A stretch of DNA of 64,000 nt from Yuukianura sp. NJ FZ-2021. Taxonomy: Eukaryota. The translations under genes were made by a program, and so were the position numbers. Positions 1 through 64,000 of the stretch are shown here, piece by piece; positions within the stretch are counted from its first letter, which is position 1, and each line of letters opens with the position of its first letter. Location: the NCBI GenBank assembly GCA_046563655.1, contig JAJCTO010000010.1:744001-808000 (forward strand). The letters run 5' to 3'. Below the pieces are notes generated by a model, which was not told where the DNA came from, made no database searches, and saw nothing but the letters and a program-made list of their open reading frames with translations.

Positions 1-1176
1 AAAGTACTTCAATGTTTCCTCTGCCTCTCCTTTTAGGGTTGGTTGTAGATAACCTAATTTCTGGCTTCCTGAAAGAGAAGCATTATTCACAACATAGGTA
101 AGCATTAAGTCCCTGTAACTTAACCATTCCTCGTATTTTCCGTTGAATGTAGGCAACTCCAACTTGGGCATGTTCACCTTCATTTGACTGGTTTGGCTCT
201 GTCCCCCTGTGGTGCAGACTCCAGCCTTGGACTCAATGGAAATTAGCTTTGAACTAATTTTCTCAATGAACTTGTCGCATATGTTAATTTCCTTTGCTTG
301 CTTACGAAGTTCCTCATCGTCTTCGCAATTCATGTAAATCTCATGCCTAATCAAACCCAACTTAGACTCAAAGTTCTCAAGTTTCTTACGTTCGATGGCT
401 ACAGCAGCCCCTGTGACTGCAGTTGAGGAAGTCCCAAGTTCCTCTATTTTCATATGGAAATACTGGAGGTCAAGACCAAATCCTTTGAGTACCTTCCCAG
501 TTTCTTCATTGCTTCTGTTTCTGTAGACGGAAGTACGCTAATGCTGGTCCCTGCTGCTCCAACTCCTGCAACAGCCTTAGGTGTCCCAGTATCATCGCTC
601 TTGTCCGCCATCTTGGATATACTTGCTGCCTTGACCTTTGACCTCGTTCCTGACGCCGTGGTTACGGTACTATGGGCACTCAAGTCCACTCACTTTCAGT
701 TCAATGTCCAAATCGGTTCGTCATCCTTTGTGTAACAGGCAGTCGAATTGATTATGACTCACTGTAACCGTCTTTCGGCACCATGAAGAATGTTGGATGG
801 AATGCCAGATTCTGAACACTGAACGGTTGTGTATTAATTGATTTATTTATTTAATAATAAAACTTGAAACCTAACATTACTCTACTAATTGAAATGTGAT
901 TAAAATGAGAACTGAAAAGTGACAAGTGACAGGTGAGAATCTATGTGTAAGTTGCTGCTTCTGCAAAAGCTACTACAAGACTCTCTTCTTATGGTGTATC
1001 TTTTCTGTAGTAAAAAGAGGGAGAGATTCTACCTTATGGAAAGTGTTGACTTTTGAGGACGCTCTACTGTACTTACTCTAGTGCGCAACTCAGTAGTACA
1101 ATGATAGTATTTTCACAATAAAAGTAGACGCTAACCCTTTCTTTTTGATTCTATTCTCCACTCAAGTGGATCAACA
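1..1176 (-). mobile_element. BEL/Pao LTR retrotransposon, 5' end (LTR ~784-1176, PBS ~773-783, gag N-terminus running off the window start)
   Basis: Minus strand reads TGTTGATCC...CCAACATTCTTCA then TGGTGCCGAAAGACGG, the same PBS as at 14316. The gag translation (SISVLPSTETEAMKKL...; KVNMPKLELPTFNGKYEEW) closely resembles the gag at 14653 and has a frameshift near 450. Confidence 0.85.
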
Positions 1177-4080
1177 TTAACCCTTTGATTACATCTTAAT
1201 TTCACCTAATTTCAGTCTCTTCTCTTCTCCTCTCATGCGAGGCAAACTAACTTCTAAGTTAAACTAACTTTCAATTTCACTTACTTCTAAACCCAATTCA
1301 TTTGATATTAAAATTATTCTTATTCCCTTTTGGGATACTTCTAAGTATTCTCAACACCAATTGAACGTAAGTCAACTTCTGGAATCCAAGCATCCTACGG
1401 AGAAGATCCTTGGTGCTCTTGATGAGCCTCTCCCACCAACCGCCCCACCACGGTGAAGAAGGTGGGTTGAAGATCCATTTGATTTTCTGTTTCTGCGTCT
1501 TCTCTTGAACAAGGTCCGACGAAGTTCGTTCCGTTGTCAGAGTGGACGATTGATGGCCGTTGTTTCCTTTTGCAGAATCTGATAAATGAGAGAAGAAAGT
1601 CATCAGTTGACAATGATTCGGTCACCTCCAGATGAACACACCGACACACTGCACAAGTAAACATGACAATGTGTGCTTTCTTCCTGTTCTTCAGGGTTAA
1701 GGGGCCTGCCAGATCCACTCCAGTTACTTCAAAGGCACTGGCCTCCCTTACCCTCGGTTCCGGTAGAGCACTAGCCACAACTTCAACAGTCTTACCATCA
1801 AACCTCCTCTTACACACGATGCACTTGGTTATCACTTTCTTGATGGCTCTTCTGCCCTGGATGATCCAGTACTTTTCTCTTAACTTGGCCATCATTAGCT
1901 GTGCTCCTCCGCGTTCGTTGAAGATGTGAGTGTCTCGGATGATGAGATTGACAATGGGATGAGAATGTGGAAGTAAAATTGGTTTCCTAAAAGTGTCTGT
2001 GTCGGCTCGATTAGTCACTTTGGTTTTCACTTTTAGTAGTCCATCTGAGTCCACTTTCACTCTCAATCCCTGAATGACACTTTGGTCTATGGGAAAAGAT
2101 TCCTCCTGAATTATCTTGATCAATCTTCGTTCTGCCTCCTCCAGTTCTGTGATTGTAGGAATCTCGGACTTCTCTGTAGACTCCTTCTTCAAAAGACTCA
2201 CAAACCGGATGACATAAGCAAAAACACGAAGAGTCTGATGAAATGAATTCTTAGTGACATACCATGGTGACGAGACAGGCGCAGGAGTCGTTATGTTCGT
2301 GAGTGTCGTGATACTCTTCTTCCGCTCTGATTGACTGCATCTTCGTCCACCGATGATTCTGATCTGGGCCACATCTCCTTTTCTAATTTCAGCCAATCAG
2401 GGCCCTCCCACCATCGCGACAACACGAACCTGGTGGGAGAAGTCCCCCTTGATGGCAGATCTGCAGGATTTTCCAAACCCGAAATGTGGTTCCAGTCTTC
2501 TACTTTCGTCAGCTTCAGGATCTCCTTGACCCTATTCCCCACGAACGTCCCCCACTCATCACTTCGGCGTATCCACGACAGGGCCGTGCTGGAATCCGTC
2601 CAAAGGAAAGTCGGAACGTCGTCTTCGAGGTCTAATGCTGACTTAATGGCTGTGACCAGTCTTGCTGAAATGCAACACGAAAGGAGCTCCAATCTGGGGA
2701 TTGTGGTTGGTTTCAGCGGTGCTACTCTTGATTTCGCTTGAATAAATCGGATTTTGACACCGTCTTGAGTTTCAAAGCGAAGAAACACCACTGTCGCGTA
2801 AGCCTTCTTACTTGCGTCGCCAAGCACATGAATTTGGATCTTCCGGTTGTCTCTAGTTGTTCCACTGGTACAGTCTCGAGGTAGTTGAACTTTGTCACTC
2901 ACTTCAGCGAATTCCTTTGACCAACTGAGGAATTCTGTTTTCATTTCTGCAGATACTTCTTCATCCCAAGTCTTGTTCTCGTTCCATGCTTGCTGAAGAA
3001 GTACTTTCGGTAAAGTGACAACTGGAGTCCAAAGTCCTAGGGGGTCAAAGAGTTTCTGCAATTGAGATAAAATAACTCTTTTAGTCACTTTTAATGGAAT
3101 AACGGTAGGAACCACATCACAAAAGATTGTGTCCTCCTTCTTATCGCACTTCATCCCTAGAACACTGGTAATGATTTGATCAGTCCAAACACCGAATCTC
3201 TCCCACTGTCTAAGGTCCATTGTAGCCTGTGAAAAAAATGTCTGTAGAAAGGAAATTTCACTTTTTCATACTCGGAATCACTGTCCACTGTAAGAGCTAC
3301 ATTGTCCACATAAAGTGATCTTTCAGCCAAACTTACGACCTCAGGATTTTCACACCGATGCTGGTTCAAATGATGGAAGACAACTGCACCTAGAAAGAAT
3401 GGACTGCATTTCATTCCAAAAACGACTCGGTTGTGCCGAAACACTTTCACTTTTTGTCGTTCCTTGTCCTCCCACCATAAGAATCGCAGGAAATCACGAT
3501 CACTTTCTTTCACATTGATCATTAGAAAGGCCTTACGGATATCTGCTGTCACACCAATCTTCCCCATCCGGAAACGAAGTAAAATTGAAGGAAGAAGCTC
3601 CAGCAGATTCGGTCCTTTCTCCAAACACTCATTAAGTGACGGATTCCTCCCGATCTTACACGAAGCGTCGAACACTGGACGCACTGGAGTAGTTAGACTG
3701 GCCTTGAAGACGGCGCGATGAGGAACATAATGACATGGAACACTCTCACTGTCACCTAAGTCCTCTACGACTGAAATTATGCCCCTATTCTTGAAACACT
3801 TTGTCATAATCTGAGAACCGATTCAGAGACACTAACTTCCGAGTGGTGTTTTCCAACCGCTTCTGAGCCACTGCACGATTTGTAGGAAGAGATTGAGAGC
3901 CATTGATCCAAGGTAGAGAGACAGTGTATCTTCCCTCAGGATCTGTAGTAACTGTCTTCTGGAAATTCTCAATAGCCTCTCTCTCCCGGTCTTCTTGCGT
4001 CTGCTTCTCGACGGGGTCACGAATTCCAAGGACATCCAAAGACGAAAGCTGGGCGACTGTAGAGCTAGCGATAGTCATGG

Positions 4081-4616
4081 TATGAGGTCATGGACCTCAT
4101 CGGAGAGTTAGTTAATTAGAAATTAAGTAGGGCGAATGCCCATAAGTGTTTGTCCCCTGTCTCCCTCCCTTTGTGTCGGCAGAGCCGACAGGAGAACACA
4201 AGAAAAAGAAGAAGAAGACTTCTCCCGCAGCAGCCACGCCGTCAGCTTCTCTCTCTGCCTTGCTCCAGCGACAGAGTGTCTTCCCCGGTCAACTGGAGGT
4301 CAACCAGGTCAGATCAGCGTGTGGCCAGTGATTGGCCTAGCCAGTGATTGGCTCGTGGTGGCCAGTGATTGGCCTTAGCCAGGGATTGGCTTTGTTGTGG
4401 CCAGTGGTTGGCCGGGTCCCCTTCCCCGGATCTGGGTTATCGGTTATGGCCCTTCAGGCCCGTTAGTTTAGCCCAAAGGGCTTAGTCTTTTAGTTAGTGT
4501 TTTGGGCTGCTACGATTTGAATAAATCGTAGCCAAAGATCATCGTTTTTCGCGTTTGTTTTCATTTATTTCATTGTGGGACTGAGCAGTGCAGAGAGGCA
4601 CTGCTCAAGCCTCATA
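4081..4616 (+). repeat. 5' LTR of Gypsy element (TATGAGG...CCTCATA termini)
   Basis: Direct repeat of 9970-10515; 7-bp terminal inverted repeat; AATAAA near 4520. Confidence 0.93.
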
Positions 4617-5161
4617 TCTGGTGCCCCGAGCCTTAACTGCCCCCTTCAGAGACATGAGCATTTCATAAAAATGGATGATTGATCACTGATCAATCATCGA
4701 TTCATGTAAAAATTCCGAAAAATCGGTTCGGATGCCGATCATTGGGTAGCGGCGTGGTCCCCCCCCTTGTTGTACATAGATCGCGTGCAACGGTTCGGTT
4801 TTGCGCACATGTGCTAAAAAGACATTTTTGAATTCAATTTTTTGTTTGAGCGCGGTCCGATCCCCGATTCAACTTTCCGATTTCACCTTCAGTTTTTCCT
4901 AAAGTCAACTACTAATTCAATGTACAAAGTTGTAAAATTAATTAACTATTTCTGATTAATTACTGATTCCTAAAATTGCGTTTTTGTTTCCTTTTCCTGG
5001 TTATTTTATGGTTCTTACGCGCAGTCACTGGAGGTACCCGCTCATCCCGCGCTCAGATCGGTCACACATATGCGTTTTGTTACCGCTCCCTCATTTATTT
5101 TAACGGTTTCTCCAGTCAATTTAAAAACGGAAACGGATTTTTTTTAGATTCTTTAGTCAAT

Positions 5162-6127
5162 ATGGCTACTAATGATGTCAAAGACGCTGAGATTGCGGAT
5201 CTTACTGAGCAATTACGTGTATTAGAGACAGTGATGGATGATTTGCGTGCACAGCAGCGATTTTCCGCCGCGCCCGCTCCGGCCGCGCCCGCTCCACAAG
5301 TGTTGCTTGTAGAACAAGCCCCTGTGATTCCGATTCCAAAATATTCAAACAAAATTCCAATTCCTTCATTTTTTAAAGAAGCCGAAGAGTATTTTACGCT
5401 TAAAAATTCGGATGAAAAGTCAAAAATTGTGCTCGTTGGTTTCATGCTTCATAAAGAATCGGACATTTTTCTTTGGTGGTTAGATATTAAGGATACTATC
5501 ACCACATGGGAACAATTTAAAGTCGCTTTTCTAAATTACGAAGGCATTGGTCAGTCTACGGACAAGCTTCTTTGTGATCTTTTCGCTAAAAAGCAATTTT
5601 TTTCAGAAGCTTTCGAAACTTTTGCGTGGGATGTAGCAAATTCCTACAAACGAATTGACCCGACCGTGTCAAACGAAACGATACGAGAACGGATTGTAAA
5701 TTCTTGTCTTCCGGAAATTTCAATTTTGCTTAGATCTTCCCGCGCTACGAATGTAGCGGAGCTAATTGCGCATGGTAAGCAAATTGTGGGCGATCTAAAT
5801 CGGACTAGACGTTTTGAAAACAAGCCTTTGATTCGTGCAACAGCTTCTGACGATTTTTCCGATTTCAATCAAAGACTCAAGGACAGAGCAGCAGCACGTC
5901 AACCGTCTAGAGCGGTTTACATTCCAAGGGAATCGTTTCAACCGCAGCCTATTGGGCCTATTTCAGTCCCACCCGAAAATTCTTGGGCTAGTCAATTGTT
6001 TCCAAAGCAAGACTCGGAGGCTCAAACAGCTCCAATTTTTTCTGCCATGACTCCAAAACAACCGGAAATTTCTTATTCGCGCCCAGAGCGCGCTCCTAAT
6101 ATTCCGCCAAACTCCGACGGAAGGTAG
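5162..6127 (+). CDS. gag: Gypsy Gag (retrotransposon capsid)
   Basis: ATG at 5162 within ORF 4976-6127; coiled-coil N-terminus, capsid-like WW...TWEQFKVAFL motif; lies between PBS and pol. Confidence 0.85.
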   Translation: MATNDVKDAEIADLTEQLRVLETVMDDLRAQQRFSAAPAPAAPAPQVLLVEQAPVIPIPKYSNKIPIPSFFKEAEEYFTLKNSDEKSKIVLVGFMLHKESDIFLWWLDIKDTITTWEQFKVAFLNYEGIGQSTDKLLCDLFAKKQFFSEAFETFAWDVANSYKRIDPTVSNETIRERIVNSCLPEISILLRSSRATNVAELIAHGKQIVGDLNRTRRFENKPLIRATASDDFSDFNQRLKDRAAARQPSRAVYIPRESFQPQPIGPISVPPENSWASQLFPKQDSEAQTAPIFSAMTPKQPEISYSRPERAPNIPPNSDGR

Positions 6128-9100
6128 GACGGGGGTTCCCTATCCTTCCGAAATCGGATTTTTCCAAAGCAGCTCCCACAATTAAAATCAAAATTCGGAA
6201 TTCCTTTTATTTTGCTCATTTGGATTCGCTATCAACTTATTCGCACATTTCCGCTTCTTTAGCAAAGGAACTCGGCATGATTATTAAACAAGGGCAAATT
6301 CAATTAACGATTGGTGACTCAAGTACTATCAGTACTTCCGGAACTGGAGAGTTACATTTCAAAATTTATACTGATGATTACATTCACACAGTCCATATTC
6401 TCCAGTCTCCGCCTTTTCCAATTATTCTCGGACTTGACTTCATTCGGAAATACCATTTGGTCCCGGATTTTCATGACGGTACATTTTCAATTCTCGGAAC
6501 GAAAACAAGAGGTCGACTTGAATATTACTTTCAAAACCGTGAGTATTTGTGTGCACTGCTTGGCCTCAGTGACACGCAAACTCAGGAACTTAAGAGCTTG
6601 ACCGATAGTTTCCCATCACTTTTCTCCTCTCAGTTAGGCCAAACTGATTGGGTCAAGTGTGAGTTGACACCGTCTCCCGGACCTCCCATTTCCTCTAAAC
6701 CCTATCCGGTTAGTCCTTTCAAGCGACAGCTCATTTCGGACAACATTTCGGAAATGTTGAAATTGGGCGTCATTGAACCCTCTGATTCTGAGTGGGCTTC
6801 CCCTGTATATATGCACACTCGTGATAAAGGTCAGTCATGGAGATTTACTTTGGATTTACGGAAAGTAAATGCTCGGCTACCTCATGATCCTTTTCCTATT
6901 CCTAGATTAGATTATTTATTTCATAACTTAGGTCAAGCTAAATTTCTTTCGGTGATTGATCTTAAGAAGGGCTACTGGCAAGTGGCCATGGACCCACAGA
7001 GCGCAAAGTACACCGCTTTCATTTGTCATGAGGGTAAATTTCAGTTTACGCGCATGCCCTTTGGTTTAAAGTCGGCCCCTTCTTTATTTCAACGCCTTGT
7101 AAATAAAATTTTAGGCACAGCGCGAGGACGCTTTGCTGACGGTTACATAGACGACATCATCGTCTATTCAAGTTCTTGGAAGGAACATTTAGAACATCTC
7201 AAATTCGTTTTTGAGAGATTAAATGCTGCTGGTCTCACTGTAAATATGCAGAAATGTGAGTTCGGTAAAACTACCCTCAAGTACTTAGGGTACATTGTTT
7301 CTCCAAATGGAATTGAGAGAGACCCGGATAAGATTTCCGCTGTTTCCGATTTTCCCAGGCCGACGACGCCCAAACAAGTTCGTCAGTTTTTAGGTCTTTG
7401 TTCTTGGTATCGACAGTTTGTCGAAAGATTTTCGGAGCTCAGCGAGCCCCTTAACCGGCTATTGCACAAAGATGTTCCTTTTGTTTGGTCAGACGACCAG
7501 GAATCTGCATTTTTAAGGCTCAGAGCAGCCATTTGTTCGGATGATTTGGTTTTGGCTTTCCCGGATTTTTCCAAAGAATTTATTATTCGGACGGACGCGT
7601 CACGAATCGGAGTTTCCGCGGTTTTAGCTCAAGAGATTAACGGATTTGAGAGACCCATTGCATTTGCGAGTCGCTCTTTGAATAACGCTGAGAAGAATTA
7701 CGGTTCTAGCGAAATTGAATGTGTCGGAATTTTGTTTGCTTTGAAAAAATTTGAACATTACATTGACGGTCAACGTTTTCGTCTTGAGACCGACAACAAA
7801 GCTCTAGTTTGGCTTGACAAAATGAAAGATGTGAACAGTAAGTTTACCCGATGGGCACTTCGTATTCAAGATTTTCAGCCCATTATTACTCATTGTCCAG
7901 GCAAACTTAACGTTGTTGCTGATGCCCTTTCACGCGCTCCCGTGGGAGAAAGTGAGGATTGTGAAGATCACCGCGAAAAATTAAATTTTCCATTAAATTG
8001 TTCTTCACCCGCCATTTTTCTTTCATTGACGCGCGAAATTTCATTGGAGACGCTCAAAGAAGAGCAAAGTAAAGATTTAGAAGTCCAAGCACTGCTTACG
8101 GACACTGGAAAGGATTTCGTAGTCGACGACGGAATTCTTTACCGTTTGGGGAAATACTCCGGAAAGCTTCCCTTTATTCCATCATCTTTACGTTCTCAAG
8201 TTTTGAGTTATTTCCATGATAGACCGGAAGCAGGTCACATGGGCTTTCGTAAAACGCTTTACCGTCTTTTGCGTCGTGTATTTTGGTTCGGAATGCATGA
8301 AGACATTTACAAATTTGTTCAGTCTTGCGACATTTGTCAGCGGATTAAAAATCCTACTTCTAAACCGGTTGGGCAACTTCAAAGCGTACAAACTAGAGGT
8401 CCTTGGGACATGCTCGCTTTAGATCTAATTGGTCCTCTTACGAAGACGCAGCGTCAGAATACTTTCTTGCTAGTTGTCACTGATCATTTTACAAAATGGG
8501 TAGAATTATTCCCAGTTCGAGAAGCTACGGCTCCTTTGATCGTTAAGAAAGTCGAACAAGAAATTTTCTGTCGTTTCGGTCGTCCCAGAGCCTTGTTAAG
8601 CGATAACGGTTCTCAATTTACTTCGGAGTTATTCAAAAAGCTTTGCAAAACATGGAATGTCAAGTTAAAATACACTTCGACCTATCATCCCCAGGCAAAT
8701 ATCACTGAGCGCGTAAATCGTAACGTCATTGCTATTCTTCGCGCCTATGTCGCGAGAAAACACAGTAAATGGGATGAGAATTTACCGGAAGTCGCCATGG
8801 CTTTGCGCACTGCAATTTCGGACTCTACAGGTTTTAGCCCTTCGATGCTCAATTTTGGTCGTGAACTTTCGACTCCGTTTGATTTAGCGCTAGATGACTC
8901 CGAGAGCGATGATTTTGCTGAGTGGACGCAGTACCAACTCACTTTGATTGAACGCCTTTCTAAAGTTTACCGTTTGGCTAGAGAGAATCTAGAAAAAGCG
9001 CAAGCGTCGCAAGCGAAACATTATAACAAGCATCGTCGTTCAGATGCGTTTCAAATTGGCGATTTGGTACTCTTGCGTACTCATGAGAATTCTGACAAGG

Positions 9101-9363
9101 CCAAGGGTTACATGAAAAAGTTCGCTTTTAAGTGGGAAGGCCCTTACATGATTTTTGAAAAGGTGACGGACTTAGTTTACGGCCTAAAGTTTTGCGATTC
9201 CGACGAATCAATTGGTCGTCATAACATTGTTAACCTTAAACGCTACTTTTCAAGACCAGGAGCTGTCATTTCCGCGCCTTTACCGCCTTCTAAGGTCCCT
9301 AAGTCAAAGCCTGAACCTGTCATTAGCAATTACAATCTGCGCAGTCGTGGTACTCTTAATTGA
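6100..9363 (+). CDS. pol: Gypsy Pol (protease-RT-RNase H-integrase), probably expressed by -1 frameshift
   Basis: Frame open from 6100; SEWASP, DLKKGYWQ, MPFGL, YIDD, TDAS, ETDNKAL, ADALSR, HHCC, SDNGSQF, YHPQAN and GPY motifs. Confidence 0.95.
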   Translation, partial: YSAKLRRKVGRGFPILPKSDFSKAAPTIKIKIRNSFYFAHLDSLSTYSHISASLAKELGMIIKQGQIQLTIGDSSTISTSGTGELHFKIYTDDYIHTVHILQSPPFPIILGLDFIRKYHLVPDFHDGTFSILGTKTRGRLEYYFQNREYLCALLGLSDTQTQELKSLTDSFPSLFSSQLGQTDWVKCELTPSPGPPISSKPYPVSPFKRQLISDNISEMLKLGVIEPSDSEWASPVYMHTRDKGQSWRFTLDLRKVNARLPHDPFPIPRLDYLFHNLGQAKFLSVIDLKKGYWQVAMDPQSAKYTAFICHEGKFQFTRMPFGLKSAPSLFQRLVNKILGTARGRFADGYIDDIIVYSSSWKEHLEHLKFVFERLNAAGLTVNMQKCEFGKTTLKYLGYIVSPNGIERDPDKISAVSDFPRPTTPKQVRQFLGLCSWYRQFVERFSELSEPLNRLLHKDVPFVWSDDQESAFLRLRAAICSDDLVLAFPDFSKEFIIRTDASRIGVSAVLAQEINGFERPIAFASRSLNNAEKNYGSSEIECVGILFALKKFEHYIDGQRFRLETDNKALVWLDKMKDVNSKFTRWALRIQDFQPIITHCPGKLNVVADALSRAPVGESEDCEDHREKLNFPLNCSSPAIFLSLTREISLETLKEEQSKDLEVQALLTDTGKDFVVDDGILYRLGKYSGKLPFIPSSLRSQVLSYFHDRPEAGHMGFRKTLYRLLRRVFWFGMHEDIYKFVQSCDICQRIKNPTSKPVGQLQSVQTRGPWDMLALDLIGPLTKTQRQNTFLLVVTDHFTKWVELFPVREATAPLIVKKVEQEIFCRFGRPRALLSDNGSQFTSELFKKLCKTWNVKLKYTSTYHPQANITERVNRNVIAILRAYVARKHSKWDENLPEVAMALRTAISDSTGFSPSMLNFGRELSTPFDLALDDSESDDFAEWTQYQLTLIERLSKVYRLARENLEKAQASQAKHYNKHRRSDAFQIGDLVLLRTHENSDKAKGYMKKFAFKWEGPYMIFEKVTDLVYGLKFCDSDESIGRHNIVNLKRYFSRPGAVISAPLPPSKVPKSKPEPVISNYNLRSRGTLN

Positions 9364-9969
9364 TTTCTGTTTTTCTTCTTTTGTTTCCAGCTAAAGCACT
9401 TCCTGAACCGGCTCCTTCTAAAATTACAAAAATTGTCAAATTCCAAGCGCTCGGACGCGGAAAACGCTCATTTTGAACCTAAACTTTGTTGGAAATGCTC
9501 CGTTTCGCATCCAAACCATTTTTCAAAAACCAAAACCGCAGTTTCGGTACACCAGAAAGCCTTAAAAGCGACGATCTTTTGTGCTACTAAGTGTTAGTTA
9601 AGCTGGGGCTAGAGCCCCTTAGTTACGTGCACTTAGCACCATTTCTTAGTTTTTTTGTTGATTTTCATTCATTTTTCCATTGTTTATTGTTTATTTCATT
9701 AATTTTCGTCAGTTTTTGTTTATAGTCGATTCCAATTCTTTAGTTCATTTTTTGTAGTTTGCTAAGTTCTATTTATGTCATTCATTTGCTGTCATTTTCC
9801 TTTTTGTTTATAGTGTATCCCACTAGTTTAGTTTCTTTTTAGTTTTGCCAATTTTTTGCACATAGTGGCGTTCAGTTTTGTTTAGTTTGCAAATTTGTGT
9901 TCAGTTTTAGAGCTAAGTTTAGCCCTGGTCCAACCCCTGGAGCAACGCTTCATGGCGAGGAGGGGGTGA

Positions 9970-10515
9970 TATGAGGTCATGGACCTCATCGGAGAATTAA
10001 GTATTTAGTTAATTAGAAATTAAGTAGGGCGAATGCCCATAAGTGGTTGTCCCCGGTCTCCCTCCCTTTGTGTCGCCAGAGCCGATAGGAGAACACAAGA
10101 AAAAGAAGAAGAAGACTTCTCCCGCAGCAGCCACGCCGTCAGCTTCTCTCTCTGCCTTGCTCCAGCGACAGAGTGTCTTCCCCGGTCAACTGGAGGTCAA
10201 CCAGGTCAGATCAGCGTGTGGCCAGTGATTGGCCTAGCCAGTGATTGGCTCGTGGTGGCCAGTGATTGGCCTTAGCCAGGGATTGGCTTTGTTGTGGCCA
10301 GTGGTTGGCCGGGTCCCCCTTCCCCCGGATCTGGGTTATCGGTATGGCCCTTCAGGCCCGTTAGTTTAGCCCAAAGGGCTTAGTCTTTTAGTTAGTTGTT
10401 TGAGTCGCTACGATTTGAATAAATCGTAGGTCAGAGATCATCGGTTTTTGGCGTTTGTTTTCATTTATTTCATTGTGGGACTGAGCAGTGCAGAGAGGCG
10501 CTGCTCAGCCTCATA
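9970..10515 (+). repeat. 3' LTR of Gypsy element
   Basis: Direct repeat of 4081-4616, preceded by polypurine tract. Confidence 0.93.
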
Positions 10516-11534
10516 ATGGAAACCACAGTCATGGCTACGTCTTCAGAATTGCTCTGTCTTCCTGTAGCTCCCATGACCGTCCAACCCAATCTTGTCTCAG
10601 TTGCCGTCAGCCCGTTCTTAAGACGAAAGATCTTCCCAGTCAGAAATTGTCCAATGGTGTCTGCGCCCAACAAAGCTTCAATTTCGACGGGATTCTTCGG
10701 GTCAAAGTCGTTCAACACAATTCCTCTGTCTCTGAGCATCTTCATGCATGGGCCAGGCGTAATTCTTGGAATTGCTCCGCAGATCTGATGCTGGTCCAGG
10801 AGAAGGAGAGGAACTGAAAACTTAGAATAAACACTTCCGATTAGAACCTTGTAGATTGAATGCTTATTCCCTACGACATTTGTCCCTCCAAACAATGAAT
10901 GATTCATGACCACGGTGTCCTTCTGATCCAGATCCAGCTCCTTGGCCGTACAATCTAGGATGTAAGACTTCTGACTCCCGCAGTCGAGTAGAACACGAAC
11001 GTTCTTCTTCTTGTGGCTCACTGGATTCTCCAACTGCACGATCAGCGTCTGGAGTACGACTTCGCTGGTACAGTTGAGACTTGAGAGCACCGTCTGATTC
11101 TTCTTCCCATCATCTTTGTCTTTTCCATCACTGGAACCTTTGGATGACGATGAGATCTGGGGGCAGAGTAGAACCAAATGCTTCTTACCGCAGACAAGGC
11201 ACTGAGGAGTACTACGACACTTATTAGCCCTATGTCCGCCTTTTAAACACGAAAAGCAAACACCCTTCTTCTTGACGACCTCCTTTCTGTCTTCTAATGT
11301 CATCTTCTGTGCCTTAAAGCACTCTTTAGAGGGATGCTGTTTTTCACAACACAAGCACTGGCTTCTCTCTTTGTTTTCAAATTGTCCACTGAACAGTCCA
11401 GCCGCTGTGGGTACATCTTCTTCTTCATCTCTGGGACTGTTGTGAGTAGGTAGATAGGACGGAATTTCATGCCAAATCGACCTTTGGACCCATAAGGTTT
11501 AAAACCCACTGGCGTGAGATCCTACAAGACAGAC

Positions 11535-11705
11535 TAATTAAGACTTCCTTTTCTTAATTAAGACTTCCTGTGAGCTTAATCCTTTGTCCGTTAACACTAT
11601 GTCCGTTAACACCTTGGACAAATAGGAATCCATGGGGAGGAGTTTTGGTTATCCAATGGGATTCCTGCCGTGGGGAGGAGTTTTGGTTATCCAATGGGAT
11701 TCCTG
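11535..11705. repeat. Cluster of short tandem direct repeats (TAATTAAGACTTCCT x2, TGTCCGTTAACAC x2, 35-bp TGGGGAGGAGTTTTGGTTATCCAATGGGATTCCTG x2)
   Basis: Seen directly; 35-mers at 11633-11667 and 11671-11705. Confidence 0.85.
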
Positions 11706-12665
11706 AATACCTCGACCAAGACGCTTAAAAGGAGATGATGCAGCCTAAATAGTCAGTTACTTTAACAGCTTCACAGCTATCTACAATCTTAAAGAACAAA
11801 TTCCACCAGGCATTGGACAGCTTTGTGGACTATACACAGCAAATCAGAACCAAGGAAGGCTGCAACAGGATTTTTACCGAATGCAGAAGAACCCCTGAAT
11901 TAGCAACTAAAAACCCTACCCCTTTCTCCATTTCCTTGTGTGGAACCTCCAGACAAAAATTTAGGGAAACAGCAACCAATGGAAATTCCGCCTAGCAACA
12001 TCAAGTCTGACCAGTGTCCGTGTACTATTACATTCCCAGAAGGGTTCGAATGGCCAAGTTATAAGCAACTGAGAAAGCGAATGCCAAAGTTTCCAGAACC
12101 TTTGAATTGTTTCTTGAGAGTATTCGACTAGAGAGATATTCCAGTGACATAATATGGAAAATTACTTTTCATGGTAAAAGAGATGGCTAAAAAGTCTTTA
12201 TTCAAGCCAAATAAATTATCAATTATTTCTGTACACAGTACATCCGACATCGGGAAATATATTATTACGGATTCTAAACCTATCATCCTGGGATTGGTGT
12301 AGATCGATAAATACATGACCATACGGTTTTTTCATAACGTCGTCATAGCATGTTTCCAGAGCTTCGTTCCGTTCTCCGTTTTTTGTTAGCAGACGTCAAA
12401 AGCAGAGAACTTGAGAGACTTCTCGAGGATTTTTTGTGAAACAAATATACTGGCAATTTGTAGTTATCGTTCGTTGTCCTTTCTCGAAGAAGTTTTGGGT
12501 GACGAAAGTTACTCATCTTACCTCCCCCATCACACCAATGCTTTATATACACCACCACCACCACCAGTCTTGCGAGGAGGAGGAGGAGGAGGAGGCACCA
12601 CCACCACCACCACCACAATAAACCTGTAGCAACCGAAAAAACCTGTTCAGTTGCATTTGTACATC

Positions 12666-13106
12666 ATGCCTGTTTACTGTGACATTTGTTCCAAGTCATT
12701 TTAACGTGCAGACGCATTAAATCGACATAATTGCGTTGCTCATTCAGACGAAGCTATGGATTCTGACTCAGAACCGGAAAATGAAGCAGAAACGGAAACT
12801 GAAGAAGAAGAAGATGACTCTAAGGCACATTCTGGCATTAGTAAATCCAGCTTATCGTTAATCCTTCTTGCACTACACAATACGGATATTGGAGTTCAAC
12901 GGCTGACTTTGGACAGCTTACGCAAGCTTGTGGAAGGCGCAGACGTTTCTGATTCTGATTCAGATGACAATGAAGAGGAATCATCCGACAAGTTGGATTC
13001 AAGTCAATTAGATTATTTAATAGCCGTTGTAAAAGCCGGAATAAGAAATGTAATCAATATTAACAAAGCAGAATTTTTAAAAATGCTGAACAAAATGGTT
13101 TTATAA
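12666..13106 (+). pseudogene. Small C2H2 zinc-finger plus acidic protein with premature stop
   Basis: ATG 12666 gives MPVYCDICSKSF*RADALNRHNCVAH, in frame with ORF 12756-13106; TAA at 12702-12704 interrupts the finger. Confidence 0.65.
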
Positions 13107-13309
13107 ACATTTAATGTTTTCAGTTTACAACCTAACATTTTTTCATACAAATCAAAATAAATTATTGAGAAATATCTCTGATCCTGAAGGCGTGCCAATC
13201 TTATGAGGATGGTATGAAAATCAACTTGTCAAAATAAATTATGGAAAAATGTCTTTATGCCTAAATGCTAATGTGTTAATTCTATCCGGTAATCACTCAT
13301 GTTGTCTGT

Positions 13310-13672
13310 CCTCGTCCAAAAATGTACACCATCAGATCCTTAAAGCTTTAAGTATACAAAGGATTTGATGGAACAAATATTTATCAAAAGAAGACTGACG
13401 GTAGCTGGTTCATCAAAGACGAGTACATGAAGAAGGTCAAAGGAATAACTAAAACAGCTGTAAACAACCAAATTGCATATGAAGATTTTGAGAAAGTCCT
13501 TAAAGAAGACGTTCAAACGTGGGTGTGGATGAGAGGATTTAGAAGTGTAGAACATAGAGTTTTCACGGAGCTAACCTGGAAAAGAGCTCTGAATGGACTG
13601 GATACAAAGCGTTATGGAGTTAATAGAATCAACACATTAGCCTCTGGGCATCGTAAGATTAAAAATATATAA
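13310..13672 (+). pseudogene. C-terminal fragment of Polinton/Maverick-type protein-primed family B DNA polymerase
   Basis: RPKMY at 13313, then KKVKGI...YEDF...FRSVEH...T...KRAL...DTKRY...TLASGH, matching the recalled pPolB C-terminal pattern (LRPKMY...KGV...RS..H...DDKR...TLA.GH). Confidence 0.7.
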
Positions 13673-14027
13673 AAAATATTCCTTTGTCATAATTTCTGTA
13701 ATCAAACCTTCGAGTGAGTTTATTCCCATGAACAGAAATATAAGACATTACGGACATACCTAACCTAACCTCCTGGTGACAAATCCAAATTACAAAACCA
13801 GATCAACTTTGACAACCTACTTTTTAAACAAGCAAGAAGCAGATTCAAAAAAATTGAACATTGACTCTCATTACAACTCCGAAGACGAAGACTCATCCTA
13901 GTTATGGAACCTCACTTTTAATTTTTAATTTACTTTTTAATTTAATTCCTAGTTTTCATGTTTCGCGAGTAATTTAAGCCTACAGTGACATACAACAAAC
14001 TTTCAACCTTTTTGACTATGAATAACT

Positions 14028-17000
14028 TGTTTTGGCATTTGAGACGCTTCTCAATAGGGAAGCGCCAATTTCAAATTGTCGAAAAGGTGTTAGATATAGG
14101 TTTATCTTTAAGTGTGTAAAAAGTGTGGTTTTTCGAAGAAGATGAGCAGATGAACTGCCACCTTGAGTTCAATTCTGTATTTCAAGCAGCATGGTCTGCA
14201 CTTTGCGATTTCTAATTAAAAATAATCAATTAAATGTAAAGAATTGAAAGTATTAACGTTTTATAATAAAAACTAACAAAAATCCAACATCCGCTATACC
14301 ATCCAAATCACTTCATGGTGCCGAAAGACGGTTTTCGTCGACAAGACAACGAACGACAACCTACTGATCATCAAAGGATGAAGCATGCGGTATAATTGGT
14401 AAAGTCAACTAACGTAACAGTTGACAAGGTGAGTTCAAAGTGTCAATTGAACAAATGTGGTGATGATTTAATCATTATGCTATAATCAATTGTGTAATCG
14501 TGTACTTTGTGTATTCTTGAATCTTTGGTCATGTCATTGTGTTTACTGGCAACAGTCATTGTCTAACTTATCGTGTGTGGCTCTTTTTGAGTAAAATTAA
14601 TCAAAGTTGACAAACTGTTGACCAGGAAGAAAGCCAAAGAATCGTCTTTGGCCATGTCTGACCAAGAACAAGAGAGTAAGGTGGCTGCAGCAAAAGGTCA
14701 AGGTCAGGTCAAGCCGACTGGCTCGAAAACAATGCTGAGCGTGTCACTACCAAGTGTGGAGTCTGAAAATATGCAGAGAATGGTAAAGGCCATTAGAGGT
14801 TTCAACTTTGACCTCCAGTATTTTCAGCAAAAAGTGGAGGAGTACAGCACAACTCCCACCCTTGTATCCAAGCCCAGGATGGCTATGGAAAGGAAGAAAC
14901 TCGAGGGTTTCGAAACAAGGCTAAGTGAATTGCGCAGCGATGTGTACATGAACTGCGACGACGAAACGCAAATACGCGCGCAGGCTGCGGAATTGAATGT
15001 GTGTGACAAGTTTCTTGATGCAATTAATCTAAAATTGATTTCTTTTGAGTCCCAGGTCAGTGGAGGCTCAACATCAGGAAAAATGAAAGTGAACATGCCG
15101 AAACTGGAACTTCCGACTTTCAGTGGCAAATACGAAGACTGGCTTTCCTACAAGGATTTGATCATGACATACATTGTCAACAATCCTGATCTGACTGGAA
15201 GCCAGAAGTTGGGCTATCTTCAACCTACGCTGAAGGGTGAGGCTGAAGACGCGCTCAAGTACTTCGACTTGACCAATGGGACTTTTGAAGAGGCATGGGA
15301 CAGCCTCAAGGAGCGGTATGAAAATCCGCGACAAATTGTATTTTCATTTTTGAAAAATATTGTGCACTTTAAATCAATTCAAAATGAGTCCGCACAAGCA
15401 CTGAGGAAGTTGCTTGACGTGTTTAATCAGTCCATCAGATCACTTCAGGTGTTGAAGGAGCCTGTGGACAAGTGGGACTCGTTTTTGATTTTTTTGATTT
15501 TAGAGAAAGTCTCCAGTGAAACAAAACGTGAGTGGACCCGCCACTTCAAAGGTACGCAGATGCCTAAGTTCAGCGAGGTCAAGGACTTTCTGGAAGATCA
15601 CCTTCGTGGGTTGAATGTCGGCTCAGAAAAATCGGGTCACAGTGAGAAAAAGACTGCTGAGAAACCCACTGAAAAGAAGTCTCACCAATCGTCCTCCAAA
15701 GTTCCATGTCCAAAATGTGGTGGAGAACATTCTCTATTCAAATGTGACCAATTCAACGCCATGGCAGTGGACGAACGTGAGAAATTTGTAAAGTCTAAAA
15801 ATTTATGTTTCTGTTGTCTCAGAGGTGGTCACGGTGAGAGCAAGTGTACTTCGAAATTTAAATGTTCGAAATGTCAAAAACGACACAACACACTGCTCCA
15901 CTATGACAGAAAGCCAAAAGCACCAGCCGTGGATACAAAGGAGGAGAAACCAACCACTTCAACCACATCACTGTACTGTTCGAGTACTCGTGTGATTTTG
16001 GCTACAGCAGTGGTGAGTGTAATGGACTCATTTGGTGATTACCAAAACTGTCGTGTGTTGTTGGACCAAGGTTCAGAGTCCAATTTTATCTCAATGTCGT
16101 GTGTCAAAAAATTGGGGTTGAAAAAGCACCGTGCTAATGTTACCATTACAGGCATTTCAGGAACCCAGGTCGAAAGAGCGTTGGGGGAAACCAACTTTTG
16201 TGTAAAATCGAGACTAAATAATTTTGAAATTAACGTGTGTGCTTTAGTTTTGAACAAAGTTACAGGTTCTCTGCCTTCGTTCATTGTCAAAAATACTGAT
16301 TGGCCACATTTGAAAAATTTGGAGTTGGCAGATCCAGCCTATCTTCAGCCCAGTGATGTGGATATTCTACTTGGCAGTGAATTTGTTGCCCGTTTGAAGA
16401 CTGGCAAGAAGGTACAAAGTGACCTTAATCTTCCCATCGCTGAGGAAACTGAATTTGGGTGGGTCATTTCTGGCCCGGTAAGCACTACAAAAAACGTAAG
16501 TGTCAATCTTTCTACTTCTGTGTGTGAGTCATATGTGAAAAAATTTTGGGAACTTGAGAGTGTCCCAATTCGGCCGGTGTACACTAAAGAGGAGGCACTG
16601 GCAGAGCAACATTTCGTGGTCAACCACTCCAGAACTGAGAGTGGAAGATATGTGGTAAAATTACCTTTCAAAACCGATTGTGTCAATTTGGGTTCGTCAC
16701 GGGACATGGCCGCAAGTCGATTAATGGGAATCGAAAAACGTTTGCAAAAATTCCCTCAACACAAAGACGAGTACCATCAGTTCATGAGAAAATACCAAGA
16801 ACTTGGCCACATGAGTGCAGTGACCAAGTCGGAGGAGGGTGAGGTCATTGGAGAGACCAATTATTTGCCCCACCACTTTGTGTTAAAAGACACAAGTACC
16901 ACTACCAAACTACGAGTGGTTTTTGATGGTTCTGCGAAAACTTCGAATAATGTGTCTTTAAATGAGTGTTTGTTAGTGGGTCCTACTATCCAACCTGATA

Positions 17001-20000
17001 TATTTTCTCATTTGTTGTTTTTTAGGACCAATCAAATTGCACTTAAGGCGGACATTGTAAAAATGTACCGTCAATTCCTCGTGGACAAAAATGACCAGAA
17101 GAAACAACGGATTCTCTGGCGTGACTCACCAAGTGATGAAATTGGTGAATTTGAACTTCAAACGGTGACATACGGCACAAGCTCCGCCCCATTTCACGCC
17201 GTCAGATGCCTTCAGCAACTCGCAGAAGACGAGAAAGGCAAATTTCCAATGGCTGCTGAGGTACTAAAGTCAAATTTTTACGTGGACGACTTGATGGGAG
17301 GAGCCAACAGTGTCCAAGAGGCTAACCAACTCGTGACAGAGCTAGAAGGGCTTCTACGTCGTGGTTGTCTGGAAATTACGAAGTGGGACTCCAATTCGAA
17401 AGATGTACTGAAGTCCATTCCTAAAGTCAACCGAGGTAAAAATGACGTGATTACATGTGATGCTGATTTTGACAGGGTTTTAGGTGTTTGTTGGGACAGT
17501 GGAGGTGATTACTTTCACTTCAAAGGATACACTCCAAAACCGGTGGGCGTGGTCACAAAGAGGACGGTCTTGTCCACTATGTCAAAAGTGTTTGACCCAC
17601 TTGGTTTTTTGTCACCTTTAACTGTCAAAATTAAGGTTTACTTTCAGGTCTTGTGGTCGCCAGTGCAGGGAAAGGAAAATGGAATCTTGTCATGGGACGA
17701 TGAGATTCCGCCTGACCTAGCTGGACAATGGCATGACTATGTCAAAAGTGTCCATGACATAAAAAGTCTAACCATTCCCAGGTTTTTATTCTCTGGTTTT
17801 CAGGAAATTGTCCAAATTCATGGATTTAGTGACGCATCGGAACTCGCGTACTGTGCGGTAGTGTACGTTCGGTCAATTCAGAGGAATGGTCGGGTCACTA
17901 CTAACATCGTTGCTTCAAAAACAAAAGTAGCTCCGATGAAGCAGATCAGCCTTCCGAGACTTGAACTTTGTGGTGCTCTACTTTTGTCCAGACTAATTCC
18001 GAAAGTCATGGAAGCAACTCGTCTACAATGTCCCATCATGGCCTGGACTGACAGTGAAACAGTCCTAAAATGGCTAAGGAACACAAGTGGTAAGTTTGTG
18101 ACATTTGTGGCTAATCGTGTTTCAGAAATACAGGAAGTACTTCCAGTCAGTTCGTGGAATTTTGTTCCTGGAGTGGACAATCCAGCTGACCTTGGTACTC
18201 GTGGAATTTCTGCTGAAGAACTCGTAAGTTCACAATTGTGGTGGTGTGGCCCAGACTGGCTAAAAAATCCAGATTTGCCAGTGTTTGAGTCAGAGGGGAA
18301 AGTAAGTGAGCCCTCTGAACTCCTTGAATTACGAAAGGTAAAGGTGAATCTGACGCTAATTGACCGTGACATGATGAAACGATTTTCGAATTATGTTAGG
18401 CTTAACCGTGCCGTGGCATATGCCATGAGATTTGTTTCAAATTGCAGGAATTTGAAACAGGGGGAGAGGCTTACTGGTGACTTGTCAGTCGAAGAAACTG
18501 ACCGAGCCTTCCTCATGTGCGTCAAAGTAGCGCAAGAAGACGACTACAGTGACGAAATACTGGCCTTGACGAAAAACAATTGCGTGGGGAAAGGAAGTGC
18601 ATTGGAATCGCTACATCCATTTTTAGACAGTCATGGAGTCATGCGTGTTGGAGGGAGACTCCAAAAGTCAGATCTTCCGAGTGACGAATGCCATCCCATC
18701 ATTTTATCAGGTCATAATTATTTCACCAAACTCATGGTAAGACACTATCATCAATTTTATTTACATGCCAATTATCAGTTGTTGTGGGCAAATGTGTCAA
18801 AAAAGTTTTGGATTGTGGGTGCGCGAGTCACAATTCGACAGGTGGTCAGAGACTGCCTAAAGTGCAAAAGACTACGAGCCAAAGCCAGTGAACAACTGAT
18901 GGGAGCACTACCAAAGGCGAGAGTTACTCCTTCTCCGCCATTTACACACTGTGGAGTCGACTATGCAGGCCCCTTTAAGCTTCAAGAAAAATATGGGCGT
19001 GGCAAAAGGCAATTTGATGCCTATTTTTGTGTATTTGTCTGTTTTGCAACACGGGCAATCCATTTGGAACCCGTGACAGACTTGACCATCGTTTGAGCGT
19101 TTTTAGCGACACTGAAAAGATTTATCTCCAGACGTGGGCTTGTGACTGAAATTCATTCTGATTGTGGCAAAAACTTCGTTGGCGCAGCTAACGAAATGAA
19201 AGAGTGGACTAAAATCATTCAAGATTCTAAAGTCGTTGATTTTTTGTGTGTTTCAGGAATAAAATGGACATTCATTCCTCCTGATGCTCCTCACATGGGT
19301 GGACTATGGGAGTCAGGAGTAAAATCGGCGAAGTACCACCTCAGGAGAGTGGTAGGAAACACCACGTTGACGCTGGAAGAGTTCCATACGCTCCTGACAA
19401 TGGTGGAAGCAGTGCTCAACTCTCGGCCGATCTGTGCAAAATCTCGTGACCCAGATGACGTTGAGGCGCTGACTCCTGGACATTTCCTCATTGGAAAGCC
19501 GCTACTCGCCATCCCAGAGCCACCATTGGCCGAAATCAAGGAGCACAGACTGTCGAGATGGCAACGTGTCCAGCAGATGTCTGAACATTTCTGGAATCGC
19601 TGGAAGAAAGAGTATCTCAACCTTCTCCAGCAACGTAACAAGTGGCGAAATGAGGCTGAGAACATCAAAATTGGCGATCTCGTCCTAATCAAAGACGACG
19701 ATACTCCACCGTTGAAGTGGAAACTCGCCAGAGTCACCAAAACATTCCCTGGAGAAGACAACCTGGTCCGATCAGTCGAGGTGAACTTCAAAACAAATGA
19801 AATCGACAAGAAAGGTCAATCCAAAGTCAAGGATCATGTGTTTCTTCGTCCAGTCGTCAAAATTGTCAAGCTACTAGAACCAGAGTAGCGTAAGTCTAGG
19901 GAACATGTGTAAATAATGTAATTCCAAATTCAAAATATTCATTTATTTCATAACTTTAAAAAATCTTGGGTTAAAGTTACATTTAAAATCATAAGTGTTA

Positions 20001-20674
20001 AGTGGCTATTTGATAGTATCAAAACATAGGTGTTTAGGTAAGATGTAGTTTCTAGTTCTATCTCTTTCCAAAATTTCAAATTAGGGGTAAAATCATTTGC
20101 TAAAACACCTTTCGTTCGAGTAGAGTAATTTACTGAACGTAAGGTGACTTAATTTTGGATGTGTGATTGTGTGGGTGATTTTTTGTGTTCTGATCTACTG
20201 GTAGGGTCCAGTAAACGGCAAAATCCAGCCTGAGCAACTGGAAGAAGGCTTCGTCCACCTTCAGCCACCGAATCCAGTAGCATCGGAGCACCCTTCAATT
20301 TTTCAATTTGTGTATATCTAAAATTGGTCACCATTTTTCTTTTGTATTTTTCAAAAATTGAGTGACTCAGTCATTCAATGGAGGGCGGTGTTTTGGCATT
20401 TGAGACGCTTCTCAATAGGGAAGCGCCAATTTCAAATTGTCGAAAAGGTGTTAGATATAGGTATATCTTTAAGTGTGTAAAAAGTGTGGTTTTTCGAAGA
20501 AGATGAGCAGATGAACTGCCACCTTGAGTTCAATTCTGTATTTCAAGCAGCATGGTCTGCACTTTGCGATTTCTAATTAAAAATAATCAATTAAATGTAA
20601 AGAATTGAAAGTATTAACGTTTTATAATAAAATAACAAAACCCAATTCACCGCTCTACCATCCAAATCACTTCA
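14028..20674 (+). mobile_element. Full-length BEL/Pao LTR retrotransposon
   Basis: LTRs 14028-14315 and 20389-20674 (TG...CA); 5-bp TSD TAACT (14023-14027, 20675-20679); PBS TGGTGCCGAAA (tRNA-Phe-like) at 14316; PPT GGAGGGCGG before 20389. Confidence 0.96.
14653..19888 (+). CDS. BEL/Pao Gag-Pol polyprotein with a single in-frame TGA at 19094-19096 in integrase
   Basis: ORFs 14618-19096 and 19142-19888 are in the same frame; zinc knuckles, LLDQGS, YLPHH, YVDD, FSDAS, PRLEL, DYAGP, SDCGKNF, GGLWE motifs. Confidence 0.92.
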
Positions 20675-21289
20675 TAACTCTTGTTTTAACGTTAACAACT
20701 TAACTAATAACCTATTCTTTTTACCATTAAGCCTTGGTGTAATTACCTGTTTACAGGGAACCATTGGTCAAATAAAAATCAAAAACAAAAATCAAGCTTT
20801 GGGTTATCGTTACGTTTGTTAAATGTGGTCGACATCATTTGTGTAAAACTCAGAATGAATTTTCCAATCTAAAAAACAATATTGAATACTACGGAACAAA
20901 CAGAATGAGCACATTAGCCTTCATGGATTGTAACTTTGGTTAAAATAACTATTTGTCATTAATTTCTGTAAATAAAGCTTTCAGTGAATTCAGTAGTTGT
21001 AGTTTTTTTTTATTGTAACTTTTACATTAATTTCAAACAGCGAACTCTTTAGATGCTGTCAACAAATCTTTGAAAATTAAAGATCTTCTCTCAATCGTTC
21101 AAGATTTTGTGCATTCTCCTGAAATTGTTATAGGTTATGAATTATATATGTTAATATGGGTCATGAACTATAGTTAGTAAAAAATACTTTTTTTTTTGTA
21201 AATCATTGTCTTTCAAGAAATAAAAGTTATAAACCTAAATAATGCTCCAAAGAATTTATTCCAATCACGAAGGATAGGAAACTGAAGAA

Positions 21290-22079
21290 TTTTAGGAAAG
21301 TAAAGTTTCTATAATTCGGAAATCTCAAACTTCTTCATCAGATTTTCCATGATGGTAACGAAGTTTAATGTTTCATCACGTGTCCAAAAGATCAATGGTC
21401 CTGAAAACAATTAAATAAATTTTACTGAATTCGACTTGTTATCTTCTTTTAAATAATTCAATACCAATGTAATTCGCAAATCGTGACTCCTCCAATATTG
21501 GAGAATTCAGATGCATTTGAAGACGAGAATATCTCCCCCGGATCATTCTCATTCTCGCCGTTTTTGAGGTGGTTGTGAAGACGCTAGGATCACCCCAGAA
21601 TCCGGAATCCTTAGGATTGATTTTATCAACAAAGACTGACTGTGAGTCAATCGCTTCCATTGCCTTTTTGACAAACTTCAGGATTTCTGGGATTTCCTTA
21701 GCGATGAAATGTAAAACCGTTGGCGAGAAGTTTGGATAGCTTTTCCGCACATATACCTTGAAACCTGAAAATATATATATTTGAAATATATTGTACAATA
21801 TATAATCGCATGACATAATAATAAATGAAAAAAAAAAGACATACATTGTTGCAAGTCATCAAACCCCAATCTGCAAACACAATCTGTTCCAATGCTGTGA
21901 GTCAAATCATTCTGACCGAAAAACTTATCATTTCCTGGAGTATACTCGTCTCGTGCAGCAGTATCCAAGTAGTTTTGCGCCTTCCCTTTTGTTTAAAAAA
22001 AAATAAAAAAAAAATATTATTATGAATACATAGTTACTCAAAACTCAATACTTCTATGTGACTTACCTTGTTCAGACAT
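21290..22079 (-). CDS. Possible spliced gene of unknown function
   Basis: Coding-like ORF segments 21439-21764 and ~21845-21985 separated by AT-rich GT-AG intron-like gaps; candidate first exon ATGTCTGAACAAG|GT near 22079. No recognisable domain. Confidence 0.35.
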
Positions 22080-22377
22080 TTTGACTGGTGTGAAGATACT
22101 TGTCAAACGTATCCTTATATAAGACATTGATTGATGAGACATTAAGTGTACTAGTTAGATATTAAAGTAGAACGACAAATTAGTGTACTAATTTAATGTC
22201 TAGTCAGAATAATTGATTTGACCGTCTAGAGCATCTGACTGTCTGGAACATCTGACTGTCTGGAACATCTAACAATTTGAAAATCTGGTGGTGGTGGTGG
22301 TTTCAAGATGGATTTGCAATGAATTCCAATAAAAAGCTTGCATAAATTGAAAGCATTTCAGTAGGGTAATAGGAATA

Positions 22378-22673
22378 ATGAACTACACAATTTCGGGAAT
22401 AGGTGGATTTAGTAAGGTTGGGTTTTCCAACTCTGGAAATCCTGAGCAAATACTTGCAGCAGAAAAAATAGATCAGCCTGTAGCTCTCATTAAGTTTGAC
22501 ATTGCTCTATGGAAGAAGTACAGCCCGCGAATTTACCAACGCCAGCAGCGCATGCTATCTAAGGCATTCACAGAGTTCGCCGATTATTTTGCAATGAGTT
22601 GCACGAAAGTTGGATCTGAATATTCTCGTCTCATCCATTTACAACATTTGAAAATTCGAAGGAAGCGAACGAT
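22378..22673 (+). pseudogene. 5' half of an unknown gene (paralogue of 63249-63761), interrupted by the Copia insertion
   Basis: KAFTEFADYFAMSCTKVGSE aligns with RAFSEFTDYFKICCTKVGAE of the 63249 ORF; frameshift near 22621-22640; continues at 61691. Confidence 0.8.
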
Positions 22674-22896
22674 TGTTCAGAAATGAACTTTTCAGTTCTC
22701 AATCTTTTTACAGACTAACTGAAAGTTTATTCATCGCTCTCAATTATAGAATTGAAAGATGATTACATGACAAATACCTTTAGGAGGCATTTGTCTTCTT
22801 CAAGGCTAACTAAGTTACTTGAACTAAATACCAATAGATTTTGTTTGTAATAGTAAAAATGAATGAACATTTTCTACATCCCCTTCAAACTAAATC

Positions 22897-25800
22897 CTAT
22901 TGTATAATAATGCAGTGGTGAGTTCCACTGTGATCCTCTTCTTCTCTGGCTGGTTCCTCCACTTTTTGAAGAGGGATCTCCTCCCGCTCTTTCTTGGAAT
23001 CAGCTTTTCCACGCTTCCCGCTCTTCTTCTTTGCGCAGCGCCTGCGCACAAGAATTGCTGTCAAAATTCCAAGCATAATTCCAGTGACTGTCCCCCCAAG
23101 TATCCAGGTCCAGTTAGCAGCAGCATGGCGATGGAATTCAAAAACTTTTACAGTTTTTGCTTCCTCCTCGATGTTCCGCTTGTTGTCATTCCAAAATGCG
23201 TCCAACTCCCCAGATATATTTTTCCAATTAATGTGAGGGTTGAGGTGCCAATTAATATGATCTTTTAGGAAAGGGTCTTCCCGCTCCCTAAAAATCATTT
23301 GAAGAACGTTTCCCTTGTATTCGACATCATTCAGGTGAAACGTCAGCGACAACGGCAGAGAGAATACGTTCGGAGGACACTCGATGTTCCGCTTCTTTAT
23401 GGAATACTGACTTCCGGAACAGTAAATGTAGTATTCGTTATCGTAAAACTTAACTTGAATGAATTCCTTCGTGTCACCGTCTACCGGTAAACGACATCCA
23501 TCCAGTTTAAAGTAATGGTCTACAGCTTTAAACGACGAACTGTTTTTGCAATTCGAAAGTGTAGCCAATTCCAGGTTGCTCCTTGGTCGCTCCTTGTGGG
23601 TTTCATACACACAGTCATCATCTACTGACACTGTGGCTAACGTTGGTCCAGCGTATTTCAACTCACAAGTATGAGTTTTGTTCTTGAGCATCAGAGTGAA
23701 ATGATCTGCTTCGACGCGTGTGAGACTTTTGTTGACAGACGGCAATGCGAATTCCATGACAATCTCGTCCCTGGCATGACTCATTTCACAGTGATGAAAA
23801 ATCCCGTACTCGATTGGGCACTCGTCACCACAGGGCAGGGTAAAGTTGAGATATTCGAAGAGGTCAGCGGTAAGCTTCCCTCTGTGCCAAGCCGAGCCAG
23901 TCTCCTTCAGGATCCGTTTCCCCTCCATAAATCTGTTGATGAGGTGAGAAATTATGTACTGTAATTCCACCACCTCCTCTCGGAACAGTGAAAAATCGTT
24001 TCCCAATTTGTCAACTTCTGAGGCCAGTTTTCGAATTTCCTTTTGCAGGATTTCGATCTCTTTTTTATTTACAAAGACTTTCCTTTCGAGCTCGTTGAGG
24101 GCTTCCTTTAATTCGTCGACCTTTGTTTCAATTTCATAAGTCATGGAAACAGCAAAGCCGCCCAGTCCAATGCCGACGCTTGCTAAAGCCACAATAAGGA
24201 CAAAGCCAATTGCTAAAAAAATTTCCCGTTTGTTTTTCTTGCCGACTTCTGCCTTTCTGGGACAGATCGTTTCAAGGTTGTTCAAAAAAATCTCTTCGTA
24301 ACTCTTTTCACAACGTTCTTTCATGAAATTGGCCAAGAGTGGATCAATGCCCGTTAAGGGCATTAGGTCACACGGAGAAATTAATTTAGTTTTCATTGTG
24401 ACCGCCTGGAAACCTGTGATCACTGGATCAAGGCTTTTTCTCCATAAAACCGGACTACCGGTTTTGTAGACGTCGGTGGCTCCACCTATCGTTAAGACAG
24501 TGAGCATGAGAGTCAAAATGCTAAGTGCCACATTTGGTCTTTTAGGAACTACTACTACACTCGACAGTGCTTTTCGCTTGGAACTTTCACACGGATTAGT
24601 CTCCATTCCCATCAGATACCTCTTTTTGACAAAAGTTGCTTTTGGAACTGATTTGGTTAAGATATCAGCGGGTTGTGCTTGATCTGGAAGATGTTCAAGA
24701 CTGACGAGTCTCCGTTCCACCAGCCATCTTATGTAGTGGTGCCTTATGTCGATGTGTTTAGTTTTATCGTGGTATTCTGGATTACGCGCGAGTTTAATCG
24801 CGCTCTGAGAATCTGTCTTAAGGCAAATTCCATCTTCAATTGCTCCTGTAATTCCACATTCTCTAAACATCCGCGTGACCCAAATAGCTTCTTTTCCCGC
24901 GTGGGCCAAGGCTATGTATTCACTTTCAGTACTTGAAAGTGCAATACAGGTTTGACGCTTGCTAATCCAAACGATTGGCGAACCATTGGCAGTGAACAAG
25001 CATCCTGTCGTCGATTTTCGCGAATTTTTGTCGGACCCATAATCCGCGTCAACAAAGCCAAAAATGATTTGACCTTCTTTTGACCTTTCGTAATGAATTC
25101 CAAGGTCCATGGTTCCTTTTAGGTACTGCAGAATTTTCTTGGCTGCATCAAAATGTGACTTTTCAAAATTTGAAAAAAATCTTGCCAAATAGTGCACTGG
25201 ATACGCGATGTCAGGCCAAGTACATCGGGCCAAAAATAGAAGCGACCCAATTAGCTCTCGAAATTCATAATTGGTGTCAGCGGATCGACTGGCTTCCAAT
25301 TGTAGTCCTGGGTTCATTGGAATGTCAGCAGTTTTGCACTCTGACATTTTAAATCGCAGAAGAGTATCTTTGATGTATTTTTGCTGGTGTATGAAAATTC
25401 CTTTTTCATTCTTTTTGATTTCTATTCCAAGAAATCTATCGAGTGGCTGCATGGAGACTTTGAATGTTTTGCTAAGCTCCTTCACTTCTTCTTCATTTTC
25501 CTCTGATGAATCACCAAGAACTAGGCCATCATCAACGAACAGTACAATAAAGGTCACTGACTTTTTCTTTTCCTTTTTGTACACACACGGGTCACTTTCC
25601 AGTGCTTGAAATCCCATTTCCACCAATTTTGCATTGATGGTCACATTCCATGCACGCGGGCCTTGCTTCAACCCATAAAGTCCGCGTTGTAATTTGCAAA
25701 CAAGTCCGTCACCAATTTCAAACCCCTGAGGTTGTTCCATGAATAACTCTTCATTTAACGGGCTGTTGAGGGAAGCAGTGGCGATGTCAAATTGCTTAAC

Positions 25801-26290
25801 ATCCCACGCTTCCGCCGCTGCGAGACTCAACATGATTCTCACGGTCTCGTACCTGCATACTGGCGCAAATGTCTCCTCATAGTCCACTCCTTGAATCTGG
25901 TGAAAACCTTTCACCACAAGCCGGGCTTTGAATTTATTCAAGGATCCGTCCGGATTATTCTTTACTTTAAAAACCCATCGGTTTTTAAGTATTCTTGTCT
26001 TGTTGGGCCTTTTTACAAGAACCCAAGTCTCACTTTCCTGTTGACTGCGCAACTCCGCCTCCATAGCGTCTGTCCATTCGGCAGAATTGTCAGAATTCAT
26101 CGCTTCTTGAAAATTCGAAGGCTCCGAAATTTGATTTCCATGAAGGGCGGAGAATCCAGCTTGAAATCTCTCCACAGGCTTTTTAATTCTTGTGGATCTC
26201 CGCTGTTCCACTGGACCTTCGTCATCCTCATCCTCAATTTCTTCTGCCCAACTCCTCTGGGATGACTCATGACCGCTCTGGTTTCCACTT
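22897..26290 (-). CDS. Copia Pol C-terminal part (RT, RNase H) fused in frame to an envelope/fusion glycoprotein-like domain (~22897-24540)
   Basis: EPSNFQEAM, KARLVVKG, LYGLKQ, FVDD, DADY, SSTESEY, KHIDIR, ADILTK, then hydrophobic signal-like segment, KKNKR plus hydrophobic peptide, heptad repeat, Cys-rich ectodomain, TM helix and basic tail. Confidence 0.92.
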
Positions 26291-26937
26291 TTAGTCTTCT
26301 GGAGACGCATGTCTACGACATGCTGAAGAAGACTATTGATACGACTTTGTCTGTCCGTCCGTAACGTTTTTTAGTACCCTTTGCACTGAAACATTACCTC
26401 CATTATTGACGGGGTGTCCTGTATCGCTCAAGTGTTTTCATTATGTCTACATTCCACTCAAACTGCTATATTAACAATGCAGAATTGTGCGGCTACTTTA
26501 CGTACCCGCAGTATCGTGCCTCCGCAAAACTGTTTTGGTTTCGATTGCACTTAAAGTATTTATAAACAACGGTGTTTTGATCTGGTCATTTTCTGGCAAG
26601 ATGTTTAGTTACGTTGTTAAATTAAGCCTTTTTAGCGGGTTGAAATTCCGGCTTAAATTCATAATATGTAAACAGTGCTTGGTGTGATTCAAATTTGCCT
26701 TTGCATGAAATTTTTATAATTTTGATTTAACACAAGTGATATTCGACTCTATTACTTATGCACTTGATTTAACACATGGTGCACGTATTTTGATTTTAAA
26801 GAAGCAGTATGCTACCCCTGACCCTCAGCGTTCAAATTTTGTGCATGATGCACACCTACATGTAATTATTTTAACGCGTTCACGTATAACACGTTCTGTC
26901 AAAATTTGTGCATATTTGGGCTATTGTGCATTAAAAT

Positions 26938-27070
26938 AATTTTAAAGAGAGCAACAACTGTTCACAGCTCAGGTTGTACAACATTTTGATGCAAACGGTT
27001 TTTCTAAACATTATTTTGATGCAGCTATATTAACGATGTTTGCTAATATTATATTGTCATGGCAACATGA
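26938..27070 (+). repeat. 133-bp direct repeat, copy 1 (copies 2 and 3 at 31290-31422 and 35644-35776), flanking the tandem non-LTR elements
   Basis: AATTTTAAAGAGAGCAAC...TTGTCATGGCAACATGA is the same in three positions. Confidence 0.92.
27053..27066. promoter_or_regulatory. RFX X-box-like motif ATTGTCATGGCAAC (also at ~31405 and ~35759)
   Basis: 12/14 match to the palindromic X-box GTTGCCATGGCAAC, with an intact GGCAAC half-site. Confidence 0.6.
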
Positions 27071-27328
27071 CAAACAACAAACAACAACCACGAAAATTTG
27101 CTCCTCATTTTTCAAGTTTTTTAAGACATTCATTCATCATCTACCAAACTTTTGCTCATATCCTCCGAAGACACTTCGTCTAGTGATCAACTAGTGACAG
27201 GTTTCAAGAAAATACGTTACCACTTCAGCCTGTCCGGACCTGTTTTGTCACTTGGACGTCCAGTCACCGTCAACTATCAAAGTTTTCAACAACAGCGGAT
27301 CCTTCAACTCATTCCCATAGCAACTAAT

Positions 27329-28585
27329 ATGGCTCAACGAAAATTAAAAAATCGAAGCAAAATGAAATCAACATCTATTTCCATGACTCCAGCTCCTGAT
27401 TCTTCATCTGTGCAAACAATGTACAACAGTTTTTCAACAGCCGTTTCGTCTAACGAAAACACGTACAAAACCTCATCAACTCAAGCAGCCGTAGAATTCG
27501 TATCTAAAGTGTCACCAGCTCCAGTTCAGTATGAAGTTTCTTCACCAGTTACTGCATCAAATGGCTTCGGTTCCGACATCGTATCAGTTCCAGCTTCAAG
27601 TTCCTCCGGGTCCCATATTACATCAGTTCCAGCATCAAGTGATTCCGTTCCAGCTTCAAATGACTATGGTTCCTGTATTGAATCAGTTCCAGCTTCAAAT
27701 GACTATGGTTCCTTTCCAGCTTCAAGTTCCTCCGGGTCCCAAATTACATCAGTTCCAGCATCAAGTGATTTCGTTCCAGCTTCAAATGACTATGGTTCCT
27801 GTATTGAATCATTTCCAGCTTCAAATGACTATGGTTCCTGTATTGAATCAGCTCCAGCTTCAAATGGCTTTAGTTCCTGTTTTGAATTAGTTCCAGCTTC
27901 AAGTTCCTCCGGGTCCTTTATTACATCAGTTCCAGCTTCAAATGACCCCAGTTCCTGTATTGAATCAGCTCCAACTTCAAAGGAGTCAGTTCCAGCTTCA
28001 AGTTCCTCCGGGTCCTTTATTACATCAGTTCCAGCTTCAAATGACCCCAGTTCCTGTATTGAATCAGCTCCAACTTCAAAGGAGTCAGTTCCAGTTTCAA
28101 ATGATTCCGGTTCCTGTATTGTACCAGCCCCAGCATCAAATGACTTCGGTTGCCGTACCGCATCAGCTCCAATCACTGTTATTGCTTCAAGTTCATCCTC
28201 AGTCCCAACTACCAATCAACACGTTTCCAGTCCTCCTTGTCTCACTAGAACACTCCAGAATCGCAAAATAACAGATGAATGGATTGCTAATAACATCATT
28301 TCGTCCGCCAGTGGCTCAATTCGAAAATTAGACGTCAAATCCAAATACCATCAGTTTTGCAACTCTCTCAACATTCGTCCAGTCGTTGACACCACCTTCG
28401 GTACCAAACTACGAAAGTTATTCCCTTCGATGTCCACAGTTCGTGCCGGAGGTCGCCGTCATTCCGAACAGTCCTACTCCGGCATTGCTTGGAAGGATGT
28501 TTGCTCGCAATTCCACAGAAGAAGACCTAGGAAGCATTCTCGCAAAACTCAAACCATCGACACACACGATGAAGCACGTTCCTAA
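27329..28585 (+). CDS. N-terminal region of non-LTR protein: Ser-rich repeats plus RFX-type winged-helix DNA-binding domain (~28270-28495)
   Basis: WIANNI...Y..FC....IRPV....FGTKLRKLFP......RAGGRRHSEQSYSGI matches the recalled RFX DBD pattern WL..NY...Y..C....P....FGK..R..F....RRLG.RG.SKY.Y.GI. Confidence 0.75.
   Translation: MAQRKLKNRSKMKSTSISMTPAPDSSSVQTMYNSFSTAVSSNENTYKTSSTQAAVEFVSKVSPAPVQYEVSSPVTASNGFGSDIVSVPASSSSGSHITSVPASSDSVPASNDYGSCIESVPASNDYGSFPASSSSGSQITSVPASSDFVPASNDYGSCIESFPASNDYGSCIESAPASNGFSSCFELVPASSSSGSFITSVPASNDPSSCIESAPTSKESVPASSSSGSFITSVPASNDPSSCIESAPTSKESVPVSNDSGSCIVPAPASNDFGCRTASAPITVIASSSSSVPTTNQHVSSPPCLTRTLQNRKITDEWIANNIISSASGSIRKLDVKSKYHQFCNSLNIRPVVDTTFGTKLRKLFPSMSTVRAGGRRHSEQSYSGIAWKDVCSQFHRRRPRKHSRKTQTIDTHDEARS
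27575..28200 (+). repeat. Coding minisatellite (CAGTTCCAGCTTCAAATGAC.../VPASNDYGSCIES-type units); copy at ~31927-32552
   Basis: Many degenerate in-frame repeats of TCCAGCTTCAA spaced mostly 21-39 bp apart. Confidence 0.85.
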
Positions 28586-31422
28586 AGGTGCAAGGGTCAC
28601 TGCCGCGTCCAGGCTTTCAGACTTCATTGATGAAGTGACTTCAACTAATTCCGCCGAGTCATGGTCAAACCTTTTGCTTTTCCCATTCTTCGCGTTTCGT
28701 CTTCCTAGGCCGACCGTGTCACCAAGCTCACCTCCTGGGTAAAATCCAATATCTGCACCTTGTCACCTTCTTCGGCTCTCAACGTTTCAACATTAATCTT
28801 GGAAACTTCAAGCACTCCACAATCAAATTCAGCCATTCAGTCCCACATTATTCAATCTAAACTTGCTGATGGAGACATTCACGGTGCAGTTCGTATTTTA
28901 TGTTCCGATGACTCAATGGCCAATGAAGATTCTTCTACATTAGACGCTCTTGAACGATTACATCCTCCTCATCCAGTAGCACTCCAGTTTCCAGATCGTC
29001 AACAATCATCTGAAGTTGTCTTCGACGAACTCGAACTGCTAAAATCAATCTCTTCTTTTCCGAATGGTTCGGCCGGAGGTCTCGACTCTCTGCGACCTCA
29101 AGTACTGAAAGAGCTAACTTCAAAAATTACTGGCGATTCCGGTCAAAAACTTCTGTCTTCCATAACGAAGCTTGCAAACCTCATCATTAACAACACCATC
29201 CCTGAAGTAATACGTCCGATCTTCTACGGTGCCTCTTTAATTGCACTCCAGAAAAAAAAAGGTGGGATCCGCCCTATCGCGATTGGATTGACCTGGCGCC
29301 GGATAGCATCAAAGCTTGTCTTATCGAGATCAATGAAAGACATCGTCTCATACCTGAGCCCGGTACAAATTGGGGTAGGAGTCAACAACGGTTCTGAAGC
29401 TGCAGGCCACGCCGCTAGGATCTACGTCAATTCTCCACATTCTTCCAGTAAAGTCATGCTCAAGATTGATTTCAAGAACGCCTTTAACCTCATCAGAAGA
29501 GATAAAATGCTAGATTCTGTTAAATCTCTCATTCCCGACTTCTATAACTTCATCCATCAAGCTTATTCATCAGACTCGAATTTATTTTACGGTTCTTCCA
29601 AAATCAAATCGAGCCTTGGAGTCCAACAAGGCGATCCGATCGGTCCCGCCCTCTTCGCCATCACCATCCAGCCACTGGCAACAGCAATCCAGTCAGAGTT
29701 TAACGTATGGTATCTCGACGACGCAACCATAGCCGACAAGCCGGAAACAGTCCTGAAGTATCTGCAGCATATCACCACCAACGCAGCATCTTTTGGCCTA
29801 CAACTAAACACACAGAAATGTGAGATTATCGTCATCGGTGGCGATGAAATGGAGTCCAGAGCCATCACTAGTTCATTTCTTTCGTTCGCACCTGATATAC
29901 GAGTCTGCAATGAAGAAGACGCCGAACTACTCGGAGCCCCATTATCCAAAGCTTCTGGACGACGGATCTTGAAGATTAAGACCGACGATTTCGACAGACT
30001 TTCGTCTAAGCTGCTAGCTCTTCCGGCTCACGTGGCTTTTTTCTTACTAAGAGCTTCAATTTCGTTTCCAAGACTGACATACTTCCTTCGCTGCGCACCA
30101 TCATTTCTTGAAGAAGACCTACTGAAGGACTACGATGATTCTCTTCGTAAAGTTTTGGAAAAAATTCTCAACATAAGCCTTTCTGAAAATGCCTGGATTC
30201 AAACATCTCTGCCGGTGGCACAAGGAGGTTTGGGAATCCGCCAAGCTAACGATTGCGCTACGCTCTGTTTTTTGGCTTCAATCTTTAGCTGCGCAGACCT
30301 AATCACCTCCTTCCTACCTGGTAACCTATCACCTTTCGATGCATCGTACGACTTGGCAACTTTCAAATGGTCCAACGACGATTTTGATTTTCCATCTAAT
30401 CACAAAGTTCAGAAGGAATGGGAGATATTAAAGTCATCGAAAATTTACACCAGTCTGCTGAACAACTCCACCACTTTGACTGACAAAGCAAGACTAATTG
30501 CTGCCGCTTCTGCTCATTCCGGTGATTGGCTGAAGGCCTTACCCTCTTCACAACTGGGGACTCTTCTATCCAACGAATGCTTCAGAATTTCGTGCTCCTT
30601 GCGTCTTGGCACCAACTTATGTCTACCCCACAAATGTCGCTGTGGTGCAACTGTTAACGAAGACGGTCTTCACGGGCTGAGTTGTCCGAAAAGTGCAGGA
30701 AGACACTCAAGACATGGTTCAATCAACGATATTATTGCTCGAGCCTTTCAAACAGCCGGAGTCCCTAGCCTGAAAGAACCTCCAGGTTGTTCTCGTTCGG
30801 ATGGAAAACGCTCCGACGGCATCACTTTGATACCTTGGAATACTGGACGTTGTTTGGTGTGGGACGTCACTTGCCGAGACACTTATGCCAACTCGTACCT
30901 CTCCATTTCCTCTTCTTCAAGTGGCTATCCTGCCGCTTTGGCTGAAATCCAGAAACACAAAGTGTATCAAGACCTAAATCATCAATTCATCGTCTCCATC
31001 ATTGCTGTTGAAACTTCGGGGTCTTCGGAGCCGAAGGACTAATTCTCATCAAGTCAATTGGTCAACGTCTTGCCGAGGTCACCGGTGAACTCCGATCCAC
31101 CAACTTTTTGCTTCAACGGATTAGCATCGCCATTCAACGTGGCAACTCCGCATCAATTCTTGGCACTCTTCCCCCGGGGAAAGGATTGGACGAAATTTTT
31201 ACCTCTAACTTTTCTCAATATATACTCTAAACCTTTTCAACCTGCCCTAGGCAGGTGTTTGTGAATTTTATAATAAAATATAAAATAAGAATTTTAAAGA
31301 GAGCAACAACTGTTCACAGCTCAGGTTGTACAACATTTTGATGCAAACGGTTTTTCTAAACATTATTTTGATGCAGCTATATTAACGATGTTTGCTAATA
31401 TTATATTGTCATGGCAACATGA

Positions 31423-34400
31423 CAAACAACAAACAACAACCACGAAAATTTGCTCCTCATTTTTCAAGTTTTTTAAGACATTCATTCATCATCTACCAAA
31501 CTTTTGCTCATATCCTCCGAAGACACTTCGTCTAGTGATCAACTAGTGACAGGTTTCAAGAAAATACGTTACCACTTCAGCCTGTCCGGACCTGTTTTGT
31601 CACTTGGACGTCCAGTCACCGTCAACTATCAAAGTTTTCAACAACAGCGGATCCTTCAACTCATTCCCATAGCAACTAATATGGCTCAACGAAAATTAAA
31701 AAATCGAAGCAAAATGAAATCAACATCTATTTCCATGACTCCAGCTCCTGATTCTTCATCTGTGCAAACAATGTACAACAGTTTTTCAACAGCCGTTTCG
31801 TCTAACGAAAACACGTACAAAACCTCATCAACTCAAGCAGCCGTAGAATTCGTATCTAAAGTGTCACCAGCTCCAGTTCAGTATGAAGTTTCTTCACCAG
31901 TTACTGCATCAAATGGCTTCGGTTCCGACATCGTATCAGTTCCAGCTTCAAGTTCCTCCGGGTCCCATATTACATCAGTTCCAGCATCAAGTGATTCCGT
32001 TCCAGCTTCAAATGACTATGGTTCCTGTATTGAATCAGTTCCAGCTTCAAATGACTATGGTTCCTTTCCAGCTTCAAGTTCCTCCGGGTCCCAAATTACA
32101 TCAGTTCCAGCATCAAGTGATTTCGTTCCAGCTTCAAATGACTATGGTTCCTGTATTGAATCATTTCCAGCTTCAAATGACTATGGTTCCTGTATTGAAT
32201 CAGCTCCAGCTTCAAATGGCTTTAGTTCCTGTTTTGAATTAGTTCCAGCTTCAAGTTCCTCCGGGTCCTTTATTACATCAGTTCCAGCTTCAAATGACCC
32301 CAGTTCCTGTATTGAATCAGCTCCAACTTCAAAGGAGTCAGTTCCAGCTTCAAGTTCCTCCGGGTCCTTTATTACATCAGTTCCAGCTTCAAATGACCCC
32401 AGTTCCTGTATTGAATCAGCTCCAACTTCAAAGGAGTCAGTTCCAGTTTCAAATGACTCCGGTTCCTGTATTGTACCAGCCCCAGCATCAAATGACTTCG
32501 GTTGCCGTACCGCATCAGCTCCAATCACTGTTATTGCTTCAAGTTCATCCTCAGTCCCAACTACCAATCAACACGTTTCCAGTCCTCCTTGTCTCACTAG
32601 AACACTCCAGAATCGCAAAATAACAGATGAATGGATTGCTAATAACATCATTTCGTCCGCCAGTGGCTCAATTCGAAAATTAGACGTCAAATCCAAATAC
32701 CATCAGTTTTGCAACTCTCTCAACATTCGTCCAGTCGTTGACACCACCTTCGGTACCAAACTACGAAAGTTATTCCCTTCGATGTCCACAGTTCGTGCCG
32801 GAGGTCGCCGTCATTCCGAACAGTCCTACTCCGGCATTGCTTGGAAGGATGTTTGCTCGCAATTCCACAGAAGAAGACCTAGGAAGCATTCTCGCAAAAC
32901 TCAAACCATCGACACACACGATGAAGCACGTTCCTAAAGGTGCAAGGGTCACTGCCGCGTCCAGGCTTTCAGACTTCATTGATGAAGTGACTTCAACTAA
33001 TTCCGCCGAGTCATGGTCAAACCTTTTGCTTTTCCCATTCTTCGCGTTTCGTCTTCCTAGGCCGACCGTGTCACCAAGCTCACCTCCTGGGTAAAATCCA
33101 ATATCTGCACCTTGTCACCTTCTTCGGCTCTCAACGTTTCAACATTAATCTTGGAAACTTCAAGCACTCCACAATCAAATTCAGCCATTCAGTCCCACAT
33201 TATTCAATCTAAACTTGCTGATGGAGACATTCACGGTGCAGTTCGTATTTTATGTTCCGATGACTCAATGGCCAATGAAGATTCTTCTACATTAGACGCT
33301 CTTGAACGATTACATCCTCCTCATCCAGTAGCACTCCAGTTTCCAGATCGTCAACAATCATCTGAAGTTGTCTTCGACGAACTCGAACTGCTAAAATCAA
33401 TCTCTTCTTTTCCGAATGGTTCGGCCGGAGGTCTCGACTCTCTGCGACCTCAAGTACTGAAAGAGCTAACTTCAAAAATTACTGGCGATTCCGGTCAAAA
33501 ACTTCTGTCTTCCATAACGAAGCTTGCAAACCTCATCATTAACAACACCATCCCCGAAGTAATACGTCCGATCTTCTACGGTGCCTCTTTAATTGCACTC
33601 CAGAAAAAAAAAGGTGGGATCCGCCCTATCGCGATTGGATTGACCTGGCGCCGGATAGCATCAAAGCTTGTCTTATCGAGATCAATGAAAGACATCGTCT
33701 CATACCTGAGCCCGGTACAAATTGGGGTAGGAGTCAACAACGGTTCTGAAGCTGCAGGCCACGCCGCTAGGATCTACGTCAATTCTCCACATTCTTCCAG
33801 TAAAGTCATGCTCAAGATTGATTTCAAGAACGCCTTTAACCTCATCAGAAGAGATAAAATGCTAGATTCTGTTAAATCTCTCATTCCCGACTTCTATAAC
33901 TTCATCCATCAAGCTTATTCATCAGACTCGAATTTATTTTACGGTTCTTCCAAAATCAAATCGAGCCTTGGAGTCCAACAAGGCGATCCGATCGGTCCCG
34001 CCCTCTTCGCCATCACCATCCAGCCACTGGCAACAGCAATCCAGTCAGAGTTTAACGTATGGTATCTCGACGACGCAACCATAGCCGACAAGCCGGAAAC
34101 AGTCCTGAAGTATCTGCAGCATATCACCACCAACGCATCATCTTTTGGCCTACAACTAAACACACAGAAATGTGAGATTATCGTCATCGGTGGCGATGAA
34201 ATGGAGTCCAGAGCCATCACTAGTTCATTTCTTTCGTTCGCACCTGATATACGAGTCTGCAATGAAGAAGACGCCGAACTACTCGGAGCCCCATTATCCA
34301 AAGCTTCTGGACGACGGATCTTGAAGATTAAGACCGACGATTTCGACAGACTTTCGTCTAAGCTGCTAGCTCTTCCGGCTCACGTGGCTTTTTTCTTACT

Positions 34401-35643
34401 AAGAGCTTCAATTTCGTTTCCAAGACTGACATACTTCCTTCGCTGCGCACCATCATTTCTTGAAGAAGACCTACTGAAGGACTACGATGATTCTCTTCGT
34501 AAAGTTTTGGAAAAAATTCTCAACATAAGCCTTTCTGAAAATGCCTGGATTCAAACATCTCTGCCGGTGGCACAAGGGGGTTTGGGAATCCGCCAAGCTA
34601 ACGATTGCGCTACGCTCTGTTTTTTGGCTTCAATCTTTAGCTGCGCAGACCTAATCACCTCCTTCCTACCTGGTAACCTATCACCTTTCGATGCATCGTA
34701 CGACTTGGCAACTTTCAAATGGTCCAACGACGATTTTGATTTTCCATCTAATCACAAAGTTCAGAAGGAATGGGAGATATTAAAGTCATCGAAAATTTAC
34801 ACCAGTCTGCTGAACAACTCCACCACTTTGACTGACAAAGCAAGACTAATTGCTGCCGCTTCTGCTCATTCCGGTGATTGGCTGAAGGCCCTACCCTCTT
34901 CACAACTGGGGACTCTTCTATCCAACGAATGCTTCAGAATTTCGTGCTCCTTGCGTCTTGGCACCAACTTATGTCTACCCCACAAATGTCGCTGTGGTGC
35001 AACTGTTAACGAAGACGGTCTTCACGGGCTGAGTTGTCCGAAAAGTGCAGGAAGACACTCAAGACATGGTTCAATCAACGATATTATTGCTCGAGCCTTT
35101 CAAACAGCCGGAGTCCCTAGCCTGAAAGAACCTCCAGGTTGTTCTCGTTGGGATGGAAAACGCTCCGACGGCATCACTTTGATACCTTGGAATACTGGAC
35201 GTTGTTTGGTGTGGGACGTCACTTGCCGAGACACTTATGCCAACTCGTACCTCTCCATTTCCTCTTCTTCAAGTGGCTATCCTGCCGCTTTGGCTGAAAT
35301 CCAGAAACACAAAGTGTATCAAGACCTAAATCATCAATTCATCGTCTCCATCATTGCTGTTGAAACTTCGGGGGTCTTCGGAGCCGAAGGACTAATTCTC
35401 ATCAAGTCAATTGGTCAACGTCTTGCCGAGGTCACCGGTGAACTCCGATCCACCAACTTTTTGCTTCAACGGATTAGCATCGCCATTCAACGTGGCAACT
35501 CCGCATCAATTCTTGGCACTCTTCCCCCGGGGAAAGGATTGGACGAAATTTTTTACCTCTAACTTTTCTCAATATATACTCTAAACCTTTTCAACCTGCC
35601 CTAGGCAGGTGTTTGTGAATTTTATAATAAAATATAAAATAAG
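31423..35643 (+). mobile_element. CRE-clade-like non-LTR retrotransposon, copy 2 (tandem, near-identical)
   Basis: Period 4352 bp relative to copy 1; RT-RLE ORF 33112-35562 complete through LLQRISIAIQRGNSASI. Confidence 0.9.
33112..35562 (+). CDS. Reverse transcriptase plus RLE endonuclease
   Basis: Same RT motifs as copy 1; intact C-terminus AVETSG...QRGN. Confidence 0.9.
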   Translation: MSPSSALNVSTLILETSSTPQSNSAIQSHIIQSKLADGDIHGAVRILCSDDSMANEDSSTLDALERLHPPHPVALQFPDRQQSSEVVFDELELLKSISSFPNGSAGGLDSLRPQVLKELTSKITGDSGQKLLSSITKLANLIINNTIPEVIRPIFYGASLIALQKKKGGIRPIAIGLTWRRIASKLVLSRSMKDIVSYLSPVQIGVGVNNGSEAAGHAARIYVNSPHSSSKVMLKIDFKNAFNLIRRDKMLDSVKSLIPDFYNFIHQAYSSDSNLFYGSSKIKSSLGVQQGDPIGPALFAITIQPLATAIQSEFNVWYLDDATIADKPETVLKYLQHITTNASSFGLQLNTQKCEIIVIGGDEMESRAITSSFLSFAPDIRVCNEEDAELLGAPLSKASGRRILKIKTDDFDRLSSKLLALPAHVAFFLLRASISFPRLTYFLRCAPSFLEEDLLKDYDDSLRKVLEKILNISLSENAWIQTSLPVAQGGLGIRQANDCATLCFLASIFSCADLITSFLPGNLSPFDASYDLATFKWSNDDFDFPSNHKVQKEWEILKSSKIYTSLLNNSTTLTDKARLIAAASAHSGDWLKALPSSQLGTLLSNECFRISCSLRLGTNLCLPHKCRCGATVNEDGLHGLSCPKSAGRHSRHGSINDIIARAFQTAGVPSLKEPPGCSRWDGKRSDGITLIPWNTGRCLVWDVTCRDTYANSYLSISSSSSGYPAALAEIQKHKVYQDLNHQFIVSIIAVETSGVFGAEGLILIKSIGQRLAEVTGELRSTNFLLQRISIAIQRGNSASILGTLPPGKGLDEIFYL

Positions 35644-36109
35644 AATTTTAAAGAGAGCAACAACTGTTCACAGCTCAGGTTGTACAACATTTTGATGCAA
35701 ACGGTTTTTCTAAACATTATTTTGATGCAGCTATATTAACGATGTTTGCTAATATTATATTGTCATGGCAACATGAGCAACGCAGTTGGAGGTTGTTTAG
35801 TAAGTTGTTTATTGCTATCAATTATTTTTAAGAAATTTTGTCATTTTGAATTTCTAATTTCAACTACTCAACCTCGACCTTCAATTTTGTTCGAATACAG
35901 TCTACTCTTAAAGATAACTTTGACAATTCTTTGACTCTCATTCAAGTGTATAATTTATAGCTTAATTCTCAGTATTCAATTCTATTTTTGAGTGCATAAT
36001 TTGAAGTTTAGTAAAATTTTATTTATTATCTTCGGGTAAGAATGTTTTTTAATCTCATGGTCTCAAAGTATGCTCAATTACATTTCACTTCATTATTTCA
36101 GATAGAATT

Positions 36110-39100
36110 ATGTCAAATCAACAGCAGCGTGCTAGGGCAAGGAACCGTTTGCAGTTATTTCGGGAGAATGAATCTAGGCGGCAAGGAGAACAGGATAATA
36201 ATACTACATCACGTCGCTTAGCTCGCGACAACGGAGATTATCGCGAAGTTGAACAAGTTCGTAACTCCGTTGCTCATCGAAATGCTAGACTGGATGATGA
36301 CCGCCGTCGGCAAGAACAAGCTCGTGATTCCGAGGCTCATCGCAACGTTCGTGCTCAGTTTCAAGATCGAAGCTGGGAGTCCGTCGTTGAGTTGTTTGAA
36401 GCTAGCTGCAGAGAAGGTCCCTCGAATACTTGTCTCTGCTGCGGTGGTCTGTGGTTTAAGAAATCAATTAAGCACCTACAACGCTCAGATTGTGCTCAAT
36501 GCGATGAAAACTTTTTGAACATTGTCTTTTCTAATAATGAACTGGAAGGAGACTTTTGTATCACATGTTATGCGGCGGTGAAATCTGGTCGTAACTCTCG
36601 ACTGGGTTTAACCAATGGTCTCCAGTTCCCGGCCGTACCACCTGAAGTAGCGTCTTTGACACGGTTGGAAGCCAGATTAGCGTCGCCCTACCATGTCTTT
36701 CAAGCGATTTGGGCTGTGCAAGGACCACAAGGTATACATTTTGATTCTTCAAAAATTAGCTCACAATTTGATTCGTTTGGCTAATAACAATATTTGTAGG
36801 TCAATTGAAGACGAAGGGACGGATTGTGAATGTTCCAGTTTCCGTGACAAATATTGTTCAAAGTCTGCCTCGCCTCCCTTCAGACGATTCAGTCCTGCAT
36901 CTTCGGCTGGCCCGTCAGATGCATGTTGAGAAGAATTATACTTCCGGAAACATCCGTCCAGAAAAAGTTCTTCAAGCCGCTGAAGTTCTCTGCCAATCTC
37001 CGTTGTACACCCAACATGGTGTGAAAGTCTCCCATTCCTGGCTGGCGGATTCTCGTCGAGAATTGACTTCAGTGGACTCTAGCCTGGAGAGTCGGCTCGA
37101 AAACTCTCTTATTCTCTCGAGCGAAGTACAGCCGGGAGGAGAATTTGAAGAATCCACCACAAATGAAACTCTGCTGACCGATAGCGCTGGACTTCGGATG
37201 GCCCCTGCAGAGGGAAATCGCCCCGTTTCTGTTCTCCTTGACGAAGATTCTGTATTCCTAGCTTTTCCTCAGTTGTTCGCCGGACACAAGATGAATCCCA
37301 TTTTTGCTGGGAAGAAAGTGTCACGTGCTGACATGTTCAAGTCTTTTGCTAGGAATAAGGATCGGCGTGCGGCTGAATCCGTGGATTTTCTTTTATTCAT
37401 GGCGAAGACATTGGAAATCTCGCGAATAGCAAGCAACAGAAACATACACCTTAGGAAGCGAAGACTTAACGGAGAGCTCATTGTTCCCACAGCCGGCCAA
37501 GTCTTACACCAGACTTACGTCGATGGACTCATCAGAGACGATAATGCTTACAAAGTTCTGGCAGGCATCAGAAACGCAGGCACTCACTGGAAAAACGAGG
37601 GAAACAAAGTTCGTGCCATGATTCGAACCTTTGGAATTGCTACATTGTTCGTGACCGTCAGTGCTGCAGAGCTGAAATGGAATGAGCTGGTTGTTTTGTT
37701 GAAAAAAATTTTGGATGGCGTCGAAATTTCAGAACAGGAAGCACAAGAGTTACCGAACTCTGAAAAGGCACTGCTGATTCAGCGAGATCCAATCACATGT
37801 GCGCGGTACTTCGACCACCGTTACTCCGCGCTGAAAGCAACTTACCGCTCAAAAAACGGGCCATTTGGTGCCCATGAAATACTTCATTTCTACGAAAGAG
37901 TAGAGTTCCAGCACCGAGGAAGCCCGCATGTGCATGCGATGTTTTGGCTCTCCGATGCTCCAGTTTTCAATCCTGAGAACGACACACACGACGAAGTCAT
38001 CGATTTCATTGACAGAATGATAACTTGCAGTACAAGCTACCCTGACGATGATCCAATCACTGGTTTACTATCGCTCCAAACTCATCGGCACACACATACG
38101 TGCTACAAGCGAACACACAAGGGAGTCCAATGTCGTTTTGGAATACCGTTCTTCCCGATGGATAAAACTCGGATCCTTATACCTTTGGAAGACCCGGCAG
38201 ACTCCAAGGAGCTCAAGCTACAGCACAAATCGATTCGTGAATTTTTGGAAGCTCAAATCCCGAACGCGGGAATGTCATTTGAAGAATTCCTAGGTGCCAT
38301 AACTTGCGATCTACCTCTCTATTTACGCGTGATACAAGTTAAACTAAAGAAGCCTCATGTGTTTTTGAAACGTAAACCGAGCCAAATCTATATCAACGCC
38401 TACAACGAGAAGATTTTGCGACTGCAAAAGTCCAATATGGATATTCAATATATACTTGATCCATACGAATGTTGTAGCTATATTGTTGACTACATAAACA
38501 AAAGCAATCGAGGTCTTTCGGAACTCTTGAGGAATGTTGTGGACGAAGTGCGGAAAGGAAACAAACCGCTGAAAGACAGCCTGCAAGCAATTGGGGCAGC
38601 TCACAACCTAAACAGCGAATTATCCGCACAAGAAGCCGCTTACAATGTTTTACAGCTGCCAATGAGCTACTCTTCGGAGAAGTGTGTCTTTGTTCAGACT
38701 GGTCCTGCCAGCCATCGTACAAGAATGTTGAAGTCTCAGGCGGATCTATCGCAATTGGAAGCCGAAGACCGGAACATCTTCTTTAACAGTTCAACTGATC
38801 ACTACGCTCAACGCCCAATTGCATTGGAGTCCCTGAATCTAGCACAATTCTCGGCTTGGTTTGAGTATTCTAAAACTTTAAGGCGACCAATTGTTGAACC
38901 AGATGAGGAAAATGGGGCAACAGCTGAAGAAGAAACGGGAACTGAAGTTTATAAATTGCAGGACGGGTCTGGATATGTACGGAAGCGAAAATTTGCAAAG
39001 GTCATACGGTACGTGCGTTACAACAAAGAGAAAGATCCGGACAACTTCTTCAGAGAACTCCTGATGCTCTTCAAACCCTGGAGAGACGAGGAACAAGAGT

Positions 39101-41673
39101 GTGGCGAAGATATCGACTGTCATCGAATTGTAGCGGACAACATAGGCTTGATCACCAGAAATAGAAAAGAATTTAACTTTTTCGACGACGCTATACTTGA
39201 TGCTGCAATGGAGGAAGTCCTTGCGAGGCCGCCGGAAGATGTAGTTGACCTGGATGAGAATCAGCCTTCCTTGGAGGATCTACGTGAATATCGTCTAGAA
39301 GATGCATCTGGATCAAATTCAGTTGACTTTGGCTCCTACGAAAGACGCCCATTTGCGGAAAGCTTCAAGAATCCACAACTGGCATCCAATGAGGAGTACT
39401 GGGCGCTACTCGCCTCGTTGAATGACGAGCAGCGAGATTTGGTGTATCATATATTTGACCAAGTCAAGAGACATAGCACTACTCCTTTCCAGATTTACTT
39501 GAAGGGAGGAGCCGGTGTCGGGAAGTCCCATGTCATCAAAACACTGCACCAAGGATTACTTAGAATTTTTAACTCCGATGTACATCATAATCCTGAGAAA
39601 GTTTCTGTACTTCTGGTGGCTCCAACAGGAAAGGCGGCATTCAACATCGGAGGCTCGACGCTTCACACAGCCTTTCAGCTGCCGGTGAACCAACGTGAGG
39701 CTGGATCACTTTCTGCAGACGTCTCTAACACTATGGCTACCACTTATTCAGAACTAAAGGTCTCGTTTTGTTTTTTATAATTTGTATTACTAACTGATAG
39801 TAATTGTACTTTATCATTTTCAGATCGTGATCTGCGATGAGATCAGTATGGTGGGTGAACACCTTTTGGAGCAGGTCGACAAGCGCTTGAGAGATTTATT
39901 CAATCAAACCGCACCTTTCGGGGAAATCTCCTTCATAGCCGTTGGGGACTTTTATCAGCTACCACCAGTTCTGGCCGTCCCGTTGACTCACGGAACAATG
40001 AGCAACTCCATCTCCTTATTATTCTGTCGTCCGCTTTGGCATCATTTTCTTGTTCATGAGTTAACGACAATCATGCGCCAAAGTGAGGATGTCGCCTTTG
40101 CTGTGGCTCTCAACAATATGGCAAGGGGAATAATGACTGAAGAAGACAAGGCGTTAATGCGGACTCGTTGCTTTGACACTTTGCCCTCGGAGGTGGCTGA
40201 GCTGAGACCAATTCATTTCTTCCAGACCAACGCTGCCGTTAACGCATTCAACGACATGTACCTTCAGCAGATGGCGGGAGAACTGATTCTTAGTAGAGCT
40301 GCCGACTGTGTTCGAGGAGATGTCCCTCAATCGTCGAAACTTCGGCTACTACAACGGTTTCAAACAAAGCCTTTGAATGAGACGATGGGACTTGCACTCG
40401 AGCTACAACTCAAAATTAACGCTCGTTATATGATGACCAACAACGTCGATTGTGCTGACGGATTAGTGAATGGGGTAACTGGAATATTACGCAGAATCGA
40501 TCTTGGCGTTGCGATAAACGACCCAACCGACCGCATTCCAATGCGACTGTGGCTGGAGTTCGAAGATACTAGAAGTGGTCAACAATTGCGCCGCCGGTAC
40601 GAGTCAATTGTAGAAAATTTGGGCATAGAAACGAGTTGGACTCCAGTAGAACTGCTTACACAAGAGATACACCAAAAAAATGCCAGCATCAAGATTACAA
40701 GAAAACAGTTTCCACTTGTTCCTGCAGAAGCAATCACCATTCATAAGAGCCAAGGAATCACGTGTCAAGCGTAAGTTTATTGAACTGCAACTATATAAAC
40801 TATACCTTAAACTTCAAATTCAAAATTTGCAGAGCTGTGCTACATCTCAACCATACCCATCATATATCACGCGCATTGATCTACGTTGGATGCTCCAGAC
40901 CAACCAAAGCTAGTGGCCTTTACATCGTGGGGGATTTCCGAGCTCCTAAACCTATTCCACCTACAAGCCCACTTGCTTTGGAAATGGCCCGCCATGAAAC
41001 GATGAAGCTTTTACCAGTATTTCGATCACTCCGCCAGCGAGAAGACGGTTTAATTCAGTTTCTGTACCACAACGTCCAATCACTTCCTAAGCACTCAGCT
41101 CTTTATTCGAATGATGCAGCTTTCAAATTCTCCGACATTCTTCTATTTGTGGAGACCTGGACCTTAGCGAACGACAAGTTTAAGATTGGTGACCACATCG
41201 AAGTATGTAGCGTTGATTGCGCGCCTCCACGACGACCCATAGGCGCAAGAATCTACTTACGACAGCATTTGGCACATCGCGTTCTGAGTACAACAACTAA
41301 ATATGTTGAAGGGAACAGTGGAAGTTGCAGCTGTGTTGGATTGAATTTTTCTGGAACAAGCGTTATTGGAATCTACATTAGCCCCAGCTTTCCTTGGACT
41401 TCCTTTGTGTCAACACTTTTATCTGCAATCACCTCTCTGGGTGGATCAAGGACTATTGTGGCCGGAGACTTCAACTGCAATTTCAAACTAACTGCTTCAG
41501 TTGAACTGAGATCGATGCTTGATCTTGGACTAGAACTACAATCTCCTGAACTTCCAACAACAAAATTCGGGACAAAAATCGACGCAGTTTTTGCTTCATT
41601 TCAATTGGATAAAATTGGATTATACACCTCCGCAACATCAATCCACGAACCTATTTGGGGGAGGTTCTCTTAA
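36110..41673 (+). CDS. Helentron Rep (HUH-Y2) - Pif1 helicase - AP endonuclease; 4 exons (36110-36731, 36800-39759, 39824-40770, 40833-41673)
   Basis: VEFQHRGSPHVH and YIVDYINK Rep motifs; GGAGVGKS, DEISM, GDFYQLPPV, TIHKSQG helicase motifs; HNVQSL, ETW, GDFN, ID endonuclease motifs. All three GT-AG introns keep the frame. Confidence 0.92.
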
Positions 41674-42034
41674 TATGTAATTCAGTAAACAGTCGGTTTT
41701 CTCATCTTCATCACAGTGAAACGAATCAAACAAATTATACAAGCTTAAATAGTAAAGCAATTTCTATATTCACTTTATACTATAATTTATACTTTCTACT
41801 AAATATTCAACACATTATACTGTAATAAAAGATTTGGTCAAACTTCAACACGTTTGCTAATGTAAACCTAAGAAAATTTTTTAAGGAATCAACCTTTTCC
41901 GATTTAATACAGTAGGTAATTTGTAGAAAAATTTATGATCAAGTTTCACTTTAGTTGTATTTATTAGTTTTATTTGTTTTGTTCTTGTAAATTAATCACT
42001 TTGTATGAGAATTGATTCATTGATTTTTTTACTA

Positions 42035-45000
42035 TTATAATAGTCGATTCAGCGTATCTGCCTCAGCAGCTTCAAACCACTCTGACAATTCCTTGGCCAT
42101 GCTGTGATCCCTTCCTACTAAGATCAAATCCCCGGGGTTGCATTCAATCGAGTTGACGCCGTTGTAACTTGAGATCTTCATCAGCTTAAACAGAATTACT
42201 TCAAAGGGAGTGATTTCGTTCATTTCCGCCAATTGGTTCCACAATTTGGCACTGAATTTCCCGGTCTTGTCCACCAGAGTGATTTGTCGAAGCTTACAGG
42301 TGGGAAACTGCCGAATCTCACCAACATCAATCACGAGTCCAGCCATATCGACAAATTGGCCATCGGACATCAACTTGAGATCTTCTGAGTCGATCGGAGT
42401 TAGTTTTACTTCATGCCTCTCTCCTTTGGGCTCGGTAATAGAGGTGGCGTCAGTACTGCTTGCATCAAATGATGCATTCGTCCATTTGTTTCGATTATCC
42501 TTTGGCCGAAGAAGAAAGCCTTCTACTCTGACGAAAGAGTTGACCTGAAATTGGTTATTAAATAACTTTTAATATATTTGAAAATAATAATTATCTAATT
42601 GTTGTGGCTTTTACCACATAGATTTAGAATAACAAATGTACGACATAGACTTTTAGAATAGCATCTACTTTGTAGCCTAAAAATAGGAAGAGTGTTGACT
42701 TTTTGCCTTAGGATATAAGTAGCATCTAACGGTCAACAAAAAGGAAGAATCAACACAACAAGAATAGCATTAGTATAGGAATACAAGTCATAGTCTTTAC
42801 TTACACTTCAATTCATTCATTAAGTCAGATTTTAACTTCGCACTTTTTCAATTCGCAACTTCTCACGATTAAGTTTAAATTAGTAATTAATAAAATCAAA
42901 GTCATAAAATCAATTCAATTGCTCTCCCTTACTGATCGTTTGCTACATATCGCAACATTTTATGGTGCCGAAAGCCGGGACCTTGAGCGGATTCATCGGG
43001 AGACTACATACAACATCAACCGGCGACTTTCGTTTTAAGGTCAAGGTCATTTTAACACTTCCGTTTGGTCAATTGTGTTCGTAGTTTTTCAGACATGGCA
43101 GCAACTAAAACAAGTTTAGCAGATCTTCTGAAACTACGTCAGAGTTTGGGCCAACAGATCCTTATGCACAACAGGGTCATCGCACTATACAATGAGCAAA
43201 CACCAAATCCAACAATCAAAACTGCAGAAAAGGAACTGATCAGAGTCAGGAATGACCTCGACACTCTACACAACAAAATCATCATCGCTACAATTCACGA
43301 TGAAGATATTGAAGATCATTCCAAGACCTACATCGAATTCGTCACAATAATTGGAACAATGAATGAAAAGCTGATGTCAATTCAGCCAGTACCAACTCCA
43401 TCATCATTACCTGGTCCATCAGTTCCTTCAACTTCTGCGCAGTCACATCACCACAATGTCCACTCTTACTTTCCAAAGATGTCCTTACCAACTTTCGACG
43501 GAAAGTATGAAGACTGGCTGACTTTTCGCGATTTATTTCGCAGTACAGTCATCAACAATACCACCTTACCCAACAGTGTCAAGTTCTGGTACTTACACTC
43601 CGCTCTCAAGGGTGAAGCTGCTACTGTCATCAAGGGCACTCCCATCACTGATGACAACTTCCAAGGAGCATGGCAGCTGATGGAGGAACGGTACCATAAC
43701 CGAAGAGAACTCATCTTTACACTAATTGAAAAACTTGTCAATTTCCCAAAACTGAAACATGAAAATTCAACTCAGTTGAGGAAACTGATTGATTGTTTCA
43801 AGGAGTCTCTCACACAGTTAGAGACCCTCAACGAACCAACAGAACACTGGGATTTCATCATCGTCTATCTTCTAAAAGAAAAGATGGATCCAGACTGCCG
43901 CCGTGACTGGAGCAAGCAACTAAAGGGCTCAGAGGTTCCGAGCTTTTCCGATACAAAGGAATTTCTGGAAAATTACATCCGAGGACTCAAATCCAATGGT
44001 TCATCAGCGTCCTCTGGATCTTCTGGCCAAAGCAAGGCTCACTCCAGTTTCACCGAAAGCAAGTCAAATGAACAAAAACATAAGTTCACTTGTCCACAGT
44101 GCCAAGGTGAACATGGCTTGTTCAAATGTGAAAAGTGGCTCCAATTGTCAGTAAAAGACAGATTCAATTTTGTAAAGATGAAAAGTTTGTGCACAAACTG
44201 TCTCAGTTCCAAGCATAATGTAGGAAAGTGCCAGTCCAAGTACAGATGCCGGACATGTCAAGAGCCACACAACACTCTACTTCATTTTGACACGGCTAAG
44301 GCTCACTCTACGTCACAACAGAATGATGTGGAGACTTCAACATTGGCAAATCATTGCTCCACCTCCAAAGTACTGTTAAGTACTGCCGTTGTCAAACTGA
44401 TCGACTCAGCAGGCGAATTCCAAGAATGTCGTATCCTGTTGGATCAGGGGTCAGAATCCAATTTCATCTCTGATCGTTGTGTCAACAAACTTGGACTTGT
44501 GCGTAAGAAATCTAATGTAAACATTGTAGGAATTTCAGGTTCCAATGCTGGGAAGGCATTAGGTCAAGTCACATTTGACCTATGCTCACGCATCACAAAT
44601 TTCAAAATTCAAGTTAATGCACTGATTTTGCAAAGAGTCACAGGTTTTTTGCCCTCGTTCAAAATCAATCCGCAGAAGTGGACTCACCTCATGGGGATAC
44701 AATTGGCAGATCCCAATTACACAAATCCCAGAGACGTGGACATAATTCTCGGAGCTGAGTTCACCGCCTCCATCACACTCAGTGGCAAAATCATCGGTCC
44801 GCCTCAGACTCCAATTGCACAGGAGACAACATTTGGTTGGGTCATCTCAGGGCCAACGGGTACAACCAGTCAACCCACTGTTCACGTCAACCATGCCAGT
44901 GTTGACATTTTACAAAAATTCTGGGAACTGGAGGAACTACCGAAGCGACCGAATTACACAATCGAGGAGCAGTTTTGCGAGGACCATTTCGTCGCTACGC

Positions 45001-48000
45001 ACACTCGAAATGAGGAGGGAAGGTACGTCGTAAGGTTGCCACTTAATGAAAACATTTCCAAATTAGGTGACAGCCGCGACATCGCATTGCGCAGACTCCA
45101 GCAAGTGGAAAAGAGGCTACGACTAAATCCAATTCATCATCCAGAATACATCAAGTTCATGGATGACTATCAAAAATTGGGACACATGGAAGTAGCGACA
45201 GAGACGCAACTTCCACCCGGGTCAAAGGTCGTCTACCTCCCACACCACTTTGTTCTCAAGGAGTCCAGCACCACCACTAAACTCCGAGTCGTTTTTGACG
45301 GTTCGGCCAAGACATCAACTGACATTTCCCTTAACCAATGCCTTCAGGTGGGACCAACGGTACAAGGTGACATTTTTACCTTACTCCTACAGTTCCGTAA
45401 GTACCCAATTGCACTAAAGGGTGATGTAACCAAAATGTACCGACAATTTTTGGTACATAAAAATGACCAATGTTTACAATCGATTTTGTGGCGAAAGTCT
45501 CACCTTGACCCAATTCAGGAATTTAGGTTGAAGACAATCACCTATGGTACAGCCTCAGCTCCTTTCTCCGCAGTCAGATGCCTACGTCAACTTGCAATCG
45601 ATGACGGGGACAAATTCCCATTGGCTAGAAACGCACTTCTCAACGGAGGCATTCATTGCCACACTCAAGCGTTTTGTCTCCAGACGAGGATTGCCAGTCG
45701 CAATGTACAGTGACTGTGGCTCCAACTTCGTCGGAGCAGAGCGAGAGCTACGGGAATTGGTTCAAAACCAAAAATTCAACTCAGCAGTCACCGATTTTTT
45801 AGGTGATCGAGGTGTCCAGTGGCACTTCAACCCACCCTCTGCACCAAGTCAAGGAGGGTATTGGGAAGCTGGTGTCAAAAGCACCAAGTACCACCTACGT
45901 CGCATCATTGGTACCACTACGCTCACTTTAGAAGAGCTGTTCACTGTCCTCTGTCAGGTTGAGGCAGTGTTAAATTCTAGACCAATTTGTCCTCTGTCTC
46001 CAGATCCTAATGACTTGGAACCATTAACACCAGGTCATTTTCTTATTAATAATGCTCTTTGTGCTATTCCAGATCCTGACTTGACCAACCAAAAGGAGAA
46101 CAGACTCTCCAGGTGGCAAAGAACCACTCAAATGGTCCAGCACTTCTGGACTCGTTGGCACAAGGAGTACATTAACTCCCTTCAAGAAAAGAACAAGTGG
46201 AGGAGTCAAAACCGGAACATTGCAGTCGGTGACTTGGTCATCATCAAGGAAGATGACACTCCACAACTCAAATGGCGCATGGGCAGAGTTTTGGAAACGT
46301 TTCCTGGCCCAGACGGACTTGTTCGTGTCGTCAAACTGAAGACGAACAAGGACTCAGTCAAACGTCCAGTCTCAAAAGTCTGCGTTTTGCTGCCAGCAGA
46401 AGATCAAAACAGTGATGATCCTGCCATTTACCGCATGAAACGACAACTACCAAATTAGTCAATTCGCCAACCACCATTCGTACCACGTTTGTATCCCAAA
46501 TTTACTTTAACTGTACTTTAACTTTAATTTTAATCAAACATTAATTTTAGAGTAGTTAGTTCAATTTTCTCAATTTTCAAATCATAACTTAACTTTAATT
46601 TTAGCCTTTCAACAATTCAATTTTCAAAACAATTTTTAATTTTAGTTTACTTTTCATAGGTTAACTGAGAGACACATCATGCAGAGCCCGTTTTCAACTT
46701 TAAAATTCAATTTAGCACTCAAAAGTGCAATCTACATGCATTTTGGATCTGTGCCCTTCAATTCTCCTGCTGTCTGTCACCTTTCAACAAGGTCATGCAA
46801 ACGGCAAAATCCTGTCAGCTCCAGCAGGAGAGGGACTTAGTCCACCCCTCAGCCACCGATGTTGAAGGGCCCTTTCTTTCAAAACATTCCCCGCACAGAT
46901 CCTCAATTCATGTAGTTTTCATTTTCATTTTCATTTTTTGCAAAATTAGACTTAGGTCTAATTTGGGGCCTGGCATGTTGTGGCTTTTACCACATAGATT
47001 TAGAATAACAAATGTACGACATAGACTTTTAGAATAGCATCTACTTTGTAGCCTAAAAATAGGAAGAGTGTTGACTTTTTGCCTTAGGATATAAGTAGCA
47101 TCTAACGGTCAACAAAAAGCAAGAATCAACACAACAAGAATAGCATTAGTATAGGAATACAAGTCATAGTCTTTACTTACACTTCAATTCATTCATTAAG
47201 TCAGATTTTAACTTCGCACTTTTTCAATTCGCAACTTCTCACGATTAAGTTTGTAAGGATACGAATTTTCCAGTGGCCAATTATGGGCTACAAATCCGGC
47301 TCTAATCTGAAACCCGCCCTTTCCGTTCGCTATCCCTTACGTTTACTTGACGGGCCCTTAGTAGTTTCACCTTAAGAAAGGGTTTCTTCTTTCTTAAGGG
47401 CCGATAGAAGGCACTTCACACTCCAGAAGGGTCAACAACCTGAGAATTTGCCCGTAGATTCGGCCTCTCTCCTCGCAGTAGTGACCTTGACCTCTGACCT
47501 TTGACTTTCGACTCCGACAGAGAAAATGACAACTCGATTCGTGAAACCGTTAACCAATCAGAAAGCTCTCCAGTTAATCAATCTTAATTGCTAATTGACT
47601 TTAACTCCAAAACTCCAATTAATGACTCGTTAATTTGAATTGAATTTGAAATGATTGAAAGAAATTGAGAAATTCCAGACGTCAGCTGATTCGAAGATAA
47701 ATAAACGTAAACACGAATGACCTTTGACCCAATTGAGTGTGTGAGCAAAACAGAGTTCAAATACCAGAGACAATCCTAATTAGAAAACCCGCGTACGCGT
47801 GCGTAGCGTTAATTGATTGAATTAATTGGGAAAAATCGATAAAAACTGAATTAAACTGAGAAAAACTGATTTGAAACCGATTTAAATTGATGGAAAACTG
47901 ATTTAAAACAATTTACAAGTTAATGCGCGTTGAATGAAACAAAAAGGAAATTGATTTACGCGCAGTTCCCGTCACTGAAGGTGAACAAAAGAACAGAAAA

Positions 48001-51000
48001 CCGAAAACGCGAAAGAAAACGTGAAAACGTGACTTTAACGACGAAAACTTTAACGACGAAAGATTTTAACGTGAAAACTTTAAGCGGCGCTCCGGATCAC
48101 CCCGAGCAACCAATCACCTTGCAGCAGGCTGGAAGCCAGCCACCTCTGCAAATACCTGTAGTAGTCCCCGGTCGTTCTTCAAGCATCAATTCAGCAACGG
48201 TTCCCCCTGGTTCAATGTGTACTGGAAAAGGCATGCATGGCAGTGGAAAGTCAGGCTAAGGTCTACTTTCTAGGCCAAAAGGCATGCTTGTCCATGCACA
48301 TTGAACCATTAATTAAGGTAGTTAGGATAGTTAATAGGTAACGGAACTTTAGTGAATTAAGTAGATTAGGATTTTAGTTAATTTTTAGGATATTTTTGTT
48401 TAAGTTAATTAGCGTTAATTAGTTGGATAATTAGTTTTAAGTTTTGTCTATCTGTTTGCTTGGAAAAGTACTGGGTGCTGCGGCGGTAAAGTGCGGGAAC
48501 AGTTTTGGTTTGAATTCGAGTGAGAGGTTTCACTCGAATTCTCACTAGATGGCGTATGCCATCCAGGGCTCTCTTTGAAGTGACGCTCTGTTTTTGTGCT
48601 CTCACAACTTCCCCCCTCCAATTGGCCCGAAAGTCATCGTGTTGAGAAATATTATTTAGCAGACTCTAATACTATTTACAAAGTAACTGTGACTCTAAAT
48701 TGTTCGGAAAAGTTTAAGTATTTCTTACTTAGAACTGAATTTATGAATGAATTAATTGAAAACTTTGAAGAATCCTCTTGAGTATTAACTTAGAAGGCAA
48801 AGAAACAAAACAGAATTAAATTGAAAACAATTACAATTAACTGGAAAGGAAACGATGTCTTCAGTCGTCTTCATCTGAATCCTTGAACCCAAATTTCTCT
48901 TTCTTCATCATCCGAATTTTTGAATTGATTCTGAAGTTGTCCCTTCCCTCTTTCTCCAGAACTTCCAATCCCTCGAACTGAGTTTGCTCCTCAATTCCAC
49001 GGTGGAGCGCAGGATGAAGAAAGGCGCTGATTCCATCGCCGAAGTTCCATTTCTCCAGAAGGTCATCATCTCCAACGTCGGCTCGGGAAAGTTTTGGAGG
49101 TCGTCTGGGAGTCGCAGCCTGGGTCAAACCCTTCTCTTTCTTGATTTTCACCCATGGAATTATTGGGGCCACTTCTGGGACTTCTAGGCGAGTGATTGGG
49201 GCTTCTGGGCGAGTGGTGGTGGCTTCTGGGCGAGTGATGGTGGCTTCTGGCTTTTTCTTCGGAGGAGACTTGGAAGTCCTCGGAGCCGTCATTGGAACTG
49301 GAAGATCGGCTGAAGTAATGGTGGATGACGGAGTCTGCTTCATCGGAACTGGCAACTTGGGCTGGAGTGTCTTTGAGTTTTTGGCTGTGGTCAACTTGAG
49401 AGGCTGCGCAAAGAGGTCGAACTGTGGAGGACTTGGAGAACGAAGTCGAGCTTTCTTGGCAATCTGCCTCCGTTCCAGTGCTGCCTTCTGCTTCGCGGCT
49501 TGAGCTACTGCCGACAATTTGGCTGGTTTTTGCAGCTCCAACTCTTCCTTCCGCTTCTTCTCCAGAAACTCTTCCATGTTCACAAGTGCTTCCACCTCCC
49601 TCTCCTTGGGAACTCCAAACTTCAGCCAGGTATTCATGGGAGAATCTTCTTGTTTCTGCTTCTGTTCTGCCTCGAAAACATCTATGATTTTCTGAACTTG
49701 ACGGATTGGAAGTCCTTGGCTGCGTTTCTTTGGTTCGTATGCCTTTGGCTGAATGTAAGGCCGATCTGTCGTCACCCAGGCTGGAGCGCGAACAGTCAAG
49801 TCTCTCTTGTACACATCTTTGCCTGGTTCGTTGGAGAAGGAAATCGAGATCACACCTGGGTCGATACAGAAGGAAGTAGGACGCTGGAGCCAGTGGTCGT
49901 TCATTGTTTTGAAATTGAAATTCTGGACTTTGATTGTCCCGGTCTGCCATCTGGGATTTCTCGCAGTGTTGAAGGCATCGGCCTTTTTCGCATCTCGAAG
50001 TGTTGAGGATTTGCTCACACGTTTGTACCTCTTCGGAGGAGGAGCGTAGTAAGTTGGTAGAATTGGTGGTGGAGGTTGAGGCTGAGACGGGCTCGGATTC
50101 ACTGGAAATGCAATTGGAGGTGGCTCTCGTTTCGGCACTGGTGGGATTACCAAATCCCCGAGTCGAATTCCCCCGACAATCATGTTCGGATCCAGATTGC
50201 TCATTCTGGAAGCAACAATAGAAAGGTCGGCAATCAGAAACATGGACTTCACCAACAAATTCGTTCGCGCCAATTGAATTTAACATTAGTATTGTCTCAT
50301 TTTTCTTTCCCGCGAGAACAAAAGGACCTTCGAACTTGTTCATGAGAGAGGCAGTGATTCCTTTCGCAGCGTTCGACAACACCCTTGATTTACGCAGAAT
50401 CAAATCTCCAATCTCATAAGTCACTTCTTTTCTCTTTTTGTTGTACTGTGACATGTAATCTTTTTGAGAAGAAAGTTGATTAGCTTTCGCCAATTCCCAG
50501 ACGTAATTCATTCTTTCAGCCATTTCCTGAGTGTCACTACTTTGACCACTCGCAATTTCCAAAACATTGTCAAACGGAGTTCTCAACTCCCGTCCAAAAT
50601 TTAAGTAAGCTGGAGAAAATTTCATGGTTTGATGGACACTTGAATTGAGCGCGAAGCTTAATTCTGCCAAGTATCTGTCCCATTCTTTACATTTTTCGAT
50701 AGTCGCAACTATCATTGACTTTAAAGTTTCGTTGTATCTCTCAGTCACATTAGGTTGAGGATGATAAGGTGGAATGAAGAGAGCGTTTACACCAAAAGAT
50801 TTGCAGAAGTCCTTGTACACGTTACTTTTCCCGAATGCTGGTCCGTTATCGGCGACAATAGTGGAAGGAAATCCCCAGCGACAGAAAACTTGCCAAAGTT
50901 TCTTTGTGACGACGTCTGCAGTTCCGCTTCGTAAAGGGGAGAGTTCGACCCATTTTGTAAAGTTGTCAACCACGACGAGAAGAAACTTGTTTTGAAACGA

Positions 51001-54000
51001 ACTTCTGGTGTAAGGGCCCATCAAATCAATGTAGAGGTTTTCCCACGGCCGCTTGACTTTTGGAGATGTCCCAAATCCTGCTGGCTTCACCTTCCAGGCT
51101 TTTGCGAGTTGGCAATCTTCACAACTTTTGACGAAATTTTGAGTATCTTTGCGCATGGACTTCCACCAGACTCTTTTCTCCAACTTCAAGTAGGTTTTTG
51201 ATGTTCCAAGATGGCCACCGATTTTACTGGAATGAAAGTGACGTAGGCAAGTCTCTCTGAGTGAATGTGGAATCCAAAGTCGCCAATGGGTTCCGTCGTC
51301 TTCCCACGGACAGTGAATGTTCCCAATGTACTTGTACAAACAGCCAGATTCGTCAACAAAAGCGGATTCTGCGCGGCGGACAATGTAGTTGTTGTGGTCT
51401 CTGGAGTTCGTAGCCGGCAATTCTTCGTTCTTCAAAAATTTGATGATTGGACCCAGTTCTGCGTCTTGAATTTGTGCATGAGCTAGTTCGTCTTTGTTCG
51501 GAATGTAGTCGGATTCAAGCGTGAGGACTTCGAAGGCACGGGAAAGAGCATCTGCTGTTCGATTCAGAGCGCCTGACCGGTATCTGACCTTGATCTGATA
51601 CTTGTAGCCTTGGAGCTCAAGAGCCCACCTAGCCAATCGTCCCGTCGGTTCTTTGATTTTCTGCAGCCACGTCAGAGCCTGGTGATCGGTTTCGATTGTG
51701 AATTCGGTAAATTCCAGGTACGCTTTGAATTTCTTGACGGCGTAGATTACGGCGAGGCATTCCTTCTCTGTGATGGAGTAATTCAGTTCCGCCCCGTTGA
51801 GCTTCCGGCTGATGAACCAAACTGGAGATCTTCCTTGTTCTGTCTCTTGGAGTAGTACTGCACCGATTCCGAGCCCGCTGGCATCGCATTGAATTGAAAA
51901 TGGTTTTGACAAATCTGGTAGACTGAGTTCGACTTGTGACTGGAGTGTTTTCCGCAAATAATCAAAGCCCTCTTGGCATTCTTTAGTCCATTTGAAAGTT
52001 TCAGACTTCCGAAGAAGTTTAGAAAGTGGAGCAGCTTTAATTGAGAAATCAGGGACAAACTGGCGATAATATCCAGTAAAGCCCAAAAATCTTTGAATGT
52101 CTTTAACGTTTCGAGGAATTTGATAATTCGTTAAGGCTGAGACTTTGTCAGGGTGGGGACGACATTTGCCCGCCTCAATGACATAGCCAAGAAAGTCAAT
52201 TTCAGATTTACAAAACGCTACTTTTTTCGGATTTATGGTAAATCCTGCTTCAAACATTGTTTTAAAGAAAGCACGTAGATGAATCATGTGTTCTTCTACC
52301 GTCTTTGAGAAAACCAAGAAATCATCGAAAAATCCAAGGACACAATTAAATCTCAACTTGTCCATCACCATGTCCATGGCTCTTTGGAACGTTGCCGGGG
52401 AGTTTTTCATCCCTTGTGGCGTTCTTTTAAATTGGTAAAGACCCCGAGGGGTAATGAAAGCTGTCTTAGGCCGGTCCTCGACCGCCACACCGATTTGAAA
52501 AAACCCATCTAAGAGATCAAACTTTGACATTACGTGACCTTGAGAGAGATAACAGAGAATGTCGTCTATTCTTGGCATTGGGTACTTGTCGTCCTTCGTG
52601 ACTGCATTGACTTCTCGGTAGTCCACACAGAACCGGAAGCTGCCATTCTTCTTTGGAGTCAGTAGCACGTGGGAGGCCCAAGGACTTCTCGCTGGCTCCA
52701 CCAAGTCGTTCGCAATCAGTTTGTCAAGTTCGTCCAGCAAAATGTCTCGTTTAACTGAGGTCATAGGGCGAGGGTGACAGAAAATCGGCTTCGCGTCTCC
52801 AGTGTCGATTCGGTGCTCAAAAACGGAACAGAAACCCGGCTTTTTCGTGAAAATACTGGAAAAATCTGAGATAATTCCCCGCAGTTCCCTCGAGTGATCA
52901 ACCGGAAGGTCAACGCCCTTCATTAAGTCGTCGATTAGTTCAACATTCTCAAGACCCTCAGACAAGGAGCACTCCAAAAGCTCATCTCCCTCATCTAAAC
53001 CACAATTTGAGAACGGCATGTCCAGCAGACCATTGCCCGAACTACCTGACAACTCCAACGAAGAAGAGTGGGAAGCGGAGACCACCGTCGTGCCAGACTC
53101 CTGGGTCTGCGCATGAGTACGAGGCTCATCACCGCCCTTCCCAACATTTCCTACAGTAGGGCGCTCACTCGTGGTCTCCCTGTTGAGCCCACTCTGACGA
53201 CGAGACGACTTTGTTTTTGGTTTGACCTGACTTGGAAGATTCTTTGGGTCTGAATCGAATGCAGTTTCGGATTTTGAAAAACAGAACTTGGGCTGGTCAT
53301 CACTCCCGATCAACCACCCAGAAGGAAAAACCCCGGCGTTAAACTTCTGAAGAAAATCTCTGCCCAAGACCACAGAACGAGACAAATTCGGACTAACGAC
53401 AAAATGCTGCTTACACTTTCCTCCCTGCCACTCCACTGTGAGGTCAACTGCTTCATCTGTGATAAAAGTACCCGCTGCCTGACGAATAGAATGAGGAGAT
53501 TTTAGAAGACGAATGTTGAATGTTTTAACGAGATGCAAAATTTGACCTCCTACTAGGGAAATTGACGATCCAGTGTCTAACAACGCTTCGAAGGACTGAT
53601 TCAGAATTTTGACAGAAACTATTGGTGGAGAATTCTCTACTTCGGTACTCAAAGATTCGGCTGTATTGCAATTTGAAACGGAATTGGTAAGATGATCTGG
53701 AGCTACAGAAGGTAGGAGATTTCCCCGGATCGGAGCTGGACTTATTGCTGACCCGGGGTTTTGCCGTTTCCCGAGGGCAACGACTGTGACGTACTTTGAA
53801 GCTTTGGACAGTCTCGGCGCCAATGCCCGGATTCCTTGCAGTTGAAACAATGTTGAGAATTGTTCGGAACTTCAGCTCCTGTGCCATTGATACTGGGTCT
53901 CATGTCCGGAGGCAAGAGACGGTCGTAGGCTGGTTTGAAAACTTGAGTGGCGCGAGGAACGAAGCTGTTTGCCGGAGGAATGCCGTTCTGCTGTGCTTGA

Positions 54001-57000
54001 GCCCTTGGTTGCTCTGTTCTCGGAATGGAATTGGAATTCGACAAGTCCTGAGTCTGCGCAGGCTTGGATTCTGGACGCTGTCCTTGAGTCTGGTAGCCCT
54101 GCGTACCCTGATTTTGATTTTGATAGCGGGGAGCATGATCTCTGCGGGGTTGTCCCCGGTTGTCGTCTTGTCTGTTCTGAGTCTGTTCTGGTTTTGCGAA
54201 TGCCAATCCTGGATCAATGTGAGAAAATGTCGCCGGCTCCTTGTAGGCCCTGTCCTGCTCAATGCTTTTCTCCACGTTGCATGCTTCTTGGTAAAGCTCC
54301 ATTGTAGTACGGTAACGTTTTCCAGTTTGTTCAAGTCTGCGACGAGAATCTGGATGTAGAAGTGTCCAAATATTTTTGAGAATCTCTTCTTCCGGTGGAC
54401 AGAACGTCAGCTTGTTGTAGAGATTGCGCATGGCTAAGATGTAATCAGTGAGTCGTTCCTCCTTCCCTTGGTACCGGTCCAGAATGGCCTTCGAGAGTTG
54501 ACGCTGGAAATCGGCTGGTTCGAACTTGTTTCGGAATTCTCGGCAGAAATCCGTCCAAGTAAATAACCGATGACAAATGAAGCGATACCACGTGGAAGCA
54601 TCTCCCTCCATGGAAATGGGCAGAACCAAATCCAGCATCTGCTGCTCCGACAACTCCCTACTCTTTTGAAATTTTTTGAGCTCCAGAATGAAATCGTACG
54701 GCTGAACCCTGTCCTTACTGCCTCTGTACTTTGGAACCTTAATGTCTCCCCCCTTTAGAACGTTCTGTTTCTCCGACTTTGGCGGTCGCCTGACCGAAGA
54801 ATCCCGACGGTAGCGACTCGAGGGTTCTTCGTCACTCGAAAGTTCATCCGAAGTCCCCTCGGTAAAGACTCGAGACGGATTCCGCGACTCAGCAACCGGA
54901 AGTGACAAAGAAGCCAACTGTGCCATCATTGTTTTCAAATCGTCTTTAAGTTCAGTAACTCCGGAGAGTTGTTCTTTAATTTTGTCAACGTCTTTGCGCA
55001 TGGCATCGACAGCATTTAATTGAGAAACGTGATTGTCAACAACTGGTTGTTCTTTAGGTAAAGCCGGAGGTGGTGTACTCTGGCGACTGCGTGAACCTCT
55101 GCGTGATTCTCTCTCCTGACCCTCCCCCTCCTCAAAGTCGACGCTCGCCCTGGCCCTTTTGTTCTTTTTTCCTCGCGGCGCCATTTTGTTTTCGGTACTT
55201 GCTCAGATCTCGCTCAATCAGTTCCTTCTATCTACTACTCAAGGTTTCCCGTCTGAGCCCCCACTTGTAAGGATACGAATTTTCCAGTGGCCAATTAAGG
55301 GCTACAAATCCGGCTCTAATCTGAAACCCGCCCTTTCCGTTCGCTATCCCTTACGTTTACTTGACGGGCCCTTAGTAGTTTCACCTTAAGAAAGGGTTTC
55401 TTCTTTCTTAAGGGACGATAGAAGGCACTTCACACTCCAGAAGGGTCAACAACCTGAGAATTTGCCCGTAGATTCGGCCTCTCTCCTCGCAGTAGTGACC
55501 TTGACCTCTGACCTTTGACTTTCGACTCCGACAGAGAAAATGACAACTCGATTCGTGAAACCGTTAACCAATCAGAAAGCTCTCCAGTTAATCAATCTTA
55601 ATTGCTAATTGACTTTAACTCCAAAACTCCAATTAATGACTCGTTAATTTGAATTGAATTTGAAATGATTGAAAGAAATTGAGAAATTCCAGACGTCAGC
55701 TGATTCGAAGATAAATAAACGTAAACACGAATGACCTTTGACCCAATTGAGTGTGTGAGCAAAACAGAGTTCAAATACCAGAGACAATCCTAATTAGAAA
55801 ACCCGCGTACGCGTGCGTAGCGTTAATTGATTGAATTAATTGGGAAAAATCGATAAAAACTGAATTAAACTGAGAAAAACCGATTAAAACTGATTTGAAT
55901 TAATTTGAAACCGATTTAAATTGATGAAAAACTGATTTAAAACAATTTACAAGTTAATGCGCGTTGAATGAAACAAAAAGGAAATTGATTTACGCGCAGT
56001 TCCCGTCACTGAAGGTGAACAAAAGAACAGAAAACCGAAAACGCGAAAGAAAACGTGAAAACGTGACTTTAACGACGAAAACTTTAACGACGAAAGATTT
56101 TAACGTGAAAACTTTAAGCGGCGCTCCGGATCACCCCGAGCAACCAATCACCTTGCAGCAGGCTGGAAGCCAGCCACCTCTGCAAATACCTGTAGTAGTC
56201 CCCGGTCGTTCTTCAAGCATCAATTCAGCAACGGTTCCCCCTGGTTCAATGTGTACTGGAAAAGGCATCCATGGCAGTGGAAAGTCAGGCCAAGGTCTAC
56301 TTTCTAGGCCAAAATGCATGCTTGTCCATGCACATTCAACCATTAATTAAGGTAGTTAGGATAGTTAATAGGTAACGGAACTTTAGTGATTTAGGTAGAT
56401 TAGGATTTTAGTTAATTTTTAGGATATTTTTGTTTAAGTTAATTAGCGTTAATTAGTTGGATAATTAGTTTTAAGTTTTGTCTATCTGCTTGCTTGGAAA
56501 AGTACTGGGTGCTGCGGCGGTAAAGTGCGGGAACAGTTTTGGTTTGAATTTGAGTGAAATCTTTCCAGAGGTTTCACTCAAATTCTCACTAGATGGCGTA
56601 TGCCGTCTAGGGCTCTTTGTGAAGTGACGCTCTGTTTTTGTGCTCTCACAAGTTTAAATTAGTAATTAATAAAATCAAAGTCATAAAATCAATTCAATTG
56701 CTCTCCCCAACTGATCGTTTGCTACATATCGCAACACTAATAAATAAAATAATAGTTACCTATATATAATAATTATCTACAAATAATACATTACACATAC
56801 TTGAAGCATTGACTCCCATTGTGGTTTCATTCCTCCGAATAAAGTAAACTGGATCTCCCCGGACTCGTCACCAAAAACAAAATGCTGCAATTGGCCTCCG
56901 TTTTCGTACGCCATTGGTCGTCCAAGTTTCAGCCCGACGACTTCGATTACTCGAGATGTAACTGGGATGTTAGGGTTCAGCTGTTTCACATCGACTACAG

Positions 57001-57460
57001 GAAATTCCGAAGAGTCCTCACTTGATTTCATTTGATTTTTTCCAATCTGGTTCTTCCATTTCTGAAACGGAGACATCAATCCTTGTGTACCGCTTACACC
57101 TGGCGTGGGTTCACTATCCATTGACACATGTTGATCGGCTAAATAAACACAAACTATTTGTTATAGTTCTATAAAATATTTGAATGCTGTTTCCAATACC
57201 TGAGGGTGAGGCAGTACCCGCTGCCGTTTGTTCACTGGATTCGATGCAGTCACTCACATCAGCAGTATTTTGCGCATGATTAGCCATTACGTCACTGTTT
57301 TCGTTTGCTATTGAATAAATATGATATATATCAGAAAATATATATTAATTATGTTAAAAAATAAATAATTCTACGAATTACGTTTTGATTCGTCAAGTCT
57401 TGCCACCTTCAGGGCAGGCTCAGCTTCGGGTTTGGAAGTTGCCTTTTTCTTCGGCGCCAT
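42035..57460 (-). CDS. RPA70-like tandem OB-fold ssDNA-binding protein (exons 57460-57382, 57307-57200, 57138-56801, 42544-42035)
   Basis: FVFGDESGEIQFTLF and VDMAGLVIDVG...RQITLVDKTG...LW...YNG...L.EWF OB-fold patterns; splice phases add up (525 nt before the last exon); the last intron holds the 14-kb BEL/Gypsy insertion. Confidence 0.8.
43095..46458 (+). pseudogene. BEL gag-pol lacking RT C-terminus, RNase H and integrase N-terminus (deletion junction ~45640)
   Basis: Reads gag-PR-RT to ...LARNALL then jumps out of frame to integrase STEAFIATLKRF; YVDD and RNase H motifs present in the 14653 homologue are absent. Confidence 0.88.
48861..50204 (-). CDS. Gypsy ORF3, Pro/Lys-rich protein of unknown function (not env-like)
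   Basis: ORF of 447-470 codons between integrase and PPT, overlapping the pol extension in another frame; no signal peptide or TM segment evident. Confidence 0.6.
   Translation of the reverse strand: MSNLDPNMIVGGIRLGDLVIPPVPKREPPPIAFPVNPSPSQPQPPPPILPTYYAPPPKRYKRVSKSSTLRDAKKADAFNTARNPRWQTGTIKVQNFNFKTMNDHWLQRPTSFCIDPGVISISFSNEPGKDVYKRDLTVRAPAWVTTDRPYIQPKAYEPKKRSQGLPIRQVQKIIDVFEAEQKQKQEDSPMNTWLKFGVPKEREVEALVNMEEFLEKKRKEELELQKPAKLSAVAQAAKQKAALERRQIAKKARLRSPSPPQFDLFAQPLKLTTAKNSKTLQPKLPVPMKQTPSSTITSADLPVPMTAPRTSKSPPKKKPEATITRPEATTTRPEAPITRLEVPEVAPIIPWVKIKKEKGLTQAATPRRPPKLSRADVGDDDLLEKWNFGDGISAFLHPALHRGIEEQTQFEGLEVLEKEGRDNFRINSKIRMMKKEKFGFKDSDEDD
49066..53772 (-). CDS. pol: Gypsy Pol (PR-RT-RH-IN) with long C-terminal extension
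   Basis: LLDTGS, SPWAS, FCVDYR, FFDD, CDAS, TDHQAL, ADALSR, HHCC, ADNG, YHPQPN, GPF motifs; frame stays open ~380 codons past integrase. Confidence 0.92.
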   Translation of the reverse strand, partial: GKRQNPGSAISPAPIRGNLLPSVAPDHLTNSVSNCNTAESLSTEVENSPPIVSVKILNQSFEALLDTGSSISLVGGQILHLVKTFNIRLLKSPHSIRQAAGTFITDEAVDLTVEWQGGKCKQHFVVSPNLSRSVVLGRDFLQKFNAGVFPSGWLIGSDDQPKFCFSKSETAFDSDPKNLPSQVKPKTKSSRRQSGLNRETTSERPTVGNVGKGGDEPRTHAQTQESGTTVVSASHSSSLELSGSSGNGLLDMPFSNCGLDEGDELLECSLSEGLENVELIDDLMKGVDLPVDHSRELRGIISDFSSIFTKKPGFCSVFEHRIDTGDAKPIFCHPRPMTSVKRDILLDELDKLIANDLVEPARSPWASHVLLTPKKNGSFRFCVDYREVNAVTKDDKYPMPRIDDILCYLSQGHVMSKFDLLDGFFQIGVAVEDRPKTAFITPRGLYQFKRTPQGMKNSPATFQRAMDMVMDKLRFNCVLGFFDDFLVFSKTVEEHMIHLRAFFKTMFEAGFTINPKKVAFCKSEIDFLGYVIEAGKCRPHPDKVSALTNYQIPRNVKDIQRFLGFTGYYRQFVPDFSIKAAPLSKLLRKSETFKWTKECQEGFDYLRKTLQSQVELSLPDLSKPFSIQCDASGLGIGAVLLQETEQGRSPVWFISRKLNGAELNYSITEKECLAVIYAVKKFKAYLEFTEFTIETDHQALTWLQKIKEPTGRLARWALELQGYKYQIKVRYRSGALNRTADALSRAFEVLTLESDYIPNKDELAHAQIQDAELGPIIKFLKNEELPATNSRDHNNYIVRRAESAFVDESGCLYKYIGNIHCPWEDDGTHWRLWIPHSLRETCLRHFHSSKIGGHLGTSKTYLKLEKRVWWKSMRKDTQNFVKSCEDCQLAKAWKVKPAGFGTSPKVKRPWENLYIDLMGPYTRSSFQNKFLLVVVDNFTKWVELSPLRSGTADVVTKKLWQVFCRWGFPSTIVADNGPAFGKSNVYKDFCKSFGVNALFIPPYHPQPNVTERYNETLKSMIVATIEKCKEWDRYLAELSFALNSSVHQTMKFSPAYLNFGRELRTPFDNVLEIASGQSSDTQEMAERMNYVWELAKANQLSSQKDYMSQYNKKRKEVTYEIGDLILRKSRVLSNAAKGITASLMNKFEGPFVLAGKKNETILMLNSIGANEFVGEVHVSDCRPFYCCFQNEQSGSEHDCRGNSTRGFGNPTSAETRATSNCISSESEPVSASTSTTNSTNLLRSSSEEVQTCEQILNTSRCEKGRCLQHCEKSQMADRDNQSPEFQFQNNERPLAPASYFLLYRPRCDLDFLLQRTRQRCVQERLDCSRSSLGDDRSALHSAKGIRTKETQPRTSNPSSSENHRCFRGRTEAETRRFSHEYLAEVWSSQGEGGGSTCEHGRVSGEEAEGRVGAAKTSQIVGSSSSREAEGSTGTEADCQESSTSFSKSSTVRPLCAASQVDHSQKLKDTPAQVASSDEADSVIHHYFSRSSSSNDGSEDFQVSSEEKARSHHHSPRSHHHSPRSPNHSPRSPRSGPNNSMGENQEREGFDPGCDSQTTSKTFPSRRWR
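53742..55184 (-). CDS. gag: Gypsy Gag with CCHC zinc knuckle
   Basis: Capsid-like GDASTWY...TWTDFCREF; CFNCKESGHWRRDC. Confidence 0.92.
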   Translation of the reverse strand: MAPRGKKNKRARASVDFEEGEGQERESRRGSRSRQSTPPPALPKEQPVVDNHVSQLNAVDAMRKDVDKIKEQLSGVTELKDDLKTMMAQLASLSLPVAESRNPSRVFTEGTSDELSSDEEPSSRYRRDSSVRRPPKSEKQNVLKGGDIKVPKYRGSKDRVQPYDFILELKKFQKSRELSEQQMLDLVLPISMEGDASTWYRFICHRLFTWTDFCREFRNKFEPADFQRQLSKAILDRYQGKEERLTDYILAMRNLYNKLTFCPPEEEILKNIWTLLHPDSRRRLEQTGKRYRTTMELYQEACNVEKSIEQDRAYKEPATFSHIDPGLAFAKPEQTQNRQDDNRGQPRRDHAPRYQNQNQGTQGYQTQGQRPESKPAQTQDLSNSNSIPRTEQPRAQAQQNGIPPANSFVPRATQVFKPAYDRLLPPDMRPSINGTGAEVPNNSQHCFNCKESGHWRRDCPKLQSTSQSLPSGNGKTPGQQ

Positions 57461-58033
57461 GATGGCTAGTTAATAGAAAATGCTTGACAAGGACGCTAAA
57501 ACTCACAGGATTAGGAAGACGGTACCTTCAGAACGTTAAGTTTGTACGAAGTTGACTCAAACGTATCACAACTTCCGCAGAATTATTCGCGTCAACAAAT
57601 TCGAAAAAAAAATTAGTGATATGATCATCAACATTCAAAATAAACAGCAGCTTCGTTGTGATGACAATTTGTTTATTCCATTAGTGTATAACTATTTTTC
57701 ATTAATTATGTAATGTATTTTATATAAATCGAATATTTAAAAATGAAATAAATATCGTCAGACAGTTCTTTAGGGTCATTCCCGTTCATTTTCTACTTAT
57801 TTTTACATTGAATTGTTTTTATTGTCAAAAAAAGTTATCAAAATTTTAAATATCGATACATAATTCTTAATGACCTTGTGACCTTCCCACTGTTTCCTTG
57901 GCAACGATGCAGGAGCATTGTTGATATTTAGTTTTTCATGACTGCGATAGATCGGATACAGAATTAAAAAACTGGTTCCATGCAAAGTTTGCTTGTATAG
58001 TAATTATTGTTTGGATTAATTGTAACAATTAAA

Positions 58034-58765
58034 ATGTCAGTAATTCACTTTAATGGAATTGATAGTCAAGAATTCAATAAGATTATGTCAAAGTACAGGC
58101 TAGACTACGGTGAAAAGTTCACTTTTGTGGAAGATGGAGAAGCAGTGGTACAACTGGAAGGATACAAAGTAGGCGTCGCAAGCTCCCTGAAACAATTGTA
58201 TTCAAAGAAAATTGAATCATTTCCCAACTTTCGTAAAGAAGACAGAAGAATTTTCCTGCCAATAGCATTCTTAACGCACGGAGACGTTGAGGAAACTACA
58301 TTTGATCATCTCGCCATGATGTATGTGGATTTGGATTCTGGAATCGTCCACTACTATTGTCAACTACGAGGGGACATTTATGAAAAGGCAGCAAAGACAA
58401 ACATTATAGTTCGCCTGAGAGCGCAGTATCCGGGAGTTCGGCTCAAGTACAAGAAACACCGTTTTCCAAATGCCATTAATCAATACTACCCGGATTCTTG
58501 TGCATTATTTGCTTTGTGGATCATGCGCCAAGTGATACTGGTTGACGGAAAAAATTTGGAGTTGATACGGCTTCCTTCCTTCGGCCAGTTACATTGCTTC
58601 AGGAAAACACTAGCTTTGCAACAAGACCAGAAAGTTATGTCAAGCAGAAAACGCAAAGGGATCGCAACTTCCACAGTGTCCAAAACAAAAGTAACAAAAA
58701 ATAACCCAAACAATTGGGAAAATTGCATGCTTAGTAAAACTGATTTTTGTTTTTGTTTAGTCTAA
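58034..58765 (+). CDS. Ulp1/SENP-like (clan CE) cysteine protease-like protein inside the Helentron
   Basis: IFLPI...DHLAMMYVD...IVHYYCQL...NQYYPDSCALFAL resembles HW...D...YYDS...Q..DCGVF; the catalytic Asp position appears substituted. Confidence 0.55.
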   Translation: MSVIHFNGIDSQEFNKIMSKYRLDYGEKFTFVEDGEAVVQLEGYKVGVASSLKQLYSKKIESFPNFRKEDRRIFLPIAFLTHGDVEETTFDHLAMMYVDLDSGIVHYYCQLRGDIYEKAAKTNIIVRLRAQYPGVRLKYKKHRFPNAINQYYPDSCALFALWIMRQVILVDGKNLELIRLPSFGQLHCFRKTLALQQDQKVMSSRKRKGIATSTVSKTKVTKNNPNNWENCMLSKTDFCFCLV

Positions 58766-59154
58766 GAAGAATCGGTACTTGCTGCAGAATATCTGTGCTA
58801 GGAATTTGCACGAAGGAATAAATGCTGAGAACAATCATCCGAGTGAGGAGTCAAGTAAACGTAATGGTGCTGAGAGTTTCAAACTGACATCAGGACCCAA
58901 CAAGTCTCTCAAACGATCTCCGAAAGTAGTACTGAAGGACACAACAAACAAGGCACGTCATGGAAAGATTCATACAGTCACAAAATGATATGTTAGTTAA
59001 AATGCGTATTCCTTAGTTTATCTTTCTTGTATGCTTGAAATAAAATTTCAGTGTTATTCCAATTCTCATCGTCGCCGCTATTTTGAAGGTCGTATTATTT
59101 GTCAACTCCCTCCAGAAGACCTATGCTCACCCTTGAGCATTGCCCTACCTTGTT

Positions 59155-61515
59155 TACTGTTGGGTTCGGAATTTTGGAGGAGGGACTTAAACCTTTTTCA
59201 GAAGGATTCTCTTCTTTTGGAAGAAATTCTTCAATTGAAAGTGAACCAAAAGGAATTAAGTTGTCCTCATCTAAGTACTGCATTTCATCGTCATTTGTCG
59301 AACCAGATTTTACATTTTGTTCAATCGCAGCTTCACTTTTTTGAGCAGCTTTTTCCATAATTTCAATGAATTGAACGTGTTTCGCCTGTTCGATGTACCT
59401 TCCTTCTGCTGGTACATAAAGGATGAAATTTTTGTTTGAGGCGTTAAACCCAACCAAAATACACTCCACCGACTTAGCTTCCCACTTCTTCCCTCCAGTC
59501 ATGACATGCGCAAAGGCTTTTGACCCAAAGACACGAACATGATGAAGTGATGGCTTTTTCTTGAAAATTAATTCAAACGGGGTTTTCTCCCTATTTTTAG
59601 AGGATAATGTTCGATTCAAAACGTAGCAGGCTATAATTATCGCATCGTCCCAGTGTTCCTCGCCCAATCCCGATTAAATTAGCATTGCTCTTGCCGCTTC
59701 TCTCTCAATTCTCACTTCCCTTTCAACAAACCCATTACTTTGGCTTGTGTATGGAGCGTTAAGCCCAAACTGAATCCCTTTTTCTGAGAGAAAGTCCTTG
59801 AAAACTCCCGTGCAGAATTCTGAGCCATTATCGGATCGAAAAATTTTCACCGAATTTCCGGTTTGGTTGGAAATGAAGTTGATTGCGTCTTTCATGTTGT
59901 TTACGGTTTGATCCTTCGTTTTCTGAAGGTAAACCTGGCGGAAACTGCTTCCTTCGTCTTTCACCACGAGAAAGTACTTATTTCCTCTGTGTGAAAATGC
60001 AGTGGCGTGGGCAAGGTCAGCGTGTAGGCATTCACTCAACAGCGTAATCTCGTTGTTTTTCAGTGGTTTTGTAGCTTTGTTGGGTTGACTTCGCCAGAAG
60101 ACAAGATTCGCACACCACTTTTTCTAATTTCATATTTTCCAGACCGTAAACTGCCTGTTTTTCTGCGGTTTTCTTCAAAAATTCGCAATTCACATGGGCG
60201 AGTCTCTTATGCCATTCATTATGCGAGTCTCTTGTTTTACACAGGCTAAGGCTTGGTTTGGAACAGGTCTAAACAACATCACTTGAACTCCATCCTTCTG
60301 TTCAGCCTGGATGTCCTCCTGTCGAAAATACGTAATTTTACCGTGAGATTTACTCACTTTAAATCCCTTCTGGAGAAGAACGTTTTCCGACAGAAGGTTT
60401 GCCCCACCCGGAATATGCACGACATTGTGTATTTCAATTTCCCGCCACTGATTTTTGATCAGGGCTTTCACTCTCACTTTCCCCACGCCAATAGCATCCA
60501 TCGTTGAATTATCGGCTATAGTGACCGGTCTTGGGTTTGAATACTTTTCGTATTCAAAAAACCATTCACGGCGACCACAATAATGTCGATCCGCTCCTGA
60601 GTCGTTGATCCAGTCGTTTTTCAAAAAACCCCCTCCGGCCATGTAAGCTCCTTTTGGACTTTCACCATTTTTCTTGGCAGGATCAGTCGGACGCTGGGTT
60701 TTTGCTTTTTCTGGGCACTCACTTTTCCAGTGCCCAAGTGACTTACAAACGTGGCATTTAGTACGCTTTTTCAGCTCATCCATTTCTTCTTTGGATTTCT
60801 TCTGCTTTCTCTGCTTATTGAAAGTGAAAGCTTTTGAACTTTCTCCCAAGTCCTTTTTGGAATTTTTGGTCTCCACCTCCTCCAATTCTAGCGTTTTTAG
60901 ACGAGAAAGGAGGAGAGCAGTGGTCTGCTTCGTAGTGTCCACTGATCGCCATGCCTCGCGGAAATGACGATACTTGTCTTCGACAAGACTCGAGAGGATT
61001 CGGGCCACTTCAGAATCTTCTTCTACCGTCGCTCCAATTGACCGCAATTGGGATGCGTAATTTTGTATCTCTATCATCGCTTTCAGAGCATTTTTCCCGG
61101 GGCCCTTAGAAACACCGTAATATTTCTGCCAAAGGGCTGGCTTAGATTCCCCACTTACGCTCTCGTAGATTGATGATAATTTAGTCCATATTTAAACTGC
61201 CGTCTTACAGCCCGAAACAGAGTCTACCTCTGTATCGGCCATGCTCAGAAGCATCGTAGTGACTGTTTCGTTGTTTCCAAGGTCCCATTTTTCTTGGTCA
61301 GCTCCGGAAGTCGTTGGTCTCACTTTGGAACCATCCACAATGTCCATCACTTTATGAGTTTCAAAGAGACTAGTCAGCCTCATCCGCCAAACCCGATAAT
61401 TATCACCATTCAACTTGGTGATTGACGCTGTGTCAAACTTTCGTGTTTGGTAAATTGTCATATTTGTCGATGAACCAGAGTTAGATGCCATTTCACAATT
61501 TTGACTTTCACTCAT
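59155..61515 (-). pseudogene. Copia gag-protease-integrase (disrupted by stops and frameshifts)
   Basis: KLNGDNYRVW; CHVCKSLGHWKSEC; WINDSGADRH; HADL, RSDNGSEF, NGFVER; YVLNR, TPFE, VFGS motifs across ORFs 61192-61515, 60190-61077, 59674-60039 and 59095-59667. Confidence 0.92.
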
Positions 61516-61690
61516 TAAGAGTGTTACTCAAAAACTTTAGATTTCAATCTGTTTTCTTGAAAATTGAAAGATGATTACATGACAAATACCTTTAAGAGGC
61601 ATTTGTCTTCTTCAAGGCTAACTAAGTTACTTGAACTAAATACCAATAGATTTTGTTTGTAATAGTAAAAATGAATGAACATTTTCTACA

Positions 61691-61872
61691 ACGATTTCAT
61701 GCACACTACATTGGGTATGATCTACGAACGTAATGGAGACATCGCTGACGCCTTCGCTCAACACTGTGTGGAATTCATCACCAACGAGAATTCTATGGAT
61801 ATGAAATGGGTTTTCCCAGATTTCATTATTTCTCAAATCAAAAAAGCTGCAGGCAAGCAGAAGGTAAGATAG
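61691..61872 (+). pseudogene. 3' half of the gene interrupted at 22673
   Basis: FMHTTLGM...DIADAFAQHCV...MDMKWVFPDFI aligns with AMHTILCM...NVADDFAAHCV...FDIKRIFADFV of the 63249 ORF. Confidence 0.8.
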
Positions 61873-62584
61873 GTTCACCATTATTACTGTTCCTATCTAT
61901 TTCTTACATTGTTTTTGTTTTTGTTTTTTAGTGAGTCTTAGGAGTGCATCCACTGTTGTCGACATCCAAAATCCATTGATGAAAACTTATTTCTGATTAG
62001 GTTAATTCATAAGCCCAAGCGTTGAATGATACACACAAGAAAATTCGGAAGATGAATAAAAATTTAGCAGAAGCATAAATTCTTTATTTTCAACGTTTGA
62101 ATGTTTGAGTATTTTAATCTATGTAGTAGGTTAATCTATTTGCCACTTTCGTTAAAACATGGAATAGGATTCCAAATCCTTCATCAACCGTAAAGTTTTC
62201 AATCATACACATGTTTTCGTAAAATATATAAATAAATCAGCAGAAAACAGATCCTTTTTGTTTTGTTCAAACACGAAATTGAAATTTGTTTTTCTATAAT
62301 CGGGAATTTAAACTCTTAAATATGAAATAAGCTTTTTTCACCCTCCTTCTCATTAGGATCTGTTTTGTTTGAACCCCCTTGTACCCTACTAGGAGGAACT
62401 CTCGTTCAGCAGTGTGAAAGAAAGAGACAAAAAATAAAAATACACACACACACACAGCTCCAATTTAGAGCTAACGAACTCTGATTCATTTCTTCGTGTT
62501 TATTCAAAACAATTCTATGGGTCCTTATTGTTTCATGTTAAAAACATGTTGATTCAGAACCATGTTGAATTTGACATTATCTTT

Positions 62585-63187
62585 TCACTCACGATCTGAA
62601 TAATATGTATAGTAGTACTCAAAGAGTTGTGGATTTGATAGTGAAGATTTACAGTCCAAGAGGGTTAGCTCATTGTTGATATAATTATGGTATGAATTAT
62701 CAAGTAGCTCAGCCAAGCAGGTAGTAGTTACAGCATGATCAAAGGACTTTCCAAAAATCGCAGTTGCTAAGTCATCGAACTTGCTGCCAAAGAATTGAAT
62801 AAGATAGAGACGAATGTATTTCTGCCATTCTCTTTGAGTGTTCTGAAATAAAATGTTAGATTGCTGTGAAAGAAGTACTCGTGCAGCCGAGAGTCGAACA
62901 CAATTAAAGAAGAAAACACGAGCGAATTCCCAGTTTTTGATCTTTGCAGAATCAGTAAGTGGATAGGTGAGCTTTATTTTCTGAAATACTTTTCTAATTA
63001 TCTTAACAACACATTTGTCTGACGGAGAACCGTATGGTGCCATTTTTTTCCTAAGTCTGATTTTGGTATAGTGAATGTCTGACTTTTTGTTGGGAACTGA
63101 CTCGCTACTAGTGCAATGTCTCCATTTATAGCTGTACAAACATGCTGAAAGGGAGCAGGGAGTGACTGCTAACTTCTCAAGCGACAC
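62585..63187 (-). CDS. Hypothetical protein or exon
   Basis: 200-codon ORF directly after a polypyrimidine-AG acceptor at ~63189; no recognisable domain. Confidence 0.4.
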   Translation of the reverse strand: MSLEKLAVTPCSLSACLYSYKWRHCTSSESVPNKKSDIHYTKIRLRKKMAPYGSPSDKCVVKIIRKVFQKIKLTYPLTDSAKIKNWEFARVFFFNCVRLSAARVLLSQQSNILFQNTQREWQKYIRLYLIQFFGSKFDDLATAIFGKSFDHAVTTTCLAELLDNSYHNYINNELTLLDCKSSLSNPQLFEYYYTYYSDRE

Positions 63188-63248
63188 CTACAGAAAAAAA
63201 AATAGCTCGCAGAATTAACAAAGAAACTTATTTTTGTACCTTACAACG

Positions 63249-63761
63249 TCAATGGTGATTAAGATGTTCTAGAATTATCTCCTTCCATTTTTTGGTTGAT
63301 TTTATCATTTTAAATACGAAGTCCGCAAATATACGTTTTATGTCAAAGATGTTAGCGGCAAAGTTGGCAACGCAGTGTGCTGCAAAGTCGTCAGCGACAT
63401 TTCTTGCATCCTCAGAAGCCATGCATAATATAGTATGCATGGCTTTGGTTGCCTGTATTGAGCTGTCAAATTGCATGACGATGGCTAGCACATGTTCCTG
63501 AAAAATAATTTCTGCGCCAACTTTCGTGCAACATATTTTGAAGTAATCCGTGAATTCTGAAAATGCCCTTTTCAGATGCTTCCTTTGGGGCTCGCTCAGT
63601 GTCGTGCACCACTTTTCGTAAAGTTCATCGTCAAATATAATTAACTTTGTCGGTTCTCCTACTGCACTTTCGATAAGTTTTAAAATTTCGTTAGAGTCGG
63701 TAAGACTGGTTTCACCAATCTTAGCCGCACCGTCCGGTGTGCTGATGGAGTAGGAGTTCAT
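63249..63761 (-). CDS. Hypothetical 170-aa protein, intact paralogue of the Copia-split gene
   Basis: AAAATG start; conserved homology with 22378-22673 plus 61691-61872 supports coding status. Confidence 0.7.
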   Translation of the reverse strand: MNSYSISTPDGAAKIGETSLTDSNEILKLIESAVGEPTKLIIFDDELYEKWCTTLSEPQRKHLKRAFSEFTDYFKICCTKVGAEIIFQEHVLAIVMQFDSSIQATKAMHTILCMASEDARNVADDFAAHCVANFAANIFDIKRIFADFVFKMIKSTKKWKEIILEHLNHH

Positions 63762-64000
63762 TTTGTTAGACTGATGAATGTAAGGAAATCCAAAGTTCCT
63801 TATAAGTCAATTTTAAATTGAGTTAGCTGCATGATCTTCAGTAGAGAATATCTCTAAGTCACCAACTCCACAAGTTTTTTAAATGGTTAAATTAAAAGCC
63901 CCTTGAAAATGTCTTTTTGTCTCTTTTGCGTTTGCCTTCATGTCTCACTTTTTAATTGAGTTAAGTAGAATGTATTCAGTAAAGTACACCAAAATCCCAC

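What the first reader, a model, noticed from the sequence alone, without database searches (positions are those of the whole stretch)
20195..20280. Covarying multi-stem RNA motif shared by the 3' UTRs of two divergent BEL elements (second copy 46783-46866)
Seen: the otherwise unalignable 3' UTRs share AAACGGCAAAATCC...GTCCACC...TCAGCCACCGA. Paired regions change together: outer stem CTACTGG/CCAGTAG vs TTCAACA/TGTTGAA; hairpin 1 TCCAG/CTGGA vs TCCTG/CAGGA; hairpin 2 GAAGG/CCTTC vs GAGGG/CCCTC. GGT/ACC and GGC/GCC stems, the AAAC and AAAA linkers and the loop GTCCA are invariant. Both sit on a longer basal stem (GGTGAC...TTTTGGATGTG with TATATCTAAAA...GTCACC, ~20143-20332; GGATCTGTGC with GCACAGATCC, ~46745-46902). 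Inference: a conserved structured RNA (ribozyme, nuclease-blocking, export or packaging element). It does not fit the hammerhead, HDV or twister cores as I recall them.
Basis: partly seen in the sequence, partly recalled or inferred. Interest (0 to 1): 0.78.

Follow-up and report, generated by a model that had tools for sequence, protein, structure and literature searches.

The report
Conserved folded RNA in BEL retrotransposons
Two distantly related copies of a BEL/Pao jumping gene carry the same small folded RNA shape at the same spot just before their end repeat; it is probably a control element not described before, but only two copies could be examined.

Summary
Two BEL/Pao LTR retrotransposons in the window are only 49-58% identical in protein. 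Both carry an ~86-nt motif (20195-20280; 46781-46868, + strand) in the 3' UTR, ending 108 and 107 nt before the 3' LTR. Its 14-mer is the longest exact match between the two whole elements, longer than the primer-binding site. A covariance model built from copy 1 alone finds copy 2 at E=2e-12 and nothing else in 64 kb. All 23 proposed pairs form in both copies. Seven pairs changed on both sides, against 0-1 in slid controls. The fold is an outer helix, two invariant 3-bp helices split by a 9-nt bulge, and a three-way junction with two hairpins and invariant A-rich joints. It caps a 160-190-nt domain that is much more stable than shuffles (z about -4.5). Rfam 15 has no match, and no paper describing it was found. 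Weaknesses: there are only two sequences, there is no RNA data, and no relatives were reachable in the collections. Contigs from two organisms show only that similarity between related families is kept around the motif. My best reading is a cis-acting protein-binding RNA domain of the genomic RNA, serving export, stability or packaging. A ribozyme is unlikely.

The parts
20195..20280 (+). Motif copy 1 (element 1). P1 20195-20201/20274-20280; P2 20205-20207/20267-20269; 9-nt bulge 20208-20216; P3 20217-20219/20264-20266; AAAA joint 20220-20223; P4 hairpin 20224-20228/20238-20242; P5 hairpin 20244-20248/20258-20262 with loop CTTCGTCCA.
   Evidence: (119.7 bits).
46781..46868 (+). Motif copy 2 (element 2). 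P1 46781-46789/46860-46868; P2 46791-46793/46855-46857; bulge 46794-46802; P3 46803-46805/46852-46854; AAAA 46806-46809; P4 46810-46814/46825-46829; P5 46830-46834/46846-46850 with loop ACTTAGTCCAC.
   Evidence: (54 bits, E=2e-12, model built from copy 1 only), and 58 (the core-only minimum-energy fold equals the proposed fold, -28.1 kcal/mol).
20143..20332 (+). Whole folded domain of copy 1. Basal stem 20143-20163 with 20313-20332 (contains G-U pairs). P1 extension 20185-20194 with 20282-20291. The motif sits at the apex.
   Evidence: -67.1 kcal/mol, z -4.57, 0 of 200 shuffles as stable. Minus strand z -3.49.
46745..46902 (+). Whole folded domain of copy 2. Basal stem 46745-46754 with 46893-46902 (10 perfect pairs), enclosing the motif.
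   Evidence: -55.1 kcal/mol, z -4.48, 0 of 200 shuffles. Minus strand z -2.83. In this context an alternative inner fold is 6.9 kcal/mol better than the shared one.
14028..20632 (+). BEL/Pao element 1. LTRs 14028-14271 and 20389-20632 (the repeat continues with differences beyond these). PBS-like TGGTGCCGAAAG at 14316. ORFs 14618-19096 and 19142-19888 (pol is read in two pieces). Purine run GGAGGGCGG at 20380-20388.
   Evidence: (Peptidase_A17, DUF1759, DUF5641, RVT_1, Integrase_H2C2).
42600..47252 (+). BEL/Pao element 2, internally deleted (no RT, A17 or integrase N-terminal part). LTRs 42600-42876 and 46976-47252. PBS-like TGGTGCCGAAAG at 42963. ORFs 43065-45713 and 45544-46458.
   Evidence: (DUF1759, DUF5641, rve).

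Best explanation
This is a real folded RNA domain on the sense strand of the BEL/Pao genomic RNA, and selection has kept it. An ~86-nt core sits at the tip of a 160-190-nt stem. The core has a closing helix (P1), two invariant 3-bp helices (P2, P3) split by a 9-nt bulge ending in AAAC, and a three-way junction with invariant joints (AAAA, A). The junction bears one hairpin with a free loop (P4) and one with a conserved loop, CUUnGUCCA (P5). The stems change freely as long as they still pair, while the unpaired joints and one loop are frozen. That pattern fits a scaffold that presents fixed single-stranded letters to a trans-acting partner, most likely a protein (the element's Gag or a host factor).

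The core lies between the last ORF and the polypurine tract, at the same distance from the 3' LTR in both elements. It is also kept in a deleted, non-autonomous copy. I therefore infer that it acts in cis on the full-length RNA, most likely in post-transcriptional handling: nuclear export or stability, leading on to packaging. Shown: conservation, the fold, the strand and the position. Inferred: protein binding, and which step it serves.
For: Context. Both copies lie in BEL/Pao elements whose proteins are 142/246 (58%) and 359/731 (49%) identical.

Conservation. The motif's 14-mer is the longest exact match between the two whole elements. The next collinear match is the 13-mer at the primer-binding site.

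Position. The motif ends 108 and 107 nt before the 3' LTR, although the letters in between do not align.

Fold. A model built from copy 1 alone finds copy 2 at 54 bits, E=2e-12; the next hit scores 16 bits, E=0.08. Of the 23 pairs, 7 changed on both sides, 1 changed on one side and still pairs (U-G), 15 never vary and 0 are broken. The slid controls give 0-1 pairs changed on both sides and 29-59% of cells paired. RNAalifold returns the same 23 pairs. P1 helices in the real flanks compared with shuffled flanks: 7 bp (1085/20000) and 10 bp (7/20000).

Domain stability. z is -4.57 and -4.48 on the + strand against -3.49 and -2.83 on the - strand. Several stems need G-U pairs that would be A-C on the other strand.

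Not coding. The spacing between the conserved blocks differs by 1 nt twice.

Other organisms. Contigs laid from organisms A and B show that similarity to element 1 resumes at 20195 or 20224 after unalignable UTR, and ends at 20286 in 2 contigs. None of the 40 best-supported variant letters shown lies in 20181-20361, though all bins are covered.
Against: There are only two independent sequences, so no statistical covariation test is possible. The shuffle control reaches the observed value in 6/500, and with n=2 it has little power. P2 and P3 (3 bp each) never vary, so they are untested. The alignment used for the counts was fitted to the model.

For the core alone the folding z-scores are modest: -1.65 and -2.18, with 8 and 6 of 200 shuffles as stable. 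In copy 1 an alternative pairing (CCAGU of the bulge with ACUGG) is 1.8 kcal/mol better. In copy 2's 171-nt context another fold is 6.9 kcal/mol better.

One contig of organism A carries a shortened variant. By its 30 shown letters it lacks separate P4 and P5 hairpins.

There is no evidence on transcripts, binding partners or function. No relative was found in any collection, so it is unknown how widely the motif occurs in BEL/Pao.
Confidence: 0.55

Rival explanations
1. It is a reverse-transcription or cyclisation element. The unpaired bulge of the motif pairs with the 5' leader of the same RNA. This brings the two ends together for initiation or strand transfer, as CYC5:CYC3 does in Ty1, or as the tRNA bridge to 3' UTR segments does in Ty3.
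For: The distance to the PPT and 3' LTR is fixed in both copies. In element 1 the bulge CCAGUAAAC has a perfect 9-nt complement in its own leader at 14541-14549; 17 of 2000 shuffled leaders match as well. Element 2's own bulge variant has 7-nt complements at 42937 and 43061. Swapped pairs give only 5-6 nt. The precedent is described in PMC4974528 (passages read).
Against: The element 2 matches are at chance level (221/2000). The leader sites are not at corresponding places in the two elements: ~225 nt after the PBS in element 1, but 20 nt before or 98 nt after it in element 2. The whole-motif test for element 1 is only 23/500. No host tRNA sequence was available to test a tRNA bridge.
Confidence: 0.15
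2. It is an exoribonuclease-resistant RNA. The junction fold stalls a 5'-3' exonuclease and leaves a stable small RNA made of motif, PPT, U3 and R.
For: It is a compact three-way junction of 70-90 nt in a 3' UTR with invariant joints, and it sits on the sense strand. This resembles flaviviral xrRNAs only in general outline (recalled).
Against: No Rfam xrRNA family matches at the gathering score or at E<=10. I found no conserved ring-closing pseudoknot by eye. The one candidate, UGGAU upstream with the GUCCA loop, competes with the covarying basal stem. No paper found with the term 'LTR retrotransposon' and an xrRNA term is about xrRNAs in such elements. The three listed papers holding all three terms are prime-editing reviews (15 of 147 listed, listing only).
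Confidence: 0.08
3. It is a self-cleaving ribozyme of a new class.
For: It is a small junction fold with invariant unpaired letters. Retroelements of other classes do carry ribozymes (recalled).
Against: No ribozyme family matches at E<=10. Cleavage between pol and the PPT would remove U3-R from the genomic RNA, and that end is needed for the first strand transfer (established retroelement replication scheme). The junction strands (AAAA, A or none, A) do not resemble the hammerhead core as I recall it.
Confidence: 0.03
4. There is no RNA function. The shared block is either a patch exchanged by recombination between the two families or a DNA-level site, and the stems are a coincidence.
For: There are only two copies. 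The conserved blocks could be binding sites read as DNA. P2 and P3 never vary.
Against: A recent exchange would leave the whole patch alike. Instead, perfect blocks alternate with fully changed but still pairing stems: 7 pairs changed on both sides and 0 broken. P1 is 6-7 letters different yet pairs in both copies. The closing basal stems also differ in sequence and still pair.
Confidence: 0.12

Closest known systems
Constitutive transport element (CTE) of simian type D retroviruses, and similar export elements of simple retroviruses
   Same: It is a cis-acting folded RNA placed between the last ORF and the 3' LTR of the unspliced genomic RNA. It is a long stem that presents conserved unpaired letters. 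(Position and features are recalled. CTEs as export elements of simple retroviruses are stated in the abstract of PMC4829213, seen in the listing.)
   Different: There is no sequence likeness. The two identical internal loops in rotational symmetry that define the CTE are absent: no direct repeat is shared by the two domains. The fold here is a three-way junction. There is no evidence of export-factor binding.
Ty1 CYC3 and the 3' UTR segments of the Ty3 bipartite primer-binding site
   Same: These are cis elements in the 3' UTR of LTR retrotransposons that are needed for reverse transcription through contact between the RNA ends (PMC4974528, passages read).
   Different: Those are short linear complementarities, not a folded junction. 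Leader complementarity here is weak and not positionally conserved.
Flavivirus-type exoribonuclease-resistant RNAs
   Same: It is a 70-90-nt three-way junction in a 3' UTR with invariant junction letters.
   Different: There is no match to any Rfam model. No ring-closing pseudoknots were identified. The host element is a retroelement.
tRNA-like structures
   Same: It has a 7-bp closing helix, two 5-bp hairpins, and a P5 loop containing UUCGUCC / UUAGUCC.
   Different: ARAGORN finds no tRNA in the window (0 genes), and no Rfam tRNA match appears at E<=10. It has no D arm, and 11 letters separate P5 from the closing strand.

Membership tests
Rfam self-cleaving ribozymes (hammerhead, HDV-like, twister, twister-sister, pistol, hatchet, hairpin) | Match to the family covariance model | tested here: not met
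   There are 0 matches at the gathering score over 64 kb. No ribozyme family appears among the 3 and 4 matches with E<=10 around the two copies.
Rfam self-cleaving ribozymes | Site-specific self-cleavage | not testable with these tools
   This needs an in vitro assay.
Flavivirus-type xrRNA | Match to the Rfam xrRNA models | tested here: not met
Flavivirus-type xrRNA | Pseudoknots that close a ring around the 5' end | tested here: inconclusive
   Checked by eye only. UGGAU (20156; 46744) could pair with the GUCCA loop in both copies, but it never varies and it competes with the covarying basal stem.
Flavivirus-type xrRNA | Resistance to Xrn1 | not testable with these tools
   No RNA run holds the stretch.
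Retroviral CTE | Position between the last ORF and the 3' LTR | tested here: met
Retroviral CTE | Two copies of one internal-loop motif in rotational symmetry on a long stem (feature recalled) | tested here: not met
   No direct repeat is shared by both domains.
Retroviral CTE | Binding of the NXF1 export receptor | not testable with these tools
   -
Ty1 CYC3-type end-to-end pairing | Complementarity between a 3' UTR segment and the 5' leader, kept through coupled changes | tested here: inconclusive
   Element 1 has 9 nt (17/2000 shuffles). Element 2 has 7 nt (221/2000). The sites are not at corresponding places.
tRNA-like structure | Cloverleaf detected by ARAGORN or the Rfam tRNA model | tested here: not met

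The most novel reading that the evidence does not exclude
The motif is the first defined cis-acting RNA domain of the BEL/Pao (Belpaoviridae) lineage. It would be a new class of three-way-junction RNA, conserved across divergent families because a specific partner reads its frozen joints. Within that reading, two bolder options remain open. Either it closes the genome into a circle through bulge-leader pairing, or it blocks exonucleases and releases an LTR-bearing small RNA.
Probability: 0.3. Interest if true: 0.7.

Novelty: new variant of a known kind. Interest (0 to 1): 0.55.

Why it matters
BEL/Pao elements are abundant in animal genomes, yet my searches of the paper library found no folded RNA element described for them, and no Rfam family matches this motif. 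A motif as well conserved as the primer-binding site, with compensated stems, would give a handle on how these elements export, stabilise, package or copy their RNA. It would also give a sequence-and-structure signature for annotating BEL/Pao 3' ends and their non-autonomous derivatives.

Tried and rejected
No whole genome is held for the window.

Searches of the collections found no relative.
- Viral contigs: the strict pattern gave 0. The relaxed pattern gave 2 loci, L002 and L003, which score 7.8 bits or less with model R2 and are chance matches. Protein queries confirmed 0 relatives out of 5 and 78 pattern matches.
- Metagenome contigs: 1 hit, L001. It is a GC-rich contig with bacterial-style ORFs, and its pattern site does not score with R2, so it is a chance match.
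- Prokaryote genome contigs: the pattern gave 0. The protein query confirmed 0 relatives out of 67 pattern matches.

Earlier findings of this scan held nothing relevant.

Sequencing runs: 6 runs are listed and no RNA holder is listed. Laying the contigs gave no per-copy sequences, and 449 further variant rows were not shown. A larger alignment therefore could not be built.

Inside the window, a third and a fourth BEL fragment (1-3807, minus strand) have no 3' UTR. No third motif copy was found with either model with filters off.

Motif strings in the paper library gave only unrelated hits, apparently primer sequences, in 14 papers judged by title only.

A tRNA-bridge model could not be tested because no host tRNA sequence was on hand. 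That the PBS looks like the tRNA-Phe 3' end is recalled, not tested.

Pairing of the motif's 5' half with the PBS region is good in element 2 (-20.8 kcal/mol) but has no counterpart in element 1, so I dropped it.

Full report
What is there. The window is a nest of mobile elements. Two of them, both on the + strand, are BEL/Pao LTR retrotransposons.

Element 1 has LTRs at 14028-14271 and 20389-20632. Its ORFs carry DUF1759, an aspartyl protease, RVT_1, Peptidase_A17, Integrase_H2C2 and DUF5641. Element 2 has LTRs at 42600-42876 and 46976-47252. It is an internally deleted derivative that keeps DUF1759 and the integrase core/DUF5641 end.

The two are distant relatives: 359/731 (49%) identical in the Gag-to-RT part and 142/246 (58%) in the integrase C-terminal part. 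Both have the same primer-binding start, TGGTGCCGAAAG (14316; 42963).

The observation. The motif lies in the 3' UTR, roughly 305-325 nt after the last stop codon. It ends 108 nt (copy 1) and 107 nt (copy 2) before the first base of the 3' LTR. The sequence in between does not align.

The motif core is the best local alignment of the two UTRs. It scores 47, against a mean of 21.8 and a maximum of 32 in 200 shuffles. Its 14-mer AAACGGCAAAATCC is the longest exact match between the two complete elements. The next collinear match is the 13-mer at the primer-binding site. So this non-coding block is kept as tightly as the one non-coding sequence in these elements whose function is known.

The spacing between the conserved blocks differs by one base at two places. 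That excludes a conserved reading frame.

The fold. It finds copy 2 at 54 bits (E=2e-12). The next best hit scores 16 bits (E=0.08) and lies inside a Gypsy pol region. A model built from both copies finds no third copy either.

On the resulting two-row alignment, all 46 pair cells are standard pairs. Of the 23 pairs:
- 15 never vary;
- 1 changes on one side and still pairs (U-A to U-G);
- 7 change on both sides and still pair (5 in P1, 1 in P4, 1 in P5);
- none is broken.

Sliding the partners by 1-3 columns leaves 0-1 such pairs and 29-59% of cells paired. RNAalifold predicts the same 23 pairs on that alignment.

The closing helix P1 is 7 bp in copy 1 and 10 bp in copy 2. Shuffled 15-nt flanks do as well in 1085/20000 and 7/20000 trials.

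The core sits at the tip of a larger domain closed by a basal helix: 20143-20163 with 20313-20332, and 46745-46754 with 46893-46902. The 5' strand of that helix is partly conserved, and its 3' strand differs yet still pairs. These domains are far more stable than shuffles on the + strand (z -4.57 and -4.48, 0 of 200 each). They are less so on the - strand (z -3.49 and -2.83). Several helices need G-U pairs. The RNA that folds is therefore the sense transcript.

Limits of that evidence. There are two sequences only. The shuffle control reaches the observed values in 6/500 trials and has little power at n=2. The alignment was fitted to the model. P2 and P3 are invariant, so they say nothing either way.

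The core alone folds only modestly better than shuffles: z -1.65 and -2.18. Copy 1 has an alternative pairing that is 1.8 kcal/mol better, in which the bulge's CCAGU replaces the P4 5' strand. In copy 2's 171-nt context, an alternative that uses UCUCCUGCUG (46763-46773) is 6.9 kcal/mol better. Neither alternative is shared by the other copy.

Relatives elsewhere. No genome is held for the window. Pattern and protein scans of the viral, metagenome and prokaryote collections gave nothing but three chance matches, none of which scores with the model.

Six public runs hold part of element 1's 3' end, and none is RNA. I laid contigs of four of them on 19142-20700 at 80% likeness or more: organism A twice, organism B, and one metagenome. 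All 30 bins were covered in the three organism runs.

In related families, similarity to element 1 is lost in the first part of the UTR. It resumes at 20195 (one contig, X1) or at 20224 (one contig each in X2 and X3). In two X1 contigs it stops at 20286, six bases after the motif. Organism B has a 205-nt contig covering 20209-20413 with 6 differences.

None of the 40 variant letters shown lies within 20181-20361, but 449 further rows were not shown. This is therefore only a hint that the motif is an island of conservation. One X1 contig carries a shortened version which, by the 30 letters shown, lacks separate P4 and P5 hairpins.

What it is not. Rfam 15 gives no match at gathering scores over the window. 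At E<=10 around either copy it gives only irrelevant weak matches. So it is not a catalogued ribozyme, xrRNA, tRNA, SRP RNA or other family. ARAGORN finds no tRNA. The rotationally repeated internal loops that define the retroviral CTE (recalled) are absent.

Paper searches found no description of a folded RNA in BEL/Pao UTRs (listings only). The motif strings occur only in unrelated papers, apparently as primers. Papers outside this library, and supplementary files, were not seen.

How it most likely works. The stems are free to change provided they pair, while the joints (AAAC, AAAA, A, GA) and the P5 loop are frozen. That is the signature of a scaffold that presents fixed unpaired letters to a partner.

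Three things point to a role in cis on the full-length RNA: the place (after the last ORF, before the PPT), the fixed distance to the LTR, and retention in a deleted copy with near-identical LTRs. I rank a protein-binding platform for export, stability or packaging first.

An end-to-end pairing role in reverse transcription comes second. The precedents are Ty1 CYC5:CYC3 and the Ty3 3' UTR primer segments (PMC4974528, passages read). Element 1's bulge has a perfect 9-nt complement in its own leader (17/2000 shuffles). Element 2's matches are at chance level (221/2000), and the sites do not correspond between the elements.

An exonuclease block is possible but has no specific support. Self-cleavage is unlikely because it would sever U3-R from the genome.

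Verdict. The reading 'conserved structured RNA' is supported within the limits of two copies. The function is open. It is a new motif of a known general kind, a cis-acting 3' UTR RNA of a retroelement. It is worth a covariance-model survey of animal genomes, which could not be run here.

Noticed in passing
window 14694-14706 and 43037-43049: The two BEL elements share an exact 13-mer, AAGGTCAAGGTCA (two AGGTCA units), in the leader or start-of-ORF region. It is the second-longest exact match between them. The related AAGGTCA also occurs at the 5' edge of motif copy 2.
   Followed up: no
window 26935-35940: An element is repeated in tandem with a 4352-4354-nt period. Its first ORF has an RFX DNA-binding domain (27152-28585) and its second ORF a reverse transcriptase (28760-31042; again at 33112-35562). 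An RFX domain in a retroelement ORF1 is unusual. The first ORF also contains 39-126-nt internal repeats (family D1).
   Followed up: no
window 1-3807 (minus strand): There are two more BEL/Pao fragments. One (1298-3807) has RT, Peptidase_A17 and integrase zinc-domain ORFs. The other (1-537, running off the window) is a Gag N-terminal part very like that of element 1. Neither has a 3' UTR inside the window.
   Followed up: partly
window 47251-55564: A Gypsy-type element on the minus strand has LTRs at 47251-47550 and 55265-55564 (99% identical). It begins exactly where the 3' LTR of BEL element 2 stops matching its 5' LTR, so it appears to be inserted into that LTR.
   Followed up: partly
window 36110-41673: Helitron-type ORFs are present: Helitron_like_N and a PIF1 helicase, in several pieces. 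A Copia-type RT (RVT_2) lies at 22897-26310 on the minus strand.
   Followed up: no
window 14272-14315 versus 20633-20677: The two LTRs of element 1 are almost identical for 244 nt. They then differ at several places in the last ~45 nt before the primer-binding site. I have no explanation.
   Followed up: no
window 46763-46773 with 46823-46833: In copy 2 only, an upstream UCUCCUGCUG run can pair with the 3' strand of P4. This gives an alternative fold 6.9 kcal/mol more stable than the shared fold in the 171-nt context. It could be a switch or an accident.
   Followed up: partly

What the first reader, a model, noticed from the sequence alone, without database searches (positions are those of the whole stretch)
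26938..35776. Non-LTR retrotransposon with an RFX DNA-binding domain inserted 4 bp from an RFX X-box: candidate new targeting system
Seen: the CRE-like element encodes an RFX-type winged helix upstream of RT (~28270-28495; FGTKLRKLFPSMSTVRAGGRRHSEQSYSGI). Its 5' junction lies 4 bp after ATTGTCATGGCAAC (27053-27066), a 12/14 match to the X-box GTTGCCATGGCAAC. Known: RLE-bearing non-LTR elements (R2, CRE, NeSL) pick targets using N-terminal zinc-finger or Myb domains; I do not recall an RFX domain in that role. Inference: the element captured a transcription-factor DBD and uses it to target X-box sites, here just upstream of the Helentron Rep gene, possibly as a parasite of Helentrons. Alternatively the X-box is an autoregulatory site belonging to the element.
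Basis: partly seen in the sequence, partly recalled or inferred. Interest (0 to 1): 0.9.

Follow-up and report, generated by a model that had tools for sequence, protein, structure and literature searches.

The report
LINE retrotransposon carrying an RFX domain
Two tandem, broken copies of a jumping gene whose protein carries a genuine RFX DNA-binding domain lie next to an RFX-type binding motif, but this is a single insertion and cannot show that the domain chooses the target.

Summary
The region is U-E-U-E-U: two 99.8% identical copies (E, about 4.22 kb) of a non-LTR retrotransposon, separated and flanked by three copies of a 133-bp unit (U). The family ORF reads S/P-rich repeats, RFX winged helix, RT, CCHC knuckle, then a restriction-like endonuclease (RLE).

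The RFX call is solid:
- Pfam scores 45 bits.
- The sequence matches PDB RFX5 at 6e-9.
- The predicted fold superposes on RFX5 and on RFX1-DNA at 1.3-1.5 A.

RFX is in frame with RT in 12 of 120 homologues. All of them fall in one clade, which includes Folsomia candida proteins.

Both window copies are defective. They lack 11 nt and 4 nt that higher-depth contigs of the same species carry.

A sequencing contig holds left flank, one U and right flank. U is therefore target DNA, and the insertion made a 133-bp target-site duplication.

The X-box-like site ATTGTCATGGCAAC ends 4 bp before the 5' junction, and such a match is rare by chance. A second, weaker match lies in the element's 5'UTR.

Targeting is unproven:
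- There is only one independent insertion.
- The contig bridging this junction has far lower depth than the element's interior.
- None of 8 related RFX-bearing loci shows an X-box upstream.

I rate it a new variant of a known kind.

The parts
26938..27070 (.). U1, first copy of the 133-bp target-site duplication (host or Helitron-associated repeat DNA)
   Evidence: Three identical copies. Position 26937 differs (T against G in the other copies), so the unit starts at 26938. A single unit lies between the same flanks in X3 record 17.
27053..27066 (.). X-box-like palindrome ATTGCATGGCAAC-type site (ATTGTCATGGCAAC) in the target, ending 4 bp before the 5' junction; repeated at 31405-31418 and 35759-35772
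   Evidence: 12/14 match to GTTGCCATGGCAAC and 13/14 to GTHNYYATRRNAAC.
27071..31289 (+). E1, element copy 1 (about 4.22 kb), defective
   Evidence: It carries an extra 1-nt deletion at 31017 that ends the ORF early, at 31042.
27071..27328 (+). 5'UTR. The first 18 nt (CAA/CAAA repeats) lie upstream of where the higher-depth subfamily contig begins to align (27089)
   Evidence: X1 record 2.
27311..27324 (.). Second X-box-like site, ATTCCCATAGCAAC, inside the element, ending 4 nt before the ATG; repeated at 31663-31676
27329..28585 (+). ORF start (ATG at 27329) and N-terminal part, up to the first frame break
27587..28172 (+). Coding tandem repeats (periods 39, 60, 99 and 126 nt) that give an S/P-rich N-terminal region
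   Evidence: Similar 42-nt repeats occur in L001, and a repeat-rich N-terminus in P0025.
28268..28495 (+). RFX winged-helix DNA-binding domain (copy 1)
28501..28706 (+). Segment thrown out of frame. Higher-depth contigs of the species carry 11 more nt after 28501 and 4 more nt after 28706
   Evidence: table 4. P0008 and P0021 align to the shifted frame here.
29249..29833 (+). Reverse transcriptase core (RVT_1), copy 1
30635..30874 (+). CCHC zinc knuckle (30635-30685) and RLE core (30701-30874), copy 1
31290..31422 (.). U2, second copy of the 133-bp unit
31423..35643 (+). E2, element copy 2. It has the same two frame-breaking deletions but is otherwise open to the stop at 35560-35562
32620..32847 (+). 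RFX domain, copy 2
33601..34185 (+). RT core, copy 2
34987..35226 (+). CCHC knuckle (34987-35037) and RLE core (35053-35226), copy 2
35563..35643 (+). 3'UTR with AATAAA and an A-rich tail. Other copies diverge from 35617-35621 (31267 in copy 1) onward
   Evidence: table 7.
35644..35776 (.). U3, third copy of the 133-bp unit
36053..40774 (+). Context: Helitron-like Rep/helicase gene (DUF6570, Helitron_like_N, PIF1) in three broken frames, starting about 330 bp downstream of U3

Best explanation
The locus holds two tandem, recently duplicated and defective copies of a non-LTR retrotransposon of the restriction-like-endonuclease (RLE) group.

Shown:
- The family's single ORF reads S/P-rich repeats, RFX winged helix, RT, CCHC knuckle, RLE.
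- The RFX domain was captured once near the base of a clade and has been kept down to about 40% RT identity.
- The element entered a repeated, Helitron-associated sequence by target-primed reverse transcription. The two nicks were 133 bp apart: the bottom strand at 26937/26938 and the top strand at 27070/27071. This gave a 133-bp target-site duplication.

Inferred:
- Unequal exchange between the duplicated units produced the present U-E-U-E-U array.
- By position, and by analogy with the zinc-finger and Myb domains of R2, the RFX domain is the element's DNA-binding module. It most likely positions the protein on target DNA for second-strand nicking.
- The X-box-like site ending 4 bp before the top-strand nick fits this, but it is a single event.
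For: - RFX identity: Pfam 45.1 bits; PDB RFX5 6.3e-9; fold TMt 0.89 and 0.87 to RFX5 and RFX1-DNA.
- RLE identity: the 7 best fold hits are R2 proteins. The CCHC residues and acidic residues are invariant in 32 sequences.
- Fusion is a family trait. 9 of 120 listed homologues carry precomputed PF02257+PF00078, and 12 of 120 match my own RFX HMM. All 13 RFX rows, window included, sit in one clade of 26 of 119 rows with SH-like support 98. The label is clustered in 0 of 500 shuffles.
- An uninterrupted frame exists across this segment in the species. Contigs of depth 395-493 carry +11 nt and +4 nt (15 in total) at the two frame breaks (table 4). Homologues align to the shifted frame between the breaks.
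- U is target DNA. X3 record 17 (453 nt) is left flank, one U and right flank (table 8). Other copies diverge about 22 nt before the E/U boundary into A-rich tails (table 7).
- The X-box is rare by chance. A <=2-mismatch match has probability 2.2e-6 per position, or about 2e-4 for 80 positions around the two junctions (my arithmetic). A second, 11/14 site lies 258 bp away in the 5'UTR.
- A long TSD has a precedent in RLE elements: 126 bp in R9 (passage in PMC9977147).
Against: - There is only one independent insertion. The two copies share both deletions and differ by 7 substitutions and 2 indels, so they are a DNA-level duplication.
- The U-to-E junction contig (X2 record 15) has depth 55, against 309-786 inside the element. 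Most copies are not at this site.
- 0 of 8 RFX-bearing related loci have a <=2-mismatch X-box in the DNA upstream of the ORF. One (L001) has an 11/14 match that overlaps a Kozak-like ACCATGG. Whether those contigs reach their 5' junctions is unknown.
- No long flanking repeat was found in the 7 related contigs I searched. L003 has only a shared 12-mer.
- In the window's domain the wing segment reads S-E-Q where RFX1 and RFX5 have S-K-Y. This wing is the most variable part among the RT-fused domains, so X-box specificity cannot be assumed.
- With the loose consensus GTHNYYATRRNAAC at <=1 mismatch, the window as a whole is not enriched: 15 matches against 11.1 expected, and 18 of 100 shuffles reach 15.
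- The motif was noticed post hoc.
Confidence: 0.6

Rival explanations
1. The RFX domain is real, but the neighbouring X-box is coincidence. The element inserts without RFX-directed sequence choice. The domain serves another purpose, such as chromatin or nucleosome tethering, binding of the element's own nucleic acid, or nuclear retention.
For: - There is one insertion event only.
- Most copies lie at other junctions.
- 0 of 8 related loci have a <=2-mismatch X-box upstream.
- The wing residues diverge.
- The closest solved relative is RFX5 in a nucleosome-bound complex (entry title only).
- The 133-bp nick spacing is close to nucleosome size (my inference).
Against: A 12/14 palindrome match within 4 bp of the junction is expected about 2e-4 times by chance (my arithmetic). 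A second related motif lies 258 bp away. In the RLE elements studied so far, N-terminal DNA-binding domains bind target DNA (R2 literature, passages).
Confidence: 0.3
2. The X-box-like motifs are regulatory. Host RFX factors, or the element's own RFX domain, bind the 5'UTR site to drive or limit transcription. The site in U is the Helitron-like element's own promoter motif.
For: - An 11/14 site ends 4 nt before the ATG and is present in both copies.
- In the roughly 8% diverged subfamily contig (X1 record 2), no difference is listed between 27239 and 27331. However, only 18 of its 27 differences are shown.
- The U site lies about 340 bp upstream of the Rep ATG.
Against: No comparable motif appears upstream of the ORF in 7 of 8 related loci, and the one exception overlaps a Kozak-like ATG. 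No expression data were examined.
Confidence: 0.08
3. The 133-bp unit is part of the element (its 3' or 5' end), and the array is a head-to-tail concatemer with one truncated copy. The X-box would then be an internal terminal motif.
For: The U-E-U-E-U layout alone allows this reading.
Against: - A contig carries the unit once between the same left and right flanks with no element (X3 record 17). X1 record 1 and X2 record 9 bridge the left flank into U.
- Other element copies diverge about 22 nt before U (table 7).
- The U-to-E junction contig has roughly 6 to 14 times lower depth than contigs inside the element.
Confidence: 0.02

Closest known systems
R2 retrotransposons (R2Bm, R2Tg; solved structures 8gh6, 9dou, 9nl2/3)
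   Same: Both have a single ORF with an N-terminal DNA-binding region, RT, a CCHC knuckle and a C-terminal restriction-like endonuclease. The C-terminal fold matches R2 best. Both insert by TPRT with separate bottom- and top-strand nicks.
   Different: There are no zinc-finger or Myb domains: Pfam finds only RFX in the N-terminal 486 aa. The RT is only distantly similar (E 3e-7, close to the 3.5e-5 obtained for L1 ORF2p). The insertion is not in 28S rDNA. The 3' tail is A-rich and variable, and the TSD is 133 bp.
Utopia / NeSL elements (Kojima and Jurka 2015, PMC4640811, passages read)
   Same: They are RLE elements with variable N-terminal modules (1-3 zinc fingers, Ulp1-like protease, RNase H). 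Their target specificity ranges from strict to weakened, and their 5' junctions are variable.
   Different: The paper has 0 occurrences of 'RFX' or 'winged'. Its TSDs are 0-20 bp. Phylogenetic membership was not tested here.
R9 of bdelloid rotifers (Gladyshev and Arkhipova 2009; known to me only from its title and a passage in PMC9977147)
   Same: It is an RLE-type element that makes an exceptionally long TSD, 126 bp against 133 bp here.
   Different: R9 is specific for 28S rDNA. I have no information on its N-terminal domains, because the paper itself was not read.
Cellular RFX transcription factors (RFX1-3 with a BCD domain; RFX5/7 with RFX5_N)
   Same: The DNA-binding fold is the same (TMt 0.87-0.89). 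The conserved W, K, Y, FGK, FP and Y-G-I positions are kept.
   Different: There is no dimerisation or BCD domain and no RFX5_N domain. The domain is fused to RT and RLE. The wing segment differs (S-E-Q where RFX1 and RFX5 have S-K-Y). Identity to cellular domains is 31-38%.
CRE / SLACS / CZAR elements
   Same: They are RLE-type elements. From my recollection only, they have N-terminal zinc fingers and a 49-bp TSD in spliced-leader genes.
   Different: The label 'CRE-like' is untested.

Membership tests
RFX DNA-binding domain (Pfam PF02257) | Profile score above Pfam's gathering threshold | tested here: met
   45.1 bits against a cutoff of 27, E 1.5e-11, profile positions 3-78 of 79.
RFX DNA-binding domain (Pfam PF02257) | RFX-type winged-helix fold rather than another winged helix such as D5/primase | tested here: met
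   Model pLDDT 93.2. RFX5 gives TMt 0.89 and rmsd 1.3 A; RFX1-DNA gives TMt 0.87 and rmsd 1.5 A. The next hit has E 0.28, and primase or P4 origin-binding winged helices have E >= 0.7.
RFX DNA-binding domain (Pfam PF02257) | Conserved DNA-reading wing residues | tested here: inconclusive
   The two Arg and the Ser of the wing are kept. The K-Y of S-K-Y is E-Q in the window, and the segment varies among the 13 RT-fused domains. Which residues contact bases is recalled, not checked.
RFX DNA-binding domain (Pfam PF02257) | Binds X-box DNA | not testable with these tools
   This needs EMSA, SELEX or a protein-binding microarray.
RLE-bearing non-LTR retrotransposons (R2/NeSL/CRE/Hero/R4 group) | LINE-type reverse transcriptase | tested here: met
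   RVT_1 at 1e-19. Best PDB sequence hits are the R2 protein (3e-7) and L1 ORF2p (3.5e-5).
RLE-bearing non-LTR retrotransposons (R2/NeSL/CRE/Hero/R4 group) | CCHC knuckle followed by a PD-(D/E)XK-type endonuclease C-terminal to RT | tested here: met
   C24/C26/H36/C40 and E71, D84, D100 and K130 are invariant or nearly so in 32 sequences. The 7 best fold hits are R2 proteins, followed by restriction endonucleases and Prp8.
RLE-bearing non-LTR retrotransposons (R2/NeSL/CRE/Hero/R4 group) | Single ORF with an N-terminal nucleic-acid-binding module | tested here: met
   RFX and RT share one frame. Homologues of 988-1363 aa carry both domains. The window copies themselves are broken.
RLE-bearing non-LTR retrotransposons (R2/NeSL/CRE/Hero/R4 group) | Sequence-specific insertion | tested here: inconclusive
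   There is one independent insertion. The contig bridging this junction has far lower depth than the element's interior. Junctions of other copies could not be read.
R2 clade proper | N-terminal zinc finger(s) plus a Myb domain | tested here: not met
   Pfam at E<=1 finds only RFX in the N-terminal 486 aa.
R2 clade proper | Insertion in the conserved 28S rDNA site | tested here: not met
   The flanks are a repeated, Helitron-associated sequence, and Rfam finds no rRNA in 26300-36200.
   No reference sequences were available. No spliced-leader RNA family was found in 26300-36200.
Helentron (context element) | Rep/helicase plus a C-terminal AP endonuclease | tested here: inconclusive
   Helitron_like_N and PIF1 are found. 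No endonuclease family appears in the 2 ORFs after the helicase (39794-40774, 40747-41673) at E<=1e-3. The gene is broken into several frames.

The most novel reading that the evidence does not exclude
A clade of restriction-like-endonuclease LINEs replaced the usual zinc-finger/Myb targeting module with a captured RFX transcription-factor domain and uses it to home to X-box-type palindromes. The RFX-bound protein would set the top-strand nick 4 bp from the motif, while first-strand nicking occurs about one nucleosome length (133 bp) upstream. That would be a natural example of retargeting an R2-like machine by swapping its DNA-binding domain, with a well-defined 14-bp recognition site.
Probability: 0.2. 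Interest if true: 0.85.

Novelty: new variant of a known kind. Interest (0 to 1): 0.6.

Why it matters
RLE-type LINEs such as R2 are the model for site-specific retrotransposition and are being engineered for gene insertion. How their N-terminal domains set the target is a central question in that work (passages in PMC13580325 and PMC13188248).

This is a natural clade in which a classical transcription-factor DNA-binding domain with a known palindromic site sits where zinc fingers and Myb normally do. It would show that these machines are retargeted in nature by domain swapping, and it gives a directly testable pair of domain and candidate site.

The 133-bp target-site duplication is slightly longer than the 126 bp reported for R9 and cited as a large TSD.

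There is also a practical point. Some Folsomia candida database proteins named 'RFX-like transcription factor daf-19' or 'RFX-type winged-helix domain-containing protein' are retrotransposon ORFs.

Tried and rejected
- Whole-genome search: no genome is held for this window, so a logo of all insertion flanks could not be built.
- Earlier findings of this scan: nothing by place or by sequence.
- Reads. The 93 unaligned letters at the start of X1 record 2 were not printed. Flanks of other copies therefore remain unseen. X1 record 5 has only 30 letters on the U side and was not counted as bridging. The X4 joint 26715 to 35679 has a side of 28 and was not used.
- Related loci. The metagenome scan gave 21 loci, 8 with the RFX region. 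No two share a 5' end, so junctions could not be defined. L018 and L021 are 99.9% alike over 1196 nt but differ at both ends; I judged this a possible assembly chimera and did not use it.
- X-box scans of these loci with four different definitions found nothing near the 5' regions, apart from the L001 11/14 match.
- TSD search in the 7 contigs searched found none. L003 has a 12-mer shared between positions 500 and 4099, which is possibly a 12-bp TSD but is unconfirmed.
- Genome contigs gave 0 relatives among 100 pattern matches. Viral contigs gave 1 weak match, L022 (30% identity, E 2e-5), which I did not follow up.
- Rfam: no family at E<=1 in 26300-36200, so no recognisable 5' ribozyme.
- ESM Atlas gave only generic RVT_1 clusters at scores of 0.90 or below.
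- The IQ-TREE-type search did not finish in 288 s, so the tree is FastTree only.
- Papers. Fell et al. 2025 (Nature), an inventory of RLE elements, is not held and may contain such elements. The R9 paper itself was not read. A search for papers naming the base-contacting residues of RFX1 gave nothing usable.
- A search for PHD or OTU domains in RLE elements gave no classification.

Full report
**Anatomy**

Window 26938-35776 is an array U-E-U-E-U. U is a 133-bp unit present three times and identical each time: 26938-27070, 31290-31422 and 35644-35776. E is an element of about 4.22 kb present twice: 27071-31289 and 31423-35643. The two element copies differ by 7 substitutions and 2 single-base indels.

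Each element copy reads as follows:
- A 258-nt 5'UTR, then an ATG at 27329.
- A stretch of coding tandem repeats (periods 39 to 126 nt) that gives an S/P-rich region.
- The RFX domain at 28268-28495.
- An RT core at 29249-29833.
- A CCHC knuckle at 30635-30685 and an endonuclease core at 30701-30874.
- In copy 2, a stop at 35560-35562, followed by an 81-nt 3'UTR with AATAAA and an A-rich end.

**Is the RFX domain real?**

Yes.
- Pfam gives RFX_DNA_binding at 45.1 bits against a cutoff of 27, E 1.5e-11. It is the only family reported at E<=1 in the 486-aa N-terminal frame.
- phmmer against all PDB chains finds only RFX5 (6.3e-9) and the RFX1 DNA-binding domain (3.4e-3).
- An AlphaFold model built on an 18-row alignment has pLDDT 93.2. 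It superposes on RFX5 (TMt 0.89, rmsd 1.3 A) and on the RFX1-X-box cocrystal (TMt 0.87, rmsd 1.5 A). The third hit has E 0.28.
- phmmer against 1.84 billion representatives gives 73 hits at E<=1e-3. All 20 that I scanned with Pfam carry PF02257. They include cellular RFX factors with BCD or RFX5_N domains and one further RT-fused protein, P0188.

**Is the rest an RLE-type LINE?**

Yes.
- RVT_1 scores about 1e-19.
- The C-terminal 214 aa fold with pLDDT 87.8. Their best 7 structural matches are all R2 retrotransposon proteins (E 7.7e-7 to 1.8e-4), followed by restriction endonucleases and Prp8.
- The CCHC residues and the acidic and lysine residues are invariant or nearly so in 32 aligned sequences.

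It is not an R2 proper. There is no zinc finger or Myb domain. The RT matches the R2 protein only at 3e-7, not far from the 3.5e-5 obtained for L1 ORF2p. There is no rRNA in the flanks.

**Is the fusion a family feature or an accident of this locus?**

It is a family feature.
- tblastn shows RFX and RT in one frame.
- Of the 120 best homologues of the RT ORF, 9 carry precomputed PF02257+PF00078. 12 match an RFX HMM that I built from 8 of them; the 4 independent matches are P0006, P0018, P0019 and P0025.
- I built a FastTree of the RT-RLE region with 119 rows: the window plus the 118 of 120 homologues that passed my coverage filter. All 13 RFX rows fall in one clade of 26 rows with SH-like support 98. 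The label is as clustered in 0 of 500 shuffles.
- The 13 rows of that clade without RFX include several short models (737-866 aa) that may simply lack the N-terminus. I did not resolve this.
- Named members are Folsomia candida proteins, some annotated as 'RFX-like transcription factor daf-19'.
- Elsewhere in the wider family the N-terminal region carries PHD, SAP, C2H2, OTU or UCH domains, so this region is modular.
- Several RFX-bearing members also have a PHD-like finger upstream. The window element, P0001, L001 and P0025 have S/P-rich repeats instead.

**State of the window copies**

Both copies are defective. The segment 28501-28706 is out of frame. P0008 and P0021 align there in the shifted frame. 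Contigs from sequencing runs of the same species, at depth 395-493, carry 11 extra nt after 28501 and 4 extra nt after 28706. That is 15 nt in all, which restores one frame (table 4). Copy 1 also lacks one G at 31017 and ends early.

Because both copies share the two deletions, the tandem duplication happened at the DNA level after the damage. The simplest route is unequal exchange between the flanking U units (inference).

By contig depth, the element's interior (309-941 in X1 and X2) is several-fold to about 15-fold above neighbouring low-copy contigs (46-81). The family is therefore multi-copy in this genome. Depth from contigs is a rough guide only.

**What is U?**

U is target DNA.
- X3 record 17 (453 nt, depth 23.7) lies on 26749-26972 and continues on 35682-35908. 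That is left flank, exactly one U and right flank, at about 95% identity, so it is a paralogous or diverged empty site (table 8).
- X1 record 1 and X2 record 9 bridge the left flank into U with the same differences.
- Other element copies stop matching the window at 31267/35621 (X4 at 35617), about 22 nt before U, and continue as different A-rich sequence (table 7).

The insertion therefore made a 133-bp target-site duplication. The bottom-strand nick was at 26937/26938 and the top-strand nick at 27070/27071 (inference from the TPRT model).

A long TSD has a precedent in RLE elements: 126 bp in R9, which I know only from a passage in PMC9977147 and from the paper's title.

The runs are not independent of the window. 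X1 to X3 are one sample and may be the source of the assembly.

**The X-box**

ATTGTCATGGCAAC at 27053-27066 ends 4 bp before the 5' junction. It matches GTTGCCATGGCAAC at 12 of 14 positions, and the degenerate form GTHNYYATRRNAAC (recalled) at 13 of 14.

- By base composition, a <=2-mismatch match to the palindrome has probability 2.2e-6 per position, or 0.14 per 64 kb. The window has 4, three of which are the U copies and one is at 57892.
- For 80 positions around the two junctions, that gives about 2e-4 (my arithmetic, post hoc).
- At <=3 mismatches the window has 7 matches against 1.86 expected. Two of them are the two copies of ATTCCCATAGCAAC at 27311-27324 and 31663-31676, inside the element's 5'UTR and ending 4 nt before the ATG.
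- So two independent X-box-like sites lie within 272 bp at the element's 5' end.
- With the loose consensus at <=1 mismatch, the window as a whole is not enriched: 15 matches against 11.1 expected, and 18 of 100 shuffles reach 15.

**Does the element target X-boxes?**

This is not shown.
- There is one independent event.
Most copies are therefore elsewhere, and the element is not a dedicated parasite of this Helitron site.
- I could not read the flanks of those other copies. No genome is held, and the single read laying answer was truncated.
- Among 21 related metagenome loci, 8 include the RFX region. 0 of those 8 have a <=2-mismatch X-box upstream of the ORF. One, L001 (the closest intact relative), has an 11/14 match overlapping a Kozak-like ACCATGG.
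- Those contigs may not reach their junctions, and their RFX wings differ from the window's. This is weak negative evidence.
- No long flanking repeats were seen in the 7 contigs searched.

**Most likely mechanism**

This is an RLE LINE that inserts by TPRT.

Shown: the domain order, the RFX and RLE folds, retention of RFX across a clade, the 133-bp duplication of target DNA, and the proximity of the motif to the top-strand nick.

Inferred: the RFX domain occupies the place of R2's target-binding zinc finger and Myb domains and is the DNA-binding module. In R2, N-terminal domains position the protein on target DNA, and second-strand nicking is a separate step (passages in PMC13580325 and PMC13188248). 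Here, an RFX-bound protein at the X-box-like site would place the top-strand nick 4 bp away, with the first nick 133 bp upstream.

I put about 0.5 on the RFX domain binding target DNA. I put 0.2-0.3 on X-box-type motifs being the preferred target.

**Context**

- Downstream, at 36053-40774, is a Helitron-like Rep/helicase gene (DUF6570, Helitron_like_N, PIF1) in three broken frames. No AP endonuclease was found, so 'Helentron' is unverified.
- Upstream, on the minus strand at 22897-26370, is a Copia-type pol (RVT_2).
- The left flank 26300-26967 belongs to very abundant repeats, with summed contig depth of up to about 1.5e5.

**Literature**

- Searches for RFX with 'non-LTR retrotransposon' gave 7 papers, none about such an element by title or abstract start.
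- RFX with reverse transcriptase, retrotransposon, winged helix and endonuclease gave 0 papers.
- The Utopia paper and the 2026 R2 diversity paper have 0 occurrences of 'RFX'. The 2026 R2 review has 0 occurrences of 'winged'; I did not search it for 'RFX'.
- Fell et al. 2025, an inventory of RLE elements, is not held. Repbase could not be consulted.
- The fusion is visible in public protein databases, but it is not described in anything I could search.

**Verdict**

This is a new variant of a known kind: an RLE LINE with an RFX domain as its N-terminal module, and a 133-bp TSD. X-box targeting remains an attractive hypothesis, testable directly but unproven.

Noticed in passing
P0121-P0127: The best hits of the RFX query are proteins of 867-1089 aa made of 4-5 tandem RFX DNA-binding domains. 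Pfam adds only sub-threshold winged-helix overlaps such as Pox_D5. A multi-RFX architecture of this kind is unfamiliar to me.
   Followed up: partly
window 22897-26370 (- strand): This 1157-aa open frame has a Copia-type RT (RVT_2, 1.3e-61). It runs on in frame into a long C-terminal part with a hydrophobic segment near the start and another near the end, which looks like an envelope-type protein fused to pol. The gag, protease and integrase side is missing towards 26370.
   Followed up: no
window 26300-26967: The left flank belongs to extremely abundant repeats, with summed contig depth of about 1.5e5 in X1 and X2 against tens for neighbouring DNA. Many variant joints replace about 90-110 nt between 26728 and 26835 (tables 2 and 5).
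   Followed up: no
window 27587-28172; L001 561-1291; P0025 N-terminus: Three RFX-bearing elements independently carry in-frame tandem repeats that encode S/P-rich peptides upstream of the RFX domain. The periods are 39-126 nt in the window and 42 nt in L001.
   Followed up: partly
P0018, P0025, P0005: Folsomia candida database proteins named 'RFX-like transcription factor daf-19', 'RFX-type winged-helix domain-containing protein' and 'R2DM pol polyprotein' are ORFs of this retrotransposon clade. They could inflate counts of RFX transcription factors.
   Followed up: partly
L003 450-511 and 4099-4110: A 12-mer (ACAAAATTATTT) occurs 13 nt before the first ATG and again 57 nt after the stop, which may be a 12-bp TSD. 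About 30 nt upstream of the first copy lies CATAGCAAC, the same 9-mer as in the window's 5'UTR motif, followed by GGTTGCG.
   Followed up: no
window 43056-46458: ORFs carrying DUF1759, DUF5641 and a weak integrase core (rve) are consistent with a BEL/Pao-type LTR element downstream of the Helitron-like gene.
   Followed up: no
window 57892-57905: The only other 12/14 match to the X-box palindrome in the window is GTTTCCTTGGCAAC. No element is inserted next to it.
   Followed up: no
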